DNA of 64,000 bases, from contig CM000429.1 of the NCBI GenBank assembly GCA_000165345.1, positions 320,001-384,000 on the forward strand, in the 5' to 3' direction. Numbering within the stretch: position 1 is the stretch's first letter; every line of letters starts with the position of its first letter. The notes beneath the pieces were generated by a model. The model did no database searches. It was not told the origin of the DNA and was given only the letters and a program-made list of their open reading frames with translations. Shown one piece after another: positions 1 through 64,000 of this stretch. The translations under genes were made by a program, and so were the position numbers.

Positions 1-555
1 AAAATTGTTTAGCTTTTAAACTTCATTCTCAAACTTATCGTTTATCCTCCTCGGATTATTGTCGAAATTGTATCAATATTTTTTTAAAAAGTGTCCACAT
101 GAAATTTTTTAAAAAATTAAATTTTAAAAATCTGGTCTATTTAGATAGCTATATGGTAATTGAGAGAAGAATGCCTTTCAGTTTAGAATTAGAATAGCTA
201 AGAAAATTCAACATTATTTATTTTTGGTTAGAAGGGATTTAATTGAAAGCTACATACTTCAGGCTAATTTTGTGTGCATAATTGTATTTTTTTTTTGTTA
301 CTGAATTGGTGCCGGCAATATTAAGAGGGGAAATCAAACGACATTGTTTAATTAAAAAATCCAATTTTCTTGAAAAAGAAAATTGGGAATATTAATTAAT
401 TAGTTAGTAAGTATAAATATTAATAAGTAATTATTCATATTCATATTTGTCTATTTTATCGAGTTATTACTTTAGTAAACTTAATATTAAAGGATAGTCG
501 AAAATAGAAAGGAGGAATCTGGTACTAGTAGCTCTGGTAGGTGTAATATGATAAT

Positions 556-2979
556 ATGAAACAAGATTTAACAGTTGTTAAAAGGATAAAGATTGAAGAG
601 AAATGTAAAAAAGTGGGTAATCTAGATATTAAATACGAACCAGAGACGGATATCGAAAACAAAGCCGGTTATATGAACTCAGAAAAATATACATCATTGT
701 TCGATGGCTCTGATAGAGATGATGAGGATCTTAATAGAGGATTTAAGCGCTTGGTTCGAAGAAAGAGAAGTGCTAGAAATCTCTCTGATTCATCCAGTGT
801 ATCCTCTTCATCTATTGAATCTATTGGAAAAAGCGATTTTACAGATTTAGAAAACAGCTCTCAAGATGATCAAACTTTTGAAGAAAAAGAAGCAAAGAGG
901 TTAAGGGAATTAATGCAGAGAGAAGAAGATGCTCTATCTTTCTGCTTGGATATTTCTTCGAAGATGAAAGAGGGGATTGTCGACTTTTTTGTAGGAAATA
1001 ATGCAGACAATGAAACTAAAAAGCAGATTACCGACAATATTAAGAATGGGCATTGTAATATTAGTAAACTTACAGAGGAATTGAAAAAAAGTGAAATATT
1101 TGAGTATATCAACTCTTTTGGTGATACTAGATTGAAGGAATACCAAATAGTTGGAGTCTCATGGCTTTTGGCTTTGCATCAGAATTCATATAATGGCATT
1201 CTTGCCGATGAAATGGGGTTAGGTAAGACTGCTCAAACTTGTGTTTGGTTGCAATATCTATTTGATTCTGGAAAGTTGGTAAAACCCGTAATAATTAGTT
1301 GTCCTGCTTCCTTATTAGATAATTGGACAAAGGAAGTATCTATTTGGGCCCCAAGAATTAGAGCTGTAAAGTACCATGGATCTCAAAAGGAAAGACGCCA
1401 AATCGCCGACCAACTTTTTGAGGAATATGAGGAATCTAGAGTGGATGTAATTATCACCACTTTCCAAATGCTCAGCAATAAGATGGACATTAATATGGCT
1501 TTCAAACACTTTGAATTTTCATATATGATAGTAGATGAGGCTCATAACATCAAAAATTCGGCTTCTCAAAGGTATAAATCCATGAGTAGGAAGATCCAAT
1601 CTGAGAGAAAGCTGTTATTGACTGGAACTCCAATATCCAACTCTATTTCAGAGCTTAGTAATATGCTTATCTTCTTGATGCCAGAGGTATTCAATTCTGA
1701 TCTGCTAGAGGATGCGTATAATAGTTATAAGCGCAAGATTTCAAATAGAGAAAAGCTTGATGAAGCTAACTCTGAGGTATTGTTCCTCCAACAGATTATT
1801 GCTCCCTTTGTACTCAGGAGGTCTAAGCAGGACGTACTATCCTGCTTGCCTAAGAAGCACACCTTTATCGAATTCTGTGAGCTAACTAAAATACAAAAGA
1901 AACAGTATGATAATGAAATTGGACGTATATATATGGAAAAAGACTCAGTAAATGATTCAAAAGATTCAAATATGCTTGATAAGGACTCCAACCAAGAATC
2001 TTCAGATGAGAAGAAGCTAATTAACTTAATTGAAAGAAAGATCCAAGATAAGGTAAACAGCCACTTTGGAGATTCAGCTTCTGCTGAGAATGAAAAGGAA
2101 TCTGAAGACGATAATCTTAACTCAAATGATCTAAAAACAGGTTTACAAGACTACGATCAAGATCAGGAACAAGCTGAACAAGTAAAATCTCGTGAAGGAG
2201 GAAAACATCACTACGACCCAAAATACGTAAATTCGATTATATTCAGGATGAGAAGGATTTGTAACCATACCCTTTTACACCAGGGCCACTATACTAGCAA
2301 GCAAATAGAAGAGCTTGTGGACTACTTGTCAGATAATGTGGATGAATTCAAAGGGTACTCTAGGATTAAAGTAGAACAATATATTACTCAGCTCTGTGAC
2401 TATGAGATTCATCAGCTTGTTTCTAGACTTTTAATAGTGAAGAACTCCCCATTACTTGAGAGATTTAGGATTGATGATGAACTAATTATTAATGGGAGCT
2501 GTAAGCTAAAGAAAATGAACGAAATTATCCAAAGCACAGTAATCGAGAACAAGGAAAAGTGCCTTATTTTTTGCCATCACACAATGCTACTCGATATTAT
2601 CGAAGAGTATATAAAGATTAAGTATAACATTCCTGACTTCTACTTGAGATTGGACGGGACAACTCCCATACTTGAAAGACAAAATATGATAGAGAAATTT
2701 CAGACTACTCAGGTTCCGTTGTTTCTTTTGTCAACAAAGGCAGCCGGGCAAGGCCTGAATCTTACAGTTGCATCATCTGTTATTATGATGGACCTTGACT
2801 ACAACCCCCAAATAGAAAAACAAGCAGAGGATAGAGTTCACAGAATAGGCCAAAGCAAACAAGTGAAAATCTTTAAGTTGGTTTGCAAGGATACTATAGA
2901 AGAAAATATCTTTAATTGCTGCCAATCCAAGCTAACTTTAGACAACGCCTTTGGGGGGAGGAATCAAAGACAGTTCTAA
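556..2979 (+). CDS. SNF2-family DNA-dependent ATPase (Fun30/SMARCAD1/ERCC6L-like chromatin remodeller)
   Basis: Helicase motifs are visible in the translation. Motif I is LADEMGLGKT, motif II is DEAHNIKN and motif III is LLLTGTPISN. The C-terminal lobe reads LSTKAAGQGLNL...DLDYNPQIEKQAEDRVHRIGQ. An N-terminal basic NLS-like KRLVRRKRSARN and acidic Ser-rich tract are present. An acidic insertion separates the two RecA lobes. Confidence 0.85.
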   Translation: MKQDLTVVKRIKIEEKCKKVGNLDIKYEPETDIENKAGYMNSEKYTSLFDGSDRDDEDLNRGFKRLVRRKRSARNLSDSSSVSSSSIESIGKSDFTDLENSSQDDQTFEEKEAKRLRELMQREEDALSFCLDISSKMKEGIVDFFVGNNADNETKKQITDNIKNGHCNISKLTEELKKSEIFEYINSFGDTRLKEYQIVGVSWLLALHQNSYNGILADEMGLGKTAQTCVWLQYLFDSGKLVKPVIISCPASLLDNWTKEVSIWAPRIRAVKYHGSQKERRQIADQLFEEYEESRVDVIITTFQMLSNKMDINMAFKHFEFSYMIVDEAHNIKNSASQRYKSMSRKIQSERKLLLTGTPISNSISELSNMLIFLMPEVFNSDLLEDAYNSYKRKISNREKLDEANSEVLFLQQIIAPFVLRRSKQDVLSCLPKKHTFIEFCELTKIQKKQYDNEIGRIYMEKDSVNDSKDSNMLDKDSNQESSDEKKLINLIERKIQDKVNSHFGDSASAENEKESEDDNLNSNDLKTGLQDYDQDQEQAEQVKSREGGKHHYDPKYVNSIIFRMRRICNHTLLHQGHYTSKQIEELVDYLSDNVDEFKGYSRIKVEQYITQLCDYEIHQLVSRLLIVKNSPLLERFRIDDELIINGSCKLKKMNEIIQSTVIENKEKCLIFCHHTMLLDIIEEYIKIKYNIPDFYLRLDGTTPILERQNMIEKFQTTQVPLFLLSTKAAGQGLNLTVASSVIMMDLDYNPQIEKQAEDRVHRIGQSKQVKIFKLVCKDTIEENIFNCCQSKLTLDNAFGGRNQRQF

Positions 2980-5900
2980 CTCCTTTCTACCTCACTAGGC
3001 AATAGCTTATCTTCTGTATTATCGTCAAACATAATAGTAGTGCTATTTTCAACATTTTGCTGATCTCTTTCTTCCAATAGTATTTCTCCTGAATCTGTTA
3101 AATATTCATATTCGAAGTTTTGGATATCCTCATCGAGCAAAATAGAGGAAATTTCTGATTTGACCTGGTTAGACAGCATTAAGTGGTTTTCTATGAATTC
3201 CTTAATATTTGGGAATCTTCTGTATAAGATTCCCACCATTTCTAGAAGAGCAAAATAATCAGAAGTATCAACCGGCTTGTCAATAGCTACATCTTTTCTC
3301 TCAGAACAACCCTTATTTTGCTCAGATTCATCTTTATTAGTTGAAACATTTCTCAAAGCTTCCTGGGATTCCATATAAGCCTTAACTAAGACATTTATCT
3401 CTTCCTGCTTCTTTTTTATAATCTTGATTAAATTCTTTCGATCATTCAACATTTTCTCAGTTAAGTAGATACAGTTGACACACTCATCTTCGCTCTTCAT
3501 CAATATTTCCTGCTCTTTTGAAACAAAAATCTCATGATCAATTTTGTCTTTAAAGCTAAGGTCCTCTTTTGAGTAAATACCTCTATTTCCCGCGCAATTC
3601 AGAATTGCATGTAATATGCATGCATGAGTTTGTTTATTGAGTACAAAGCTACTATAATAATGAGTTTTGAACCTTTTATTAATTTGATTGAGGATATTGG
3701 TATTTTTTAAAGCTCCAAATCTGAACAATAGGACGGAAATAACATCAGAGATAAGTGAGCAAGAGTCCTTGTTAAGTTGAGTTTTAAGTTTTTCATCAAG
3801 AAGCTTTATGCTTTGAATAAAAGAATTTGAGATCTCAAAATCTGGGTTTTTAATGTTAAATGCAATAAGGGAGATTATCACTTGAGTTAAAGTAGTCATA
3901 GTATTGAAAACATGAGAGTTTTTATTCATCTGTATGTTTTCATCTTCGTTCTTAGTTCCATAAGCTTTAATTAAGTTCAGAAGCAAAGTATTATATTCAG
4001 TTTCCAGTGCTTCTAATATATCCGTAATCATCGGTCTCCCAAGGTCTATAAGCTTTCCAAAAACCTCTTTTTGGGAAGAATTTGATGAATTTTGTACCTT
4101 AACATTATCAGATTGTTCATTTTCCCATATTTTATTAACCACTGAAGTAATATCATTAATTTTGAAATCTTTCTTAATTGAAAAGTGCAAACCATTCAAA
4201 ATGAGAATTTGTAATATCTGAATACATCTGAATAGTCTATAATGGAATATCTGTGTTAAATTAAGATTTGCTTCATCTTCTTGAGAGCTTTGAGAGCCAT
4301 CTTCAATTGCTAATTGAGTTTCCAATCTCAAGAAAACTGATTTATTATATAAACGCTGGAACTCTGTAATAGGGAACCAAAAACAAAATGAAATAAAATC
4401 TTTAAAAATCTTATCTTGAGAAGAGCCTATTTTGTCTAAAGAAAACGAGCCAAGATTTTGATCATTTATCAAAGATTTAAATACAGAATCATCTCTTGAA
4501 ATAAGTAGGCTCAAAGAAAAGGTTTTAGGTATAATAATAACTCCAAACCATTCTAGAAGACTATTTTCCATTTGGTTCATATACTTTTCTTTTAGCTCCT
4601 GTATTTGTTTTGCATGCTGTTCAATTTCAGATGACTTATTCTCAGTAATATAATCTATTGTAGGCTTGTAATCAGAAATAATCTTGCTAAATCCAAACCA
4701 AAGAGCAGGAGTTATACCAGAAGACAAGACCATAGAGCACCATTCTGGGTTATTAACTGGACTTTGATCTTGGAAAGTCAGTAAAAATTGTATCACTTTT
4801 TCTAAAAGTCCAAATTTTATTAAAACTGGACTAGCAATCATAGTGCATAAGATTTCTCTCATTTTCTCAGCCATATTTAGTGAGCTTCCTATGTTCATCG
4901 ATTGAATGTAAGAATTCGAGATTTCAACTACTCTTAATATAATAGATGCAAGGATCATATTTTGTTCATTTCCTATTAAGCTCTCATTACCTTGTACCAC
5001 ATCAACATTATACATTTCGCTGTTATAAAAACTATATTCAAGAAACAAGAAGCAAAACCCAATTAGATCAGTTATAATATCCAGAAATACTTGTTTTTCA
5101 TTACTCGCCTCCACGATAAACTTTAAGCAATTTTGGGACTTTGATATATGAAATATAATCTCAATGGAGATTTGTAGAATCTCAAGATTTGAGTACATTG
5201 GTGAACCAAAATCAGTAATTAACAAAAAGTCATCAATAATGTTATCAGATTGAATAAACCCTTTGTGGGGTCCGTCCTTTTTGATAAATTGTTGAGTTTC
5301 TTCTTGAATAATATTCAAAATCTTTGAAACTGAACCATTATAGGTGATCATTTTTTGTACCTCCGAATTCGACTTAGTTAAGAGCATTAATAGTTCAAGA
5401 GAGTTCTGTAAATAAGAACTACGATTATCTAAACCATCCATAATAAGCTCTAAAAGTATTCCCATGCAATCTCCTTGAGAAAGAATTATTTGATCCAGTT
5501 TAAAGTTTCCTAATCCGCTCTTTTGGATTATACTAAGAATCTTTACAACGTCATACTTAATATAAATGTCAGTTTCCTCATAATTTATATGTCTCAAAGT
5601 TTCAAGTAATTGGGTACCTCCTTTACTTACGTTTGCAACTTCCTCAATAATTTTTGCATTTTCGACCTCTATGGAACTTTCCTTATTTGGAAAGGGACTT
5701 GGAAAATCACAGCAACTTATAAACTTAGAATTACTTTTGTTATCATCAATCATCTTTATTATTAACTGAAGTATATTTGAAAGGATATTTTTGTTAATAT
5801 CATTCCCCATCCAGCTTATTACCCAAAATACTAATTGTACCCACTCTCTCTGTAAAATTAAGGCATTTCTATTTTTTTCTCCAAATTCCACTAGAGAATT

Positions 5901-6047
5901 AATCCCTGCCTCGACTTTTTCAGTATTTTTTGAAGTAATTGAATTCCTTACATCAGCTATAATATAGTCAACATCCAGTGAGGCATCCAGTAGAGAAACT
6001 GAATTCAACACTTTTTCATTGACTTTTCTCAATAGAGAAAATGCCAT
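2976..6047 (-). CDS. Uso1/p115-like vesicle tethering factor (armadillo head + short coiled coil + acidic C-terminal tail)
   Basis: The N-terminal region aligns by eye with the p115 head. LLETLRHINYEE...VVKILSIIQ and ILSQGDCMGILLELIMDGLDNRSSYLQNSLELLMLLTKSNSEVQKMITYNGSVSKILNIIQEE correspond to p115 LLSLLEEFDFHVRWPGVKLLTSLL and ILVSPMGVSRLMDLLADSREVIRNDGVLLLQALTRSNGAIQKIVAFENAFERLLDIISEEG. A coiled-coil segment (KIIKKKQEEINVLVKAYMESQEALRN) and an acidic C-terminus follow, which is the p115 domain order. The assignment is from memory of the family, not a search. Confidence 0.55.
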   Translation of the reverse strand: MAFSLLRKVNEKVLNSVSLLDASLDVDYIIADVRNSITSKNTEKVEAGINSLVEFGEKNRNALILQREWVQLVFWVISWMGNDINKNILSNILQLIIKMIDDNKSNSKFISCCDFPSPFPNKESSIEVENAKIIEEVANVSKGGTQLLETLRHINYEETDIYIKYDVVKILSIIQKSGLGNFKLDQIILSQGDCMGILLELIMDGLDNRSSYLQNSLELLMLLTKSNSEVQKMITYNGSVSKILNIIQEETQQFIKKDGPHKGFIQSDNIIDDFLLITDFGSPMYSNLEILQISIEIIFHISKSQNCLKFIVEASNEKQVFLDIITDLIGFCFLFLEYSFYNSEMYNVDVVQGNESLIGNEQNMILASIILRVVEISNSYIQSMNIGSSLNMAEKMREILCTMIASPVLIKFGLLEKVIQFLLTFQDQSPVNNPEWCSMVLSSGITPALWFGFSKIISDYKPTIDYITENKSSEIEQHAKQIQELKEKYMNQMENSLLEWFGVIIIPKTFSLSLLISRDDSVFKSLINDQNLGSFSLDKIGSSQDKIFKDFISFCFWFPITEFQRLYNKSVFLRLETQLAIEDGSQSSQEDEANLNLTQIFHYRLFRCIQILQILILNGLHFSIKKDFKINDITSVVNKIWENEQSDNVKVQNSSNSSQKEVFGKLIDLGRPMITDILEALETEYNTLLLNLIKAYGTKNEDENIQMNKNSHVFNTMTTLTQVIISLIAFNIKNPDFEISNSFIQSIKLLDEKLKTQLNKDSCSLISDVISVLLFRFGALKNTNILNQINKRFKTHYYSSFVLNKQTHACILHAILNCAGNRGIYSKEDLSFKDKIDHEIFVSKEQEILMKSEDECVNCIYLTEKMLNDRKNLIKIIKKKQEEINVLVKAYMESQEALRNVSTNKDESEQNKGCSERKDVAIDKPVDTSDYFALLEMVGILYRRFPNIKEFIENHLMLSNQVKSEISSILLDEDIQNFEYEYLTDSGEILLEERDQQNVENSTTIMFDDNTEDKLLPSEVERS

Positions 6048-6147
6048 CTTTGTTACAATCAGTGATTAAAGCTGCAGAATCCTATTCGACTTCTTTCTCA
6101 TTTCAACCTTGTATTTATTTATCTTGAAAAAAAAAAACTCCACGTAA

Positions 6148-6160
6148 GTGGCGCGCAAAC
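6148..6160. promoter_or_regulatory. E2F-like GC box (GTGGCGCGCAAAC) in bidirectional promoter between the Uso1-like gene and ATM1
   Basis: A GC-rich TTTSSCGC-type element in an intergenic region that is about 75% AT. CCAAT follows at 6160..6165. Confidence 0.4.
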
Positions 6161-6310
6161 CAATGAAATAAATACTAGAAAATAATATTGTTTGGAATTA
6201 AGATAAATAAGTCTGGTTATAATATTTATCAAATGGAAATAAATAATGCGGAGATTTGTCATCGGAACTAAAAGCTTTTGAAATTCTGAATTCATAATTT
6301 GGTCATTGTG

Positions 6311-8623
6311 ATGTGGGCTTTTACTCAGAAAGCTTCCAACTTAAAAATCTTGAAACCCCATCCTTTTGTTTTGAATAGGTCAACTAAATATGGAATTCTT
6401 TATTTGGGAGTGTTTGCAACCTCAATTAGAGGAAAGAGGGCTTTTTTTTCTTCAGAGTCTAATTTTGCACAAGGCAATTGCATGCATGCAATGACAACTT
6501 CAACCTTTAAAAATAAGGACCTTGCGAAAGAAAACAAGCTTGTGAATATACTAAAGAAAAGTAGATTTATTCAAGAAAAGGATTCAAAAAATATTGAAAT
6601 CCTGACTAAATATTTATGGCCAAAAAATAGGGAATATAGAAAAAGAATCATCTTTTCTTTATTAAGCTTAGGTGTTGCTAAGCTTGCCACAATTCAAGTT
6701 CCATTATTGCTTTCAAGACTTATTGACAATGTAGGAGCTATTAGCTCTTCAAATCTTTCTTTATCTCTTACTAACAAACTCAATGTTCTCTTCTTAATTA
6801 GCTCTTATGGTATCGCAAGAATCTCTTCTTCTGGGTTTAATGAGCTTAGAAACGCCCTTTTTTCTGAAGTTAGTCAATATGCATGCAAGGATTTATCGCT
6901 AAAGGCCTTCCACCATTTTCACAATGTTAGTAATTTGAGTTTTATTCAAAGTCATAGATCTGGGGAACTCCTAACTATAATTACAAGAGGATTTAAGTCC
7001 GTATCTAAATTGCTTAATATAATGATATTTCAGATCATTCCCACTACTGCAGAATTCCTAATGGTTTTAGGGATTCTTCTTCACAAAGTTGGTTCTGAAG
7101 TAGCACTGATTACACTAGCAACAATGGTAGCTTATATGGACTTTACTAGAAGAATTACCCATAAAAGAACTATTTACAGAAAAAACATGAACACCTCCGA
7201 ACAAAAATCGAATGGTCTCTTAAGCGATTCTCTAATCAATGCAGAAACTCTTAAATATCTGAATGGTGAGAAATATATCTATGATCTCTATTCAAAATAC
7301 CAGGAAATATATAAGAATTCGAATGTTAAGGTACAAACATCCCTGGCATTTTTAAATTTTGGCCAGAATTTCATATTTACAGGAGGACTTTTATCAGCAA
7401 TGTTGATAACCACAAACAAAGTTTTAGCAGGAACGTTACCTATTGGTTCCATTGTACTTGTAACTTCTCTTTTATTCCAACTTGCTATTCCTTTAAACTT
7501 TATTGGTATGATTTACAGAGAGTCAAAATTAACTTTGATTGACTTAAGCAAGTTAAATGAGTATCTAACCATAAAGCCAAAAAATTCTTCAAATTCTCAA
7601 TGTAGAACTATACAACTGAATCCAAAAACTAAAGTTTTAGACTTTTACAAAGAAATGAACCTCAATGGAACCGGCTCAAGTTCTAAAAAGAATTCAATTA
7701 AATTGGAAAACGTTTCTTTCGGTTTTCCATCGACTTTTGGAAATGAACATACATATATTGAAACCTCGAACTCTTCTGATGATTTAGTTGTGAATGATCT
7801 TTCTCTTGAAATTCCATTAGGAAAAAGAATGGGATTTGTTGGATCTTCTGGCAGTGGAAAAACAACTTTAGCAAAGCTGATATATAGAATATTCGAGCCA
7901 AACTCAGGAAAGATTCGAATCTTTGGAAAAGAAATTGAAGATTATGAAATAAATGAATATAGAAATTGCTTTGCAGTACTCCCTCAAGAAGTTCTACTAC
8001 TTAATATGAGTATTATCGACAATTTAAAAATTGCAAATAACAACGCAACTCTGGATGAGATTAAGTCAGCATGTAAACTTGCTGGAGTTCATGAGAACAT
8101 TTTGAAGATGAAGAATGGATATGAAACCATTGTAGGTGAAAGAGGATGTAGCTTATCAGGAGGTGAAAAGCAAAGATTAGGTTTTGCTAGGATGTTAATT
8201 AAAAAATCGCCCATTTGGATTCTAGATGAACCTACCAGTGCTTTGGATTTAATAAACCACAATTTCATGGTAAAAATGCTTTCATTTCTCCATGAATACT
8301 CTCTATCAACCTCAAATTCTGTAAATTTAAATGATAAATATGATTTAGGATCTAAATATAAGGATATATTTAGCCTAATACCTTACGTTAAAGATAAGAA
8401 AGAAATTCAAAGCATTAAGAAGCTTATAGATGATATTGTAAAGCTGCCATTAACTATCATTGTAATAGCTCACAGACTCTCCAGTGTCCGTAACTTTGAT
8501 TTAATAGCATATTTGGAAGAAGGAAATGTCAAAGAGGTTGGAAATCACGACCAACTTATTGAAAATAAAATGCAATACTACCAGCTTTGGAACAAACAAC
8601 ATATCGACAGCATACTAAAGTAG
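6311..8623 (+). CDS. ATM1: ABC half-transporter ATM1/ABCB7 (mitochondrial/mitosomal Fe-S cluster-precursor exporter)
   Basis: The transmembrane domain has strong ATM1-specific similarity. [42 protein letters not shown] matches yeast Atm1 [61 protein letters not shown]...[17 protein letters not shown] matches [21 protein letters not shown]...VSQSLAFLNSGQNLIFT. The NBD has Walker A [9 protein letters not shown], signature [13 protein letters not shown], Walker B [12 protein letters not shown] and H-loop IVIAHRLS. The start is set at the first in-frame ATG, because the ORF-track start is TTG. The basic N-terminus is consistent with an organellar presequence. Confidence 0.9.
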   Translation: [770 protein letters not shown]

Positions 8624-8651
8624 TATATAAATAGTTTAATCTCTAACCTAA

Positions 8652-9197
8652 TTAATTATTAAGTGTGTATATTCTTTCTAGAGTTTTTATAAAACCTTGT
8701 TTACTTGATATTTTACTCAGTGGGATATTCTTACTGATCTTTTTCGGAACCTTAATCTGTGCTGATTTACAAATATCCATATTTACTTTTACTAAAGGAG
8801 CCTTAAATGGTCTTATAAGGTTTTTCTTAACAAGAGAATTTTTGTTATCATCATTGTTTTCCGGTGATTTTGGAGGAGTCTTATTAGGAATACCTTTTGA
8901 AACAGACGATGTATTTGCATCCAAATCTTCATCTACTACTAGTTCAACCTCTTCAATTGCTTCTTCATTTACAAGCTCTATTAAATGTCCTGGAAAGCTA
9001 ATTTTTGAAATGTTTATTTTCTGAACATGAGAAGAAAAAGATTCTACAATATCACCTTTATATCCATTTTCGTCAGTCTTATACAAAGAAATTCGGTTAA
9101 TCCCTTTGATATTATCTATTACTACCACTCCATCATGCCATGTTTTTGTCTTCTGAGTTTTTTGTCGTGTATAAAGTACCTCAAATTGCTTCTTCAT
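8652..9197 (-). CDS. Small DUF2439-domain protein (Mte1/Dbl2/ZGRF1 N-terminal-domain family; Mph1/FANCM-associated DNA-repair factor)
   Basis: The N-terminus MKKQFEVLYTRQKTQKTKTWHDGVVVI matches the motif I remember from the ZGRF1/Mte1 N-terminal domain (FIVLYTHQKMKKSKVWQDGILKI). The remainder is a basic and acidic low-complexity tail. The start is moved to the first ATG, because the ORF-track start is TTG. Confidence 0.45.
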   Translation of the reverse strand: MKKQFEVLYTRQKTQKTKTWHDGVVVIDNIKGINRISLYKTDENGYKGDIVESFSSHVQKINISKISFPGHLIELVNEEAIEEVELVVDEDLDANTSSVSKGIPNKTPPKSPENNDDNKNSLVKKNLIRPFKAPLVKVNMDICKSAQIKVPKKISKNIPLSKISSKQGFIKTLERIYTLNN

Positions 9198-9542
9198 AGT
9201 TAATTTACAATATTTTATCACCAAAACATATAACTTAAATTTATTATTGAAATCGATAAATTATATATAAGCCAATATTAATCTGAACTGTCCTAGACAA
9301 CAGTATAAATGCCGATGAGAAATAACCATAAAATTGTCTGTATTCCTTATTCAAGCCATATACTTTGTAAATAAATGTTATTAATATTCTATAATTATCA
9401 AATAGTCTTAAAAAAAGAAAGGTTAAACAACCTAAGGCTTCTCTAAAGTTAAATTTTTCGAAATATTGATGTTTGTGGATCCCCAAGATTTTTATTTATA
9501 ATTTTTTTTTAATAAAAAAAATCAATAAATTGTGTGGGGAGT

Positions 9543-9572
9543 TGGCACTTGCATGCATGCAAAACTTTGGCA
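9543..9572. promoter_or_regulatory. Symmetric composite element TTGGCAC-TT-GCATGCATGC-AAAAC-TTTGGCAC
   Basis: A GCATGCATGC palindrome flanked by two TTGGCAC copies, about 350 bp upstream of the DUF2439 gene. GCATGC is a motif I recall being reported as over-represented upstream of Cryptosporidium genes and bound by ApiAP2 factors. Confidence 0.35.
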
Positions 9573-9807
9573 CTAAATATTTGAATATTCATTTTCTATT
9601 TAACAAAATCTCAAAACAAGAAGTAAGCATAAAGCCATTTATTATATATTGATGAACCCGAACTTCAATTGCTCGATTAATTATTTATTCATACTTTAAT
9701 ATGGCTTGAAATCCAATATATATCAATAGAAATAATTCATGCACACAGTGAATTAGTAAAAGTAGAAAACTATGTTTAGCTTAGCTGAAAAAAAAAATGA
9801 AAAAAAC

Positions 9808-10490
9808 CTAAAACTGAAATTGCAAATTGAGTTTGGTATTAATATCAAGATGGGCAACCATTTCACAAAATTCTTCATAAGAAATGAGCCCATCTCCGTC
9901 TTTATCTGCTTGAATTATGCACCTATCAACCAATTGTTGAAGCTAAAATAAAAATTAGATTAATTTGTTTCAGTGAAATTTAAGTTAAAATACTCTGAGA
10001 GTAATAATGGCATTATTCCAAAACTTACTTGTAAATCCTCCAAATTATCTCCAACCATTATTTTCATAACCTTAAAAAGCTCCCCATTTGAAATCCAGCC
10101 ATCACTATTCACATCATAGATATCAAAAGCAAACTTCATCTTCTCTTCCGGATTACTCCCAACAGCTAACCTTGCAAGACCTATAATGAATTCAACAAAT
10201 GATACTTTACCGTCCTTATTAGTGTCAAAAATAGAAATCACACGCTTGACTAATGGATTATCTGCAATTTCTGGCATTTCGAAAAGCTCGTGTGGGTCAA
10301 GCTCCCCATTTTGATTAGTATCTAGTGCCTTGAATCTAGAGTATATACGAATAATATCTCTTCTGGTAAAGCTCGCAGCGTGTACTAGCTCAAGCTTTTC
10401 CTGCTCTGAAATACCACTTGATTCATTTCTAAGCATTAGTTTGGCGATTAATTTCGTGCAAAAAGACTAATAGAAGAGAGCTTACCCCAT
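9808..10490 (-). CDS. CNB1: Calcineurin B (protein phosphatase 2B regulatory subunit), 3 exons
   Basis: Exons on the minus strand are 10486..10490 (ATGGG), 10029..10428 and 9808..9942. Introns are 10429..10485 (57 nt, GTAAGC...CTAATGCTTAG) and 9943..10028 (86 nt, CAA|GTAAGT...ATCTAATTTTTATTTTAG). The spliced protein begins MGNESSG, which is the N-myristoylation Gly (compare human MGNEAS). It has four EF hands (DTNQNGELD, DTNKDGKVS, DVNSDGWIS, DKDGDGLIS). The track ORF diverged after DNLEDLQ into junk, which is what revealed the 3' intron. Exon 3 restores LQQLVDRCIIQADKDGDGLISYEEFCEMVAHLD, which matches human [29 protein letters not shown]. Confidence 0.85.
9943..10028 (-). other. Spliceosomal intron 2 of calcineurin B (86 nt)
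   Basis: The donor CAA|GTAAGT is a perfect consensus. The branch site ATCTAAT lies about 15 nt upstream of the acceptor TTTTATTTTAG|CTT. Homology is restored after splicing. Confidence 0.8.
10429..10485 (-). other. Spliceosomal intron 1 of calcineurin B (57 nt; follows a 5-nt first exon)
   Basis: ATGGG|GTAAGCTC...ACTAATGCTTAG|AAATGAATCA. Splicing creates the Gly2 codon GGA. Confidence 0.75.
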
Positions 10491-10734
10491 TTCTTTTTTT
10501 AATGGTTTCCTCCTTAAAGCTTCACCTGGGAAGATCTTTGATCTCTATTTGATTGGATCCAATATTTAATTTATTTTCATGATTATATATTCAACTAGTC
10601 GGAAAAGCGCTCTAAACGTACGGCATGTCTATAGTGCAAATACAAAAAATTGCAGATAAGTTAAATGATAGAAAAAAACTGCAATATTTTTTTTTTGATA
10701 AGATTAGAACTACCTAATATAATAATATAACAGA

Positions 10735-11775
10735 CTAAAGAGAGTCGTCTCTAATTTTACCAGACTCCTGCTTTGAACTTAATAATAAACTACTTTCTTC
10801 TGTTGTTTTTGGTTGGCAATCCACGACCACATCGGTGTTCGTATTAGATACATTATTTGATCTATTTGTGTGCTCATTATTTTGAATGCCTCTATCAGGT
10901 TTCTGAGAATGTTCGAAGTTTATTCCATCACCTATCTGGTTTCCAACAGGAAAAATCCACAAAAATGGGTTCGACCCAAATACTTGTTTAAACGAATGCA
11001 TATAACCCTTAAACCACATGTTAGTATAGGAAGTGCTTCTAGACTTCTCACAGAATTCAATAGTTGTCATAGAATTAAAAACTAACCATAAATGAAAGAA
11101 AAAGAAGGAAAATAATACAACTACCAAAAATGCTGATAAAATTTCGGCCAACAAAAGCGCGACAATATCTCCAAATTGAATAGTTGTCATATTTAGGCTC
11201 TTATTTAGGGTAGGACCCAATGTAATGGTAATAAAAGCACATGAAATTGCAGAGTATAATATTAAAAGTAGGAGGTGTTTATGGTTTCCCCAACCAACAC
11301 AGTTGCTGATCCAGGGACAGTGGTGATCCATTTTAAGAACACAAGTTCTGCATACTCTACAATGGTGAGTTCTATCAGGCTTGTATTTTGCACACCACTT
11401 ACAATATCTTCTTTCTCCATTACTTTTCAGCTCTTTTGATTTTAAATCGCTTTGTAAGCCTCCCGTAGTTTTAATGCTCCATTCGGGAGTATCCGGAATC
11501 TCCCCAGGCTTTGTCAAGATACTAAGAACAAAGCAAACGAGCGTCATGAGTACAAATATATTGAAAATGACCACTTGAGAAATGCCAGCTTCGCTATTTT
11601 CCTTAATTAAAGGAATAATATGGTAAAACGTATAAATCAAATATAAACACATTATAATCACCACTACAAAGATGACAGGGAGCGCAGTGAGCACTTTCCT
11701 CCTAAATTTATCGTATCCATTTGAATGGTCTAGCAGAATATCATCTGTGCCAGCCATATTTGTTGATTTGGTCAT
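10735..11775 (-). CDS. DHHC-type protein S-palmitoyltransferase (zDHHC)
   Basis: The DHHC-CRD is CKWCAKYKPDRTHHCRVCRTCVLKMDHHCPWISNCVGWGNHK. It is flanked by four predicted TM helices in the 2+2 topology. Confidence 0.9.
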   Translation of the reverse strand: MTKSTNMAGTDDILLDHSNGYDKFRRKVLTALPVIFVVVIIMCLYLIYTFYHIIPLIKENSEAGISQVVIFNIFVLMTLVCFVLSILTKPGEIPDTPEWSIKTTGGLQSDLKSKELKSNGERRYCKWCAKYKPDRTHHCRVCRTCVLKMDHHCPWISNCVGWGNHKHLLLLILYSAISCAFITITLGPTLNKSLNMTTIQFGDIVALLLAEILSAFLVVVLFSFFFFHLWLVFNSMTTIEFCEKSRSTSYTNMWFKGYMHSFKQVFGSNPFLWIFPVGNQIGDGINFEHSQKPDRGIQNNEHTNRSNNVSNTNTDVVVDCQPKTTEESSLLLSSKQESGKIRDDSL

Positions 11776-12004
11776 CTATATTTTTAGATCCTTTTCTTTA
11801 ACCTTTTTTCCTTAAAGTATAAATGGCTACTCTTCTAAAACACAATCCATATATACAAATTATCTTATTAGAAATTTTCCCGATTTACTCTTTTTTCCAA
11901 CTTCCATTCACTTACATGTAATATTTCTTAGATGGTAGACATATTCCCGCATATTTAAAGGCTCCCTAAACTATTATTTCTGCACCCCTAAATACCGCCA
12001 CATA

Positions 12005-12016
12005 TTCGGCGGGAAC
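12005..12016. promoter_or_regulatory. E2F-like site TTCGGCGGGAAC (second half-site TTCCCGC at 11944..11950)
   Basis: Lies in the bidirectional promoter between the DHHC gene (-) and the 12277 gene (+). Confidence 0.4.
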
Positions 12017-12276
12017 ATGAAGTCACTAAAAGTGGCAAGTATTAATCAAAGGAAAACTTGATCATTGAATTAACAAAGAAGACGAATGTTGTACAATTGA
12101 GATAAAATAACGGATGGGATTTTGGGGGTTTCCTGTACCCTTTTGGATTCTGTTCACTGCACGGCGATACATGTGTGTATTTCAAATTTTGAGTTTACGA
12201 GCAAAATATAGCTGGCTAGATCATTGATTAAGTATCACTAAAACTGAGTGAGGTCCATAAAAGTGTCCATATTACA

Positions 12277-13668
12277 ATGTTAAATAAAGATACATCTAAC
12301 TCTCTCAAAATACCGGAATACTGCTTTAGGCGTCGCAACTTTAAAGGAGAGGGGGAGCTTGAAAATTCAAAATTACATGCATTCACTGATGAATGTTGGG
12401 ACTCGCCGAGAATAACTCCAAACTTTGGTGATGAAAATGATAGCCTATTACCAAATCGGACACTGAGTAGGGTACCTAGAATTTATTCTTTGGCTGAAGG
12501 TGATTTTGAGGATTTTGAGAATAAACCTGAAGCTCACAAACCTCTTTTTGACGCCGCCAGAGAGTCATCAAGCATTGATTCAGAGATCACCATTCATGCA
12601 GAAGAGTACACTAAACCCGCTAATGATGGCTATGATTATGATGATGATTATTATGATGATGACGATGAAGCGCTAACTCCGCTGGCATCTTCTGCTGCTA
12701 GATATAGACTTTATGATATTGATTGGGATGAAAAGTCAAGGCTGAAAAAAGACGAGCAAATCAGTAATATCCATGAAATTCAAGATGATATAAAACTTAA
12801 AGACTCTGATTTTTGCCTTCTAGATTCCACAGGAATAAAAGGTCCTAAGGAATTCGAAACTAAGCAAGGTAAAGTTATTATTTCGGAAGATGGAGACTTC
12901 AGCTTTGAGTTTTCTGACAGAAGGAAACTTTTCACAGTCAAAGGAGGAGGATGTTTCGTTTTAGTCAGTGATGTTATTGATAAGAAAAGAAGGGTTTCTG
13001 ATGATTCATCATTTGAGTCTGCTGATGTAACTAACCAAGAATACAATGAAAGTAAATACCACGTTAGTGAGCTTCCGCAACAACATTTAAAGAGATATAT
13101 CTATGGAACTCATCTTTGTGAAACTATCAAATCGTTCATTCCAAAGGTAAAGCTTAAAGTTCCCCAAGAAGGGACTTATTTTTTGATGTCTAATCATTTA
13201 ACTTTTGCTGATTTTCGAGCTGAATTTATCTCAAACCTATCAGGCCAGGTTCTCTCTGCTCATCTTACTAATTATCAATCAACCGTTATATTTACCTCAA
13301 AAAGTGGTAAGAGAGTAGAATTTGATAAACTAATTCTTGACAAAATGGGAGTTTTTGAAGAGGTTGACCAGGCCTTTGAAGAAATTAAGTACAATGATTA
13401 CTTAATTAAGAAATCTCATGAAGTTTCAGAATGCGGAATTGAATGGTCTACAATTATCAAAATCTGGAGGTTGATACTCGATAGGCTTGTTGATTGCAAA
13501 AATTTGGAGCTAAAGGGGCTTAAAGCCTACTCTGAATCTCTTATTAGTTCTGATGTAGATTTAACCCTTAGTGAGAGCTTTTCCATTGGAGGAAATTGTA
13601 TGATGGACTGGCACATTAAAAAAAGTGTCTTTGAGAATATATTCCCAATTCAAGTTGAGAAGTTCTGA
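12277..13668 (+). CDS. Hypothetical protein with acidic Asp/Tyr-rich tract (DGYDYDDDYYDDDDE)
   Basis: A long ORF with an ATG start and eukaryotic codon usage. No family is recognised. Confidence 0.6.
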   Translation: MLNKDTSNSLKIPEYCFRRRNFKGEGELENSKLHAFTDECWDSPRITPNFGDENDSLLPNRTLSRVPRIYSLAEGDFEDFENKPEAHKPLFDAARESSSIDSEITIHAEEYTKPANDGYDYDDDYYDDDDEALTPLASSAARYRLYDIDWDEKSRLKKDEQISNIHEIQDDIKLKDSDFCLLDSTGIKGPKEFETKQGKVIISEDGDFSFEFSDRRKLFTVKGGGCFVLVSDVIDKKRRVSDDSSFESADVTNQEYNESKYHVSELPQQHLKRYIYGTHLCETIKSFIPKVKLKVPQEGTYFLMSNHLTFADFRAEFISNLSGQVLSAHLTNYQSTVIFTSKSGKRVEFDKLILDKMGVFEEVDQAFEEIKYNDYLIKKSHEVSECGIEWSTIIKIWRLILDRLVDCKNLELKGLKAYSESLISSDVDLTLSESFSIGGNCMMDWHIKKSVFENIFPIQVEKF

Positions 13669-13699
13669 CTTAAAATTTTTAATCAAATTTAGATAGTAA

Positions 13700-16588
13700 T
13701 TACTTAGAAGTAAATCCCTTTAACGATTTTAATGAGCTCGCAATATCATTGTATTTGAATGAATGTTTGTTTAGACCATTATTAACCATTCCAAAGCGAA
13801 TAAGTGCCAATATATCGTGGTACGGGATATTTTTACAACGTTCGCTTGCGACATTGTGAGAGTTATCATTTAAATTAATATTCTTGTAAAAATTTGTCAA
13901 GTTACTTTGGTTAAATGACTTGAGATGTTTTTGAACTTTCTTCTCGGAAAAGTTTAACTTTGATTCAATCGATGCCATGTATTCCAAAATTATAATAAAC
14001 ATTGAAAATGATTCTTTGTATTGAGAATTATATATTTCTTTTTTCTCATAAAACTCTAATACTTTGTTAAAGTATGTATCTGCCTTTTCAATTTCTTTGG
14101 AAAAAAGCTTAAACGCGAAACAGCTTGTGTTCCCTGATTCATTTTCCTCACCTTCCTCCTCTTCTTCAGAATCTAGCTGATTTTCAACTTGAACAATGTT
14201 GTAATGGAAGATACTTTTGATAGTTAATATGAAGTACAGGGCTGAAACGGAATTATAAAGAAAAATTTCTAAGTCAATGCAAGGAATCGTTGGAATTGAC
14301 TCCTTGCTCCCAAGCTCAAAGTTAGATATTAACAATGATACATTCTTGAATATTAAATCAATACTTTTTTTCATTTTGGTCAAAAATTTATATGGGAGAA
14401 ACATAAAGATATTCTTAATGTGGCTGAAGTTTACGAAATGGCTACATCTTATTTTCTTATTCTCTGAAAACTCTTCAACAATATTTGATAAAACCTGGTT
14501 AAACTCCTTGATTTTGCTTTGAAAATAACTATGTACAAGATCCTCTTGGATTTCGCTTAAAGCATTAATAATATTTGATGTACAAATAAAGCAATATATC
14601 TGCTTGTTACTCAAAACTGATCCTCTAAGAAAGTTGATAAGCAACTCACTTCTTTCATCTGAAGAAGCCTCCCCATTATCATTACTCTTCAAATAACCTG
14701 CTTCCGTATTATTGCTAATACTCAAACAATACTGAGTCATAATGAAAAATAGGTATTTAACAGCGTCAGCAATCCAACCATCGTTTTTAAATAGTCCCTC
14801 CTCTATTATTCCCTTAATATTACTTGTTATACAATAAGCAGTATAATATAAAATATAATTTTCTTCATATTTTGAACACCAAATGAGAAATGACGAAAGG
14901 AACTTTCCCGCCTTACATGCATTTACATGTAAATTGCCTTTGGAATTGTCAGATTTTACAGATTCTTGATTAGCAAGAAAGTGTATATCTAATAGCAATA
15001 AGTAAGTAAAACTGGTAATGTGAATAATTGACACAAGCTCCATGTTTTGACTTAAATATGTAGAAAGATGTTCCTCCGATTGTTTAAATGATCTGTCCAT
15101 TATATTTGCCGTAGTCTGAAAAAGTTCAAGAATTTCACTAATTAATATGAGCTGCATATTTCTATCTGCATGCATTGTACAACATGTTTCGCATAAAACT
15201 GGGAAAAGAAGAGAGAAATATGAAAAATCGTAAACTTCACTTTGAAGATGTAGAATTTTGTGAATATGGTTAATAATCTTGAATGTACTTTCCTTTGAAG
15301 TTGAAAATAAAAGTGGAAAGGTGACGAATAGTTTCTGAAGAATCTCAACAGAATACCCTTCATTGGAGATCATCAATTTTGTGTAGCAACAATCTTTGTC
15401 TTTGAAGATATTGTTTTCTCTATTTTTAATATATTCTGATGTAATTTTATTGTTATTCAATTTACTTCCAAAAGCTCGTTTGCTAGATGACTCAACCCCT
15501 AGAATTCGAATTAAAATCACGTATTCAATTATATCAGTGAGAACTTCCTTTTCAATTAACTTTTCCAATATCCTCTTTGAGCTTAATATTAATTTTAAAG
15601 TCAAATGCAAAAACTTGATAGTCAATCCTATACGTATATACTGCTCCTCTTTAATCACTATTTGATCATTACCTGAGTTATTATCTAAATAAAAGTTATA
15701 AAGTAAATTTTCTATTAAAAATAGTTGTTTTGCAACCAAGATTTCTGTTAATACTATTGAATAATCATTTTCTTGCAGAATAAACTCTTCAACAATAGGA
15801 AGTACTAAATTAATATTTAAGTTTAAGTTCTCAATGCAATATACCTTTGCTGATTTAGAATATATCTCAATACTAGATTCAACAAGTTCTTTATTTATCT
15901 CTTCTTGAGTGTTCTTGTCTAGTCTATCTACCAACAATTTAGTTGATTTAAAGAATTCTAAAGTCATTTTAACCATTTCATCCGTACTTTCCTGCAAACT
16001 CAAAAATATGGATGTGGTGAGCTCAATTGATCTTGAAATTACAGCACTGAATTCTTGAATATATTTGCCTTCGTGCATTACTTCTTTATCTTGTTCAGTA
16101 TTGTGAATAGTTTTCTTAACGTTCAATAATGCATCAATAAAAGAATACATTTGCCTAATATAATCCCCAAAATCTTCTTCAAATGGATGTGACAGCTTTA
16201 CTACATCAGAGATCAAAAGTATTAGCAATCTTAGAAGCAGATATAAGCAATTTAAATTACTTAGAACAAATTTTATTACACCATTATCTTTTATTGAAAA
16301 TAATCTGGAAATTTCTTTTATAGAAATTTCCTGGTATTTATCCACTATTCTCTTTTTGTTATTGGTCCTCAAAATATCAAATCCATCCTCATGTTCATAT
16401 CTCGTATCATTATTTTCATCATGCTGAGAATTAATGCTAATAAATATCTCATAATCTATAAGTAATTTTTTCTCCAATAGCTTAATGTTATGTTTATTCA
16501 CATTCAAGTACCTATTCACATATGACAAGAGTTCAGGTAACTCGTAGTCATAATTATTTGCAAATATTAAATCTACGATTTCTTCCAT
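13700..16588 (-). CDS. Large hypothetical protein (962 aa), probably helical-repeat
   Basis: A 2.9 kb uninterrupted ORF with ATG start at 16586..16588. It converges on the upstream gene with a 31-bp spacer. No family is recognised. Confidence 0.6.
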   Translation of the reverse strand: MEEIVDLIFANNYDYELPELLSYVNRYLNVNKHNIKLLEKKLLIDYEIFISINSQHDENNDTRYEHEDGFDILRTNNKKRIVDKYQEISIKEISRLFSIKDNGVIKFVLSNLNCLYLLLRLLILLISDVVKLSHPFEEDFGDYIRQMYSFIDALLNVKKTIHNTEQDKEVMHEGKYIQEFSAVISRSIELTTSIFLSLQESTDEMVKMTLEFFKSTKLLVDRLDKNTQEEINKELVESSIEIYSKSAKVYCIENLNLNINLVLPIVEEFILQENDYSIVLTEILVAKQLFLIENLLYNFYLDNNSGNDQIVIKEEQYIRIGLTIKFLHLTLKLILSSKRILEKLIEKEVLTDIIEYVILIRILGVESSSKRAFGSKLNNNKITSEYIKNRENNIFKDKDCCYTKLMISNEGYSVEILQKLFVTFPLLFSTSKESTFKIINHIHKILHLQSEVYDFSYFSLLFPVLCETCCTMHADRNMQLILISEILELFQTTANIMDRSFKQSEEHLSTYLSQNMELVSIIHITSFTYLLLLDIHFLANQESVKSDNSKGNLHVNACKAGKFLSSFLIWCSKYEENYILYYTAYCITSNIKGIIEEGLFKNDGWIADAVKYLFFIMTQYCLSISNNTEAGYLKSNDNGEASSDERSELLINFLRGSVLSNKQIYCFICTSNIINALSEIQEDLVHSYFQSKIKEFNQVLSNIVEEFSENKKIRCSHFVNFSHIKNIFMFLPYKFLTKMKKSIDLIFKNVSLLISNFELGSKESIPTIPCIDLEIFLYNSVSALYFILTIKSIFHYNIVQVENQLDSEEEEEGEENESGNTSCFAFKLFSKEIEKADTYFNKVLEFYEKKEIYNSQYKESFSMFIIILEYMASIESKLNFSEKKVQKHLKSFNQSNLTNFYKNINLNDNSHNVASERCKNIPYHDILALIRFGMVNNGLNKHSFKYNDIASSLKSLKGFTSK

Positions 16589-16988
16589 TTTGTGTGAATA
16601 TACAAAAAATCATTTTCAAACCTGCCACGATATACCCGATTACGAACATGCTATAAATTGGTATATCCCCCCCGCATGAAATTTGCTGGAAAGAATAACT
16701 CAAAATGTGTTGCTAATTTATTTCAAAACCTAAATAAAGGTAAATCTTATCTTGATATAGCCCTTAGTTTCATTAAGTATTTCTTTTGGCAGAATTAACA
16801 TCAGTATTTCTAAAAAAAAATGCTCTAAATTCATTAGAATCATGTTGGCGGCAACTGCCAGAATTTACAAATTTCAATTATTACACTTTAGGAAATTAAA
16901 GCAGAAATTAAACTAAGCCCTGAAAAAAAAACTGAGACCATAGTTCATAATACTTCATTTATGAGCCTTTATTCTGAATTTTTTCGGA

Positions 16989-17732
16989 ATGCCAGCTAAA
17001 GAAGATTTTAAACCATTCGAAATCAACAACTTTTTGGCTGAGTTCAGGTCTCAAGTATCTAAAAGAAAGAAGCGATTTCAAGAACAACCAAGCTCAAAGC
17101 ATTTAGATATTTTTGCAGATGGAAGAGCTAAGCTAATGGTCAAAAAAACTAATGATAATAATTATCAATCAGATATTAAAAGGCTCATTGAATTTGCCAT
17201 TGATAGGCCATCAGTACAAGGTGAGAACTCTCCTTTAAGTCCATTCAATACTGATTTGCTTTTCTTCAATGAAGATACAACCTCTTCTTCAGTTTATTTT
17301 GAGTGGTCATGCACGGATTGTCCATTATATATGCCAAAGATGTGTAATTGTGGAACAAAAGGTGGTGAAAATCTATATTCTATGGTCTGTAGTAATGAGA
17401 GCTGTGAAGGCCTGCTAAAATTACCTTATAGTCTTATACATATACCCTTGAATCGTAAAATTAATTCAGTCCAATCATTCGTTTCTGAAAATATGGGAAT
17501 CCCAAGCTCTATACTTATTTATTATGGGAAACTAAAAAATTCACTGCTTTTAGTGTTATTTGACAAAGAACAAGAACGAAGCCTTGTAAGAGCTCTTTAT
17601 AATGCATCTGAATCTATTGGTTGTATTGCTTTATATGATATTTTTCCAGATAATAACAAAAGTAGAAGTTCAAGAAGGCCTTATACGACTAAGCTTAAAT
17701 ATACTGGTCAAATCCGTAATTTATACAAGTAA
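16989..17732 (+). CDS. Hypothetical Cys-containing protein (247 aa)
   Basis: ORF with ATG start. It contains a CxxC...CxC...CxxxxC cluster (CTDCPLYMPKMCNCGTKGG...CSNESCEG) that could be a zinc-binding module. No family is assigned. Confidence 0.5.
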   Translation: MPAKEDFKPFEINNFLAEFRSQVSKRKKRFQEQPSSKHLDIFADGRAKLMVKKTNDNNYQSDIKRLIEFAIDRPSVQGENSPLSPFNTDLLFFNEDTTSSSVYFEWSCTDCPLYMPKMCNCGTKGGENLYSMVCSNESCEGLLKLPYSLIHIPLNRKINSVQSFVSENMGIPSSILIYYGKLKNSLLLVLFDKEQERSLVRALYNASESIGCIALYDIFPDNNKSRSSRRPYTTKLKYTGQIRNLYK

Positions 17733-18228
17733 TCATTCACTTCAAGAACTAATAATATAAAATTAACGAGCCCTAATTTTAAACCATGTCAATATTCAAA
17801 TTTTAAATCATAACTCAATTATTCTTAAATAACATGGATATAATGATTTGAATCAATTTTGAAGTTTGAAACCGAATCTGCGAGAGAAAAAAAAAATCAC
17901 TTCATATCAAGTTAATAATTGTGTCGCATATTCCTAATAACAAATTCTTTGTTCACTATTTATACTTTGAAAGCTATATTTTTATTTAATTAAGTTTCCT
18001 TATTGATAAGTCATTTACTCATCTTATTAAAATTATATCAATTTTTTTTCATAAAATAATTCTTCAAAGAAAAATATTTATCTATTCGTTAATTTTGACT
18101 TTTATTTTTGTTTTTGTATTAGATTAATAATGCGCTGATATTGTGCAGAAATTTCATGTGTTCAAAATATTCATTATATCAACTAGTTGAAAGGAACAAA
18201 CTAAAGAATTAAATACATTATTCTCAGA

Positions 18229-20032
18229 TTAATTCCACTCGCTATCTGAGATTTCTCCCATTTTCTTATTCTTCACAGACTTCCTCTGGTTCGTAATATT
18301 TTTATTCTCGCGTGATCTCTTGCTTTGTTTAATATGATCAGAAGAATCGGAAATCTCCCCCTCACTGAATGAGTCAGAGAAACCTTCAGACATTATTGAG
18401 TCAATTTGACTAATGCCAAACTCATCTTTGCAAATTCTATTATTTTCCTTAATTTTTTGCAGAACATCGCTTATTTCCAGATTTTTATTGTTTTTGTAAA
18501 ATGAATTCGATTTTGAGATAGCATTGAGAATGCAATTTTCAATGGAGTGGTTATCAAACTTGTTGACAAACAAGTCTATTGCCTTATTCAAATCATTGAT
18601 ATTAATCACTTCTAATCCGTTTAATTTTTCGGTATAATGAATTGTTAAGCTTTCAATCATGTTGCTATCATCAGAACTAAATGAAATTGGGTTAATTCTC
18701 GAATTAAGACCAATTGGATCTTCTTGATCATTGTATTTATTTACATTGTTTCTACTACGTCTACTAAACATCAAAATCTCATGTGGATTTGCTGTTTTAC
18801 TAACAAACTGAAACCCAAACCTTTTCGAATTGATCAGCTGTGAGTCACATTCATATTCAACTCTAAGCCTAATAATTGGTAGATCCATTGACTTATTCTT
18901 TAGAATTTCTTGTATTTCAGGATTCTGAGGCAAATTTAACTTATTTTTTTCCAACTGTACAATTTTTGCCTGTTCAATTAGTTGATGAACTTTTTCAATT
19001 AAATGTTGTTCAACCTGAGCTAAATCTTTGTCTAAAACAATATTATCATGGATAAAAACCCTTGGTGAGAGTAAAGGTATGGGAGTTGTTTTAAATGTAT
19101 TATTTTTTATTTCCAATAGTGTAACATGCTTTTGTAAACTTTCAGATGCAATAAGAGATGTAGCAATTGAAGATCCTGGCTGAAGTACAAAGAAGTTTTT
19201 ATTTGCAACCTCTACAGGGTTAACAATGCATTCATGTTCGTGACCCCAAATTATTAAATCAAGAAAATCTGGTAAAAATGATTCTGGAATAGAATCTTTT
19301 GATAGGGTTCCCCCAAAATTGCCTTTTTTTCTATTTTGATGGAAAAGCAAAATAGAAAACCATTCAGAGTCACCATTAGTATTTTCAGGAATCAAAAATT
19401 TAACTTTATTCTTTTCAAATGACCTATGAAGTCTTTCATCTCTAATATTTCCAATTCCATATATTGCCAACCTTGTACTTCCTTTCTCAAGCAAAACTGG
19501 AAAAACTTCTATGTTATCTACATTGTTATTCTTTCCTATATAGTTGATAAACCTCGCTGACTCAAGTATATCTAGCGGAGAAAGAAGCCCTTCTTCTCCA
19601 GGATCGTCATGATTTCCATGTATTCCGAAGAATGGAATGGATACGTTAGCATCACCAACTTCCCAATTGTACCCATTAACATTTGATGAATCTTGTCGAT
19701 TTAGAGCTCTGAATTTAATTTGTTTATTCCCCATACAGTACTCACGAATAATGTTCATTACCTTATACATTATATATTTAGAAGGTTTAGCAACGTCAAA
19801 TAAGTCCCCACTATGTAGAATAAGGTCTACATCAAGTTTTTTACCAATAATAAAAATTTCCTCCAACGTAATTAATGAGTCATTACTCCTTATTCTATTA
19901 AATTAATTTACTAAACTATCGAATTGATCACAAGTCAGTTCAAACATACCTATCTCTTTCTTTATATCCCGTATGTGTGTCTGTACATACAAGAATTTTA
20001 AATGTATTATCATCGTCCCCAGTTACTTCCAT
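18229..20032 (-). CDS. MRE11: Mre11 double-strand-break repair nuclease (2 exons)
   Basis: Exon 2 (18229..19894) carries Mre11 phosphoesterase motifs GDLFDVAKPS and GIHGNHDDP, plus the GHEHE motif. The track ORF lacked motif I. A 5' exon at 19950..20032 reads MEVTGDDDNTFKILVCTDTHTGYKERD, which is the D-x-H motif I (compare yeast IRILITTDNHVGY). It is joined by a 55-nt intron (19895..19949; AG|GTATGT...TTTAATAG|A, phase 2) to RIRSNDSLITLEEIFIIGKKLDVDLILHSGDLF. This matches yeast RGNDSFNTF...VDMVVQSGDLFH. Confidence 0.8.
19895..19949 (-). other. Spliceosomal intron of Mre11 (55 nt, GTATGT donor)
   Basis: The joined reading restores Mre11 motif I and the RGNDSF-like segment. Other candidate acceptors hit stops immediately. 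Confidence 0.7.
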
Positions 20033-20098
20033 TGTTATTCATTCATTTATTGTATTAAAACGCTTCAAGTCAATATGCAGTTAAAAATAGCCCCCAGC

Positions 20099-20112
20099 AT
20101 TTTGGGCGCCAA
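20099..20112. promoter_or_regulatory. E2F-like site ATTTTGGGCGCCAA about 65 bp upstream of the Mre11 ATG
   Basis: Matches the TTTGGCGC consensus. Mre11 is a classic E2F-target class (DNA replication and repair). Confidence 0.45.
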
Positions 20113-20291
20113 CTTACTTGTTAATGACCTTTGCATATGTTTTTTCACAAGGCAAAAAATATTATCAATATCTAAAAATAAATAAAACTTGTTACAGCAA
20201 CTGTAATGTTTCTTCCTGTAACATCAAGACAGTTGTTTTTAAGAAGTTATTTGTTTTGGTAGGATAAGAATATAGGTTGAGAATTTCGAAG

Positions 20292-21746
20292 ATGTTAATT
20301 AATAGATGGGTAATATTTGCTTACTTATTTCAATTACTTTGGAGGTATATTATAAGTGAAGGAACTCAAATCAATGCAGCAACCGAAGAGAATGATGCTT
20401 ATAGGTATAATATCATAGCTGATGATCTTTTGAATATGGATTTTCCGGCGTATAAATTTAGAGATCTAAAAAGAAAGTCTAGAGTAATAATAGAGGCAAA
20501 TAATAGAATGTTGCATGTATTAGAGGATTTGTTAATAATTTCTGACGAAATCTTAGAAGGTTTTTCTGATCCTTCAAAAGAGCCATATTTTTTGGAGGAA
20601 TATAAATCTATCTCACTGGTAAGTCTTATTTTGAATGTAATTTAGTAATAGTAAATCAAAACCCTTAGGTTCCAAGTTCTTTGCTTAAGTTTTTAGTAGA
20701 TCACGTTGAAAAAATGTTAGAAAGCTTGCCTTCCTCAAAGCCAATAAGTTATTTTCTGTACAATGATGCAACTGAAGTTTATAGAAAGGCGCATATTGAA
20801 TTGCTAAAGGATTACAGAGTAGTAACAATAAGAGTTGCATGCAGGCTTTTAATCATCTCCGTATTGCTTTCCTCATTGGAGAACCTAGTTAATAAAGAGC
20901 ATTCAAAGAGTCTTAGCATTTCCTATCCATTTTTGGATGATATTATTATTCGCCCCAAATCCACAGCAAGGTCAAACGTTACAAAAGTTTTAAACAGAAT
21001 TTTGAACTCCATAAGAAATTATGGAAGGAGAATCAAAATAGGAATAAAGAAAAAGGTGGGTATGAGTGATGAATTTGAAATAATCGGTGCGGATTCTCCA
21101 GAAATAAATGAAAAGGAATTTCTTTCCGCTATTTATAATCACAGGCAAGGTTCGGTTAGATCTATATTTGGAAAAGATGAAGCAATCTTTGAAAACAAGC
21201 AAGAAGTTTTTCAGGTAATAAACAATTTTATAGGAAAACAAGAAAGAGACTCAGGAATATTACTACAAATCCTTGAAACAGTGATTAGAAAGGAGCTTGG
21301 AATCGAGAGTTCTCAAGAACTCCAATGGAACTCCGAAGCCAAAAGGAAACTTACAAATGTCTGTAGAGACAGCCATGTCCTGGAAATTTTACCAAATAGA
21401 ATAAAATTTAAAACATGTAGGCAGTTATTTAACAAGGCTGGTGAGATTTTGACGGGGTCTCACTTTAAGAATAGTGAAAAAGAAAGTCGTATGGCTGGAA
21501 GAGCAAATGTATTAAAAAAAATCAGAAGAATTTCTTCGATTAAGTTTATTCAGGTAAGTATCAAATTAAGCCAAACTGATATAAACAGATCTAATTCAGC
21601 TAAAATATATTCTCTTTTAGTCAATATTAATATACTATAATGTGAATGACAAATTATTGAAAGATCAATTGGCCAAAGTAAGTAAGGGGACATTGAATAG
21701 AAGTCATAGAGCGAGATATTCAGAAATATTAAATGCTGAAGACTGA
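20292..21746 (+). CDS. Hypothetical secreted protein (signal peptide), 3 exons
   Basis: Exons are 20292..20618, 20669..21553 and 21621..21746. Intron 1 (20619..20668, 50 nt) has donor CTG|GTAAGT and acceptor CCCTTAG|G. It fuses two track ORFs in frame. Intron 2 (21554..21620, 67 nt) has donor CAG|GTAAGT, branch site CTAAT and acceptor TTCTCTTTTAG|T. It extends the ORF by 41 codons to TGA at 21744..21746. The N-terminus MLINRWVIFAYLFQLLWRYIISEG is signal-peptide-like. Confidence 0.55.
20619..20668 (+). other. Intron 1 of secreted hypothetical gene (50 nt)
   Basis: Phase 0, GTAAGT donor and TTAG acceptor. It restores a continuous frame between the ORFs at 20277..20645 and 20681..21640. Confidence 0.65.
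21554..21620 (+). other. Putative intron 2 of secreted hypothetical gene (67 nt)
   Basis: GTAAGT donor, CTAAT branch site, and a polypyrimidine tract followed by TAG. The alternative is read-through to TAA at 21638..21640. Confidence 0.45.
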
Positions 21747-21766
21747 GAGTATGAGTACATATTAAG

Positions 21767-24124
21767 CTAACCCAAAATCATTCTTGTGCTGCTATCTAAC
21801 TTATTCATGGTGGAAAGCTGATCATTGCAAAGCTTTGGAATATCTCTAACCCAATTTAAATGACGATTCCATTCTTTAACCAGTGCATCCAATTTGGCAT
21901 TTGACTTATTAAAAATCTTTTCTTGGCTAAGAACTACCTCATTATTCTCTTTTATCAATGAGTGGACACGCTTTAATAAATAAGGTGCTTGAGAAATTAC
22001 CTCCTTACAACTTTCAAATTGCTCAGAAGTTTCTTTAACTACTGAACATTTCATGATAAGATTTAGAGGTTTAATAAACTTTTCTAATTTGGCAGTAGTT
22101 TTAGAAGAATTCACTTGAGGAGCGCTATTCTTCTTTATTAGCTCTATTTGTTTTTCTATATTAATCATCTTATTATTTGCATGCACGCTGGATTGTTTGA
22201 GGTTATTTAAATGGTCTTCAATATTTATAAGAGGGGATAAAACTTCTTTACGAAGTTTCCTCTTTGTAGTTGGAAGTCTTGCCTTAATATTCTTTAACCC
22301 ACTTCCCTGTGTTCTTTCATCGACAGTCTGTCTAAGAGAAGCTATAATACTTATGACCTTGTTAATTGCTTCTTCGCTTGACTCTACCAGTTCATTCCTA
22401 AGGTCTGGACTTACGTCAATAGACTTGAAAATATTGTTTGTCTGATTTCCTTTGTCAGAGCCTTCCTTTTTCAATCTAGATAAGTTCTTCTTAAGTGACA
22501 TTGTTATGTCCAAAGAAAGTAAATAAGAATAGGAGTATAATGAGCTTGGCACAGATTCATTCTTGGCTGAGGACAAAATGATTTCGGAGTAGACTTTATT
22601 GGTGAATTGAAGTTTTTCTAGAGAGTTTAGCATAATACTCGTGGAATTATTAATATACATATATACATGATCAAGTTCATTAGCTAATAAATTAATGTGT
22701 TGAATAAGCTTTTGAATCTCTTTGGAAGAAAGCTTATCTGAAAATTTTTCCTGTAAAATATCAATTTTTTTAAAATCTGGAAAAAAAGGAAGACCCTTTG
22801 CGTTTCTATTTTCTAATAAAACCCCTTGACTAGATTTCGTTTTAGAAAACTGGTAAGGTAATATTTTGGTTGGATTAAGTTTTGTCTTACTTAAAGAGCT
22901 TTTATCAAAATCTCTGTCATTTAAAATATTATCTAATTGAGATAAACTTTCCAGTTCTTTCTTATTCTTCTCAAAGTTATAAGAACATAAATCCACCAAA
23001 TTCTTGTCATATGTTATATTTATATATGAGACATGTGCTAAAGTCTCTCTTAATATTTCAAAACTTTGTTCATATAAAACAAGTACATTAGAAACCGACT
23101 TCATCATATAAATAAGTTTCTTTTCCAGAGGGACCAAAATGTGTTTATACTTTAAACAGTTTTTTAGCTGCTTCAATTGTTTGTTTGCTCTATTTAACTC
23201 CATGAGAACTATTTTCGAAAGAGGGGATGAAACAAAAATTGTGTTTTCAGGTAAATATTCTTGTAGTTCAATAATGCTACCGATAATATTTTGTTCAATA
23301 CTTTTCATTGTATCTTGATCAATAAATCCGCTTAAAGTAAGATAAGGTTCTAGTTCTTTACTTCTAGACAGATTTTTCTTATGTTCATCCAAAAGTAGAA
23401 TAAGATTGAAGACTTTACTACATTTATTCACTCGGTTAATTGCTTGGCTAAGGTCGTTATGAATAGATTTTGCAGCTACTTGAAAAATATCGCCAATGTC
23501 TTTATTATGCTGTTTTAAAACTCCTAATAAATGGCTAGAAAGTTTTGTTGAAATGAAATGTTCGATATCCTGTTGTAAGCCAACACATAAGTCTTTTTTT
23601 CGTATAAATGAATCTTTGTTGTCAAACATATTCTCTTGTTGGTTTTGAAAGTTTTCAAGTAACCGAATACAAAAATCGATCTCAAACTTCTTCGTATTGA
23701 TATAATCCAAAAAATAAATAAACTCCTTCAAGGTGCGTACTTGATCTGACTCTTGAAGAATATTAAAGTTTTTGGTCCAAAGATGAATTGAGTCTCTAAA
23801 AACTGACATTTCACTGCTAAAAGTCTTAGAATCAACAATATTTTCCTTTAGAAGTCTCAACAATGAACTCTCGCAGACTAATTTAACACTTTCCTCCTTA
23901 GACAAAATTCTCTTTTGTGTAGCAACTGTGTTCTCTAATTTGCTATTCAAATTAATTAATTCAACGTTACTTGTAAACTTTGACTTTTCCACAAAAAAAT
24001 CAAGTAACTGTTGATACCTGTCATTGTTTTTAGTTTTCTTTGAGTTCCAAAGCTTGATTTGAGCCTCGGAAGCAATAATAATTGACAGAAGCAAAAATAT
24101 AAATAGAATAACCCATGAATTCAT
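21767..24124 (-). CDS. Hypothetical secreted coiled-coil protein (785 aa)
   Basis: The N-terminal signal peptide is MNSWVILFIFLLLSIIIASEA. The remainder is heptad-rich and predicted coiled coil. Confidence 0.6.
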   Translation of the reverse strand: MNSWVILFIFLLLSIIIASEAQIKLWNSKKTKNNDRYQQLLDFFVEKSKFTSNVELINLNSKLENTVATQKRILSKEESVKLVCESSLLRLLKENIVDSKTFSSEMSVFRDSIHLWTKNFNILQESDQVRTLKEFIYFLDYINTKKFEIDFCIRLLENFQNQQENMFDNKDSFIRKKDLCVGLQQDIEHFISTKLSSHLLGVLKQHNKDIGDIFQVAAKSIHNDLSQAINRVNKCSKVFNLILLLDEHKKNLSRSKELEPYLTLSGFIDQDTMKSIEQNIIGSIIELQEYLPENTIFVSSPLSKIVLMELNRANKQLKQLKNCLKYKHILVPLEKKLIYMMKSVSNVLVLYEQSFEILRETLAHVSYINITYDKNLVDLCSYNFEKNKKELESLSQLDNILNDRDFDKSSLSKTKLNPTKILPYQFSKTKSSQGVLLENRNAKGLPFFPDFKKIDILQEKFSDKLSSKEIQKLIQHINLLANELDHVYMYINNSTSIMLNSLEKLQFTNKVYSEIILSSAKNESVPSSLYSYSYLLSLDITMSLKKNLSRLKKEGSDKGNQTNNIFKSIDVSPDLRNELVESSEEAINKVISIIASLRQTVDERTQGSGLKNIKARLPTTKRKLRKEVLSPLINIEDHLNNLKQSSVHANNKMINIEKQIELIKKNSAPQVNSSKTTAKLEKFIKPLNLIMKCSVVKETSEQFESCKEVISQAPYLLKRVHSLIKENNEVVLSQEKIFNKSNAKLDALVKEWNRHLNWVRDIPKLCNDQLSTMNKLDSSTRMILG

Positions 24125-24324
24125 TTTGACTTGATAAAATCGATGCTTGAAATTATAGTTTTAAAAAGAGCAATTCTTGCAAAAAAAAAATTATACCAAC
24201 CTGAAACTATATTCTCCTTATTACCATAATATTGTCGTAGCTAACGCTGCAACTCTTTATTATAATTTACCTTTATCTTTTATAAAGAATCAACAAACTC
24301 CTATTCTACCTAAAGGGATATAAG

Positions 24325-24347
24325 GGCGCGCCTTTGGCGGGCAAAAA
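24325..24347. promoter_or_regulatory. Composite GGCGCGCC palindrome + TTTGGCGGGCAAAA E2F-like site
   Basis: The only GC-rich element in the 550-bp divergent promoter between the 21767..24124 (-) and 24678..27830 (+) genes. Confidence 0.45.
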
Positions 24348-24677
24348 TCGTTTTTTTTGCATTGCAAGAAAAAAAATGAAGAAATGCAACCTATGGAAAA
24401 AATAAGGATGAAACATTGAATAAGCTTAGAAACAAGCTATTTTCTCAACAAATAATTACAGACCTCTGAGTTATTTGTATGAGTTTTCTTCTCATTTTAT
24501 TCTTCAAAAGCAAATCTCAATTTATTTAAAAATATGCAAATGGCGGAATTTGTATATCCCCACAATCACATGTGTAGTAATTTATAATACTAAAAATTAA
24601 TAAAAATATTACTCTAGTGGGGAGAAAATAGTATATGATAAACATGATATTCTGATTTCAATTTATATTGATGTATC

Positions 24678-27600
24678 ATGTATGATAGACCACATCTAAA
24701 TGGGGCATTCAGAAGAGGCTCCAGCCTTGACTCCTTAATGGACTCGAACAAAAGAAATCAAGTTAGGAGGTTTAGTCAAAGTGGCATGGCCTCAACTACT
24801 CGAGAAGAACGGCCCATAATCAGCTCTATAGAACGTGAAGCAAAAACTCAAGAGAGATTGAGAAGATTGTCAATGAGCATTAAGTCAGGAGGTAAGAGTA
24901 TTAAGTGTAACAATGAATTTCCTCAAAATAAGATTCAAATAGAACAAATACTTCTATATATAAATACAGGTGCAAAATATAACAGCGACATTTACGAAAA
25001 GAAAGAAGATTATGAACGAATGGTATATGAAATATTTTCTGTAGGAGGGTATTGTTGTGATTTAATGGTGAGTTCGTTTAAGAATATTGTGAGTAATCCC
25101 AAAGTCAATGGTGTGAATATGACCAGAATGGACCGTCTATTGAATTTCCTGTCATTTGTTCAGGATTTATTCAAGAACTACTGCAGTCCAGAAATTGTTA
25201 GCATGGCCCCAAAACAAAGAGTTCAAAGTTGGAAAGTCTTAAATCCATCCCAGGATTATCGTTCTAGAAGTTTATCAAACATATATAATACAGATAGTAA
25301 TAACCTAAACGAAAGTGAGAGATTTCGTAAAATTGAAAGGAAGCTTTTAGAATCTGTTTCTAAGAAAGCTGTTCAAAATAATAATTTGAAAAAAGACCTT
25401 TTAGAAAAATATAAAATCGAAAAGGATAACAAAAATTTGATTAGTACAAAAAACTCCCAAAGCCCTTATGATCTTATTAGACGACGGTATCTTGGAGAAT
25501 TGAAGAAAACTCTTGTTAATGATAGCCAAATACTAAATCGAGAATTGTCCAGACCAAAGTCAAGCGAAGGAGGCGTTAAGAAGATTTTCGAGTCCTTGCG
25601 TTATTCTAGAAAAAAAATTGGCGAAGATGAAAATAGGGCAAGATCATTATCAAATATACCAATCTCTAGAGACTTTGCTTCTGAGATCAAAATAGTCAGA
25701 AGTAGATCTGAGAATTCTTTGAAATTGGAAGAGGCTAAGTTAAATATCAAGAAATTAGAAGACCAACGAATTCAAGGACTACAGAGACTAATAGACAAAC
25801 TTAAAGAAGTTAAGCTGGGTTCAAGTAGTCGCGAATCTAAAGCCATAGAAAGTCCAGAAAACAACTCAATATCCTTGCATGATAGTAAGAAATTAACTAG
25901 AAAAATAAGTGAAGTTAGTTCCACGCCTATCTCTAGCTCTTTGATTTACGAGAAATTAATTCAGGCTCAAATAGAGCATTCAAATACTTTGAATAAGAAT
26001 ATTGGGCCAGAAGAGTGTTTATCTGAGGAAGCCAGTGATGAAAATAACTCAAAGGAAAGTACTCACAAAATTAAACGACATTGGGAATTGGACACACCAT
26101 TTATTCACTATAGAAATATTGGATTCAATAAGGATTTGAAGCAAGATCATATAAAGGAAATTTACGACAAACCTGTTGTTGGTTATCAGAGCAATGAAGT
26201 TGAACAGGCATTCATACCATGTATACCCCCAGTAAGATACGAATATTCTGAAATTAAAGAACCGAATAGTGGTGAAAATCAACATACCACTACCAAGTCT
26301 ATTTTGGAACTAAATTCTCAAATTGATCAGGAGCCTATTGAAAAACAAATAAAGTTAGAAGGCTCAGTTGATGAAATAGTTCAATTTGACCATTTAGTAC
26401 CACCAGAAGCTGTTGCTTCAGATTCAAAAGAAGTTATAGAGCCAGAAATTGTTTCCGAAAGTGATTTGAATAATTTAGATTTGCAAATTAAAATAATGGA
26501 TCCGATGCTCGTTCATGAATTAGAGAACGATTACATTGATGAGGCTCAAAAAACGCCTTCAAACAAAGATGTGCGTAATTCTCCAAGTGAAGATGCTACT
26601 GAATGTTTATCTGTTGTAATTACAGATCCTCAGAAGGCTCTTGATGACAAAATTACTTTAAATGTAGTTTCTATCGAAGATGAGCAGACTTCCAAACGAA
26701 AGCATGGACTGGAGGATTCTCCTCTGGAACCTATTAAAATCCTTAAGGACGGTGAGGTTACAGTCGAAGAGATCAGCAAAATAACTGACAAGCTGGAAGA
26801 TATAACTATGGTGAATGAAAGTTTGATTAAGAGAATCGAAAACTTGCCGATTGAAAACATTGATCTTTCAAATGAAAATGGACTATCGATTTTGAACTCT
26901 TGTGCTAGCAACTCAGAAAGGAACTCTCCCGAAAATAAGAAGGATATCAATATGGATAGACTACAAAATATTGAATATTTCACCTCGGGAGATGAAGAAC
27001 TTAGAAGTAAAATTGAAGAGTACAATTATTGGTTTGAAAATGCAAGCTCTGGGAATTATTATGAGTTGAATTTGGACGGATTGAATTTAGAGGAGTTTTA
27101 CTACAAAAATATCGAGTCAATTCCCAGGTGTTATGATGAGTTAATTGACATGTCAGAAAGCTCCATAATTAATTTATGCAATATTATCTTTAATAGGTTG
27201 CCCGAGCTCATTTTAGAGCAAATGGAGAGAAGTACCGAAAATAATATGGGGGAAAGCAAAGCTAGCATAGGTATTGAAGCTTTAGCTTATTACGAGCTAA
27301 GCGAAGAGGACCTTCTTTTCTTTATTCACGAAAAGGTGATGAAAGATCCAAGCTATCTAGGGTTCAAGTCATCTATTCGAGGGGAAATCTATCCTCCCGA
27401 TGATAACTTTATCCTGCTAATTATTGACCTTATAAGAGAGTTGGTACAAGAATGGAGAGATGATACATCTAATTCCTGGAGAACGCCAATCACAGATGAA
27501 TTGATTTCCAGGAAAGTGACAGATATTATATGTAATTCATATGAGCCTTATTTGTCAGAAGTAGGTTCTGAAGAATGGGTATTAAAAAAGGTGTTTCATG

Positions 27601-27830
27601 CACCTCATTACCCCAATATTCTTGAGTCTGAAAAAGAGTTTCTCAACATTGAACATTTGTTCAAGTACCATTCGTGTGAGGATTCAATCACAAATGAGTA
27701 TATTAATATGGACCGTCAAAAGTGGCTTCAGACAAGTGGTCTCTATATACCACTATTAAATGAGGTTATCGAACAAATTCTTCATGAATCAATTGATCGT
27801 GCAATTCTAGAATTAAAGCCTCGCAATTAA
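24678..27830 (+). CDS. Hypothetical protein (1050 aa) with Ser/Lys-rich low-complexity N-half, coiled-coil segment and conserved-looking C-terminal globular region
   Basis: A 3.1 kb ORF with an ATG start. No family is recognised. Confidence 0.6.
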   Translation: MYDRPHLNGAFRRGSSLDSLMDSNKRNQVRRFSQSGMASTTREERPIISSIEREAKTQERLRRLSMSIKSGGKSIKCNNEFPQNKIQIEQILLYINTGAKYNSDIYEKKEDYERMVYEIFSVGGYCCDLMVSSFKNIVSNPKVNGVNMTRMDRLLNFLSFVQDLFKNYCSPEIVSMAPKQRVQSWKVLNPSQDYRSRSLSNIYNTDSNNLNESERFRKIERKLLESVSKKAVQNNNLKKDLLEKYKIEKDNKNLISTKNSQSPYDLIRRRYLGELKKTLVNDSQILNRELSRPKSSEGGVKKIFESLRYSRKKIGEDENRARSLSNIPISRDFASEIKIVRSRSENSLKLEEAKLNIKKLEDQRIQGLQRLIDKLKEVKLGSSSRESKAIESPENNSISLHDSKKLTRKISEVSSTPISSSLIYEKLIQAQIEHSNTLNKNIGPEECLSEEASDENNSKESTHKIKRHWELDTPFIHYRNIGFNKDLKQDHIKEIYDKPVVGYQSNEVEQAFIPCIPPVRYEYSEIKEPNSGENQHTTTKSILELNSQIDQEPIEKQIKLEGSVDEIVQFDHLVPPEAVASDSKEVIEPEIVSESDLNNLDLQIKIMDPMLVHELENDYIDEAQKTPSNKDVRNSPSEDATECLSVVITDPQKALDDKITLNVVSIEDEQTSKRKHGLEDSPLEPIKILKDGEVTVEEISKITDKLEDITMVNESLIKRIENLPIENIDLSNENGLSILNSCASNSERNSPENKKDINMDRLQNIEYFTSGDEELRSKIEEYNYWFENASSGNYYELNLDGLNLEEFYYKNIESIPRCYDELIDMSESSIINLCNIIFNRLPELILEQMERSTENNMGESKASIGIEALAYYELSEEDLLFFIHEKVMKDPSYLGFKSSIRGEIYPPDDNFILLIIDLIRELVQEWRDDTSNSWRTPITDELISRKVTDIICNSYEPYLSEVGSEEWVLKKVFHAPHYPNILESEKEFLNIEHLFKYHSCEDSITNEYINMDRQKWLQTSGLYIPLLNEVIEQILHESIDRAILELKPRN

Positions 27831-27870
27831 TTTGTTTTAGATTTAAATAGGTACTCTATAATTAACATAA

Positions 27871-27879
27871 TTTGGCGCC
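27871..27879. promoter_or_regulatory. E2F-like TTTGGCGCC about 85 bp upstream of the 27962 gene
   Basis: Exact TTTGGCGC core in a short tandem intergenic spacer. Confidence 0.4.
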
Positions 27880-27961
27880 TTTGCACAATTTTTTTTAGTA
27901 TGTAAACTTTAAATATTTTTAAAAACCGAATTAATTGATATAAGGACGCATGTAGGTCAAA

Positions 27962-29959
27962 ATGGAGTTTTCTTCAAGCGAGTTCTTGGAAAAAATTATT
28001 CCATGTAGCGAAAAACTGGAAGCTTTACTCGGAGAATATGTCTCAGAGTGTATATTATGGAATGAGGTAAAACAGGTTTTTGAGTTAAATGGACAAAAGA
28101 TTAAGAAGTTTTCCGAAGAGATATCAAAAATTGAAATCTCTAAGACTGATATTATCCACTCAATTATGCTGGTATTAATAAAAAGGGAAGAACCTAATGA
28201 TGATAGCAAAATTGTCATGATGAAGGATAGACAAATTTTAATTTTATCTACAAGTACTTTATTCTTAGTTAATAGTGGATATTTCGATATCGTATTTTGG
28301 CTTGATATAATTTTAGATATCTCCAACCTTTTTAAAGTCCACGGATTGGTGGCATTTACCAAGTGGATTTGCGGATGTTTTGAAGAGTTTAACTGGGCAA
28401 TTTCTAATCCCAGTATTCCGTTTAATAAAAGAGGTTTGGCTGAGGAAGGTGTTGAGCAATCAACTTCTGGATGTGACCTTTCTCCTTCTGTAGCTGCTCA
28501 ACGACAACTTGCTCAGGCAAAATTTGTAGGTTTGTTAAAAGTAATCAGCAGAAGGCTCATTGGATATCGTTGCTTTATAGAGGCTGGCATGCTTAGAAGC
28601 TTTGTATTTTCAATACTTCCAAGCAACCAGGCAGGAATATGTAGGAAGGCTTTCACTCCTAGACCTTACTCTTCAGTAAATGTAGATGAACAAATGGAAA
28701 GTATTACTGAAGCTGTCACTTTAATAGATGACTTTGAAGCTCTCTCGGACAATGATACAGATAAGGAAGAGGGAGAAATGTCAAAAGAAAAAGAAGACTA
28801 TAATTCTGGTATTATTAAAAGCGACTTTCAGCATATTCTAGATCCCTCTAAATCTGTTAAAAGCGTATTTGAAGCTTATAAAAGAGTAGACAACTTTTTT
28901 CAAACATCAACTGATTTTCTGAATTCAATGATTGATAATTCAGAAACTTTGTCCTCTAGCAAAAAAAAACAAATTGATGATATATGTAAAGACGTTGAAA
29001 TGATTGTCTCATACTTTGAGGATTATAACTATATGGATATCCAGGACCCAGTGACTCATTTCCAAGGATTGGTCTCAACTTTAGAAGGAATTCCCTCAAG
29101 CTTAGAATCGCTTTATTTCAGAATTAATTTTGCATACAGATTTTCTTTTATAGTATGTTGCCAACTGAATCAAGTAATTGATGGTTGCAAGCATGCATGC
29201 GAATATATGCATAATAAAATGGTTCCTCTTTTAAAAAGATGCCTAGGATCAGTTGATAAATTTAAAAATAAAAATATTTCTTCTGCAACACTTTTTATTA
29301 ATCTTATGATTAAATATGAATTTCTTTGGCAAAGCTGGAAAAATAACAATTGTGTTGATATTTCTATTCCTCCAGAAAAACTTAAACCATTACTTGAAAT
29401 GACAAAATCTCCTACTGAGGAAAGAAATGACTCCAAGAAAAGAAGAATTGAAGAAAGTAAATGCGTTACGAAGTTCATTGATGATGAGACATTTAATAAA
29501 TATATGTCTTTCATTCAAAACTTTTCCAACTCTGATAGTAATAAAGATTCTGATTCTATTAAAATAAGAAATATAAATCTTCCAAACTTCACAACTGAAA
29601 GAGAATTGTTATATTTGGATCCCATTAATCTTGACTCATACTCTTCAAAGAGCGTAAATTCTAAGATTATTAGTAAATTTAATGACTATAAGGAAAAAAT
29701 TCTTATTGATTTAGACCCAGATAATGGAATTGATGAATCTGAAAAAAGTATCAAAGATCCTATAATTAGATGGAGATGCGACAGACTTTACAAGAGAATA
29801 CATTTAGATCGCTTAAACGAGCTCTCAGATATCCAACTATCAATCAGCAATGTTGAACATCTCATTCAAAATTGTGACACAGAAAAAAACAACAATTTAC
29901 CCAACACAGACAAATTTGAGTTTTTAAATATTTACTCTCCACTTGAGGATAACCAATAG
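27962..29959 (+). CDS. Hypothetical protein (665 aa)
   Basis: Continuous ORF with ATG start, in tandem 131 bp downstream of the previous gene. An E2F-like motif lies about 85 bp upstream. Confidence 0.55.
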   Translation: MEFSSSEFLEKIIPCSEKLEALLGEYVSECILWNEVKQVFELNGQKIKKFSEEISKIEISKTDIIHSIMLVLIKREEPNDDSKIVMMKDRQILILSTSTLFLVNSGYFDIVFWLDIILDISNLFKVHGLVAFTKWICGCFEEFNWAISNPSIPFNKRGLAEEGVEQSTSGCDLSPSVAAQRQLAQAKFVGLLKVISRRLIGYRCFIEAGMLRSFVFSILPSNQAGICRKAFTPRPYSSVNVDEQMESITEAVTLIDDFEALSDNDTDKEEGEMSKEKEDYNSGIIKSDFQHILDPSKSVKSVFEAYKRVDNFFQTSTDFLNSMIDNSETLSSSKKKQIDDICKDVEMIVSYFEDYNYMDIQDPVTHFQGLVSTLEGIPSSLESLYFRINFAYRFSFIVCCQLNQVIDGCKHACEYMHNKMVPLLKRCLGSVDKFKNKNISSATLFINLMIKYEFLWQSWKNNNCVDISIPPEKLKPLLEMTKSPTEERNDSKKRRIEESKCVTKFIDDETFNKYMSFIQNFSNSDSNKDSDSIKIRNINLPNFTTERELLYLDPINLDSYSSKSVNSKIISKFNDYKEKILIDLDPDNGIDESEKSIKDPIIRWRCDRLYKRIHLDRLNELSDIQLSISNVEHLIQNCDTEKNNNLPNTDKFEFLNIYSPLEDNQ

Positions 29960-30111
29960 CGTGCTACTTATATATTCTATATATAAATCTCTATATTGTA
30001 ATTTCCCAGAACTTAAGAAAAGTAAACAATTAGCCATAAATTTAGAAGAGAATTTAAATAAATAATTCTTAAGTTAATGAATCCTAAGGTTGTCTAAAAT
30101 ATGGAACCAAT

Positions 30112-30795
30112 TTAGGTTCCCTTATATATTGGATAATTGCCAGCTTGTCCAGCCGCAGAATTAGACGATGATGAAATGTCACTAAGCTTATATGATTTTC
30201 CTGTGAATGGAGTATACATTACAGGTGAAGGTGCACTGGTATTGCTTATATTAATGTTTGCTGTACTAGGATTTCCTGCTTCATTAGCCCCACTTGCTGT
30301 ATTTTCATTGGCTAAAGCCCCTGTGTTTGCTCCATTCCAGGGATTTATAAATTGATTCAATAGTTCATCGGTCTCCTCGACAAAATGAATATTCTTAAAT
30401 ATATTGTAGCTAATAATACATGCGAGGACTGAAAGTATTGGTGTAGCTATAGTAATTGCAAATTTTAACTTATCAACTAATTTTATTTCTGAAAATAAGA
30501 GTGTATTTCTCTTTATCCATTCAAATGCTATTAGTGACAATAAAATTCCTCTTACAAATGATATAGTAATAAATAAAAAAAATGCGCATGGAGACTTTTC
30601 AGTATATACCACATAACCCAAGTAAATCATCCATCCTTCAAAAAAGGTGCTTATGACATCAGTAAGCGTCACAATTCTCATCAAAAGCACAATGAACTGT
30701 AAAAATAAGATAAAAGCGAACGCATACTTTAGTTTCTTAGTAAATGGTGTCTCCTCTGCTCTGTAGCTAAAGCCTAAGACCGAGTAAGTAAACAT
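30112..30795 (-). CDS. Small four-transmembrane protein with Asn/Ala/Ser-rich C-terminal tail (TVP23/SFT2/PRA1-like topology, family uncertain)
   Basis: Four hydrophobic helices in the first 150 aa, then a low-complexity tail ending PVMYTPFTGKSY. An E2F-like TTCCCGCC site lies upstream. Confidence 0.5.
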   Translation of the reverse strand: MFTYSVLGFSYRAEETPFTKKLKYAFAFILFLQFIVLLMRIVTLTDVISTFFEGWMIYLGYVVYTEKSPCAFFLFITISFVRGILLSLIAFEWIKRNTLLFSEIKLVDKLKFAITIATPILSVLACIISYNIFKNIHFVEETDELLNQFINPWNGANTGALANENTASGANEAGNPSTANINISNTSAPSPVMYTPFTGKSYKLSDISSSSNSAAGQAGNYPIYKGT

Positions 30796-31078
30796 CTTCT
30801 ACATAAACAAATTATATTTAGCTTATTTCTCTCAGCCAGTTATCCAATTTATTTGAATTTTTGAACAAATTACACAATTATAACCAACTAATAAGCTTTC
30901 AAAACACATCCAAAGTTCCAAACACGAATCGATCAAATTGTATGCTTGAATTCAAACTTCTGGCCCTTGAGTAGCAATATTGTGTATAGCTACTAATAAC
31001 TTGTTTTACTTGAGTTCTGAACTCTCAATTTTTAAACCCCCTGTTGTCGTTTACCTTAAGTTAGTAATTGGCACGAGG

Positions 31079-31093
31079 AGAATTCCCGCCTAA
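31079..31093. promoter_or_regulatory. E2F-like GAATTCCCGCCTAAA upstream of 4-TM protein gene
   Basis: TTCCCGCC core. Confidence 0.35.
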
Positions 31094-31286
31094 ATTTAGA
31101 TCTTAATTGGGTGCAGAAAAGGTCAATTTATTTTAAATAATATTAATTGATCTTTCCCAATTTGTGTTTTCTATTTTAAAAGATCAATGTTTTAATAATA
31201 AAATTTACAATTGTTCGTTAGAACTTGAGCTACTTTCCCAATTCTTACAGTTAAACTAAAATTGAGGTTTGAAGCCAAAATTAACA

Positions 31287-32954
31287 TTAGATAGAACTTT
31301 TGTTTCTTGAGTGAAATCTTTGTATCCAACGTGAAAGCCTTTGCTCAGATTCGAAAATGATATCATCCCCTTTTCTGAAGGTTGTTGTACTTTTTATATT
31401 ACTTTCATTTATGCTGGAGTTCGATGAATTGCTCGAAATTCCTGAATAAACTGGTGTCCGGATGCTTTCTTCAACATTGGCTTCGTTTCCTATGATTAAT
31501 TGCCTTCTTACGTAACAAAGGCTTTGATCCTTAAAATCGGGGATGGGCTGTTTTTTTGGATAACATTTGTCTTTATGACCGTTTAATCTAGTCGGTGCAG
31601 TAACGGGTGAATACGCACATACCTTCGAATTTGATTTACAAAATACATCTGCAGATCCAGGAACGTTATCCTGGGACCCAAAATTGTATACAGGAGTTTT
31701 TCTCTTTGGAGTAATGTAAGATATCTTTTCATTTTCTTTCCCGGTAGAAATCCCTGTGTATTCTATTTTTTGTGAGACACCTTGATTTGAAACTCTTTTA
31801 TATTCTTGGTTAACTGAATTAACAGTATTTTGACTAATATTTTCATTATTTGAACATGCTATTCCAGTGCTAGCAGATGAATCGATAGATTCGTCTAGAG
31901 TAGATTCCTCTGGAATTATTTTCTTCCCAGATATTTGATCGCCTTTTAATAACGATTCTAGATAACGGTTATAACTAAGAATTTTTTGGTATTCATACAT
32001 TAGAAAATATAAATCCAGCTTTGGGGAGAGCTTTATAGTTTTATATTTAATGAAATCTAGATTGAATATTTCTTCTGCGGAAGGTCTTTTATGCGGATCC
32101 CTTTCAAACATCAGTTTCAATACTGAATTGAGCTCGCTAGAATAAAACTTTGGTAAATCAGGAACCAGACCATCCTTGACATACTTTCTTAGTTCATCAT
32201 AGCTTCTAGCGTAAAATGGAGGCCTTCCAGCTAAAATTTCATAGATACAACAACCCAACGACCAAATATCGCTTTTTTCATCATATTCACCTTTTCCAAG
32301 TACTTCTGGAGACATATAGTAAGGTGTTCCAACATGAGTGGTTGCTAGTTGGTTTCTTCCAGTTAAATATCTTGCAAGCCCAAAATCTCCCAATTTAACT
32401 ATCATAGTCTTTTGCTCAGGTTTATCAAGGTCTTTGTTAATTCTCGAACCCTCCTGTATTTTATTTTTAAGTTCAGGAGATGAAGAGGCTATTATAAAAA
32501 TATTTTGGGGCTTAATATCTCTATGTAGTACCCTATTGCTACGAGTATGACAATAATTTAGTGCGTCTAGAAGTTGAATAAATATTGAGATAACAGTTTC
32601 CTCGTCAATACTTAATCCTAACTTTTTCTTTTTCTTGAGAATATTTCCGAGGTCTCCTTCATCGCAGTACTCCATTATAATATAGATTTGTTGGTTTTGT
32701 TTGTCTATTATACGATCGATGTATTTAATTATATTTCTATGGTTTAATTTTCGAAGTACATTTACTTCATTAACTATTTGTATTTTTTCTTGCTGTGTCA
32801 TATTTTCATAACAAATTTTTTTCCAGACAAATAGCCTTCCATCTGACTTCCTCCTAATTTTATGCACTGTACCAAAACACCCCCTTCCTATTTCTTCAAT
32901 TTCTTCATAGTCTTCCTGGATGAATTGGTTTTTGTGCATGGCTTGTTTCTGCAT
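31287..32954 (-). CDS. NEK-family (NIMA-related) Ser/Thr protein kinase
   Basis: Glycine loop GRGCFGTV, VAIK-equivalent VWKK, HRDIKPQNIF, DFGLAR and GTPYYMSPE...SDIWSLGC. The non-catalytic C-terminal half is Ser/Asn-rich. An insert about 25 aa long sits between the catalytic loop and DFG. Confidence 0.85.
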   Translation of the reverse strand: MQKQAMHKNQFIQEDYEEIEEIGRGCFGTVHKIRRKSDGRLFVWKKICYENMTQQEKIQIVNEVNVLRKLNHRNIIKYIDRIIDKQNQQIYIIMEYCDEGDLGNILKKKKKLGLSIDEETVISIFIQLLDALNYCHTRSNRVLHRDIKPQNIFIIASSSPELKNKIQEGSRINKDLDKPEQKTMIVKLGDFGLARYLTGRNQLATTHVGTPYYMSPEVLGKGEYDEKSDIWSLGCCIYEILAGRPPFYARSYDELRKYVKDGLVPDLPKFYSSELNSVLKLMFERDPHKRPSAEEIFNLDFIKYKTIKLSPKLDLYFLMYEYQKILSYNRYLESLLKGDQISGKKIIPEESTLDESIDSSASTGIACSNNENISQNTVNSVNQEYKRVSNQGVSQKIEYTGISTGKENEKISYITPKRKTPVYNFGSQDNVPGSADVFCKSNSKVCAYSPVTAPTRLNGHKDKCYPKKQPIPDFKDQSLCYVRRQLIIGNEANVEESIRTPVYSGISSNSSNSSINESNIKSTTTFRKGDDIIFESEQRLSRWIQRFHSRNKSSI

Positions 32955-33134
32955 CGTTAATGGACGATAATTTATGGGTTTTGCATATCTATATTAACAA
33001 TACAAACTTTGGGTCTTCCAATGTTTGAAGAACGATCAAAAATTCATAAATAAATCCTTTTTCTTTGTCAACTTACCTCCTTTTTTTTAGCATTACGTGT
33101 TATTACGCATTTCATCCCCACAAATTCTCATGTC

Positions 33135-33146
33135 AATTTGGCGCCA
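33135..33146. promoter_or_regulatory. E2F-like AATTTGGCGCCA in divergent promoter of NEK kinase (-) and 33409 gene (+)
   Basis: Exact palindromic TGGCGCCA core. Confidence 0.45.
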
Positions 33147-33408
33147 CATCACATGCTTTATCCATCAAATAAAGTCTCAATAGAAAATTAATTTGGTTGA
33201 GAAAAGTCACAAAAATTTTGATGGATCCTGGGTAAAACTCGTCGGAGTGTTCTTTTGCAAGTTTATTAACGATTTAAAAGAAGGAAGCGGCGGTAAGTAC
33301 CGTTGTTCCATTGGCGCTACCGACAAATCAAAGCGATAAGGAAATAACAACAGCAATAAATTGACTTAAAAGTTTGCTTGAACAAAGTAAAATTTGAATT
33401 TAATCACA

Positions 33409-34146
33409 ATGGAGGGCGGCGAAAATAAGAATCATGTTGGAATGAACTGCTCTCTCGATGATCTTATCAGAAAAGAAGCTCCAAAAAGGCCGAATGTTAA
33501 CAAATCAATTAAGAAAAACACGAGCCGAGGAAAACCCGTGATGAAAAATAAAAAAATGGTTCGTTCGGAGAGAACATTTATTAGCAAGCGGAATAATGGT
33601 TCAGCACAGGTTTCTTCTGGTAGAAACAATGCCAGCGGCTTGTATAGAGGTACATATAAAAAAGAAGGTAAATCACAATCTTTGTATATGAGAAGAAAAA
33701 AAGATTTTCAAATGAGAACTGAATTAAATAAAAATGATAATATACCTGACAAATACTGTGAATTATCCAATTTAGATGAACGTGAAAGAATAATAAAAAT
33801 GATACGTCTTGAGCACAAAGATGAAGACTTCACACTCCAAGTTCTACTAGATTCGAACCCAATAATTATTGTGAATAAAATAACAGGAGTAATTAAATTA
33901 AATTCTTTTAATTGCAGAACTTCAAGTATGCTTGATGTCTGGAATCTGCTATTAAAGCCTCTCGGCTTATCTTTACAGGTTGTAAATATGGGCAGTGACT
34001 GTACAAACTGGTCAATCACTGATGGTAGTTGTTATATGGAAAATTTTAAAGATGGTATGATAGTTCGTGGATCAGGCTCTAGAGATACTGCTAGGAATGC
34101 TCGGTTTTCAATCCTTGAACAACATATTAGGCAGTTAATCATTTAG
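33409..34146 (+). CDS. Hypothetical basic protein with N-terminal SLDDLI motif (resembles the UAP56-binding motif of Aly/REF-type export adaptors)
   Basis: ORF from first ATG (MEGGENKNHVGMNCSLDDLIRKEAPKRPN). It is Arg/Lys-rich. No RRM is evident. Confidence 0.45.
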   Translation: MEGGENKNHVGMNCSLDDLIRKEAPKRPNVNKSIKKNTSRGKPVMKNKKMVRSERTFISKRNNGSAQVSSGRNNASGLYRGTYKKEGKSQSLYMRRKKDFQMRTELNKNDNIPDKYCELSNLDERERIIKMIRLEHKDEDFTLQVLLDSNPIIIVNKITGVIKLNSFNCRTSSMLDVWNLLLKPLGLSLQVVNMGSDCTNWSITDGSCYMENFKDGMIVRGSGSRDTARNARFSILEQHIRQLII

Positions 34147-34223
34147 TTAATTCATGCTCAGTTAGATATAAATAAATATATATATATATGTATATATAAG
34201 TATTTGTTTAATTCTCCTTAATA

Positions 34224-35057
34224 TTACTTTCTCCAGAAGCTCCTCTTTTTTGAGCTCAGTTCTTGAATCTTCTTTGCTAAGGCCTTTTGCTTTTGCTGTA
34301 ATGCTGCATGCTTTTGTTCAGCAATTGCTAAATCTGATTGTAAGAATTTAAGCTCTACGTTGTCTGCACCATAAACTCCCTCATTCAAAGAAATCACACT
34401 AGATAACTTTTGAATATTTTCAATAATTTTTGATCTTTGTTGCAATGTTTCTTTAGCAAGAGCTTCGGCTTCAAGTAATTCTTGATTTGCCTCTTGTAAA
34501 GTCTTAGCATGAATTCTTTTCAGTCTATTAATTTCAGACTTAAATATTCTAAATTCTGATTGAGATAAGCTAAGTCTTCCAACGCATGTTATGCATGGGG
34601 TTCCAGCTTGTTCTTCTTGCTTGATTGCAACAGAAGGTGGCTCCAGAAATACAATTGGTGCTTCCATATTTTTGAATGCTGATGATAACGACATTTTTGA
34701 AATAACATCTGATAAGTTGTCAACTATTCCCAAACTATTTTCTGCAAATATGTTCTTTGGATTGCGCCTAAGTTCTGCGAATTCTTTAATTCCAGCCCAA
34801 TTATCTTCAATTTGTGTAATGTTATTCTTAATATGTACTAGACCCTTCATTATCTCCTGAGATTGGACAACTAATTGGTCTTGTAGTTCAAAATCTGGAC
34901 TATAGTCTTTCCTTGGAGTTGTTACTTCTGGGTAGAAAACTTTAAAATATGTACCAACAGCTTTGGCAATAGTATCTAAAAGCCCAGCTTCACACCCATG
35001 TGGCTTTCCTATAGTGTAAATTAATAAGGTTAATACTACAGAAAACGAAAGTTTCAT
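34224..35057 (-). CDS. Hypothetical secreted coiled-coil protein
   Basis: The start is moved to the internal Met, giving MKLSFSVVLTLLIYTIGKPHGCEAG as a signal peptide. The 5' extension of the track ORF covers GCATGC promoter motifs at 35136..35162 and is unlikely to be coding. The C-terminal third is coiled coil (QELLEAEALAKETLQQRSKI...). Confidence 0.55.
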   Translation of the reverse strand: MKLSFSVVLTLLIYTIGKPHGCEAGLLDTIAKAVGTYFKVFYPEVTTPRKDYSPDFELQDQLVVQSQEIMKGLVHIKNNITQIEDNWAGIKEFAELRRNPKNIFAENSLGIVDNLSDVISKMSLSSAFKNMEAPIVFLEPPSVAIKQEEQAGTPCITCVGRLSLSQSEFRIFKSEINRLKRIHAKTLQEANQELLEAEALAKETLQQRSKIIENIQKLSSVISLNEGVYGADNVELKFLQSDLAIAEQKHAALQQKQKALAKKIQELSSKKRSFWRK

Positions 35058-35473
35058 TTTTGAATGTAAAATTCTTTTTCTTATTTTTAATGACTTGCAT
35101 TTAGGCTCACCTATAATGATAAATGCAATTATATTTGCATGCAATTGTTTACATGCATGCACATAGTCACCGCCTAAACATTATAAAATTAATAGCAAAT
35201 TTAATAAAAAATAATTAAAGTAAAGGCAGAATATACCATTGATTTTGAGAAACTCTCAATCAAATTTGTGAAAATAATTTACTCGAAAATAAGCCCTGCA
35301 GCTAAAAGAAAATGAAAATCTACTGCAAACATGTAGAGAAACTAAACAAAAGGGATTAAAGCTCAGTTGCATGCGCTCTAAAATAAATATACAAAATTTA
35401 AATAAATTTGTTTATTATCTTTGAAAAAAAATTCTTAAATTTTTTTGCTGTGCATGTGAACCACAAAGAAGAA

Positions 35474-35510
35474 TTGGCGCCCTCATGTGGTCAATGTTTG
35501 CGCATGCAAC
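35474..35510. promoter_or_regulatory. ATTGGCGCCC E2F-like site plus TTTGCGCATGCAAC (GCATGC motif) upstream of giant gene
   Basis: Two GC-rich motifs within 40 bp, 115-150 bp upstream of the ATG at 35626. More GCATGC copies are at 35136..35162 and 35388..35395. Confidence 0.4.
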
Positions 35511-35625
35511 ACAAAGTCAACGGTATACAAATAAAACAAAGTTTTAGTTAATAAATTAAATCAAATGATTAAAGTTATATTACATATGAGTAGGCTTGCT
35601 AATAAAATTTAATAATTAATTGAAG

Positions 35626-38600
35626 ATGTTAGTTATTACAGAGAAAATCTATCATATAAAACTACTGGTGATATTTCTCGTAATAATAATCAAAATAGGC
35701 GTGGTAAATACTGAACATGATTTGGTTTGTCCAATTGGATATATTTTAGAAGGAAATCATTGTAAATTGTGCGAATCTGGTACATTTTCAAATAAAGAAA
35801 CAAATAGTTGTACAGCTTGTGGAGAAGGTAAATATTCATTTCCAGGAAGCTATTCTCAATCTTTATGTTTCCAATGCTCAATAGGAACTTACTCAGAAAA
35901 AGAAAAATCAAATAGCTGTGAAATTTGTCCAAATAATCAGATTACATCAACTATTGGTTCAACAAAAAAAGAGGATTGTTTTTGTATGCCTGGCTTTAAG
36001 CCAGCAAGTCTAAGAGATGAAACTTGCGTTCAATGCGCTTCAACTGAGTGGTGTTATAGAGTGTCTCCTAATTCCGGAGGGTTTTGGAATGTAGCATCTT
36101 ATTGCTATAGTGTAGATTTAAGTAAATATTCAAAAGACTCGACAACACATTTACTTTGTAATGATATGTCTTTGATGAGCTCAAAAACGGCAAATTTTCA
36201 AATTCCATGTTTTGGAAGTCAATGTGAAAGCTTATACAGGAATAACGAGGTAATTTCAAATAACAATATTAATTCACTTATGGTAGTTAGATGTAAAGAA
36301 GGCAGTTCTGGTTTCCTTTGCGATGATTGCGAGGATGGTTATGCAAAGATAGATGGGTTATTGGGAGAAGTTGGTTCATGCAAAAAATGCAGTTTATTGA
36401 ACTTCACGCCATTTATTTTAAGTAATTTATTTATTTTTGGTTTAATTATTTACTCTGTTTGGGTCTTGCGTTTGGAACCAACTGCAAATGAAGAAGAAAT
36501 GCCTATTGTTCAAGTTACAATTATTAGAACAACTATCCAACACATGCAGTTTCTGGGTCTGCTGATTACAACTAATGTGGTAAGGTTCGAGTATTTTCCA
36601 AATTTAACAGTTGCAATTTCATATTTAGGATCGAGTAACTCTTTTTTACCACTTTTTCAATGTTTATTGTCAAAGTTTGGTATTGATAGACATGGCCCAG
36701 AAGCTTTGAAGATATATTCAATTGTTATATCAACTATGCCTTTTCTCCTTATTATTTTTGCCATAATTGCTGCCCCAATTCTAAGATATTTTAGGGAGAA
36801 AGAGGTTAGAGGTTTTTTATTAGGACGACAAGAAATGGAAGGAGAATGTCTACAATTTCAGAAGTCATATTTTTCTTGGGTTTTTAGCTTATTTATTGTA
36901 TCCTTTTTCTGTTATTTTTCAATGAGTATCAAAAATATTTATTCAATTATTAGTTGTACATCGCTTAACATTGACATTCAAAACCCCACTAATTCATTAA
37001 TGGGTAGTTACGTAACGCCAGAAAGTATGAATTTATTTCAAAATACAAATAATGAAATTCCTGGATTATTATCGGTTGTTTCAATTGCGAAAGAAAATAT
37101 TTGTTGGAGTCATGGACATTTTGTCGCCATATTTTACTCTCTCATTGGTTTAGTCTTCTGGCATATTTTAATACCTATTGTATACTTGCTTTGCATTTAT
37201 TTTGATACAAAAAATGACAAAATTCAACGTAGGAGACTAGTATATGGGTGGTGGATAAGTGGATATGAAAATACAAATATGAATATTTGGGAGATCACTA
37301 CTTATTTGAGTCAAATAATTTACTTGATAGTGATACTCTTGATTGGAATACTTCATACATTTAATTACGTTGTTGCGTATTATGCAGTTCCGGGTGGCTC
37401 ACATTATGAGACTTTAAATCCGCTTTGTTCTCCAATTTTGTCATCATTTTGTTGTATTGTGTTGACTATTTCCTTGGACAGTATTTATAGCTTTGTGAGG
37501 CCAAATTCTCAAGACTTTTTGCGTACAGGCATTCAAAAAGTTGATATTTCTTCAGTAGGCGTCGAAGATGAACTACTAACAGAAGAACAAAAGCAAAAAC
37601 AGAAAGTTGCTTATGGAGGAGTGAATTCAAAACAAACAAGTAGATTGAATTGGAGTTCGTATTTTTATTTTATTCGTCGAATGTCAAGCTTTTCAATTAT
37701 TACAGTCATTTTTGCATCAATACTGCCAAGACTAAATGTAAACATAGAAAATAAGATTGAAAACCTTAGAGGAACATGGATAGATTCTGTGGATACAAGT
37801 CTTATACCACTGGGATATGGAGATTTTTCTATCCGTTTTTTTTCAATATTTTCAGTTATAGTAAATTATTTTTTTATTTTTATAATACTATTTTCGGTAT
37901 TAGGGATAAAGATATACAAAAGGGTTTTGCCGATGCTATCATCAAAATCAAAAGTAGAAGTAAATATCAAGTCAATGAGTGATTTTGCAAGCAGCTCCGA
38001 TTCAATTAAGCAAGTAAACAAGGGAAATCAAGTCAATGGAAGAATTTCTAATATTGGAAATGCATTTGTATCATATCATGATATGAACAAGACTAGTCAA
38101 ATAGGAGATCAAGATGGAGAAAGAGTTGATGACGAAATTTCAATAGAACAACTTATCAGAATGCACTTAAGAACGGATTGTCTGGGGTTTTTATCGCATG
38201 AAGATCGTGTATCTGTTGTGGTCGCAATAAAAAGATGTGATAATCGACAGGAAGGGTTGGCAATTTCACTTAGAGCAACATTAGATTCTAGATTCGGTGA
38301 AAGTGGTAAATATACGTTAATTGAAAATAATTTATTTGTTTGTGAGTCTCTAAGAAGCTATGGATTTTCAGATTTTGGAATGGAGAAATTGATTGAAGAT
38401 TTAATAGAGATACACATTTCTATCACAAACAGAATTAAAAGTGTTAGTAGGAACTCATTAAAAATGGCATTAGATTTATGTATTATTAATTATCCAGAAG
38501 TTGCACAAAAACTGGGCATGGAAGTGATAGTGCCTCCAGATTTGAATTTAAATAATATGAATGAGAAGTCAAACATTGAAACTAATAATAATACAGAGGC

Positions 38601-41600
38601 GTTATATTCCTTACATCTGAGGAAACTACTTGCAAGGCTAAGTTTAAATGCGCTGATCTTGGACATTAGTGATAACTTCTTTAGAATTCCAAGATCAATC
38701 CCTATTTCATTAAGATTAAAGCTAAATAGAGGAACAGGCCTACTGTTTTCTGAACCTAATTTAGAAAATAATGGAATAGAAAATATGGAATTGAACCACT
38801 CTTTGATTAATGAAGATACTAAGGACAAGAAATACAACGTACCTATTCCTGGGTATATTGAAGAGGAATATAATGAACCAAGATCTTTGGATGTTGACCT
38901 AATGTTATCCATAAAGAAATTAACAGAGTGTGACCCAAGAACTGTCTTGGAAGAAACCAGTCATCCAATAGCATTTGAAAAAGCGACAAGAAACTCGATT
39001 ACAAGTGATAAAGTATTACAGACTTTATTTTCATTAATAGAACCTGAGTTTAAGTCCCAACTTAGAAGTTCATTAGAGCTTAATAAAGAAGAATTAAAAG
39101 AGGGTATTGGAGAATTGGACAGAAATCAGGATGAGGAAATTGTTCAATTGTTGTTAGGACTAAATCCAGACGAAAATATTGGTAGCGAAACAATTCTAAC
39201 ATTACTTAATGATTTAGAAACCATTGGTAATAGTACTTCTGATTATATGGATAATAAATCTCATTTATCTGATTCAGAATTTCATTCCCCAGATGAACAT
39301 AAAGTTAGTTCAGTTTCCAAAAAAATAGGATTTTCTTTAAAAAATTTAAAGAATAAAAATAATACAAAAGGTGATATAGTTAATGAAGATAGTAATGCTG
39401 TTCAATCAAAGAACAAAATGTCTTTAAAGCTAAAAAATTCAATATATAATTTATTTCTACTTAGAGTATTGGATCTAAAGTCATGGTTAAGTCAGTATAG
39501 AAAGCAATATATTGAAGAAACTAATAAGAGAATGGAAAGTTTAAGACAGTACAATTATTTGAATTTTGATAATAATTTTACTATACCACAAGGAAATAAT
39601 ACTAGGAATACTTCAAATACTAGTTCAAGCATTGCAGATAATAATAATAGTAATACCAATGGAGTTAATGAAAATAATAATGGCACTATCAATAATAACT
39701 CAATTATTAAATCAAGTGAATTAGACGTAACAGCTGCTGCTTCTTATTCATCAAAAATAAGTATTGAAGCAAAAGAGAATTTAAAAATGATGACAGATTT
39801 GGTATCAAATTTAAATAGATACGCAAGTCCAAGCATGCTTTTTTATTATTTACAATTATGTAAAAGATTAAGTTTAGGTGCAGATTTTACAATGACTTCA
39901 TTAATACCAGATAATTTGTTGTATAAAGGCGTAATTAGCAATGAAGAGGCATTAAGATTATATAGAGAAATTAATCCTAGTTTGAATTTTAATGATAATC
40001 CTCTTGGCTTTGATGTCGCAACTATTCACGAATTTTCAGCATTGAATACACCTAATTTGAATTTAAAAAGAGAGTTGGAATTGACAATAGAATCACAAAG
40101 AGAGTTTAATATGATTTTTCCATCAGCATTGCCATGTATACATTCAATATTTTGGGTTCCTTTTGATATTTATGATGATGACAATTTATGGATAATTCAA
40201 AGTAGAGAAAGACAGAATATTTCTCAGTTACTAGATTGTTTATCAAAGGATCATCCACAAATAATAGAATTACCATATATTGATGAAGAAGCTATGGATG
40301 AAAAAATGGAATGCGTAGAATTTGATAAAAATGACCAAGGCCTAACTAAACAAACATTGTATACATTATTACCACAAATTTCAAATAATGGAGGAATTGA
40401 AGATGGTTCTTGGCTTTGGAGTGAATTACCGATCAGATTTGCAATTGATTTAAATGGTTTAACAATTAGAAAGATGCATTCATCCTCAAATTATCCAAAA
40501 AGCATTTATTTATCTGGAAACCCATTATCAGTTTTAGGTCCTCAATCACCTCAATGGGCATTTATGAGCCATAAATCAGATAGAATTAATTATTTAAATG
40601 GAGTTTGCACTTTGAATTATAATATTATTAATAACAATAATAATAATAATAATATAGATTTTGATTCAAGCACAATATTTGGTGATCAAGCAATAATTGT
40701 TGCCCCAGGTATAGAAGTTAAAGGAACATCATTTACAATTGAAGTTTGGGTGAAATTGCCCCCGTTGTTTGATAAATTGGAAGAAATTAAAGAAGAAAAA
40801 GAATCGGATTCAGAAGTAAAAAATCAAAAAAGTAAATCAAAGTCTAAATCAAGAGCTAAAAGCAGAACAAAAATGGAGGGAAGAATTAGTTCAAGAGCAA
40901 AAAGTAAAAAGAAAAAAGTAGATATGCTATCTTCAAATAAAGATAAAAATCAATCATTATTAAGTCTAAGTAAATTACAAAAGAAACTTGTTGAAATAAA
41001 AGGAGGGAAAGAAGAAGATGATGAAAATGAACAAGCAAGTCTTGATGGAACAAATTCAGAAATCAGTGGAATTCAAAAAGAATCAGATGATTTAAATAAT
41101 GTTAATATGAAGAAAAAATTAGAATTACCAACATTACAAGTCCTATGTAGTACTGATGCAATGGAAGGATTATTTACAGTACATAGACCAACAGGAACAA
41201 TAGGATTTTGGGATAGTAATGGAAGATTTTTAAAATGCGTAATTAAGAATGATCAAAAAGAAATAAATAAGAATGAAATGCAATTTAAAAATTCTTCTTA
41301 TGTTGCATCTAATATTGCAACATTGCAAAATATTTATTCACAATTAGGATTGATAAAAAGAAGTACCTATTGCAAAGAAACTAATCAAGATATTGAACAA
41401 TTTATTAATTACATTGAAGATCCATTAATTCTTGATCCATGGGTTTTAGTACATATTGTTTATAATATGGGATCAATAAAATATTATGTAAATGGTAGGT
41501 TTATTGGTTCAATTAGAAAACCAAATGGTTTAAAAGGTGATATATCAGTAATTGGAGGAGGATTAGAAAGTGGATCAGGATGGGGTTATTTTAGTCAATT

Positions 41601-44600
41601 TAGAGTTTATGGAGTGCATACAAGTAATGAACAAATAAAAAGACGTTATGAATCATATATTTCACTCAATTCAGATAATTCATTTATTACTAAAATTAAT
41701 AAATTAACATCATCAACAATTAATTGGGCATTAACATTATGGAGAAGTGGTGCTGTAGGATTTTTCATATGGAAATATAGTCAAATAAATTTAAAACAAA
41801 ATGATGTTACGTATTTAATAGAATTAATTAATAGAAAAAGAAATGTTTTATGTAATGGAGATATTGTTGATGAGTCAGATAACGATAATAGCAATTTAAA
41901 AAATGGAATATTACTATTTGGTGTAATTATTAGAATATTAAAAGGAGAAAGATCTTTTCCATATTATTATGTATATGAACCATTACCCTATTTAGAAAGT
42001 ATTCAAGATGAGAACAGTGAAAAAAATGAATCAAATAATAAAATACAATTATCACCCATGAAATATAAAATGACTTCAATAACATCACAATTAGGGTATA
42101 GAATAACCGAAGATTATAAGAAAATTAAATTAGATAATGAAAAAGTATATAGAATGAACCCATTATTTTATCAGCCAAGTATAGTACCTGGCCCAGGAAT
42201 GTCAGAGTGTTTATTATTAGCATTTAACACAAAAAGTAATAATTCTGGATTATTGATAACACCACCAATTGAGTTGCAGAAAAAAATTATAAATAAAAAT
42301 AGAAATGCAAAGAATTCTATGAATAAAGATGATCAGAAAAAAAAAGGTAATGGTTTATTGAATGGTAATTTTGATGAAAAAAATGATGAAATATCAGAAA
42401 TTTCAGAATGTTATAATGGTTGGACAATAACTGTATGGTTTCATTATCCATTACTAACAAATTATTCATATACAATAAATAATTCTTCGAATCAAAATGA
42501 TGAGGATATGGTTACGAATAATTCCAAGAAAAAATCTAACTCAGATATTGATCATTATATAGTATTAGTAACGGGTAAAAATGATTCACATATAATAATA
42601 AATGAAAATATGGATGTTGGAGTATACAAAAACTTTTCACAGATCAGCAATAATAATATTAATATTAATAATAATAATAATAGTAATAATAGTAGTAATA
42701 ATAATAATAATTATAATTATTATAATAATTATAATAATAATAATAATAGTAATAATAATAATAATAATAATTACAATAATTACAATAATAATTATTATAA
42801 TAATAATTATTATAATAATTATAATAATAATATTAATATTAATAATAACAATTATATTAATAATAATACAAGCAATTATATTGAAAAGGGCTTTTATTCA
42901 TCTGGGTTTAATTTAAATAAATCAGAATTGCCTATCGGTTGGCATATGTTAACGGTTGTCGGTAAACCAAGAATGGAATATACAAAAACGGAAGATGAGA
43001 AAGAAAGGAGTATAGTTGGAGGAGGAGGATTAGGTTTCACGGAAATTACTAAGCCTATGCAGAAAAATATTAATTTATCAACACAATATAAGTGGTGCCA
43101 AGAATTTTATATTGACGGACAAATTATGGGTATTAGCTCATATTGTACCCATGAAAGTATTGTTATGATTGGAAATAGTTTATTTTTAGAAAATGCATTT
43201 GGAATATTTACATGTCCAAGAATTTTTAGTCACTCATTCTCACCGATGGAAATACATACTGATTTTTTGTCTTACAATTATTTAATAAAAGCAGGAAGTT
43301 GGAATTCAAAAGATGATATTTTATTACAATTTGATTATAACTCTATTACAAAGGAATTTCGTGTATTAGAAAATCCAAGCAACAAATTAAGATATATTTA
43401 TAATTTTGGTTCATCCCAATACTCGAATAAATATGATCAATTAAAAAATGTAACAAAAGACAGACGAAAAAAGAAAAAAAAACAATTATTAGAGGGAAAC
43501 TTGGAAATTGATGACCAATCTTATTGGTTAGATGAGATGGAATGCCAATCACCTTTGTTTAATTATATTGAAACATTTTTGAATAATAACTCATTTGATA
43601 ATGAAGCTAAATATATAATGGCAATAAGTAATAGCATGATTAATCAATCTGAAAGTGAAAGTAATAATAATAATGATAGTGCTAGCAATAATGTTAAAAC
43701 AAATAAGATTAATGATATTCTTGAAAATTTTTCAAATATTAACAAAAATAATAAAGAAGAAGTATGCCAAATAAATGTAAAAAATAATGGCATTATTACT
43801 ATTCATAGAGGGCCAACCAATGAAAATATATGTATTGACCCAACTCAAATTTTTATTCTAGAAAAAAAATCGGGATATTCGACAGAAGGTGGGAGTGTAA
43901 TATTAGAAAGGCCAGTAAGATTAAGTAAGAATTGGTCATGTGAAGTTTGGTTTTATGTTCCTTTTGAGATAACATTTCATCCTTATTGTTTGATATCAAA
44001 TAGTGACGGTATAGGATTTATTGTAATAGGTTTAAATGGTGAATTGGGATCAATACAAAGAAAAATAACAAATATGTATGAAAATAATGGTGTGATTTCT
44101 AAGAAAAATAATAAATATGATTCAAAAGGATATGAAAAGAATAATAATCGATTACAATTTTTATCTTGGGATGTAAATTTGAGAGATCATGTTGATGTTG
44201 GTTGGTACCATATGGTTGTTACATTTAATACAACGCAAAATAACACAATAACAACTTATATTAATTCTCAATGTATTGGAAAGAAGATGAATGCGTTTGA
44301 ATTACCACATCATCAAAGTCCATGGATTGACTGTATTGGTAATTTAAAATCATTCAAAGGAAATTACATTGCACCATTTGGACTATTTGGGCATTTAAAA
44401 ATATATGATTTTGCATTGTCTACGATAGAGGTCGGATTATTGTACAAAAGTTGGATGTGCCATAAAAATTTAAAGAAAGAAATATTAAATCGTCACATTA
44501 AACAAGAAAAATCTGCAATAACTAAGAACTACACTTTGTACAAAAATTTAATGAACAAAAATAATAATTTCAAGGAAGAGGAACGATCTGAAAACAAGGA

Positions 44601-44652
44601 TACGCACGATAAAGGTTTAGATCTCAATACAGATTCAGACTCAGAAGCTTAA
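35626..44652 (+). CDS. Giant multidomain membrane protein (3009 aa): signal peptide, TNFR/ephrin-receptor-like Cys-rich repeats, ~10-TM block, three ConA/LamG-like domains
   Basis: A single 9 kb ORF. The N-terminus MLVITEKIYHIKLLVIFLVIIIKIGVV is a signal peptide or anchor. Residues about 35-240 carry repeated C-x2-C...C-x-C-x-G-x-[FY] modules (CPIGYILEGNHCKLCESGTF, CTACGEGKYSF, CFQCSIGTYSE, CEICPNNQ). Many hydrophobic helices fall between about aa 260 and 760. The C-terminal 1400 aa hold three segments with the LamG_3/pentraxin-like signature (aromatic-h-h-V-h-Y...Y-h-N-G): FTIEVWVKLP...WVLVHIVYNMGSIKYYVNGRFIGS; GWTITVWFHYP...GWHMLTVVGK...EFYIDGQIMG; WSCEVWFYVPFE...VGWYHMVVTFN...YINSQCIGK. 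Confidence 0.8.
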   Translation: MLVITEKIYHIKLLVIFLVIIIKIGVVNTEHDLVCPIGYILEGNHCKLCESGTFSNKETNSCTACGEGKYSFPGSYSQSLCFQCSIGTYSEKEKSNSCEICPNNQITSTIGSTKKEDCFCMPGFKPASLRDETCVQCASTEWCYRVSPNSGGFWNVASYCYSVDLSKYSKDSTTHLLCNDMSLMSSKTANFQIPCFGSQCESLYRNNEVISNNNINSLMVVRCKEGSSGFLCDDCEDGYAKIDGLLGEVGSCKKCSLLNFTPFILSNLFIFGLIIYSVWVLRLEPTANEEEMPIVQVTIIRTTIQHMQFLGLLITTNVVRFEYFPNLTVAISYLGSSNSFLPLFQCLLSKFGIDRHGPEALKIYSIVISTMPFLLIIFAIIAAPILRYFREKEVRGFLLGRQEMEGECLQFQKSYFSWVFSLFIVSFFCYFSMSIKNIYSIISCTSLNIDIQNPTNSLMGSYVTPESMNLFQNTNNEIPGLLSVVSIAKENICWSHGHFVAIFYSLIGLVFWHILIPIVYLLCIYFDTKNDKIQRRRLVYGWWISGYENTNMNIWEITTYLSQIIYLIVILLIGILHTFNYVVAYYAVPGGSHYETLNPLCSPILSSFCCIVLTISLDSIYSFVRPNSQDFLRTGIQKVDISSVGVEDELLTEEQKQKQKVAYGGVNSKQTSRLNWSSYFYFIRRMSSFSIITVIFASILPRLNVNIENKIENLRGTWIDSVDTSLIPLGYGDFSIRFFSIFSVIVNYFFIFIILFSVLGIKIYKRVLPMLSSKSKVEVNIKSMSDFASSSDSIKQVNKGNQVNGRISNIGNAFVSYHDMNKTSQIGDQDGERVDDEISIEQLIRMHLRTDCLGFLSHEDRVSVVVAIKRCDNRQEGLAISLRATLDSRFGESGKYTLIENNLFVCESLRSYGFSDFGMEKLIEDLIEIHISITNRIKSVSRNSLKMALDLCIINYPEVAQKLGMEVIVPPDLNLNNMNEKSNIETNNNTEALYSLHLRKLLARLSLNALILDISDNFFRIPRSIPISLRLKLNRGTGLLFSEPNLENNGIENMELNHSLINEDTKDKKYNVPIPGYIEEEYNEPRSLDVDLMLSIKKLTECDPRTVLEETSHPIAFEKATRNSITSDKVLQTLFSLIEPEFKSQLRSSLELNKEELKEGIGELDRNQDEEIVQLLLGLNPDENIGSETILTLLNDLETIGNSTSDYMDNKSHLSDSEFHSPDEHKVSSVSKKIGFSLKNLKNKNNTKGDIVNEDSNAVQSKNKMSLKLKNSIYNLFLLRVLDLKSWLSQYRKQYIEETNKRMESLRQYNYLNFDNNFTIPQGNNTRNTSNTSSSIADNNNSNTNGVNENNNGTINNNSIIKSSELDVTAAASYSSKISIEAKENLKMMTDLVSNLNRYASPSMLFYYLQLCKRLSLGADFTMTSLIPDNLLYKGVISNEEALRLYREINPSLNFNDNPLGFDVATIHEFSALNTPNLNLKRELELTIESQREFNMIFPSALPCIHSIFWVPFDIYDDDNLWIIQSRERQNISQLLDCLSKDHPQIIELPYIDEEAMDEKMECVEFDKNDQGLTKQTLYTLLPQISNNGGIEDGSWLWSELPIRFAIDLNGLTIRKMHSSSNYPKSIYLSGNPLSVLGPQSPQWAFMSHKSDRINYLNGVCTLNYNIINNNNNNNNIDFDSSTIFGDQAIIVAPGIEVKGTSFTIEVWVKLPPLFDKLEEIKEEKESDSEVKNQKSKSKSKSRAKSRTKMEGRISSRAKSKKKKVDMLSSNKDKNQSLLSLSKLQKKLVEIKGGKEEDDENEQASLDGTNSEISGIQKESDDLNNVNMKKKLELPTLQVLCSTDAMEGLFTVHRPTGTIGFWDSNGRFLKCVIKNDQKEINKNEMQFKNSSYVASNIATLQNIYSQLGLIKRSTYCKETNQDIEQFINYIEDPLILDPWVLVHIVYNMGSIKYYVNGRFIGSIRKPNGLKGDISVIGGGLESGSGWGYFSQFRVYGVHTSNEQIKRRYESYISLNSDNSFITKINKLTSSTINWALTLWRSGAVGFFIWKYSQINLKQNDVTYLIELINRKRNVLCNGDIVDESDNDNSNLKNGILLFGVIIRILKGERSFPYYYVYEPLPYLESIQDENSEKNESNNKIQLSPMKYKMTSITSQLGYRITEDYKKIKLDNEKVYRMNPLFYQPSIVPGPGMSECLLLAFNTKSNNSGLLITPPIELQKKIINKNRNAKNSMNKDDQKKKGNGLLNGNFDEKNDEISEISECYNGWTITVWFHYPLLTNYSYTINNSSNQNDEDMVTNNSKKKSNSDIDHYIVLVTGKNDSHIIINENMDVGVYKNFSQISNNNININNNNNSNNSSNNNNNYNYYNNYNNNNNSNNNNNNNYNNYNNNYYNNNYYNNYNNNININNNNYINNNTSNYIEKGFYSSGFNLNKSELPIGWHMLTVVGKPRMEYTKTEDEKERSIVGGGGLGFTEITKPMQKNINLSTQYKWCQEFYIDGQIMGISSYCTHESIVMIGNSLFLENAFGIFTCPRIFSHSFSPMEIHTDFLSYNYLIKAGSWNSKDDILLQFDYNSITKEFRVLENPSNKLRYIYNFGSSQYSNKYDQLKNVTKDRRKKKKKQLLEGNLEIDDQSYWLDEMECQSPLFNYIETFLNNNSFDNEAKYIMAISNSMINQSESESNNNNDSASNNVKTNKINDILENFSNINKNNKEEVCQINVKNNGIITIHRGPTNENICIDPTQIFILEKKSGYSTEGGSVILERPVRLSKNWSCEVWFYVPFEITFHPYCLISNSDGIGFIVIGLNGELGSIQRKITNMYENNGVISKKNNKYDSKGYEKNNNRLQFLSWDVNLRDHVDVGWYHMVVTFNTTQNNTITTYINSQCIGKKMNAFELPHHQSPWIDCIGNLKSFKGNYIAPFGLFGHLKIYDFALSTIEVGLLYKSWMCHKNLKKEILNRHIKQEKSAITKNYTLYKNLMNKNNNFKEEERSENKDTHDKGLDLNTDSDSEA
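42648..42872 (+). repeat. (AAT)n-rich trinucleotide microsatellite coding poly-Asn/Tyr/Ile inside the giant gene
   Basis: AATAATAAT...TATAATTAT repeats encode NNNINNNNNSNNSSNNNNNYNYYNNYNNNNN... over about 75 codons. Confidence 0.9.
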
Positions 44653-44747
44653 AAATATATTGAATAAAAATTTGAAATGATTAATAATCTAAATATAAAA
44701 ATAATTTATAATTCAAATAATAGAATGATTTAAAATTTTATTTTTTA

Positions 44748-46427
44748 TTATTTATTGTTGATTTTACTATTAAATTGATGAATCATCATATCATTTGAAA
44801 TTAAATCTTTAAGCAAATCAAGTTTGTTTAGTATTTCTCCAACGTTGTTATGAAATTTGTTAAATTGACCATTGTTATTATTACTAGTAAATGTGATAAT
44901 TCCAGCTGGCTGATTAATTTTTGCAGAAAAAATACCCCTCTCAACGAGATGATTGACAACAAGCTGCAACTCTTGGCCATCCAAATTTAATAAATCTTGT
45001 ACTCTTTGGAATGAAATAGTTTTATAATAGCAAGAAATAATTGAAATGTTTCTCTCTTGAATTCTTTGCATGAACAGAGTAAATCTGTCTTTTTTGTTGC
45101 AAAGATTGATTTTGCATCTTTTATATTCTGTGTAGTACACATTATTCATTTCATAATCGTTGTTAGAGAAAAAGAAGCAATTTGATAGCTGATTAAAATA
45201 CTTAGGAACTGTATAGTTGAAATTTTTTGTTGATTCCAGGAATATGAGCTCGTTATTAATATAATCATTCAGTAAGTCTGAAATATATTGGACATTTCTT
45301 TCAATATGCTTCTGATAATCTTTGTTAAATTTAATTAGTTCATCTCTAATATTGGTTGAGTAAGGACCAAGAATGAGGTAAATGACATATCCTTCAATAC
45401 ATGAAGCAGTAGTTGGCATTTTCTCAGAAAAATTATATTGAGAAATAGGGGACTTCATATATTCTGGAATCTCACCGATTAGTTTTTCATAGCTATTCTC
45501 AGTGTCATTCTCAAAATTTGCAATTGAGTTGAGAAGGTTTAGAAAGCACATAGAAATTTCCTTGGGGCTTTGTTCGTAGTGCCATAAAATGATTAGGTAT
45601 TGATAATATATTACCTTAAGATCGATGAATTTTTCGATAATTTTCGGGTTTATCTTCTTGGCAAATATTTGAAGTCTAACAAAGTCTTTGCATAATAAGG
45701 AAAGTCTCATCTGCTCAAGTACGTATTGAGTTTTCTCCCTAAGATCCATATTTCCAATGGTTTCTACAGTTATATCTTCTAGAAGTTTAGAGGCCTCCTT
45801 CAAGTCATTATCTTCCTGTTTAATATTGCTGAGAATGAGCATCAATCTTGCCCTCTCGAGCTCCAGATATATCTTACCTTGAGTAATCTCACTTAGAATT
45901 GTGATAATTTTGTTACATTCCAGCATATTCTTGATTTCGTAGGAAATACTCCTATAAGATTCTTCTAAATTTGTTACGGTCTCAATATGTTTCCTAGAAG
46001 AGTTGTACTTTGCAAAATTGGGACTTAGAGCGACTATGGAATCAACTACGAGGTTTAAGAATAGTTGGATAATATATGATATCACCTTTTTAAGTTGGCT
46101 TCTTTTCTTACAAATTTTCTGAATGACTGATAGAGGTTCATCAATATTTTTAGAGTATTTTAGAAGCCACAAAATAATTTTATATATTATTTTACAGCTA
46201 GAATTCGAATCAGAAACTTGCCTGCATTTTTTCTCTAAAACCAATAATTCTTCGACAGCATTCTGAAAGTTCACTTCATTAACTCCAGCATTTTCCAATT
46301 TGGTAATTAAGCTATCCGTTTCTGCAGACAAGTCTTGGGTGCATTTTGGGTCTTTCACCAGAGATTCTAGTTCTGATATTGGATTCACAGTTTCATTCAA
46401 TTGTTCTCTAGTATTTTGGTCTTGCAT
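44748..46427 (-). CDS. RPN5: 26S proteasome regulatory (lid) subunit RPN5/PSMD12 (PCI domain)
   Basis: LSEITQGKIYLELERARLMLILSNIKQEDNDLKEASKLLEDITVETIGNMDLREKTQYVLEQMRLSLLCKDFVRLQIFAKKINPK matches human PSMD12 [83 protein letters not shown]. The C-terminal PCI/winged helix reads ISCYYKTISFQRVQDLLNL...AGIITF. Confidence 0.9.
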   Translation of the reverse strand: MQDQNTREQLNETVNPISELESLVKDPKCTQDLSAETDSLITKLENAGVNEVNFQNAVEELLVLEKKCRQVSDSNSSCKIIYKIILWLLKYSKNIDEPLSVIQKICKKRSQLKKVISYIIQLFLNLVVDSIVALSPNFAKYNSSRKHIETVTNLEESYRSISYEIKNMLECNKIITILSEITQGKIYLELERARLMLILSNIKQEDNDLKEASKLLEDITVETIGNMDLREKTQYVLEQMRLSLLCKDFVRLQIFAKKINPKIIEKFIDLKVIYYQYLIILWHYEQSPKEISMCFLNLLNSIANFENDTENSYEKLIGEIPEYMKSPISQYNFSEKMPTTASCIEGYVIYLILGPYSTNIRDELIKFNKDYQKHIERNVQYISDLLNDYINNELIFLESTKNFNYTVPKYFNQLSNCFFFSNNDYEMNNVYYTEYKRCKINLCNKKDRFTLFMQRIQERNISIISCYYKTISFQRVQDLLNLDGQELQLVVNHLVERGIFSAKINQPAGIITFTSNNNNGQFNKFHNNVGEILNKLDLLKDLISNDMMIHQFNSKINNK

Positions 46428-46583
46428 CTTTGTCTCGTTGATTAGATATTCTTCGAATATTTAGATTGATTATTACTTTTTATTCATCTATCAAAGAAAT
46501 GATTAATGAAATTTCTTCTCAGTTTCGCAATGTATTCTTGTGGGGGAAACGAGGGGAAGGAGAGGATTTATTAATATACCTGT

Positions 46584-46596
46584 TTTGGCGCGCAAG
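46584..46596. promoter_or_regulatory. E2F-like TTTTGGCGCGCAA about 160 bp upstream of RPN5
   Basis: TTTGGCGCGC core. Confidence 0.4.
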
Positions 46597-46899
46597 ACAA
46601 ATTGTTTGTCATCCATCTTGCAATTTTTGCATGGAAACGTACAAGGCAAAAACAAAATAGTAAAGTATAGGGATATTATTTATGATTACATATATATTGG
46701 GCAACTTCAGTTTTAGGCTAAATAAGTTTATTTTACGAGGATACCAGGAATATTAATTTACGAGTTATAAAACTAAGTTAAATAATTAAATACAATAAAC
46801 TAGATAGAATTTTTACTGGTATTTTATTCATTAGGCCGACAGATTTAAGCTTATTATTAATAATACTTTGGAAATGACAGGATATTTCAAACAATCCTC

Positions 46900-48933
46900 T
46901 CATTGCTCTAGATTTTCTTCGTCTTTGCTTTCCGAACTTGAATTAAAATCAACAGAATTGTTGCTTTTAAAAGTTTCCATCTGTTGGTTGAATAAATCCC
47001 AGACATTTCTATTAGGCTGATAAAGTTTGGAGTCTGAATTACACATGATTACATTACCATTCATATAGCCAATAAAAAGCCTGGTTCCATCCATCGACCA
47101 ACTAATACAAGTAGGGATATCAGAGGTGTTAGGGATAGAATTTGTGGTGGTAGAACATGATGTATTGATTTTACACAAAGGAGTTTGACAATTTGAGTTT
47201 GTGAGATCATATATAATCAATTTTGAGTCAGCATCAATTGCAGCAAAAATTCCAGGATGCACTGGATGCCAAGCTACATCAATAACATAGTTCTCAGATG
47301 ATTCAAAGGTATAAAGGAGGGTGAATGAACTAGCAAGTGGGTTTGGAATCCACAGTTTAATGGTCCAATCTGCTCCGGAGCTAAGAAAACAATCATTTAT
47401 TGGGTGATAGTCAAGGGAAGTAATGTAGCCATTATGCGCATTTTGAAATGTGCTTGAAATTACACCAGGCTTGTTAGTTTTAATCATTGTTTGATAGAGA
47501 GAGCCATCCTCAGAACCACAAATAATTGCATTTGGATTAATTAGCTTAGAAAGTGTCATGCACTGGATTGATACATCTTTTGAATTGGTTTTCCTTAATT
47601 GAAAAGACTCTACTGGCTCACTCAAGTTAGTTAAGTTCCAATTACAAAGTTTTCCATCCGTGTCAATTGTTATAATACTTTGAGAGCCTTTGCTGCCGAG
47701 AAGCTCCATACAATAAATTGGGAATGAGTGACCACCAATATTGTTCCCTTCGGAATCACTAATATTAATACTATTCGACTTTTGGCAAGGAATCTTTCCG
47801 CTTCTCGAATCCCAAATTAAAATTTCTCCATTATAGCTAGTTCCAATATACTTATATTGGCAATATGGGTCAAATGAAATAGTTAAAACTGGGCTTGAAG
47901 CAATAAATGTATTTTCCGGGTTTTTTGGAGTTGAAATGGACCAAAGCTGTACACAACCTCCATAATCGAACATAGTTCCACTACCCATATTTTGTTTCAT
48001 CCCTTCAAAACTTGAGTTTTGCGAAAATTTTGTTCCATAGGCTACAATAAAATATTCAGGGAAGGTAGGATGGCTTTTAATATTCATTACGGGGCGGTTA
48101 GATGAAGTTTCGTGCTGAAAAATCATACTATTTTTAAGCAATCCATTACTTGATGAAAAGCTAATATTACCCGGGTTCTTTGCTGAACCATCATTTTCAG
48201 ATGATAGATTTGATTCTGCAACCTCACTATTTATATTGAAAAATGGGTTGAAAACAGCACCCTCTCCCAAAGCTCTCTCAATTAATCTAGAAGCTCTTGA
48301 GAAGAAGTCCATAAACTCGCTACTTTTTAATATTTCATTATTATTCTCCACACTAATTGTTCCACCAGAGGGGGAGTATTTCTCTTCGTTTGTGTCAATC
48401 CTCATGACTAAAGGTTTGCTAGACTCGGAAACAGTTTCATTTTGGTGTAAATCTGCTGGACTCAGAGGTATGGATATAGAAAGATGTTTGTTTGAACCTC
48501 CAGTAGTGTGATTCTTCAAACCAGTATAGCGATCCGGAGCTACACCCAGTTGACTACTCTGAATAAGGTCCGCTTGAATTCCTTTATCAAATGTATCTTT
48601 TGTCGTTTCAAGAATATTTAGATCCACCTCCCCAATCAGTTTTTTCAATGCAGAACCTGGCCCTCGTAAATTATCTTCTAATGATTCAGGACCTATATCG
48701 CCCATTGCTGCTAAATTAAGGCCGTTAAATTGTTCCTCATTCCCTGTAAACAGAGAGTCGCTCAGTCCACCTTCGCTCAGAATGGAATTAACTATTTTAT
48801 CTACATCTTCTTCAAAACCTTTAGATTGATCGCAGTAATTCTTACTATAATCATCTAATAATTTTCTTTGAGATTTTAAGGTACTCTGGTGTTCCCTAAT
48901 AAGATCCTGAATTCTATTAGTCTTATTCTCCAT
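46900..48933 (-). CDS. Cytoplasmic dynein intermediate chain (WD40)
   Basis: The C-terminal WD repeats align with DYNC1I2. [26 protein letters not shown] matches [83 protein letters not shown] matches [53 protein letters not shown]. The N-terminus is a coiled coil. Confidence 0.85.
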   Translation of the reverse strand: [677 protein letters not shown]

Positions 48934-49534
48934 TTATGTAGCTGGAAAAAACTCAAATAATCAAGAATTTAATACCATGAAGTACTCAGAATATTAAAGC
49001 GTGTTCCTTCAATACCCATATCAAATTAATTGTCATTAGCCTCTGTTCTCAAGAATCACCAATGCAAATATTGATGTATTAAGAGATATTTAACCCCACA
49101 TCTGTCCGCCCGCCAGCTCTAGTGGCGGTATCATGTATTCATTTTTTTTCCAATAGCTATATCAATAAGGAAACAATTATGATAAGATAAAATCACAAAA
49201 ACAATCTTGAATATCAAGTTGAAAGTCTTTAGTAAATTATTGATTCATTTGATTATTTTTTGTATGAGACTTTTTCTTTAATAAATGATAATTTGCCGTT
49301 CAGCGGGTATTGGGGGGAAATCACGGTATTACACAAAATTGAATTTTTGAGCTGTTTGATAAAAGTTCTTTAAATAAAGACTCAAGTTAGATTCATAATT
49401 TTTATTAAAGATTAGTAAAATTTTTACTAGATAGGTGCTAGTCCTGAAGAATCAAGTATTTTCTTTTTGGAATGCAGAAATATTGATTTTGAGCTTTAAG
49501 TTAACGAGGTTGGAGCCTAATTTAATTGATTAAA

Positions 49535-51481
49535 ATGACAGCCTCCGAAAGATTGAAACAGATTTTGGAAAATAACCTTGAATCAAATTTTGAGAATTCT
49601 GAAGACTTAGAAGAGACTTTTAACGAATGGAGTGTAAATGGGAACTATGATGTGAAGAATATCCAAGAATCTAATTTAAACATTCTTCATGCTTTAAGTC
49701 AGAGGGAGATAATACATATAATGGACAGGGTTTTGGGCGGAGATAGCTTTGAAAATGTATTAGAAGAGATTGCGAAGGAATACCTTGGAGATGCCTGGTC
49801 TGCTTCTACAACTAATGCTGGCGAGAAAAACCTTAAGATTGAGGCGAAAAGTAAATTTGAATCCGGAGATAATGAAATGGCTGATGTGGCGCAGGATTTT
49901 GACGAGGAATTATGCAACTCAGAGGAATTTGTTACACTGTCCCAAAATGTACCTTTGAGAATTGACCATAACGAAAGACAGCTTTTAAAGCTAGTGGAGG
50001 GAACGCTGGAGGTCAGCAAATATACCGACAGAGTGGATATTGGATCAGCATCTAGGTCAAAGATGATTGTGAACGAAATAAGACAAGTTTGCGCAATTTT
50101 GAGCGGACTGGCCGTATCATTTGATTATGAGCTTGGCCAAAGGCTCATTAAGGATAGAAGTTTCAGTGAAAATGAGAAATTCTTTCAGACAGTTTTTGAG
50201 ATTGCAAGGAGATATAAAATGTTAAATCCTGAGACGATGAGGGACTCTTATGGAAAACTAGTTTTTTTATTGATGGATGCACAGAAAGAAAGTATCAGAG
50301 AGCTCCTGCAGTTTAGATGCTACAAGCCTGTGTTAACGGTTTATGAATTTCTTAAGAGTAAAAATTGCTTGGACGTTTTGAGCGATCCATTACTTCCAAT
50401 AGCTACGCGTAATGTCGAGCAGGTTGATGATGTAAACATTCTCAATTCAAAGCTGACAAAGAAACGACTTGCAATCAAAGAGTTACTGAGGAGATACGCA
50501 TCTAAGGACTATTCTGAGCAATGCAATAAAAAATCTACATCTCGTGGTTTTTATAATTTATTTATGCTCGGGAGGTCAAACCAAACACAAGAAACGGAAA
50601 TAAGTAATCAGTCTGGTATAGTTACAACTACAGGAAGCTTGGAAAATCTTGAAAAGACCCAAGAAACGAAGGATATCACTGTTGAGGAGCTTGAAATGTG
50701 TATATACTCTCTTAATGATCACGATGTTTTCCTATACTATAACAAACGTCCCATCGACAAGATGATCGAGTACTTGACAACTTTCTTCAACCCTCACAAA
50801 GAACAATCTAGGGATCTAAGTCTTTCTCTTGTTAGCGATCCGAACTCGACTGCAAGGCTTAGCCATGATCATTCGCGCCAATACCACTATGTACTGCAAA
50901 GCCTTACAATGTGGCGCGAGGTCCTTTTTAATATGATTAGATTGTGGAGGCTTGCAGAAGATGATTTACTTGATGGAAACAACGGATATAGGCTTGGAGA
51001 TACTGGTCAAGGTATCCACAGAATTCAATCTGCTCCTAGACTCTATAGAGCAATGTGTGAGATTATATCAAAAGTGCAGCGCGAAGTAGGAAACTGGGTA
51101 GGATCTTCTGTAATTCACCTTGGAGATAGGACAGTACCTAACGCTCTCGTTTTTATTGATAAATATCTTCAGGTGCCAAAAATATTAACTCCAATAGTTT
51201 TGTGTATTGAGAAAATAGATAAACTTTCTAATTCAAGCATTCATTTGAAGATATTTATTGAAAATTCGTTTGGAGGAGTCTTAAGTCTTAAACAGCAAAT
51301 TCTTGTAGATTTTTTCAAGCATGGGTTCGATGGCGGTGGAGCCGATAATTTCTTCGACGCAGGCTCTTGTATCGACGGTAGACTCACATCCGCATGGAAC
51401 TGGTGTTCAAATATAGAAAAGAAACCATACTTTCCAATTTTCCTACTAACAGGATTCGTCGGATTCGACGGGAAGTTCTAA
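49535..51481 (+). CDS. Conserved-looking hypothetical protein (649 aa)
   Basis: ORF from first ATG (MTASERLKQILENN...). The ORF-track start is TTG. No family is assigned. Confidence 0.55.
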   Translation: MTASERLKQILENNLESNFENSEDLEETFNEWSVNGNYDVKNIQESNLNILHALSQREIIHIMDRVLGGDSFENVLEEIAKEYLGDAWSASTTNAGEKNLKIEAKSKFESGDNEMADVAQDFDEELCNSEEFVTLSQNVPLRIDHNERQLLKLVEGTLEVSKYTDRVDIGSASRSKMIVNEIRQVCAILSGLAVSFDYELGQRLIKDRSFSENEKFFQTVFEIARRYKMLNPETMRDSYGKLVFLLMDAQKESIRELLQFRCYKPVLTVYEFLKSKNCLDVLSDPLLPIATRNVEQVDDVNILNSKLTKKRLAIKELLRRYASKDYSEQCNKKSTSRGFYNLFMLGRSNQTQETEISNQSGIVTTTGSLENLEKTQETKDITVEELEMCIYSLNDHDVFLYYNKRPIDKMIEYLTTFFNPHKEQSRDLSLSLVSDPNSTARLSHDHSRQYHYVLQSLTMWREVLFNMIRLWRLAEDDLLDGNNGYRLGDTGQGIHRIQSAPRLYRAMCEIISKVQREVGNWVGSSVIHLGDRTVPNALVFIDKYLQVPKILTPIVLCIEKIDKLSNSSIHLKIFIENSFGGVLSLKQQILVDFFKHGFDGGGADNFFDAGSCIDGRLTSAWNWCSNIEKKPYFPIFLLTGFVGFDGKF

Positions 51482-51641
51482 GGAGGCTTTATTAGAGGGA
51501 TCGTCTATAATTAAAAATGGTAAGAATATATTGAGATTAATATAAATAGGTTTTTAGACAAAAAAACTATGCATTCATAAATTTAATTGTATAAATAGCT
51601 TTTTCTATAATTTTTTAATCATGAACAAAAATACAGGGCAA

Positions 51642-52829
51642 TTAATGCAAGAAGTTATCCACAATACTTGTGGGGTTGTTAATGTTAGGTGGTTGCATAG
51701 GCTGTTTCATGGGAGACATGGTTTGCCTGATCTCTTCTAATATATTTGCGTGGCCATTAATGACGTCAACATTAAGCTGTGAGGACTGATGCTTTAGTAG
51801 AATGCTCCAATGAGAGTCTAAAATTTGTGATTGAACTGAAATCATACCGCTTTCAGTATGGCTATTTTTAGTTCTTAGAATAGAATTTAGTAGTTGATAG
51901 GAGTGCTGGTTGGGATTTAAAGTGATAGACGAGTCTATGGGCATAGATATAGAAACGATTGTGTTAGTGTTTACAGGGCACAATTTTGAAAGGGTTTCTC
52001 TGTCAGCATATAACAATCCTTGCTCTTGCCCTACCTGAATAAGCTCCTGAATCGAATCTTTGATTTTTGATATAGCTTGTTCCAGCTCTAATTGAGACTT
52101 TGTGTAAAAGATAATATTTTCATCATTCTCTTCATCTTGCAAAAGTCCAGAGCTCATATCCATATTAAGCTTATAAATATTATGCCTAGGTTTAGTGAAT
52201 AATCCTACTGCTTCAAGTACATTAGTAATATCGTAAAGCCTTCTTCTAGGCACCCCGAGTTTATTTTCTACACTTTGTAGATCAATTTCATATTTTGGGC
52301 TTTGTTTTGCATATTCAATAACCTTTTCAGTAAGTAATAATAAACCACTTTCTGCTCTAGATTGTTCAGAACCTAATTGAGGGCTTTGTCTAGAAGTTAG
52401 TGATGGCGATAAACTCCTCGGAGAGCTAGACGGGCTATTTGAATAATAAGGAGAAGACTGATGATATGAATTTGGAGAATATGGGTAGTTCATATGTGGC
52501 GGCGGCGAAGTCGATGATCTCCTAATATTTGAAGAATTCCGACTTGCTCTTGCAGGACCAGACTGTATTGGAGGGATATCACTAATTAAATTTCTAGATG
52601 GAATGTTAGTCAAAGATGAACTTTTCATCATTGTATATCCAGAAACACAACTGCTTTCACTAAAAATGCTGTCAGATCTATATAGCATACCTGCATTATT
52701 TACTGGGTTGTCATTGTATAACAAAATATTTTCTTCAAAGTTTGGAGAGTTAATTGGCGAATAATCGTATTGTTGAATGTAAGAGCCATCCTGGAGTGTT
52801 CCCAACTCGCCTTGTTGGCTGTGCTGCAT
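51642..52829 (-). CDS. E2F: E2F-family transcription factor (E2F/DP winged-helix DNA-binding domain)
   Basis: The E2F_TDP core is ...[42 protein letters not shown] (compare human E2F [27 protein letters not shown]). A leucine-zipper/marked-box-like region follows ([19 protein letters not shown]). The N-terminus is Ser/Pro-rich. Confidence 0.8.
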   Translation of the reverse strand: [395 protein letters not shown]

Positions 52830-53206
52830 TGGCTACTTTAATTTTTACTCAAATTTGAACTATCCTATAAAATCTTAAATTATTAGCCCTAACCGCTGTT
52901 CTCTAAATTGACCTGTGCAAAACGAATTTGCGAGGAGCGCCAGAAATAAGGCGCCTTGGTGCTTTTTGCGGTTAATGTAAATTTAGCCCCAATATAAGGT
53001 TTAGTAGCAATTAATTTGAGCAAATTTTTTACTTCAGAGAATAATTTTTTTGCAGTAAATAATATTGACTGCACTCATTGATTATATCGCTCAATTCTGA
53101 TATAGTTTGTTTGGAAAGGCGAGGCCTACTTAATTGGTTTCTCATTTTAGGGAGAGGGGCTAAAAGAATTAGACAACAGTTTCTATTCCGAATTTAGCTG
53201 GTAAAA

Positions 53207-54955
53207 ATGTCATCTTCACGTTCAAACTCGCCATATGATACAGATAGGCATAGAGGAAACTATGAATGGGAGGATAATGATAGAAGGAGAGTTGCAGATA
53301 ATGAGGGGCGCAGAGATCGCGACTTTGACAGTGAAAGAGGAAGAAGGCGTGAGCACTATGGAGGAAGAGATAGAAGAAGAGATTTCAGAAGAAGATCAGT
53401 AGAGAACTCAAGAGGTGGGAGGCATAGGGATGATGAAAACATGGATAAGGGTAAAAATGATGATCAGAATAATTCTCAATGGGAGCGTGAACGCGAAAAA
53501 GAAAGAGACAGAGATAGGGAAAGAGATAGAGAAAGAGATAGAGATAGAGATAGAGATAGAGATAGAGATAGAGATAGAGATAGAGAAAGAGATAGAGAAA
53601 GAGATAGAGAAAGAGATAGAGAAAGAGATAGAGATAGAGAAAGAGATAGAGATAGAGAAAGAGATAGGGAACGAGATAGGGATAGGTACAAAGAAAAAAT
53701 TAAAGATAGAGGATATATGGAAAAGAAGCGATCAAAAGGTTATCGATCAAAAAGGAGATCATCTTCTGTATCTTCAGATGACTCAGATTTGCCCCCAAGG
53801 AGATACAGAGAATTCAAAAGCAGAAATAGGAGGCGTAGAAGAAGTGTTTCTAGCTCTAGGTCATCTAGTGAGGTAAGCAGTTCTTCTGAATATGAAAGGC
53901 GCGACAGAAACTACGAAAGAGGCCGTGGAAGAGATAGGGATCGTTACAAAAGAAGCCGAAGAAATTATTCTTCTGATGAATCTTCTCCTGAGCGAGCCTA
54001 CAGACACAGGGAAAACAAGTATAGTAAAAAACATAAAAACTATTATTCTGAATCAGGATCTAGCTCTGATTCAGAAATCGATCGATCTGGACATAAGAGG
54101 CGCCATGAACCAGACAATTACGACTGGAAAGATAGATCAAAAGACTTTCATGTAGATATCCAAGAGGAAAACCATTCATCAAAGAAATGGCAGCCAGCCT
54201 CTAGCAGCTCAGTTGAGAAAGAAGGATCCGGCTACACTTCAAAGAATAATGTAGATACTTCCAGGAATAATACTAATGTTGAACTGAATAATTACAATTC
54301 AAGTTATGAAGAAGGCATCCCAGAAAACTCCACATGTGTGACTCTTTGTGAGAGGTTAATGGATATTAGAAATATGAGCGAGCCTCAAAGATGTAATAAG
54401 TCAATTGCCAAACTTCTAGATTTGATCCTTGACAATAGCGACGAATTTTTGGCTGAAGATACTGCTGGGAGAGAGCTCACTAAACAACAATTTATTACAT
54501 GGTTTGTAATAAACCAGCAAAATGGTCCCTCTATTGCTGATTCTGAAGTTACATCTTCCAAAATGGAAAATAGGAGGCAAAGGTTTACTAGGGTGAACAA
54601 AAGATTGTTTACCGAGATATCCTCTTCTGAATCATATTCGTTAGACTTTGAAGAATTAAGGGACAAAGAATCTGATGAAACTATTAATACTCAAATAGTC
54701 CTTTATGGATGCAAAAAAGGAAAGCTAATAAGAGTTTATGTTATTAAAGACAAGGATGACCTTACTATGAAGGATAACATATCTCTTAACAAGCTAAAAA
54801 GTCATAAGATTTTTGCTGTTTTTCTTAGATACTTACAAAAGAAAGGAATAAAATACCCGCGTAATAACTACGGAAATGATGAGGACCAAAATCCACATTT
54901 TGACGGGGTCTTTCACTACTACGACTTTGTCAACAATCAAAATATAATAGAGTAA
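53207..54955 (+). CDS. Arg-Asp/Arg-Glu (RD/RE) and RS-repeat protein, probable splicing/RNA-processing factor with conserved C-terminal domain
   Basis: The N-terminal 170 aa are an (RD/RE)n dipeptide repeat encoded by an (AGAGAT)n microsatellite. RS/SR-type stretches follow ([23 protein letters not shown]). The C-terminal 200 aa are non-repetitive. Confidence 0.65.
53503..53687 (+). repeat. (AGAGAT)n hexanucleotide microsatellite, ~30 units, in-frame coding for (RD/RE)n
   Basis: Near-perfect GAGATA/GAGAAA iteration. Other frames give (EI)n and, on the minus strand, (SL)n, which explains the spurious track ORFs 53415..53876 and 53476..53691. Confidence 0.9.
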
Positions 54956-55100
54956 TCTTTAGATGGCATTCGCTGATATAATTTTCACTAATATTGTTTT
55001 TTTTTTATAAGACTATTCGATAAAGCTCAGTCGTTAAATATATAAATTAGTATCTATAAAAGTTTGTGCTAAAATAATATATATAGTATTTTGAAGTATT

Positions 55101-57893
55101 TCAACGTTTCGAGTCCAAATTGGAGGCTCCTGAAACGACCATAACACTATAGCTAATGTTGGAATCATTATTTAGAACATTATTTGTTAAACTGCTAGCC
55201 GCTGTTGCTGCATAGCTTGCATTACTGCCGTTCTTACCATTACCCGATTGCTGTTTTAATCCCTTTGACTGAATACTCGACGATACACTAGACCCGCCGC
55301 TTGTGGAAGATGTAAATGTAGAAGTCGAAGTTGCTGTCAAATTCCCCGATGGAATCGTAACATTATTCACAGTGGGCAACTGCGCTGCGGACTGGTATTG
55401 GGATTGAGACTGAGCTTGAGACTGAGATTGGGATTGCCCTTGGTTTTGATTAGCAACCTCAGAATTCCCATTTGAAAGAGTAGGATGGCGTAGTTTGCCA
55501 TCTCTTGTCCTTAATTCAGCTTCACCATGAGCAAACTTACAATCTGCCTCTAACCAGCAATAGCCACGCATCCAGTGCCTGCAGAGTGCTCTTTTGTAAT
55601 TGTAAGGTTCTCCATGAGCACCAAGAGCAGTTGATGAATCTTCGTCTGTATTAACCGACAATAAATTATTAGAGCTATCATTACTAATGTTCGACATATC
55701 GCTATTAACTGATGCCTGATTTTCAGATCTCCCAGTGCTTGATGAAGTTGTAGTCACACCTCCGCTATTGCTATCATTTTTATGTAGAACTGCGTCAATA
55801 TAGGACACATTTCCTGTTGAAATATTCAAATTTCCCACAACCCCGGGTTTTCCAGAGTTAATTGTATTTTGCTTCGAGTTATTTGCAGAAAGAGCACTAC
55901 CTATATTTAAATTATTTCTGATTGAACCTTCATTTCTCACCCCCATCATGGAGATCAATTTAGGGTTTGAACCAGTTGAGGGGTTATTATTATTAATGTT
56001 CTGGTTTGAGCCTGAAGTGGAAATGCTGGATAGTTTTGGACTATTTGACGAATTCAAGCATTCATTTTGTTGGGAGTTCCCCGTATTTAGCCCATTATTA
56101 TTATTGATGCTAGATGTAACACTAGATATCTTCGTTGAGTCTTTGGATGATGGTATCTGCTTAATTAATGCACTTGTTAATGGAGGAAACGCAGAACTAT
56201 TAAATAACTGTGTATTGGTATTGGTGTCATTAATTGAGCTATTAATATTATTTGAACCGCTGTCCTCATTAATAGCAATCAAGTGGTTATCCATATTAGA
56301 GCCAATTTGCAAGTCTCTATTCTCTAACTTGTTTTCAGTGAGGTTAGAGCCATTAATATATGCCTCATTGACACCACTTTCCACTGAAATTCCGTCTCCT
56401 TCCCCTGTGCATGCATTATTATCTGAATTATCCAAGGGCTTCATATTTTGGTGGCTGCTTAAGGTAGCCCCACCATTATTGCTTCTATTATTTCTCTCGT
56501 TGATATTTACATTGTTGATATGCTCACTGATTAACATATTGTTTTTGTTTTGTGAGTCGCAAATAACTTGGTTTTGCGAATTAATATCAAATCCTAATCC
56601 AAGACAAAACCTTTGAAAATCAACATCGACGGATGTAGTAGATGGTATAATGCCGTTGTGATTATTTGCCTGGTTAAATGAATTCATACTATTGCATGCC
56701 ATTGGATTTTGAACGGTCCAAGTATATATAGAATTATTTTGGTAAATATCTGATGCATTATTTGAAATACTTATTAAGTTTGGTGCCGTAGTATTAAAAG
56801 AGCTAACATTAATGCCTGGTTGATATAAGTTGTCTTTATTTCCTTCATTAATCAAGTCGCATACCTTTTTATCAGTTTCTATAATAGAATTTCTCGTCTC
56901 ACTCAAATTGTTCATTGCGCCGTTGACAATCTTAGAATTTTGTCCATTATTCAGTATGCCATTAGCTCCGTTGTTACACTGTTTCATATGATTTATATTG
57001 GTATTTGTATCAGAAATACCTTCCGTATTGGAGCAATTCATATTTGGATTTAAGTTGTTGCTATTAATATTGTTATCATAAGAGTTAAAATCATGCAAAA
57101 ACCCATTAGATGGAGAATAACCACCACTTGTAGACATCCAAGGATCTGATATAAACGAGCCATTAGTGGAACTTCCCGTAGTATTATGGTTTACTGTGTT
57201 GTTCTGCAATGCTACAGAATTGTGCGAATGGTTCCAAAATCCATCATTAAGCACTCCGCCAAATGGCGATGGCTGAGAATTTGGAATATTTACATTAGGA
57301 GTGCCAACACCTACATTAATCGAGTTCATTCCGCAAACGACACCAGGAATGGAATTCCCCCTCATATATATAAAGCTATCTTGATTAAATCCCTCTCCGG
57401 CACTGGTACTATTACTTTTATAATAAGGAGATGTAGCGCATGTACTAGAGCTACTTGATTGAAATCCTGGATTACAAATGGCAGTAAGGTTTTGTGGTAG
57501 CCAACAAGAAAGATCAAGTGGTAATCCGCCTCCAACTGAAGATAGACAGTTAGTATTGGAGCTAGATCCATTTGGTATAGCAGTAGCTGACACAATCGCC
57601 GCTGGATTCACAGAGTTTATTACACCATTCATAGATATACCAGGATTATTTATAGATATTGACAATTTCTGTCCCTTGTTATTACCTTTAAAAAAACAAA
57701 ATGGGCAGCTTCCGTTATTCTTGTTAATTAATTCATCCTTATAGCAATCTTCACAAACAACTTGCTGGCAACACTGAAGAACTACTCCCGGAATATTATT
57801 CGATATGCCAATTTGTCTTAAACATAATGAACAATCATTTTCTATCTCTGTCAAAGACCATAAAAAAGTGTCATTCGCTGAATCTGTATCCAT
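55101..57893 (-). CDS. RING (C4C4, Not4-like) + CCCH zinc-finger protein with long Asn/Ser-rich low-complexity core
   Basis: The N-terminus has CSLCLRQ...QCCQQVVCEDCY...SCPFC, a C4C4 RING like the one in CNOT4. Near the C-terminus C-x8-C-x5-C-x3-H (CRHWMRGYCWLEADCKFAH) is a CCCH finger. The rest is N/S/G-rich. Confidence 0.6.
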   Translation of the reverse strand: MDTDSANDTFLWSLTEIENDCSLCLRQIGISNNIPGVVLQCCQQVVCEDCYKDELINKNNGSCPFCFFKGNNKGQKLSISINNPGISMNGVINSVNPAAIVSATAIPNGSSSNTNCLSSVGGGLPLDLSCWLPQNLTAICNPGFQSSSSSTCATSPYYKSNSTSAGEGFNQDSFIYMRGNSIPGVVCGMNSINVGVGTPNVNIPNSQPSPFGGVLNDGFWNHSHNSVALQNNTVNHNTTGSSTNGSFISDPWMSTSGGYSPSNGFLHDFNSYDNNINSNNLNPNMNCSNTEGISDTNTNINHMKQCNNGANGILNNGQNSKIVNGAMNNLSETRNSIIETDKKVCDLINEGNKDNLYQPGINVSSFNTTAPNLISISNNASDIYQNNSIYTWTVQNPMACNSMNSFNQANNHNGIIPSTTSVDVDFQRFCLGLGFDINSQNQVICDSQNKNNMLISEHINNVNINERNNRSNNGGATLSSHQNMKPLDNSDNNACTGEGDGISVESGVNEAYINGSNLTENKLENRDLQIGSNMDNHLIAINEDSGSNNINSSINDTNTNTQLFNSSAFPPLTSALIKQIPSSKDSTKISSVTSSINNNNGLNTGNSQQNECLNSSNSPKLSSISTSGSNQNINNNNPSTGSNPKLISMMGVRNEGSIRNNLNIGSALSANNSKQNTINSGKPGVVGNLNISTGNVSYIDAVLHKNDSNSGGVTTTSSSTGRSENQASVNSDMSNISNDSSNNLLSVNTDEDSSTALGAHGEPYNYKRALCRHWMRGYCWLEADCKFAHGEAELRTRDGKLRHPTLSNGNSEVANQNQGQSQSQSQAQSQSQYQSAAQLPTVNNVTIPSGNLTATSTSTFTSSTSGGSSVSSSIQSKGLKQQSGNGKNGSNASYAATAASSLTNNVLNNDSNISYSVMVVSGASNLDSKR

Positions 57894-58789
57894 AGCAGCT
57901 TGAAGGTTTTATACTCTCATCCCCAATATGATTGCCTAATATAATATAAGATTTGCTCTGAAAGCGTTTTTTAATTATAAAACAACTCTCGTTTTCTTTT
58001 TTTTATTTTGGACGATTTTCCCCTTCTCCCTCTTAATAGAATAATATTAAACCTTCTATAGTCAATTCTTAACTGCTAAGCTAATAATACTTAGATTGAC
58101 GGTATTATTATAGGCTATTATTGATTGTTGTCTGGCTGTCTATACCTTTTTGCGCTTTAAACCTTTCCCCCTTAATACACGTACGTAGAAAGACGTATAC
58201 CCACAACTTTCTATTTTACTTTCACTTTCCTCATTCTATTTTCTTAGTCCACTAACAATTTAATGCCCCTTAAATTAACAAGGTCATATGTATTGTCTCC
58301 CACCGCCCATTTGGATGGGCGGCACCATAATTTTAGAAAGTTTAATTGTGACTGAATTTTTATTGACTGCTATAGATGCCCTCCTTTACTGTATGGCTTC
58401 GAAAATATTCGATAGTGCGTGCTAATCCAACCCTTGAATTCCCTGTTAGGATTCCCAAATATGTACATTTCTGTTATAGGCTACTGCTCTTCATTACTTT
58501 GATTTCTTAGCTTCGCATTCTCTACAATATAATTTATACAAGTTCATTATTGGCGCTCACAAAAGCTCCATCAGAGAGGCGCGGATTGACTGTTTTCAAC
58601 TTGACAGTTTGTGGAAATCAATAGTCAGACCGCACCGTTCATTAAAGGCAGCAATTGAACTCGACTTAGAGTTGAATCGAAACTGATCCTTCTCATTCAT
58701 TTGTATACTGTGAATACGAATATGAGATTTTGACTGCTTTACATTAAAATTTTTGCAAGTTAATAAGGTATCGTGATTATTTGGCTTCA

Positions 58790-59368
58790 ATGTTGTCTAT
58801 TTCTCCAATTCGCGGAAATAAAAAAGGCGTTCTACGAATGCCGAATAGTGAGGTAAAGGAAAGAAGCAAACCTAAGTGCTCTGTTGCGTTCTGTGAGACG
58901 GTCGAATTTAGAACTGTTTATGTAACTAAACAAGAGAGACTAGGTCAGTTTTATGACCTAACTCATTGGGATTTCATTAATGAAGACAATCAAGAGCATA
59001 CACAAAACCTTATTGCAGACTTTGCAGCAACATGCATTCCTCTCAAGGATTCAGATGAATCAACTGGAAATCGGAAAATAAAGAGGTTATTCTGGAACTA
59101 CAACGACGAGAATTGCTGTAATAACTTTACTATTTCTTGGCTTAATTCATGCTCTAACGAAGAATCCAGTTTCAGCACTGAAATGGATCAGGACTCAATA
59201 TTTCATCATTTTGAAGATAGTTATTCGAACGAAATCGAATACGATCAACAAGATGTAACATTCCAAGAATTTGATGCTGACTTCAATTGTGAGGAATTTG
59301 AAGACAGTTTAGACGATGATTATTTTATTGAAAGCGAAGAAATTAGTATTAGTATTAGCTACAAATGA
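58790..59368 (+). CDS. Hypothetical small acidic protein (192 aa)
   Basis: ORF from the first ATG, with an acidic C-terminus (EFEDSLDDDYFIESEE). No family is recognised. Confidence 0.4.
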   Translation: MLSISPIRGNKKGVLRMPNSEVKERSKPKCSVAFCETVEFRTVYVTKQERLGQFYDLTHWDFINEDNQEHTQNLIADFAATCIPLKDSDESTGNRKIKRLFWNYNDENCCNNFTISWLNSCSNEESSFSTEMDQDSIFHHFEDSYSNEIEYDQQDVTFQEFDADFNCEEFEDSLDDDYFIESEEISISISYK

Positions 59369-59755
59369 GTCTATCTGATCGATTTATCACAATCTATTCA
59401 GTTAAAATATATGATGTTTATATATACTATACTAGAAAAAGTAAGGATTGGTTTTTAATTTATGTAGTAAGAAAAAAGCGAAAGTTTGGATATGTTGATA
59501 TGGCTTATTACGTAAAGGATTCATTTACAACATAGGAATTCATCTTTGGTCAATATTCGAAGCTAAGCCACAGTAATTACTATATTTTTTTATTTGCTTG
59601 TGGCAACTTCAATGACAGAATATTGCGGCTTTTAAAGGCATAAAATTTCCTCCCGCTTAAAGACAAACTTTTAAATTAAGTGTTATGAACAAATTCCTTT
59701 CAATTTTGTAAATTAGGTAGATTTGGATTTTCTACATATTACTGTATTTGGTTCG

Positions 59756-60109
59756 ATGGTAGATTCAGAAGTGACAATTTTTGATAGAATAGTTAGTGGG
59801 GAGATACCATGCAGGAAAATTTATGAAGATGATTTATGTATTTCCTTTCATGACATTAACCCTGTAGCACCAGTACACGCATTGCTAGTTCCGAAAAAGA
59901 GGAGTGGTCTAACAAGGCTTAGCAAAGCTACTGAAACACACAAGGAAATATTGGGGCACCTAATGACCAAAGTTCCGGTAGTTGCCAAACTTTTAGATCT
60001 AGATGACTTTAGAATTGTAATTAATGATGGCGAGAGTTCATGTCAAACAGTATTCCATTTACATATCCACATACTAGGTGGTCGTAACTTTACATGGCCA
60101 CCAGGTTAA
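59756..60109 (+). CDS. HINT: HINT-type histidine triad nucleotide-binding protein
   Basis: MVDSEVTIFDRIVSGEIPCRKIYEDDLCISFHDINPVAPVHALLVPKK...HLHIHILGGRNFTWPPG aligns along its whole length with human HINT1 ([42 protein letters not shown]...HVHLHVLGGRQMHWPPG). The track start is TTG and has been moved to the ATG. Confidence 0.9.
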   Translation: MVDSEVTIFDRIVSGEIPCRKIYEDDLCISFHDINPVAPVHALLVPKKRSGLTRLSKATETHKEILGHLMTKVPVVAKLLDLDDFRIVINDGESSCQTVFHLHIHILGGRNFTWPPG

Positions 60110-60180
60110 GTATTTAATTTAACATTTATTCTCTTTAGCAATTACGATCTCGTATTTTAGTATTTTTGTCTTAATTTGAT

Positions 60181-60199
60181 GGGGGGGGGGTGCATGCAT
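60181..60199. promoter_or_regulatory. G10 tract followed by TGCATGCAT
   Basis: A unique homopolymer G run in a 30%-GC genome. It abuts a GCATGC motif about 100 bp upstream of the 60290 ATG. Confidence 0.3.
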
Positions 60200-60289
60200 C
60201 TTCTCTTTGCCCCCTCATGTTTGTTTTACGTCCAGTTAGGAAATGTAGTTGATCTTTAAATTATTACTCATTTGGTTTGTATTTTTCAA

Positions 60290-61687
60290 ATGATAATGGA
60301 GCACGACTCAAATTATGGATGTTCTGGCGAAAATGGTAGGATATATGCTAGTGTGGGATATGAATCCTGTAGCGGAGGCATCACAGAAGGTAATTTGCAG
60401 GTTTCTCATTCTAATCAGCACATAAATATTGATGATATTAGAAACATTAGCCCTCAAAAATTAATTTGTGAGAACTCATCTTGTTTTAATAATAATGATA
60501 ATAATAATTTGTACGAACCTGTAAATTTGACAAATTCATTTATGGATCATAGAGAATCAGGCTCGTTGCCTACTGTTAGGAGAAACTCTATGAGAGGAAG
60601 AAGGAGGTATAGAAGAACACTATTAAGAAACTATGAGCAACCTCTTGGACAAAACTCTCATGGAAATCAAACTTATATAGAGCATTGCGATGACTTTGAA
60701 TCAAATAATCAGAGACGTGTATATTTAAGAAATCCAAACATTGGGGGAGCAAACGGAGGAATGAACTATTCTAGTTTTAAGTTCAATAGTAATTTTGACA
60801 ATTATTCAAAGGTTTCAAAACCTTCTTGGGATGGAGGCAGATTAGTCAAGCTTTTACAAGGGCATGGTTTAAATATAGAAAATTATGAAAAAGAGAACAA
60901 ATGCCTCTTAAACAAAAGTTGGGGTTCCAAACAAATAAATACTCAGAATAGTCAATTAGGTAGTATTAGTAACAATAGAGATTTTAGTACTTCTGCAGTT
61001 TTAAATGGCCAAAGTTACGTTCAGTTAAGCCATATATATCACGGAGTCAATTTAAAAGTTTGTGATGTCGTTGAGCACCAAAAAATATCGAATACGAAGA
61101 ATATACAGAGTCTCCCTTCATATGCAAATGATCAAAAGGATAGTTTTGGGTTATGCCACAAAGAGACTTTAATTCATGAAGGAAACCCGTTAAACCAGAT
61201 TAATCATTTAGAAAAAAAAGTATTTCTCCAAGATAACCTTACAGAAGGTGATTCAATATCAAATGAAAGCCTTGAAACTCAAAAAACAGATAGATTTGCA
61301 CTAGTTTCTTCTTTCGAAAATCAGCATTTATTAAAATCAAATCAAAATATTGAAGATTCCAGCAATATAATTGGAATCACTCATAAAAACTCTCTCTTCA
61401 ACCTTTATGAAAGTTCTAAAGAATCTGACTTTAATTCTGAAAGAAAATACAGTATAACTTCTCTTATACCTGGTATGGATAAACAAGTAGTAAATATTGA
61501 TAATCAGCTGTCGTTTAATATGGAAGAACATGAAAGCGAGCACGCTTCAAATTCTACTTATTGTGATTTAAATCATTCATTATATAATATTTCTCAAGAA
61601 GAACTTTTTATTACTCTTGGAGATACCCCAACATCAAAATCTAACTATAACATTTCAACTATTTTCGTTCCAAATCAAGATTCATGA
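60290..61687 (+). CDS. Hypothetical Asn/Ser-rich low-complexity protein (466 aa)
   Basis: ORF from first ATG. A G10 tract and GCATGCAT lie about 100 bp upstream. No family is recognised. Confidence 0.45.
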   Translation: MIMEHDSNYGCSGENGRIYASVGYESCSGGITEGNLQVSHSNQHINIDDIRNISPQKLICENSSCFNNNDNNNLYEPVNLTNSFMDHRESGSLPTVRRNSMRGRRRYRRTLLRNYEQPLGQNSHGNQTYIEHCDDFESNNQRRVYLRNPNIGGANGGMNYSSFKFNSNFDNYSKVSKPSWDGGRLVKLLQGHGLNIENYEKENKCLLNKSWGSKQINTQNSQLGSISNNRDFSTSAVLNGQSYVQLSHIYHGVNLKVCDVVEHQKISNTKNIQSLPSYANDQKDSFGLCHKETLIHEGNPLNQINHLEKKVFLQDNLTEGDSISNESLETQKTDRFALVSSFENQHLLKSNQNIEDSSNIIGITHKNSLFNLYESSKESDFNSERKYSITSLIPGMDKQVVNIDNQLSFNMEEHESEHASNSTYCDLNHSLYNISQEELFITLGDTPTSKSNYNISTIFVPNQDS

Positions 61688-61833
61688 ATGAAATTTGGAA
61701 TGTCAGTCATTTAAAAATATGCCCAATAGAATTACAAATTAAATACCTAAGATTAATTGTTAATTAGATGTTCAGGAAAGCAAACTAGCCTGATTCTACC
61801 TTCATCTGTTGCGTTTAAAGCAACGCAATAATA

Positions 61834-62604
61834 TTAATCAATAAGAGATTCGAATTGACCGCTTATAGATGAAATAAAGTCCCCATTATCGGAAAAACTA
61901 TACTTCTTTATACGAACAAATATTATTGATCCGACTTTTAAGTTCTTTTCTTTGTTTATTTTGTTTACCAAAGTATTCGTTTCGTATGTTAATGAGTCTG
62001 CCTTTTGAAATTCATATTCATCTCCTTTAAAACTTTTCATGGGAATTACTACATTCAAAATCCCGTAGGTAATTCCAGAAACATGGGATGGAGACACATG
62101 CGAAATACGGCATATTAATAGTTCACCTATTTTAGGTTTAAATACTAAAGCTTTGAATTCTACATTTACAAGAAAAGAACCATTAGGCTCGCAGTCTGGC
62201 ACATATCCGTACGTGTTAACAGTACTTATTTTATGAAAACATATCCAAACTCCTTGAAACTCTGCAATATAGTGAAATAAAAAGCAGCATAAATATTTTT
62301 TTATTGAATCTTCAATATTCCCTATGCTGTTAGGTAATAGCTGAACGGTGCCTTTGACTCGAAGAAGTTCAAAACATTCATTATCATATTCCCCTTTGTT
62401 AATAAAACTCTCTCTAATATTCTGTAGCTGCTCCGTTGAGAGTTTCTCCACTTCTCTTACTGTTTCTTGCATTGAAGAAGGATTTTCTTCAAATTCACTT
62501 TTACCCAGCTTTGCAAGGTTTCTAATGCATTTTCCAATAAGATGGTATGCAACCTCATTCGTCACTACGCATGATTCTTTAACTACCCAAGGAATTTGAT
62601 ACAT
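61834..62604 (-). CDS. Rpb7-fold RNA polymerase subunit (SHS2 + S1-like), probably Pol I Rpa43 or Pol III Rpc25 paralogue
   Basis: The central segment FLVNVEFKALVFKPKIGELLICRISHVSPSHVSGI...VIPM matches Rpb7 [41 protein letters not shown]. There is a 75-aa N-terminal extension and a short C-terminal S1-like part (GSIIFVRIKKYSF). Confidence 0.5.
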   Translation of the reverse strand: MYQIPWVVKESCVVTNEVAYHLIGKCIRNLAKLGKSEFEENPSSMQETVREVEKLSTEQLQNIRESFINKGEYDNECFELLRVKGTVQLLPNSIGNIEDSIKKYLCCFLFHYIAEFQGVWICFHKISTVNTYGYVPDCEPNGSFLVNVEFKALVFKPKIGELLICRISHVSPSHVSGITYGILNVVIPMKSFKGDEYEFQKADSLTYETNTLVNKINKEKNLKVGSIIFVRIKKYSFSDNGDFISSISGQFESLID

Positions 62605-62784
62605 AGCGACATAAATTTTTATTTTCGATTAAATAAATTCTTTGGTTGTGGAATTCTCATATATTAGTGTTTTTAACAAAAAGTGAATATTAGTTTATGA
62701 ATAGTTAGAATATAATTTTAAAAAAAAAATTAATCCGGAAAATTTCAACAAGTTAAAAATAGACCCTTTCTGGGATTTAAAAAG

Positions 62785-62857
62785 TGCTCAAACCAGGATT
62801 CGAACCTGGGTCGCCGCGGCCACAACGCGGTGTACTAACCACCTATACGATTTGAGC
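62785..62857 (-). tRNA. tRNA-His (anticodon GUG)
   Basis: The minus-strand sequence is GCTCAAATCGTATAGGTGGTTAGTACACCGCGTTGTGGCCGCGGCGACCCAGGTTCGAATCCTGGTTTGAGCA. The 7-bp acceptor stem is GCTCAAA/TTTGAGC. The anticodon stem is CCGCG/CGCGG with loop TTGTGGC, giving GTG. The T-loop is GGTTCGAATCC and the discriminator is A73. It is closely similar to human tRNA-His-GTG. The 3' end is followed immediately by CTTTTT, a Pol III terminator. A genomic G occupies position -1. Confidence 0.9.
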
Positions 62858-63061
62858 CTCTGGTATCGAGGCATAACATTTTAATCTTAATATTTATTTG
62901 AAACAAAAAAAAAATAAAACATCACCGGAGCAAAAAACAAGCTTATAATATCCTATTTTAAATAATAAACTAAAGAGGAATTCATATATATGCATATATA
63001 CTTAAAAAAAATACCTTTCCATGATTCGCCCATATTAAGGCAATATCAAAAAAATTTGCAT

Positions 63062-63559
63062 CTAATAATAATGATTATTAGCTGAACTCTTTTTCTTTTG
63101 TTTTTTGTTACGGCTTTTGATCTCTCCTAATGCTCTTGCAGTGCTTTCTGCTATGAACTCCTTTGAAACTTTATTTTGATAAGATTTGCAGCCTATAGAG
63201 TTGTTGCAGCCATTATTTACAATCTCCTCAACTTCCTCTATCTTTCTTAAAGAATCTCCTAAACCAAACTCCTTGAGAATTTCATCTATATCGTCATCCA
63301 AAGCGTTGAGCTTTTGTTGTCTTCTAGCTGCACGTGAACATTTACCTTTAATTAAAGGAAGAAATATATTTGAAGACTCTATTTCTAGGAAATGATCGCT
63401 TTCTAGTTCATTGAGTTGTTCAAGTTGCTGCTCAACTGAAGTTTTGTTCGGTAAATTATCTTCATTAAGAAAAACGTGATCATCCTCCTCAATATCCGCC
63501 CACCTAATCTCTCTTTTCATCATGGAAGTCCGTCCAATCCCAATAATGTTCGAGCTCAT
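63062..63559 (-). CDS. Hypothetical small basic/acidic protein (165 aa)
   Basis: ORF from the first ATG (MSSNIIGIGRT...). The ORF-track start is TTG. It has a Lys-rich C-terminus. No family is assigned. Confidence 0.4.
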   Translation of the reverse strand: MSSNIIGIGRTSMMKREIRWADIEEDDHVFLNEDNLPNKTSVEQQLEQLNELESDHFLEIESSNIFLPLIKGKCSRAARRQQKLNALDDDIDEILKEFGLGDSLRKIEEVEEIVNNGCNNSIGCKSYQNKVSKEFIAESTARALGEIKSRNKKQKKKSSANNHYY

Positions 63560-63694
63560 CTCCCACAATTCTCTCCCTCCTCCTCAGTATGTAGCCTATA
63601 ATATATATTATTCAAATATTCTAAAATGATTCACGGCTATAATTAGTAATTTATTATGAAACTTTCAGTTATAAACCATTACTTTGACATTATT

Positions 63695-63708
63695 TCTGGG
63701 CGCCGCCT
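63695..63708. promoter_or_regulatory. E2F-like TTCTGGGCGCCGCC upstream of 63062..63559 gene
   Basis: GGCGCC core, about 140 bp upstream of the ATG on the minus strand. Confidence 0.3.
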
Positions 63709-64000
63709 GTTTATAATTTTTTTTTTCCTAAATATTTTTGGGAATTACTTTAGAATTAATTTATCAAAGATTTTAATATTAAGTTCTTCCCATTGAATAA
63801 CCTCAAATGTATTGATACGCTAATTAGTCTAATATGTGACAGAAGATTAATACCGAGCCTGAATTTATTTTCATTACTCTGGAAAACAAAACAATTCAAA
63901 AATTGTCTTTATTATTGTTACTCATAAATATGGTGTAAGTTACTATCTAATATTGCCTTTTTGGTAAATGTTAATTAGAAGTTAAAAATGGGGATAATGT

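Follow-up and report, generated by a model that had tools for sequence, protein, structure and literature searches.

A putative CRMP of Cryptosporidium parvum with a long, predicted cytosolic tail bearing ConA-like domains

The window analysed here is a 64,000-nucleotide stretch of Cryptosporidium parvum DNA (assembly GCA_000165345.1, contig CM000429.1, positions 320,001 to 384,000), whose forward strand carries the gene CPATCC_000266 (XP_627992.1) within an open frame spanning positions 35620..44652. From the ATG at 35626 this frame holds 3008 codons and a stop. Over 100% of its length the translation matches the annotated C. parvum proteins KAL5370392.1, EAK88440.1 and QOY43476.1 at 100% identity, which makes the single-exon model the accepted one. 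A sequence-only reading of the window had also described a single 9 kb exon, although its length of 3009 aa had counted the stop. In GenBank the protein carries the name 'extracellular membrane associated protein'. It is entered among the cysteine repeat modular proteins (CRMPs) in the S1 and S3 Tables of Singer 2023, where it and CPATCC_001478 are the two putative Cryptosporidium members. No publication on CPATCC_000266 or the coccidian orthologues described below was found in searchable literature. On either side lie unrelated housekeeping genes, and the neighbourhood therefore gives no functional hint. In window coordinates, the gene is laid out as follows.

35626..44652, forward strand: complete single-exon coding sequence of C. 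parvum CPATCC_000266 / XP_627992.1, 3008 aa plus stop
35626..35709, forward strand: N-terminal signal peptide or hydrophobic leader, aa 1-28 (Kyte-Doolittle peak, EAK88440.1 annotation)
35710..36399, forward strand: Cys-rich ectodomain, aa 29-258, with Ephrin_rec_like (GCC2/GCC3) repeats and a DUF7630-like module
36400..37908, forward strand: membrane core of nine predicted helices, aa 259-761 (hydropathy, hhalign to CRMP cores), with TM1 259-281, TM2 294-316, TM3 364-386, TM4 413-435, TM5 499-521, TM6 556-578, TM7 599-621, TM8 686-706 and TM9 739-761 (aa)
38128..40605, forward strand: conserved, probably helical mid-tail, aa 835-1660, with no known domain and with blocks common to orthologues
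40573..41670, forward strand: ConA-like / Laminin_G_3 domain 1, aa 1650-2015 (PF13385, 30.7 bits with the insert excised)
40774-41109, forward strand: Lys/Ser-rich insert within LamG domain 1, aa 1717-1828 (boundaries from orthologue alignment)
42178..43335, forward strand: ConA-like domain 2, aa 2185-2570 (collinear HMM matches to Neospora LamG2)
42649-42868, forward strand: (AAT)73 tandem repeat array of the poly-Asn/Tyr insert within domain 2, aa 2341-2417
43768..44520, forward strand: ConA-like / Laminin_G_3 domain 3, aa 2715-2965 (PF13385, 28.7 bits with inserts excised)

The hydrophobic leader reaches a Kyte-Doolittle peak of 2.4 at aa 8-26, and the EAK88440.1 record describes the protein as 'with a signal peptide'; both support the N-terminal signal sequence proposed in the sequence-only reading. 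The head that follows, about 230 aa long, contains 23 Cys (10%). Its match to PF07699 Ephrin_rec_like in a whole-protein Pfam search (38.3 bits against a cut-off of 23.1 bits, in two stretches, the best at aa 75-118) bears out the Cys-repeat head that had been suspected. Identity as an ephrin receptor or TNFR proper was rejected, as the Cys module alone is held in common. A weak DUF7630-like module at aa 222-255 scores 16.4 bits in Pfam, which is below the cut-off and comparable to the equivalent in Toxoplasma TgCRMPB (18.2 bits; 65.6 bits in TgCRMPA), and its juxtamembrane position matches that in both proteins. DUF7631, which sits upstream of DUF7630 in TgCRMPA (58.7 bits) and TgCRMPB (60.1 bits), had no match in CPATCC_000266 or its Besnoitia orthologue at E<=1, and none in the Neospora orthologue at E<=10.

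Across the membrane core, Kyte-Doolittle analysis yields eight strong peaks and a weaker but conserved TM2 (KD 1.08 in C. parvum, 1.79 in Neospora), and nine peaks are likewise present in the C. muris and N. caninum orthologues. The hydrophobic block had been recognised previously, with its helix number put at about ten rather than nine. When seven Cryptosporidium orthologues were compared by hhalign with Toxoplasma (Tg), Pb, Cardiosporidium and Paramecium CRMP cores, homology was detected over 420 columns (Prob 99.4%, E 1.5e-21). In this alignment TM1-TM6 pair one to one with the TgCRMPA helices, and it ends before TM7-TM9. Exoplasmic loop cysteines (QCLL/DCLL, SCT/DCT, ICW/ECT) and the loop motif RLxYG..GY..WE are common to CPATCC_000266 and the CRMP cores, and BLASTP of the core recovers TgCRMPA (E 4e-8) and TgCRMPB (E 1e-7). 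Polar and charged residues are also kept within the helices, for example R/K and H in TM2 of Cryptosporidium, Neospora and TgCRMPA. The core is the sole part conserved from ciliates to apicomplexans. A search of the whole protein against PDB sequences found no relative of solved structure, and whole-protein Pfam at E<=1 returned PF07699 and the weak DUF7630 match only, with no transporter or channel family.

Beyond the core lies a tail of 2240 aa, which is the best-conserved part of the protein among seven Cryptosporidium species, ahead of the head. Mid-tail identity between these species is 0.7-0.9, and alignment reveals blocks in common with the Neospora and Besnoitia orthologues (LxLDxSDxxFxIxRxxP and HEF...FPxAxPCI). 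A mid-tail profile search of 1.84 billion representatives matched only Cryptosporidium and Besnoitia BESB_035680 (E 2.7e-6). Sequence search found no mid-tail relative of solved structure, and an AF2 model of aa 820-1670 built from seven orthologues was uninformative (pLDDT 31).

The distal tail contains the three LamG/ConA-like segments first noticed in the sequence-only reading, in which eight of the eight quoted motifs fall where they had been placed. The low-complexity inserts described there are also present, one Lys-rich and one poly-Asn/Tyr. The intact protein has no LamG match to PF13385 because these inserts mask the domains. Once they are removed, segments 1 and 3 rise above the gathering cut-off of 27.6 bits at the scores given above, and orthologues reach 40-60 bits. 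Segment 2 does not match PF13385 even after insert removal, and its identity as a ConA-like domain is supported indirectly by sequence comparison. Its HMM matches Neospora LamG2 collinearly, which alone scores 34.2 bits in Pfam; BLASTP recovers Neospora LamG2 (E 3e-4) and LamG3 (E 2e-5), and a C-terminal motif is shared in the alignment. With Neff at about 1.6, hhalign had little sensitivity when the three Cryptosporidium segments were compared with one another, and only the hallmark strands aligned. Of the three domains, structure was modelled for LamG3 only, from a paralogue-enriched alignment. The LamG3 model shows a two-sheet jelly-roll beta-sandwich, the AF2 models being of low to moderate confidence, and the nearest folds of LamG3 are sialic-acid-binding CBM40, pentraxins and neurotoxin receptor-binding domains.

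The alveolate CRMP family is defined by a Cys-rich receptor head and a polytopic core. Singer 2023 describes its 'conserved core' as two EGF-like domains plus transmembrane domains, and nine transmembrane helices are predicted for apicomplexan CRMPs. On the evidence of its head modules, nine helices and core homology, CPATCC_000266 is by sequence a member of the CRMP superfamily. The earlier view that a Cys-rich head and a polytopic core are not united in any characterised family therefore does not hold, as CRMPs have both and CPATCC_000266 is already tabulated among them. The claim of a novel combined architecture survives in part: head and core are known, but the tandem ConA-like tail does appear to be undescribed for CRMPs. 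The term 'ConA' is absent from the text of Sparvoli 2022 and Singer 2023, and 'laminin' is absent from Singer 2023. Like Toxoplasma CRMPa/CRMPb and Plasmodium CRMP1-4 (Thompson 2007, Sparvoli 2022, Singer 2023), CPATCC_000266 begins with a signal peptide, places ephrin-receptor-like/EGF-like Cys modules and a DUF7630-type module next to the membrane on the N-terminal side, and has a core of nine helices whose loops bear the same cysteines and motif. It differs from them in its short ectodomain, which is without the long N-terminal extension and has no Kringle, MAR or C-type-lectin Pfam match, in the non-detection of DUF7631, in the three Laminin_G_3 domains of its very long tail, and in scoring outside both CRMPA and CRMPB.

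Similarity searches place the closest non-Cryptosporidium relatives of CPATCC_000266 in a third, uncharacterised lineage of cyst-forming coccidia, comprising Neospora NCLIV_051540/BN1204_051540 and Besnoitia BESB_035680 (both 'hypothetical'), and not in CRMPA or CRMPB. By phmmer the core region scores 65-69 bits to these proteins versus 14.8 bits to TgCRMPA, and the reverse search agrees. The two coccidian proteins are reciprocal best matches of CPATCC_000266, and no such reciprocity with CRMPA or CRMPB was found in these pairwise search scores. Besnoitia also encodes CRMPA (BESB_084890) and CRMPB (BESB_019000) as separate genes, and Cryptosporidium appears to be without clear CRMPA/B orthologues. 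The order of parts is the same in the coccidian proteins, running from an Ephrin_rec_like head through a DUF7630-like module, nine helices and mid-tail blocks to Laminin_G_3. In the Neospora protein, the head, the mid-tail blocks and the LamG domains run collinearly with those of CPATCC_000266, and Pfam detects all three PF13385 stretches (60.6 bits in total), while the partial Besnoitia record stops after the first. To call the protein lineage-specific, as the sequence-only reading had suggested, was thus too strong. The coccidian orthologues differ in being shorter (up to 2406 aa) and GC-rich, in carrying a large charged insert in the cytosolic TM3-TM4 loop, and in having neither the poly-Lys and poly-Asn inserts of CPATCC_000266 nor the additional stretch of about 550 aa in its mid-tail. 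A Toxoplasma orthologue was not recovered in the homologue search, where low-complexity words are suspected of having filled the candidate list; TGME49_253930 and TGME49_207875 ('GCC2 and GCC3 domain-containing') are candidates. A search with a mixed Cryptosporidium and coccidian tail alignment returned no matches, and low-complexity words are suspected here too. No named third CRMP was found in the literature, and both the third lineage and the cytosolic placement of the tail proposed below are new relative to searchable literature.

Several features bear on where the tail sits. The predicted cytosolic loops contain 27 K+R versus 9 in the exoplasmic loops, the 30 aa following TM9 hold 6 K/R, and Cys content falls to 1.2% in the tail versus 10% in the head. 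In TgCRMPa the C-terminus is reported to be cytosolic and the N-terminal domains extracellular (Sparvoli 2022, PMC9670195). Given nine helices with an extracellular N-terminus, this charge bias, the low Cys content of the tail and the helix correspondence with TgCRMPa, the whole tail, including all three LamG domains, is predicted probably to face the cytosol. The extracellular, adhesin-type placement implied by the sequence-only reading is accordingly probably wrong. With the tail predicted to be cytosolic, the LamG domains are more likely to serve as an intracellular scaffold than as a host-binding lectin.

TgCRMPs are required for rhoptry discharge and invasion (PMC9670195, PMC9815656). Assembly with a partner CRMP and with TSP-domain proteins, and transient apical localisation, count among the traits expected of CRMPs. 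A sensing or signalling role for CRMPs is favoured in published work (Sparvoli 2022). Our results favour, with moderate confidence, a model where CPATCC_000266 is a third-lineage CRMP with its head outside, a cytosolic tail acting as a scaffold, and a sensor role by analogy with TgCRMPa/b. The head would be exposed on the outer side, or else within a secretory organelle's lumen, and at the apical membrane it may, together with the core, detect an external cue. As a protein-protein scaffold, the tail would link that cue to regulated secretion, for example rhoptry or microneme exocytosis, rather than a carbohydrate-binding adhesin. As the lineage is separate from CRMPA/B, transfer of the rhoptry-discharge function to it is weak.

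A closer tie to the known proteins would follow if CPATCC_000266 were itself a CRMPA or CRMPB orthologue, paired with CPATCC_001478 in a rhoptry-discharge complex and with the LamG tail as a lineage-specific addition. Its place as one of two putative Cryptosporidium CRMPs in Singer 2023 and the CRMP-type core confirmed by hhalign are both consistent with this. Nevertheless, we consider such orthology unlikely, as the reciprocal best matches belong to a third coccidian gene, present in Besnoitia alongside CRMPA and CRMPB, the collinear tails of Neospora and Besnoitia mean that the tail is not specific to Cryptosporidium, and DUF7631 is not detected in CPATCC_000266. The coccidian third-lineage genes also lie outside the Singer 2023 data set, which in its authors' own words found Cryptosporidium CRMPs 'far more variable'.

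Still less probable is the topology implied by the sequence-only reading, in which an even number of helices leaves the 2240-aa tail outside the cell and the LamG domains act as lectins or adhesins for host glycans or matrix. If TM2 does not span the membrane, the tail would lie outside the cell, and the weak TM2 hydrophobicity in C. parvum, the sugar- and receptor-binding folds nearest to LamG3 and the GenBank name all point in that direction. However, the nine helices are kept in three species, with TM2 more hydrophobic in Neospora, and TM1-TM6 follow those of TgCRMPA, whose C-terminus is placed in the cytosol. The loop charges, the basic stretch directly after TM9, the contrast in Cys content between head and tail, and the long Lys-rich and poly-Asn inserts within the tail likewise argue against it. 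The nine-helix core could alternatively be an active channel or transporter, with the tail as a regulatory or anchoring appendage and the head as a structural cap. The polar and charged residues conserved within its helices and its conservation, alone of all parts, from ciliates to apicomplexans would fit such an activity, which we nonetheless regard as very improbable given that the whole protein matched neither a transporter or channel family in Pfam nor any relative of solved structure, and that CRMP publications favour sensing or signalling.

The predicted arrangement of a CRMP-type sensor with a cytosolic ConA-like scaffold has partial counterparts elsewhere. Laminin_G_3, pentraxin, CBM40 and clostridial neurotoxin HCN domains occur in secreted or extracellular settings, and sugars or Ca2+ are what most of them bind, whereas the LamG domains of CPATCC_000266 are predicted to be cytosolic, are Cys-poor and are split by long low-complexity loops. 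That ConA-like, pentraxin and CBM40 domains, the nearest folds, are usually extracellular sugar binders is a counterpoint to a cytosolic tail. Precedents for ConA-like beta-sandwiches that serve inside the cell as protein-protein modules in membrane traffic include SPRY/B30.2 domains and the ConA-like domain found in the BEACH proteins neurobeachin and LRBA. These proteins are not polytopic membrane proteins, unlike CPATCC_000266. The adhesion GPCRs ADGRG4 and ADGRG6 have seven helices and carry PTX/LamG on the extracellular N-terminal side, while CPATCC_000266 has nine helices and LamG domains on the C-terminal, predicted cytosolic side. A GPCR identity was considered since TgCRMPa has been described as GPCR-related, and was rejected on nine helices versus seven; CRMPs are not bona fide GPCRs (Sparvoli 2022, PMC9670195).

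A bolder extension of the favoured model, which we offer tentatively and regard as doubtful, is that this third apicomplexan CRMP-like lineage is mostly cytosolic scaffold, made up of the conserved helical region and the three ConA-like domains, and forms the main link from sensor to rhoptry or microneme exocytosis in Cryptosporidium. CPATCC_000266 would then combine a minimal extracellular Cys-rich sensor with a lectin fold turned to the inside of the cell for host-contact signalling.

Few conserved surface components are known to license rhoptry discharge and invasion in apicomplexans, and CRMPs are among them; Cryptosporidium has a single rhoptry. Should the function of CPATCC_000266 prove unrelated, a cleaner annotation of a 9-kb gene remains. 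If recognised, the third lineage would correct the two-clade picture of CRMPs, and it would point to an unstudied gene in Toxoplasma or Neospora, more readily manipulated than its Cryptosporidium counterpart. If the protein is indeed a sensor joined to a conserved cytosolic ConA-like scaffold, its tail would provide a handle on the intracellular partners of the secretion trigger.

The window protein is encoded by an ORF open from 35620 to 44652 (+), in which reading from the ATG at 35626 yields 3008 codons and a stop; the 3009 aa of an earlier, sequence-only reading had counted the stop, while its giant single exon and all eight of its quoted motifs are present as it described them. KAL5370392.1, EAK88440.1 and QOY43476.1 (CPATCC_000266; C. 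parvum) show 100% identity over the full length, so the single-exon gene is real and already annotated, on the chromosome-sized record CM109961.1 (880,728 bp). The gene is therefore known, and is classified loosely. Database lengths of the orthologous protein are 3008 aa in C. parvum and 2989 and 2961 aa in C. hominis. The window has ~30% GC and densely packed intron-less ORFs. Neighbouring genes appear to be unrelated housekeeping genes, so that gene context gives no functional hint:

31287-32954 (-), protein kinase
44748-46427 (-), PSMD12/CSN4-type PCI protein
46900-48933 (-), WD40 protein
49526-51481 (+), DUF2009, non-canonical E2 ubiquitin-conjugating enzyme family (very strong match, 608 bits)
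62784-62857 (-), tRNA-His, anticodon GTG (ARAGORN)

The adjacent large ORFs at 24678-27830 (+; 1050 aa) and 27962-29959 (+; 665 aa) have no Pfam match at E<=0.001. Antisense within the 930-aa ORF at 55101-57893 (-) lies an ORF of 222 aa (55948-56616, +), which probably arose by chance because the sequence is AT-rich.

The defining architecture of the cysteine repeat modular proteins (CRMPs), known from Plasmodium, Toxoplasma and ciliates, is a set of Cys-rich EGF/ephrin-receptor-like modules ahead of a multi-pass core, which in Apicomplexa comprises nine helices (PMC9670195, PMC9815656). The sequence-only reading knew of no family joining such a head and core. CRMPs are that combination, and Singer et al. 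2023, who report two putative and 'far more variable' CRMPs in Cryptosporidium, list the exact sequence in their S1 and S3 Tables as CPATCC_000266 / XP_627992.1 (PMC9815656). The head (aa 29-258) contains 23 cysteines (10%) and matches Pfam Ephrin_rec_like (PF07699) over two stretches with 38.3 bits (cut-off 23.1), in keeping with the receptor-type head proposed earlier. Pfam also gives a weak DUF7630 match immediately ahead of the first membrane helix, a position like that of the juxtamembrane module of TgCRMPA, where DUF7630 scores 65.6 bits; the TgCRMPB match is as weak as that of the window protein. DUF7631, a CRMPA/B feature, gave no detectable Pfam match in the window protein. Kyte-Doolittle analysis of aa 259-761 yields eight strong hydrophobic peaks and a conserved segment of weaker hydrophobicity (aa 294-316), and since the C. 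muris and Neospora orthologues show the same nine peaks, with a more hydrophobic second helix (KD 1.41 and 1.79, respectively), the membrane block is assigned nine helices. The polytopic core of the earlier reading thus stands and its count of about ten does not. Compared by hhalign with published CRMP cores, a profile built from aa 30-800 of seven Cryptosporidium orthologues reaches a probability of 99.4% (E 1.5e-21, 420 columns). TM1-TM6 pair one helix to one helix, and the match includes three cysteines in exoplasmic loops as well as RLxYG..GY..WE, a motif of a cytosolic loop.

On sequence grounds, the window protein is best placed within a separate CRMP-like lineage rather than in one-to-one orthology with the CRMPs that have been studied. 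When an aa 820-1670 profile was scored against 1.84 billion representative proteins, only Besnoitia besnoiti BESB_035680 was found outside Cryptosporidium (E 2.7e-6), and a search from this protein led to Neospora caninum NCLIV_051540 / BN1204_051540. Both share the order of parts of the window protein, with an Ephrin_rec_like head, a DUF7630-like module, nine helices and a tail of conserved mid-tail blocks followed by Laminin_G_3 domains, of which the Neospora protein has three and the partial Besnoitia record stops after the first. With the core region of the window protein as query, these two proteins give 65-69 bits and TgCRMPA only 14.8 bits, the reverse search agrees, and Besnoitia has its own CRMPA and CRMPB besides BESB_035680. 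Given these scores, it is unlikely that the window protein is a true CRMPA/B orthologue partnering CPATCC_001478 / XP_625616.1, the other reported Cryptosporidium CRMP, which is encoded outside the window. In a small phmmer matrix, CPATCC_001478 (sequence from the Singer 2023 S3 Table) matches the third-lineage cores of Neospora and Besnoitia best, weakly (~17-18 bits), and has no match to CRMPA or CRMPB cores, which suggests that Cryptosporidium may lack any one-to-one CRMPA/B orthologues. Homologue searches from coccidian and mixed tail queries recovered no Toxoplasma counterpart, the Singer 2023 data set lacks the coccidian third genes, and a literature search found no publication on this lineage.

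Orthologues from seven Cryptosporidium species share 41-74% identity overall with the tail best conserved, its blocks reaching 0.8-0.9 identity versus 0.4-0.7 in head and core. For the mid-tail (aa 835-1660), Pfam gave nothing at E<=1, a sequence search for relatives with a solved structure was likewise empty, and AF2 from seven sequences gave no fold (pLDDT 31). Beyond it, three ConA-like segments had been proposed, interrupted by low-complexity inserts; they are placed here at aa 1650-2015, 2185-2570 and 2715-2965. Both inserts were confirmed:

aa 1717-1828, Lys/Ser-rich insert
aa 2341-2417, poly-Asn/Tyr insert in the second LamG domain, encoded by an (AAT)73 array at window 42649-42868

The intact protein has no LamG match in Pfam. 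With lineage-specific inserts excised, segments 1 and 3 score 30.7 and 28.7 bits against Laminin_G_3 (cut-off 27.6 bits), and orthologues score 40-56 bits. Segment 2 has no direct match to this model, and so the proposal holds less directly there; its HMM aligns collinearly, in three pieces, with LamG domain 2 of the Neospora orthologue, that domain alone scores 34.2 bits in Pfam over nearly the whole model, and a joint alignment shows the hallmark C-terminal strands common to segment 2 and the other domains. An AF2 model of segment 3 from a paralogue-enriched alignment (pTM 0.57; core strands pLDDT 70-84) agrees by Foldseek with the LamG assignment, and a profile of the LamG domains matches tetanus toxin HC by sequence (E 1.2e-5). 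The (AAT)73 array could serve as a length-polymorphic typing marker; upstream of it, at window 40615-40654, is the shorter array (AAT)13. GC falls to 0.24 in the poly-Asn region. Along the gene (window 36000-44000) GC skew stays positive (0.14-0.23), accompanied by AT skew, and both are read as a purine-rich coding strand with low-complexity Asn/Lys codons.

With the signal peptide cleaved and the Cys-rich head outside the cell, nine helices place the C-terminal tail, by prediction, in the cytosol. Predicted cytosolic loops carry 27 K+R versus 9 in exoplasmic loops, the 30 residues that follow TM9 include six K/R, the conserved loop cysteines lie on the exoplasmic side, and the tail has 1.2% Cys versus 10% in the head. 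In TgCRMPa, the N-terminal domains reportedly face the outside of the cell and the C-terminus the cytosol (PMC9670195). The three ConA-like domains are thus predicted to lie, probably, inside the parasite, which argues for a protein-protein scaffold over a host-glycan lectin. The extracellular placement implied by the sequence-only reading, with the tail as an adhesin, is probably wrong given the helix number, charge bias and Cys contents, and we consider it improbable. BEACH proteins contain ConA-like modules that are cytosolic, and SPRY domains are a further example. Least probable of the alternatives is a core that acts as a channel or transporter with a regulatory tail. TgCRMPs are needed for rhoptry discharge and invasion (PMC9670195, PMC9815656), and by analogy the most likely role for the window protein would be to link a cue from outside to regulated secretion. 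Its placement in a third lineage and the predicted cytosolic triple ConA-like tail both look new.

Follow-up and report, generated by a model that had tools for sequence, protein, structure and literature searches.

The locus at 51642..52829 of the stretch of Cryptosporidium parvum chromosome 1 analyzed here (64,000 nucleotides, referred to as the window) raises the question of whether the E2F-family factor encoded there is the protein that reads the E2F-like elements recurring in the surrounding intergenic regions, including the one upstream of its own gene. The prediction of a minus-strand E2F-family gene was borne out by the open reading frame, by the Pfam match and by the predicted fold, and the following features were assigned to it:

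51642..52829, minus strand: E2F-subfamily transcription factor gene, 395 aa with an ATG start (open reading frame and Pfam E2F_TDP)
52170..52352, minus strand: winged-helix DNA-binding domain, aa 160-220 (Pfam, PDB alignment and AF2/Foldseek)
52023..52133, minus strand: long helix directly C-terminal of the DNA-binding domain, aa 233-269 (AF2 model, fragment 84-120, pLDDT ~85)

This open reading frame is the chromosome 1 member of the two annotated C. parvum E2F genes. The published E2F/DP set consists of the E2F genes cgd1_1560 and cgd6_1430 and the DP genes cgd7_3650 and cgd8_1850 (PMC12246861), and the label of the present gene varies by paper, either cgd1_1560 / cpbgf_1001560 or cgd1_1570. 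The possibility that the divergent neighbor (53207..54955) is E2F-related, which would explain the label 'cgd1_1570 = E2F', was ruled out by domain and similarity comparison, given that its product showed zero Pfam matches even at E<=10 and zero similarity to the E2F protein. There is no DP gene within the 64-kb window, and the published DP genes are located on other chromosomes. The C. hominis E2F/DP protein is 99% identical to the 395-aa product, orthologs of 391-411 aa are present in 11 other Cryptosporidium species, and outside this genus the closest relatives by protein similarity are E2F1/E2F3, not DP.

Pfam E2F_TDP (PF02319) matched aa 160-220 with E=1.1e-16 and 60.7 bits (gathering score, 25.7), and the single stretch of this type in the Pfam and PDB alignments indicates one DNA-binding domain, which aligns to E2F4 (1cf7_A) and E2F8 (4yo2_A). 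The DNA-contact motif RRLYD (RRxYD) occupies aa 196-200, with R196, R197, Y199 and D200 unchanged in 24/24 aligned E2Fs, and the context extending over aa 196-207 is of the E2F type, as distinct from the DP-type context of the same motif. In the AF2 model, a monomer built from 24 sequences, the confident parts are the DNA-binding domain (pLDDT ~90) and one long helix. The best Foldseek match was 1cf7_A, human E2F4 (TM (target) 0.86, rmsd 1.9 Å, 67 columns, 39% identity); the matches ranking below it were winged-helix only because the marked-box region is not resolved in the model, where pLDDT drops below 50 past aa ~300. The helix at aa 233-269 is probably the coiled coil through which the protein would pair with DP, as judged from the model. 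Pfam E2F_CC-MB (PF16421) gave a weak match over aa 246-313, whose 18.1 bits do not reach the cut-off of 33.9, and is precomputed for three orthologs (P0003, P0009 and P0010), and a profile of 10 Cryptosporidium orthologs compared with the PDB matched the E2F8/E2F4 DNA-binding domains only, with no CC-MB structure. The C-terminus is kept within the genus, according to the ortholog alignment. On the evidence of sequence and model, the protein is a 'typical' E2F, with one winged-helix domain carrying RRxYD followed by a long helix, and pairing with DP is predicted. It shares the single domain, RRxYD and the following helix with human E2F4-DP2 on DNA (PDB 1CF7) and with E2F1-6, but differs from them in a long Ser/Pro-rich N-terminal region of ~150 aa, and its candidate marked box falls below the Pfam cut-off. 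Although the best PDB profile match was to the atypical E2F7/E2F8 (PDB 4YO2, E=9e-11), those proteins have two tandem DNA-binding domains and are DP-independent, whereas the C. parvum protein has one domain.

The original prediction also listed ten E2F-like sites in the window. All ten were found at those coordinates, within a few bases, but the list was incomplete, having missed the sites at 16847, 49109, 58318, 58578 and 62813. Outside the spacer of the E2F gene itself, the sites are:

6150..6155: core GGCGCG (GGCGCGC), divergent spacer between g1023 and an ABC transporter gene
12008..12013: GGCGGGAA, core GGCGGG(AA), divergent spacer between a DHHC gene and g463
16847..16852: core GGCGGC, divergent spacer between g962 and g247
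20105..20110: core GGCGCC, divergent spacer between Mre11 and g117
24325..24341: double site, GGCGCGCC (24325) and TTTGGCGGG (24336), divergent spacer between g785 and g1050
27874..27879: TTTGGCGCC, in a 131-bp tandem spacer, 83 bp upstream of g665
31085..31090: TTCCCGCC, tandem spacer, 290 bp upstream of g227
33140..33145: TTTGGCGCC, divergent spacer between a protein kinase gene and g245
35476..35481: TTGGCGCC, divergent spacer between g277 and the gene of a 3008-aa protein
46587..46593: TTTGGCGCGC, 160 bp upstream of the PSMD12/RPN5 gene
49109..49114: CCCGCC, divergent spacer between a WD40 gene and a DUF2009 gene
58318..58583: cores GGCGGC (58318) and GGCGCG (58578), 896-bp divergent spacer between a CCCH zinc finger gene and g192
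62813: GCCGCG, a weaker variant
63699..63707: GGCGCCGCC, 140 bp upstream of g165

The core [C/G]GCGC[G/C], GGCGGG or the close variant GGCGGC is present in 16/17 spacer sites, the seventeenth being that at 62813, and the palindromic variants GGCGCC/GGCGCG prevail. Regarding the neighboring genes as they had been named, the supposed NEK gene does encode a protein kinase, but the NEK subtype was not confirmed; neither was the 'Uso1-like' gene, for which no Pfam domain was found. The sites resemble those of E2F1-6 in having a CG core and a T-rich flank. Compared with the Arabidopsis E2F sites TTTCCCGCC / TTTGGCGGG that PMC3734150 cites from Ramirez-Parra 2003, three sites in the window are identical to plant sites (24336, TTTGGCGGG; 31085, TTCCCGCC; and 12008, GGCGGGAA); unlike the plant sites, however, the window favors the palindromic variants.

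The frequency of the motif was evaluated in the 10,832 bp of spacers of the window against 1000 dinucleotide-preserving shuffles. As predicted, it lies above the dinucleotide expectation, by 10- to 20-fold: GGCGCC occurs 6 times (0.26 expected), GGCGSS/SSCGCC 18 times (1.71 expected) and TGGCGS 16 times (1.90 expected), and for each of them 0/1000 shuffles gave a count as high. Site density is 1.66/kb in spacers versus ~0.19-0.21/kb in coding sequence, a ~9-10-fold difference. An unsupervised k-mer scan placed TGGCGC and GGCGCC among the top five 6-mers, TGGCGC being the most widely spread of the leading motif k-mers (8 spacers). The AT content of the spacers is 65-76%, somewhat lower than the 75-80% originally given. 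Other GC-rich elements are also enriched in the spacers, namely the G-box-like CCCCAC and TGCATGCA; hence, the motif is not their only GC-rich island, as had been thought.

With respect to gene organization, the expectation that the motif occurs at most bidirectional promoters proved correct, since an E2F-like site is present in 10/10 divergent spacers, near the center (relative position, 0.30-0.77). There is typically one site per promoter-bearing spacer, at a median of ~210 bp from the start codons, and a single central, often palindromic site per divergent spacer could therefore serve both genes. In total, 24/31 genes of the window (~77%) have the motif upstream. The promoter spacers carry 16 sites in 8.4 kb, and the 1.5 kb of convergent spacers none, making the window a clean quantified example of this arrangement; the absence from convergent spacers is, in the window alone, only suggestive (P=0.08, not significant). 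When the syntenic locus of 8 other species was pooled, densities of 1.55/kb in promoter spacers, 0.10/kb in convergent spacers and 0.15/kb in coding sequence were obtained; the pooled P value counts related species as independent samples, and the exclusion becomes convincing only with these non-independent samples added. At four tandem sites inspected by eye, a sample too small for this purpose, the T-rich flank did not point consistently toward or away from the downstream gene.

Phylogenetic footprints of five spacers across the genus revealed that the motif sites rank in the top two or three conserved 8-mers, in spacers that are otherwise ~55-58% identical; the species used for comparing positions have E2F proteins ~67-97% identical to that of C. 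parvum. In the spacer of the 46587 site, TTGTCTnnCGCGCCAA is one of the two best-conserved blocks in 7 species. The site at 49109 has orthologous GGCGGG/CCCGCC sequences in C. meleagridis, C. ubiquitum, C. canis and C. xiaoi, and GCCGCC in C. ryanae, while those within 58318..58583 have orthologous sites in 7/8 other species, C. ryanae being the exception. These alignments support the idea that the sites may be under functional constraint.

The control region of the E2F gene was included in this comparison, and its features are:

52830..53206: divergent spacer common to E2F and its RS/RD-rich neighbor at 53207 (gene map, 377 bp)
52935..52942: second E2F-like site, GAGCGCCA (TGGCGCTC on the strand of the gene), conserved in the spacer alignment
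52950..52955: palindromic core GGCGCC, preceding the ATG of E2F by 121 bp and that of the neighbor by 252 bp

The elements upstream of E2F had been described as weaker, but one of these two sites carries the perfect palindromic core. They are separated by 7 bp, their cores lying 14-15 bp apart from start to start, and both form islands of conservation in seven species, ~100-125 bp ahead of the E2F ATG. The offset of GGCGCC is near-constant (about -107 to -126) in C. meleagridis, C. ubiquitum, C. canis and C. felis, and C. ryanae has GGCGGG in that place. The 52935..52942 site is the second-best conserved 8-mer of the spacer alignment (0.89), and its CGC is invariant in 7/7 species. In C. xiaoi the motif is absent at the aligned primary site, and in C. 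muris and C. andersoni it is found elsewhere in the E2F spacer. The conservation of both sites strengthens the original suggestion that E2F may regulate its own gene.

Taken together, we consider it likely that the gene is the chromosome 1 E2F, that the motif is the known E2F motif, and that E2F/DP heterodimers bind and open most promoters, including their own. According to this proposal, the (T)TGGCGCC / GGCGCG / GGCGGG elements, which are the known Cryptosporidium 'E2F motif', would be bound by E2F/DP heterodimers; the bound complex would establish an open promoter competent for transcription, or keep it open, at most housekeeping-type genes; the E2F gene would be among its own targets, giving an autoregulatory loop; and the set of motif-bearing promoters would not constitute a dedicated cell-cycle regulon. 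That the chromosome 1 E2F, acting with DP, binds the motif is what we infer, as is the direction in which it affects transcription.

The gene, the motif and its marking of promoters were already known and are correctly rediscovered here, because both facts were published between 2003 and 2013 and extended in 2025 (Bankier 2003; Templeton 2004; Mullapudi 2007; Oberstaller 2013/2014; Xiao et al. 2025; Gunasekera 2025, a review). The motif survey that the original prediction mentioned corresponds to Oberstaller 2013 (PMC3734150), in which 5'-TGGCGCCA-3', [C/G]GCGC[G/C] and GGCGGG are the most over-represented upstream motifs, a subject also covered in PMC4117751; the E2F-like family comprises motifs 3 and 4 of that survey. 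More recently, the motif was reported to dominate sporozoite ATAC-seq peaks and to be present at bidirectional promoters, and autoregulation of E2F was proposed (Xiao 2025 preprint, bioRxiv 10.1101/2025.01.17.633476). The gene and the motif described here are the same as in that system, with no essential difference; what is added is a footprint across the genus for five spacers, together with the arrangement of two sites in the promoter of the E2F gene. E2F/DP represents the one classical eukaryotic transcription factor family kept by Cryptosporidium and lost by other apicomplexans, and the apparent presence of the motif on most promoters would make it central to understanding gene expression in a major diarrheal pathogen, and possibly to perturbing it, a significance already recognized by the field.

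A different reading accepts the conserved promoter element as genuine but assigns it to a reader other than E2F/DP, either another protein or nucleosome positioning by CpG/GC islands, so that the likeness to an E2F site would be coincidental. Consistent with it, the strict, asymmetric textbook 8-mer TTTSSCGC shows a marginal excess (3 versus 0.58 expected, with 26/1000 shuffles reaching 3), in contrast to the strong enrichment of the short palindromic core, and the motif precedes ~77% of the genes whatever their function, whereas E2F regulons in animals and plants are restricted. Furthermore, a search of the literature to mid-2026 found no ChIP, CUT&RUN, PBM or EMSA evidence of binding for any Cryptosporidium E2F/DP; Oberstaller 2013 cautioned that the presence of the motif is not proof of binding (PMC3734150), and a 2025 review noted that functional validation is missing for most such components (PMC12246861). 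Nevertheless, Cryptosporidium is the sole apicomplexan genus in which E2F/DP is retained and the motif is over-represented (PMC3734150, PMC4117751, PMC12246861), and the base-contacting RRxYD motif is preserved exactly in the protein, together with an E2F4-like fold. Many sites have T-rich flanks (TTTGG / TTGG), with 9 occurrences of TTGGCGS versus 0.8 expected. In addition, the control hexamers GCCGGC, CCGCGG, GGGCCC, CGGCCG and CCCGGG are at expectation in the spacers, and this speaks against an effect of composition or nucleosomes alone. We therefore regard a reader other than E2F/DP as rather unlikely.

Very improbable, in our judgment, is that the motif defines a specific regulon of cell-cycle, DNA-repair and chromatin genes, as in animals and plants, a preference that the original prediction implied. 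It is true that Mre11, the gene in the SNF2 neighborhood, the protein kinase and the proteasome RPN5 gene are preceded by the motif, and that DNA repair and replication are among its published GO enrichments, along with many other categories (PMC3734150). However, the 24/31 motif-preceded genes are of mixed function and also include those encoding the ABC transporter, the DHHC palmitoyltransferase, the DUF2009 and CCCH zinc-finger proteins, the giant Ephrin-receptor-like-repeat protein (3008 aa) and proteins with no recognized domain, whereas the SNF2 gene lacks a site in the part of its upstream region that the window covers (1-555). Moreover, the motif lies upstream of 161/200 expression clusters, whose peaks are spread over all time points (PMC3734150, PMC4117751). 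The Cryptosporidium target set appears to comprise most genes, as opposed to the G1/S regulon of E2F1-6. As for the notion that the recurrence is a chance or compositional artifact of scanning AT-rich spacers by eye, invited by an initial scan that lacked statistics and permitted several variant patterns, it is refuted by the shuffles (0/1000), the de novo recovery in the k-mer scan, the flat control hexamers and the positional conservation across species, and its probability is negligible.

Returning to the E2F/DP proposal and to the promoter of the E2F gene, its two E2F-like sites are flanked by an inverted TAACCGC / GCGGTTA pair (52890-52896 and 52968-52974) that is unique among the spacers of the window, and the right arm of this pair is the top conserved 8-mer of the E2F spacer in seven species. 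A Myb site has the consensus YAACNG, which TAACCG fits. AACCGC/GCGGTT was rejected as a general spacer motif, with 2 observed versus 1.6 expected, both in the E2F spacer. It is conceivable, although quite improbable, that the bidirectional E2F promoter forms a composite, conserved control module, as opposed to an ordinary promoter with an E2F motif. If a Myb-type factor binds the inverted pair, autoregulation of E2F would be coupled to a second ancient factor; such coupling, if true, would be reminiscent of the animal E2F/Myb-MuvB logic in an organism without Rb, given that no retinoblastoma-family partner or ortholog has been reported in apicomplexans (PMC3734150). The sequence 52830..53206 matches, at 377/377 positions, the published C. 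parvum fragment 'pcgd1_1570 (pE2F)', which worked as a promoter of moderate strength in transfected C. parvum (PMC11337648 Table S2), and the two sites offer a precise target for mutagenesis inside a promoter fragment already in experimental use.

The minus-strand ORF at 51642..52829, predicted to encode a factor of the E2F/DP winged-helix type, begins with an ATG, specifies 395 aa and carries the protein signature claimed for it. Pfam placed the winged-helix domain at aa 160-220 (60.7 bits, gathering score 25.7) and matched aa 246-313 to the E2F coiled-coil/marked-box family with a score below threshold. The product aligns with the DNA-binding domains of human E2F4 (1cf7_A) and E2F8 (4yo2_A), shares 99% identity with an E2F/DP-domain protein of C. 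hominis, and has orthologues genus-wide; the RRxYD motif is invariant among 24 aligned E2Fs. Unlike E2F7/8, it showed a single DNA-binding domain in the Pfam and PDB profile searches, and for this reason it is predicted to be a typical, DP-dependent E2F rather than one of the E2F7/8-like kind. In an AlphaFold2 model of aa 150-395, the winged helix was confident (pLDDT about 90) and led directly into a confident 37-residue helix (aa 233-269); the model was not resolved past about aa 300. Its top structural match in the PDB was 1cf7_A (TM 0.86, rmsd 1.9 Å), the E2F4 chain of an E2F-DP-DNA complex. No DP gene lies within the window; two have been located on chromosomes 7 and 8 (PMC12246861).

All ten coordinates listed in the original prediction contain GC-core elements as described. 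ORFs of 100 aa or more that start with ATG gave a gene map with 31 genes. Its 31 non-coding intervals, 29 spacers between genes and one interval at either end of the window, add up to 10,832 bp. The expected excess over dinucleotide composition was clear in these spacers: GGCGCC was found 6 times (0.26 expected from dinucleotide-preserving shuffles), GGCGSS/SSCGCC 18 times (1.71 expected) and TGGCGS 16 times (1.90 expected), counts that none of 1000 shuffles reached for any of the three patterns. Motif density in coding sequence was about one-ninth of that in spacers. Five further GC-only hexamers occurred in the window spacers at their expected counts, without enrichment; therefore, the signal is not simply that of any GC island. 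An unsupervised scan of k-mers, run as a de novo search with an order-2 background, placed TGGCGC and GGCGCC within the top five over-represented 6-mers. TGGCGC was present in 8 spacers, the widest spread of the leading motif k-mers, whereas the over-representation of TGCATGCA was more extreme yet confined to 3-4 spacers.

The proposed location at divergent promoters was borne out, since all 10 divergent spacers of the window contain at least one site, at relative positions from 0.30 to 0.77. None of the 10 convergent spacers has one, but within the window alone this contrast is only suggestive (P=0.08), because convergent spacers are short. A site is present in the upstream spacer of 24 of the 31 genes, at a median of 212 bp from the start codon (range 83-685 bp).

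The E2F gene was also said to have such elements upstream, and two were identified in its spacer (52830-53206, 377 bp):

Sites in the E2F gene upstream spacer
52935-52942, E2F-like site GAGCGCCA
52950-52955, perfect GGCGCC

This spacer is 100% identical to the C. parvum promoter 'pcgd1_1570 (pE2F)' of PMC11337648 (Table S2), a fragment that served experimentally as a moderate-strength promoter; the window therefore belongs to chromosome 1 of C. parvum. As printed in that table, the promoter points towards the plus-strand neighbour at 53207 and away from the E2F ORF. The literature is inconsistent on the E2F gene ID, which is cgd1_1570 in PMC3734150 and PMC11337648, and cgd1_1560 / cpbgf_1001560 in PMC12246861 and bioRxiv 10.1101/2025.01.17.633476. 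The neighbour (53207-54955, plus strand) encodes a protein of 582 aa that has Ser/Arg-rich tracts and long stretches of (RD/RE)n dipeptide repeats, and that shows neither a Pfam match nor similarity to the E2F protein; the two genes are divergently paired in 9 of 9 species. A nested ORF in another frame (53415-53876, 153 aa) is a by-product of the neighbour's repeat. Both E2F-like sites are flanked by an inverted pair, TAACCGC (52890-52896) and GCGGTTA (52968-52974); AACCGC occurs twice in the window spacers (1.6 expected), never outside the E2F spacer. TAACCG fits the Myb consensus YAACNG.

We compared the syntenic 21-kb locus in C. meleagridis, C. ubiquitum, C. canis, C. felis, C. ryanae, C. 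xiaoi, C. andersoni and C. muris, throughout which gene order is kept. Pooled over these eight species, promoter-bearing spacers had a motif density of 1.55/kb, against 0.10/kb for convergent spacers and 0.15/kb for coding sequence. The nominal P for this contrast, 2e-5, is no more than indicative because the species are related. In the window and in four other species, the GGCGCC core of the E2F spacer keeps an almost fixed distance to the ATG (about -107 to -126); C. ryanae has GGCGGG at this position. In a 7-species alignment of this spacer (mean column identity 58%), TGGCGCTC, its second site, was the second most conserved 8-mer; in the WD40/RPN5 spacer, TTGTCTnnCGCGCCAA and the adjacent CCCCCACA were conserved far above other blocks. 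This phylogenetic footprint argues for functional constraint on the E2F-like sites. The top conserved 8-mer of the E2F spacer in the 7 species was AACCGCAA, the right arm of the inverted TAACCGC/GCGGTTA pair. The G-box-like copy at about 46540, CCCCCACA, is almost invariant in 7 species; some 45 bp separate it from the E2F-like site that is conserved in the RPN5 promoter.

Pfam confirmed SNF2, ABC half-transporter, Mre11, protein kinase and PSMD12/RPN5 proteins in the window. The suggested association with DNA-repair, chromatin and cell-cycle genes was not supported: the motif equally precedes genes for DHHC palmitoyltransferase, DUF2009, WD40 and CCCH proteins, for a 3008-aa protein with Ephrin-receptor-like repeats and for many products without a recognised domain, and the 555 bp upstream of the SNF2 gene contain no site. 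Nothing here points to a regulon dedicated to the cell cycle or to repair. This lack of category preference agrees with published data, in which 161 of 200 expression clusters have the motif upstream (PMC4117751).

The analysis showed to which family the E2F protein belongs, how strongly the motif is enriched, where it lies and how it is conserved. On the best-supported reading, E2F/DP heterodimers would occupy the E2F-like sites, typically one per promoter region, and for most genes, the E2F gene included, these sites would serve as a general promoter element or open-chromatin element. Since the sites tend to be palindromic and central, a divergent gene pair could share a single one. Others have shown that the E2F spacer has promoter activity (PMC11337648) and that sporozoite ATAC-seq peaks, over half of them annotated as bidirectional promoters, are dominated by the motif (bioRxiv 10.1101/2025.01.17.633476); the literature searched contained no report of Cryptosporidium E2F/DP binding to the motif. 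The main rival, in which the GC core is read by another factor or reflects an intrinsic DNA property, is made less probable by the base-contacting residues retained in the E2F protein, by the co-occurrence of factor family and motif in Cryptosporidium alone among apicomplexans, and by the absence of any excess of the other GC hexamers.

Every element of this finding is already in print; it is a correct rediscovery. E2F/DP retention in Cryptosporidium is credited to Templeton 2004 (as cited in PMC3734150) and the motif to Bankier 2003 and Mullapudi 2007 (as cited in PMC3734150 and PMC12246861); it is the top over-represented upstream motif (PMC3734150, PMC4117751), autoregulation of the E2F gene has been proposed (bioRxiv 10.1101/2025.01.17.633476), and a 2025 review summarises these findings (PMC12246861). 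The small additions are the local statistics, footprints across the genus for five spacers, the arrangement of two sites in the E2F promoter, and the conserved inverted TAACCGC/GCGGTTA pair around them.

Five tandem spacers were without a relaxed 5-mer E2F core:

Tandem spacers without a relaxed 5-mer E2F core
9198-9959, tandem spacer
10437-10734, tandem spacer
20646-20713, tandem spacer
59369-59755, tandem spacer
60110-60289, tandem spacer

They fall within the same-strand runs DHHC<-EF-hand<-ZGRF1_N, g117->g308 and g192->HIT->g465 (g-numbers are ORF-map genes), and the first gene of each run has an upstream site. Polycistronic units, as described by Xiao et al. 2025 (bioRxiv 10.1101/2025.01.17.633476), and another promoter type are candidate explanations; the 68-bp g117/g308 gap may alternatively be explained by an intron or by a gene model that was split. 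The known ApiAP2 motif TGCATGCA occurs at 9550, 9554, 35136, 35154 and 60191 (5 versus 0.18 expected). These copies cluster in three spacers, two of which, upstream of ZGRF1_N and of g465, are promoters without the E2F-like motif. The G-box-like CCCCAC/GTGGGG was found 7 times in spacers versus 0.9 expected (9534, 19806, 24558, 24617, 33116, 46540 and 49094).

The SNF2 ORF (end 2979) and a convergent 1023-aa ORF (end 2976) share their last 4 bp, with no convergent spacer between them. The 3' half of the Ephrin-receptor-like-repeat gene (39000-45000) is AT-rich beyond usual coding sequence (GC 0.22-0.29), with strongly positive GC skew. At the E2F locus of C. muris and C. andersoni no HIT gene was called, and the convergent gaps beside the E2F/RS-rich pair (6114-7644 and 11234-12809 in C. 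muris, 6409-7792 and 11237-12812 in C. andersoni, locus coordinates) contain no called gene. These gaps measure 1.4-1.6 kb in the gastric species versus 90-340 bp in intestinal species, and represent either uncalled genes or a real intergenic expansion.
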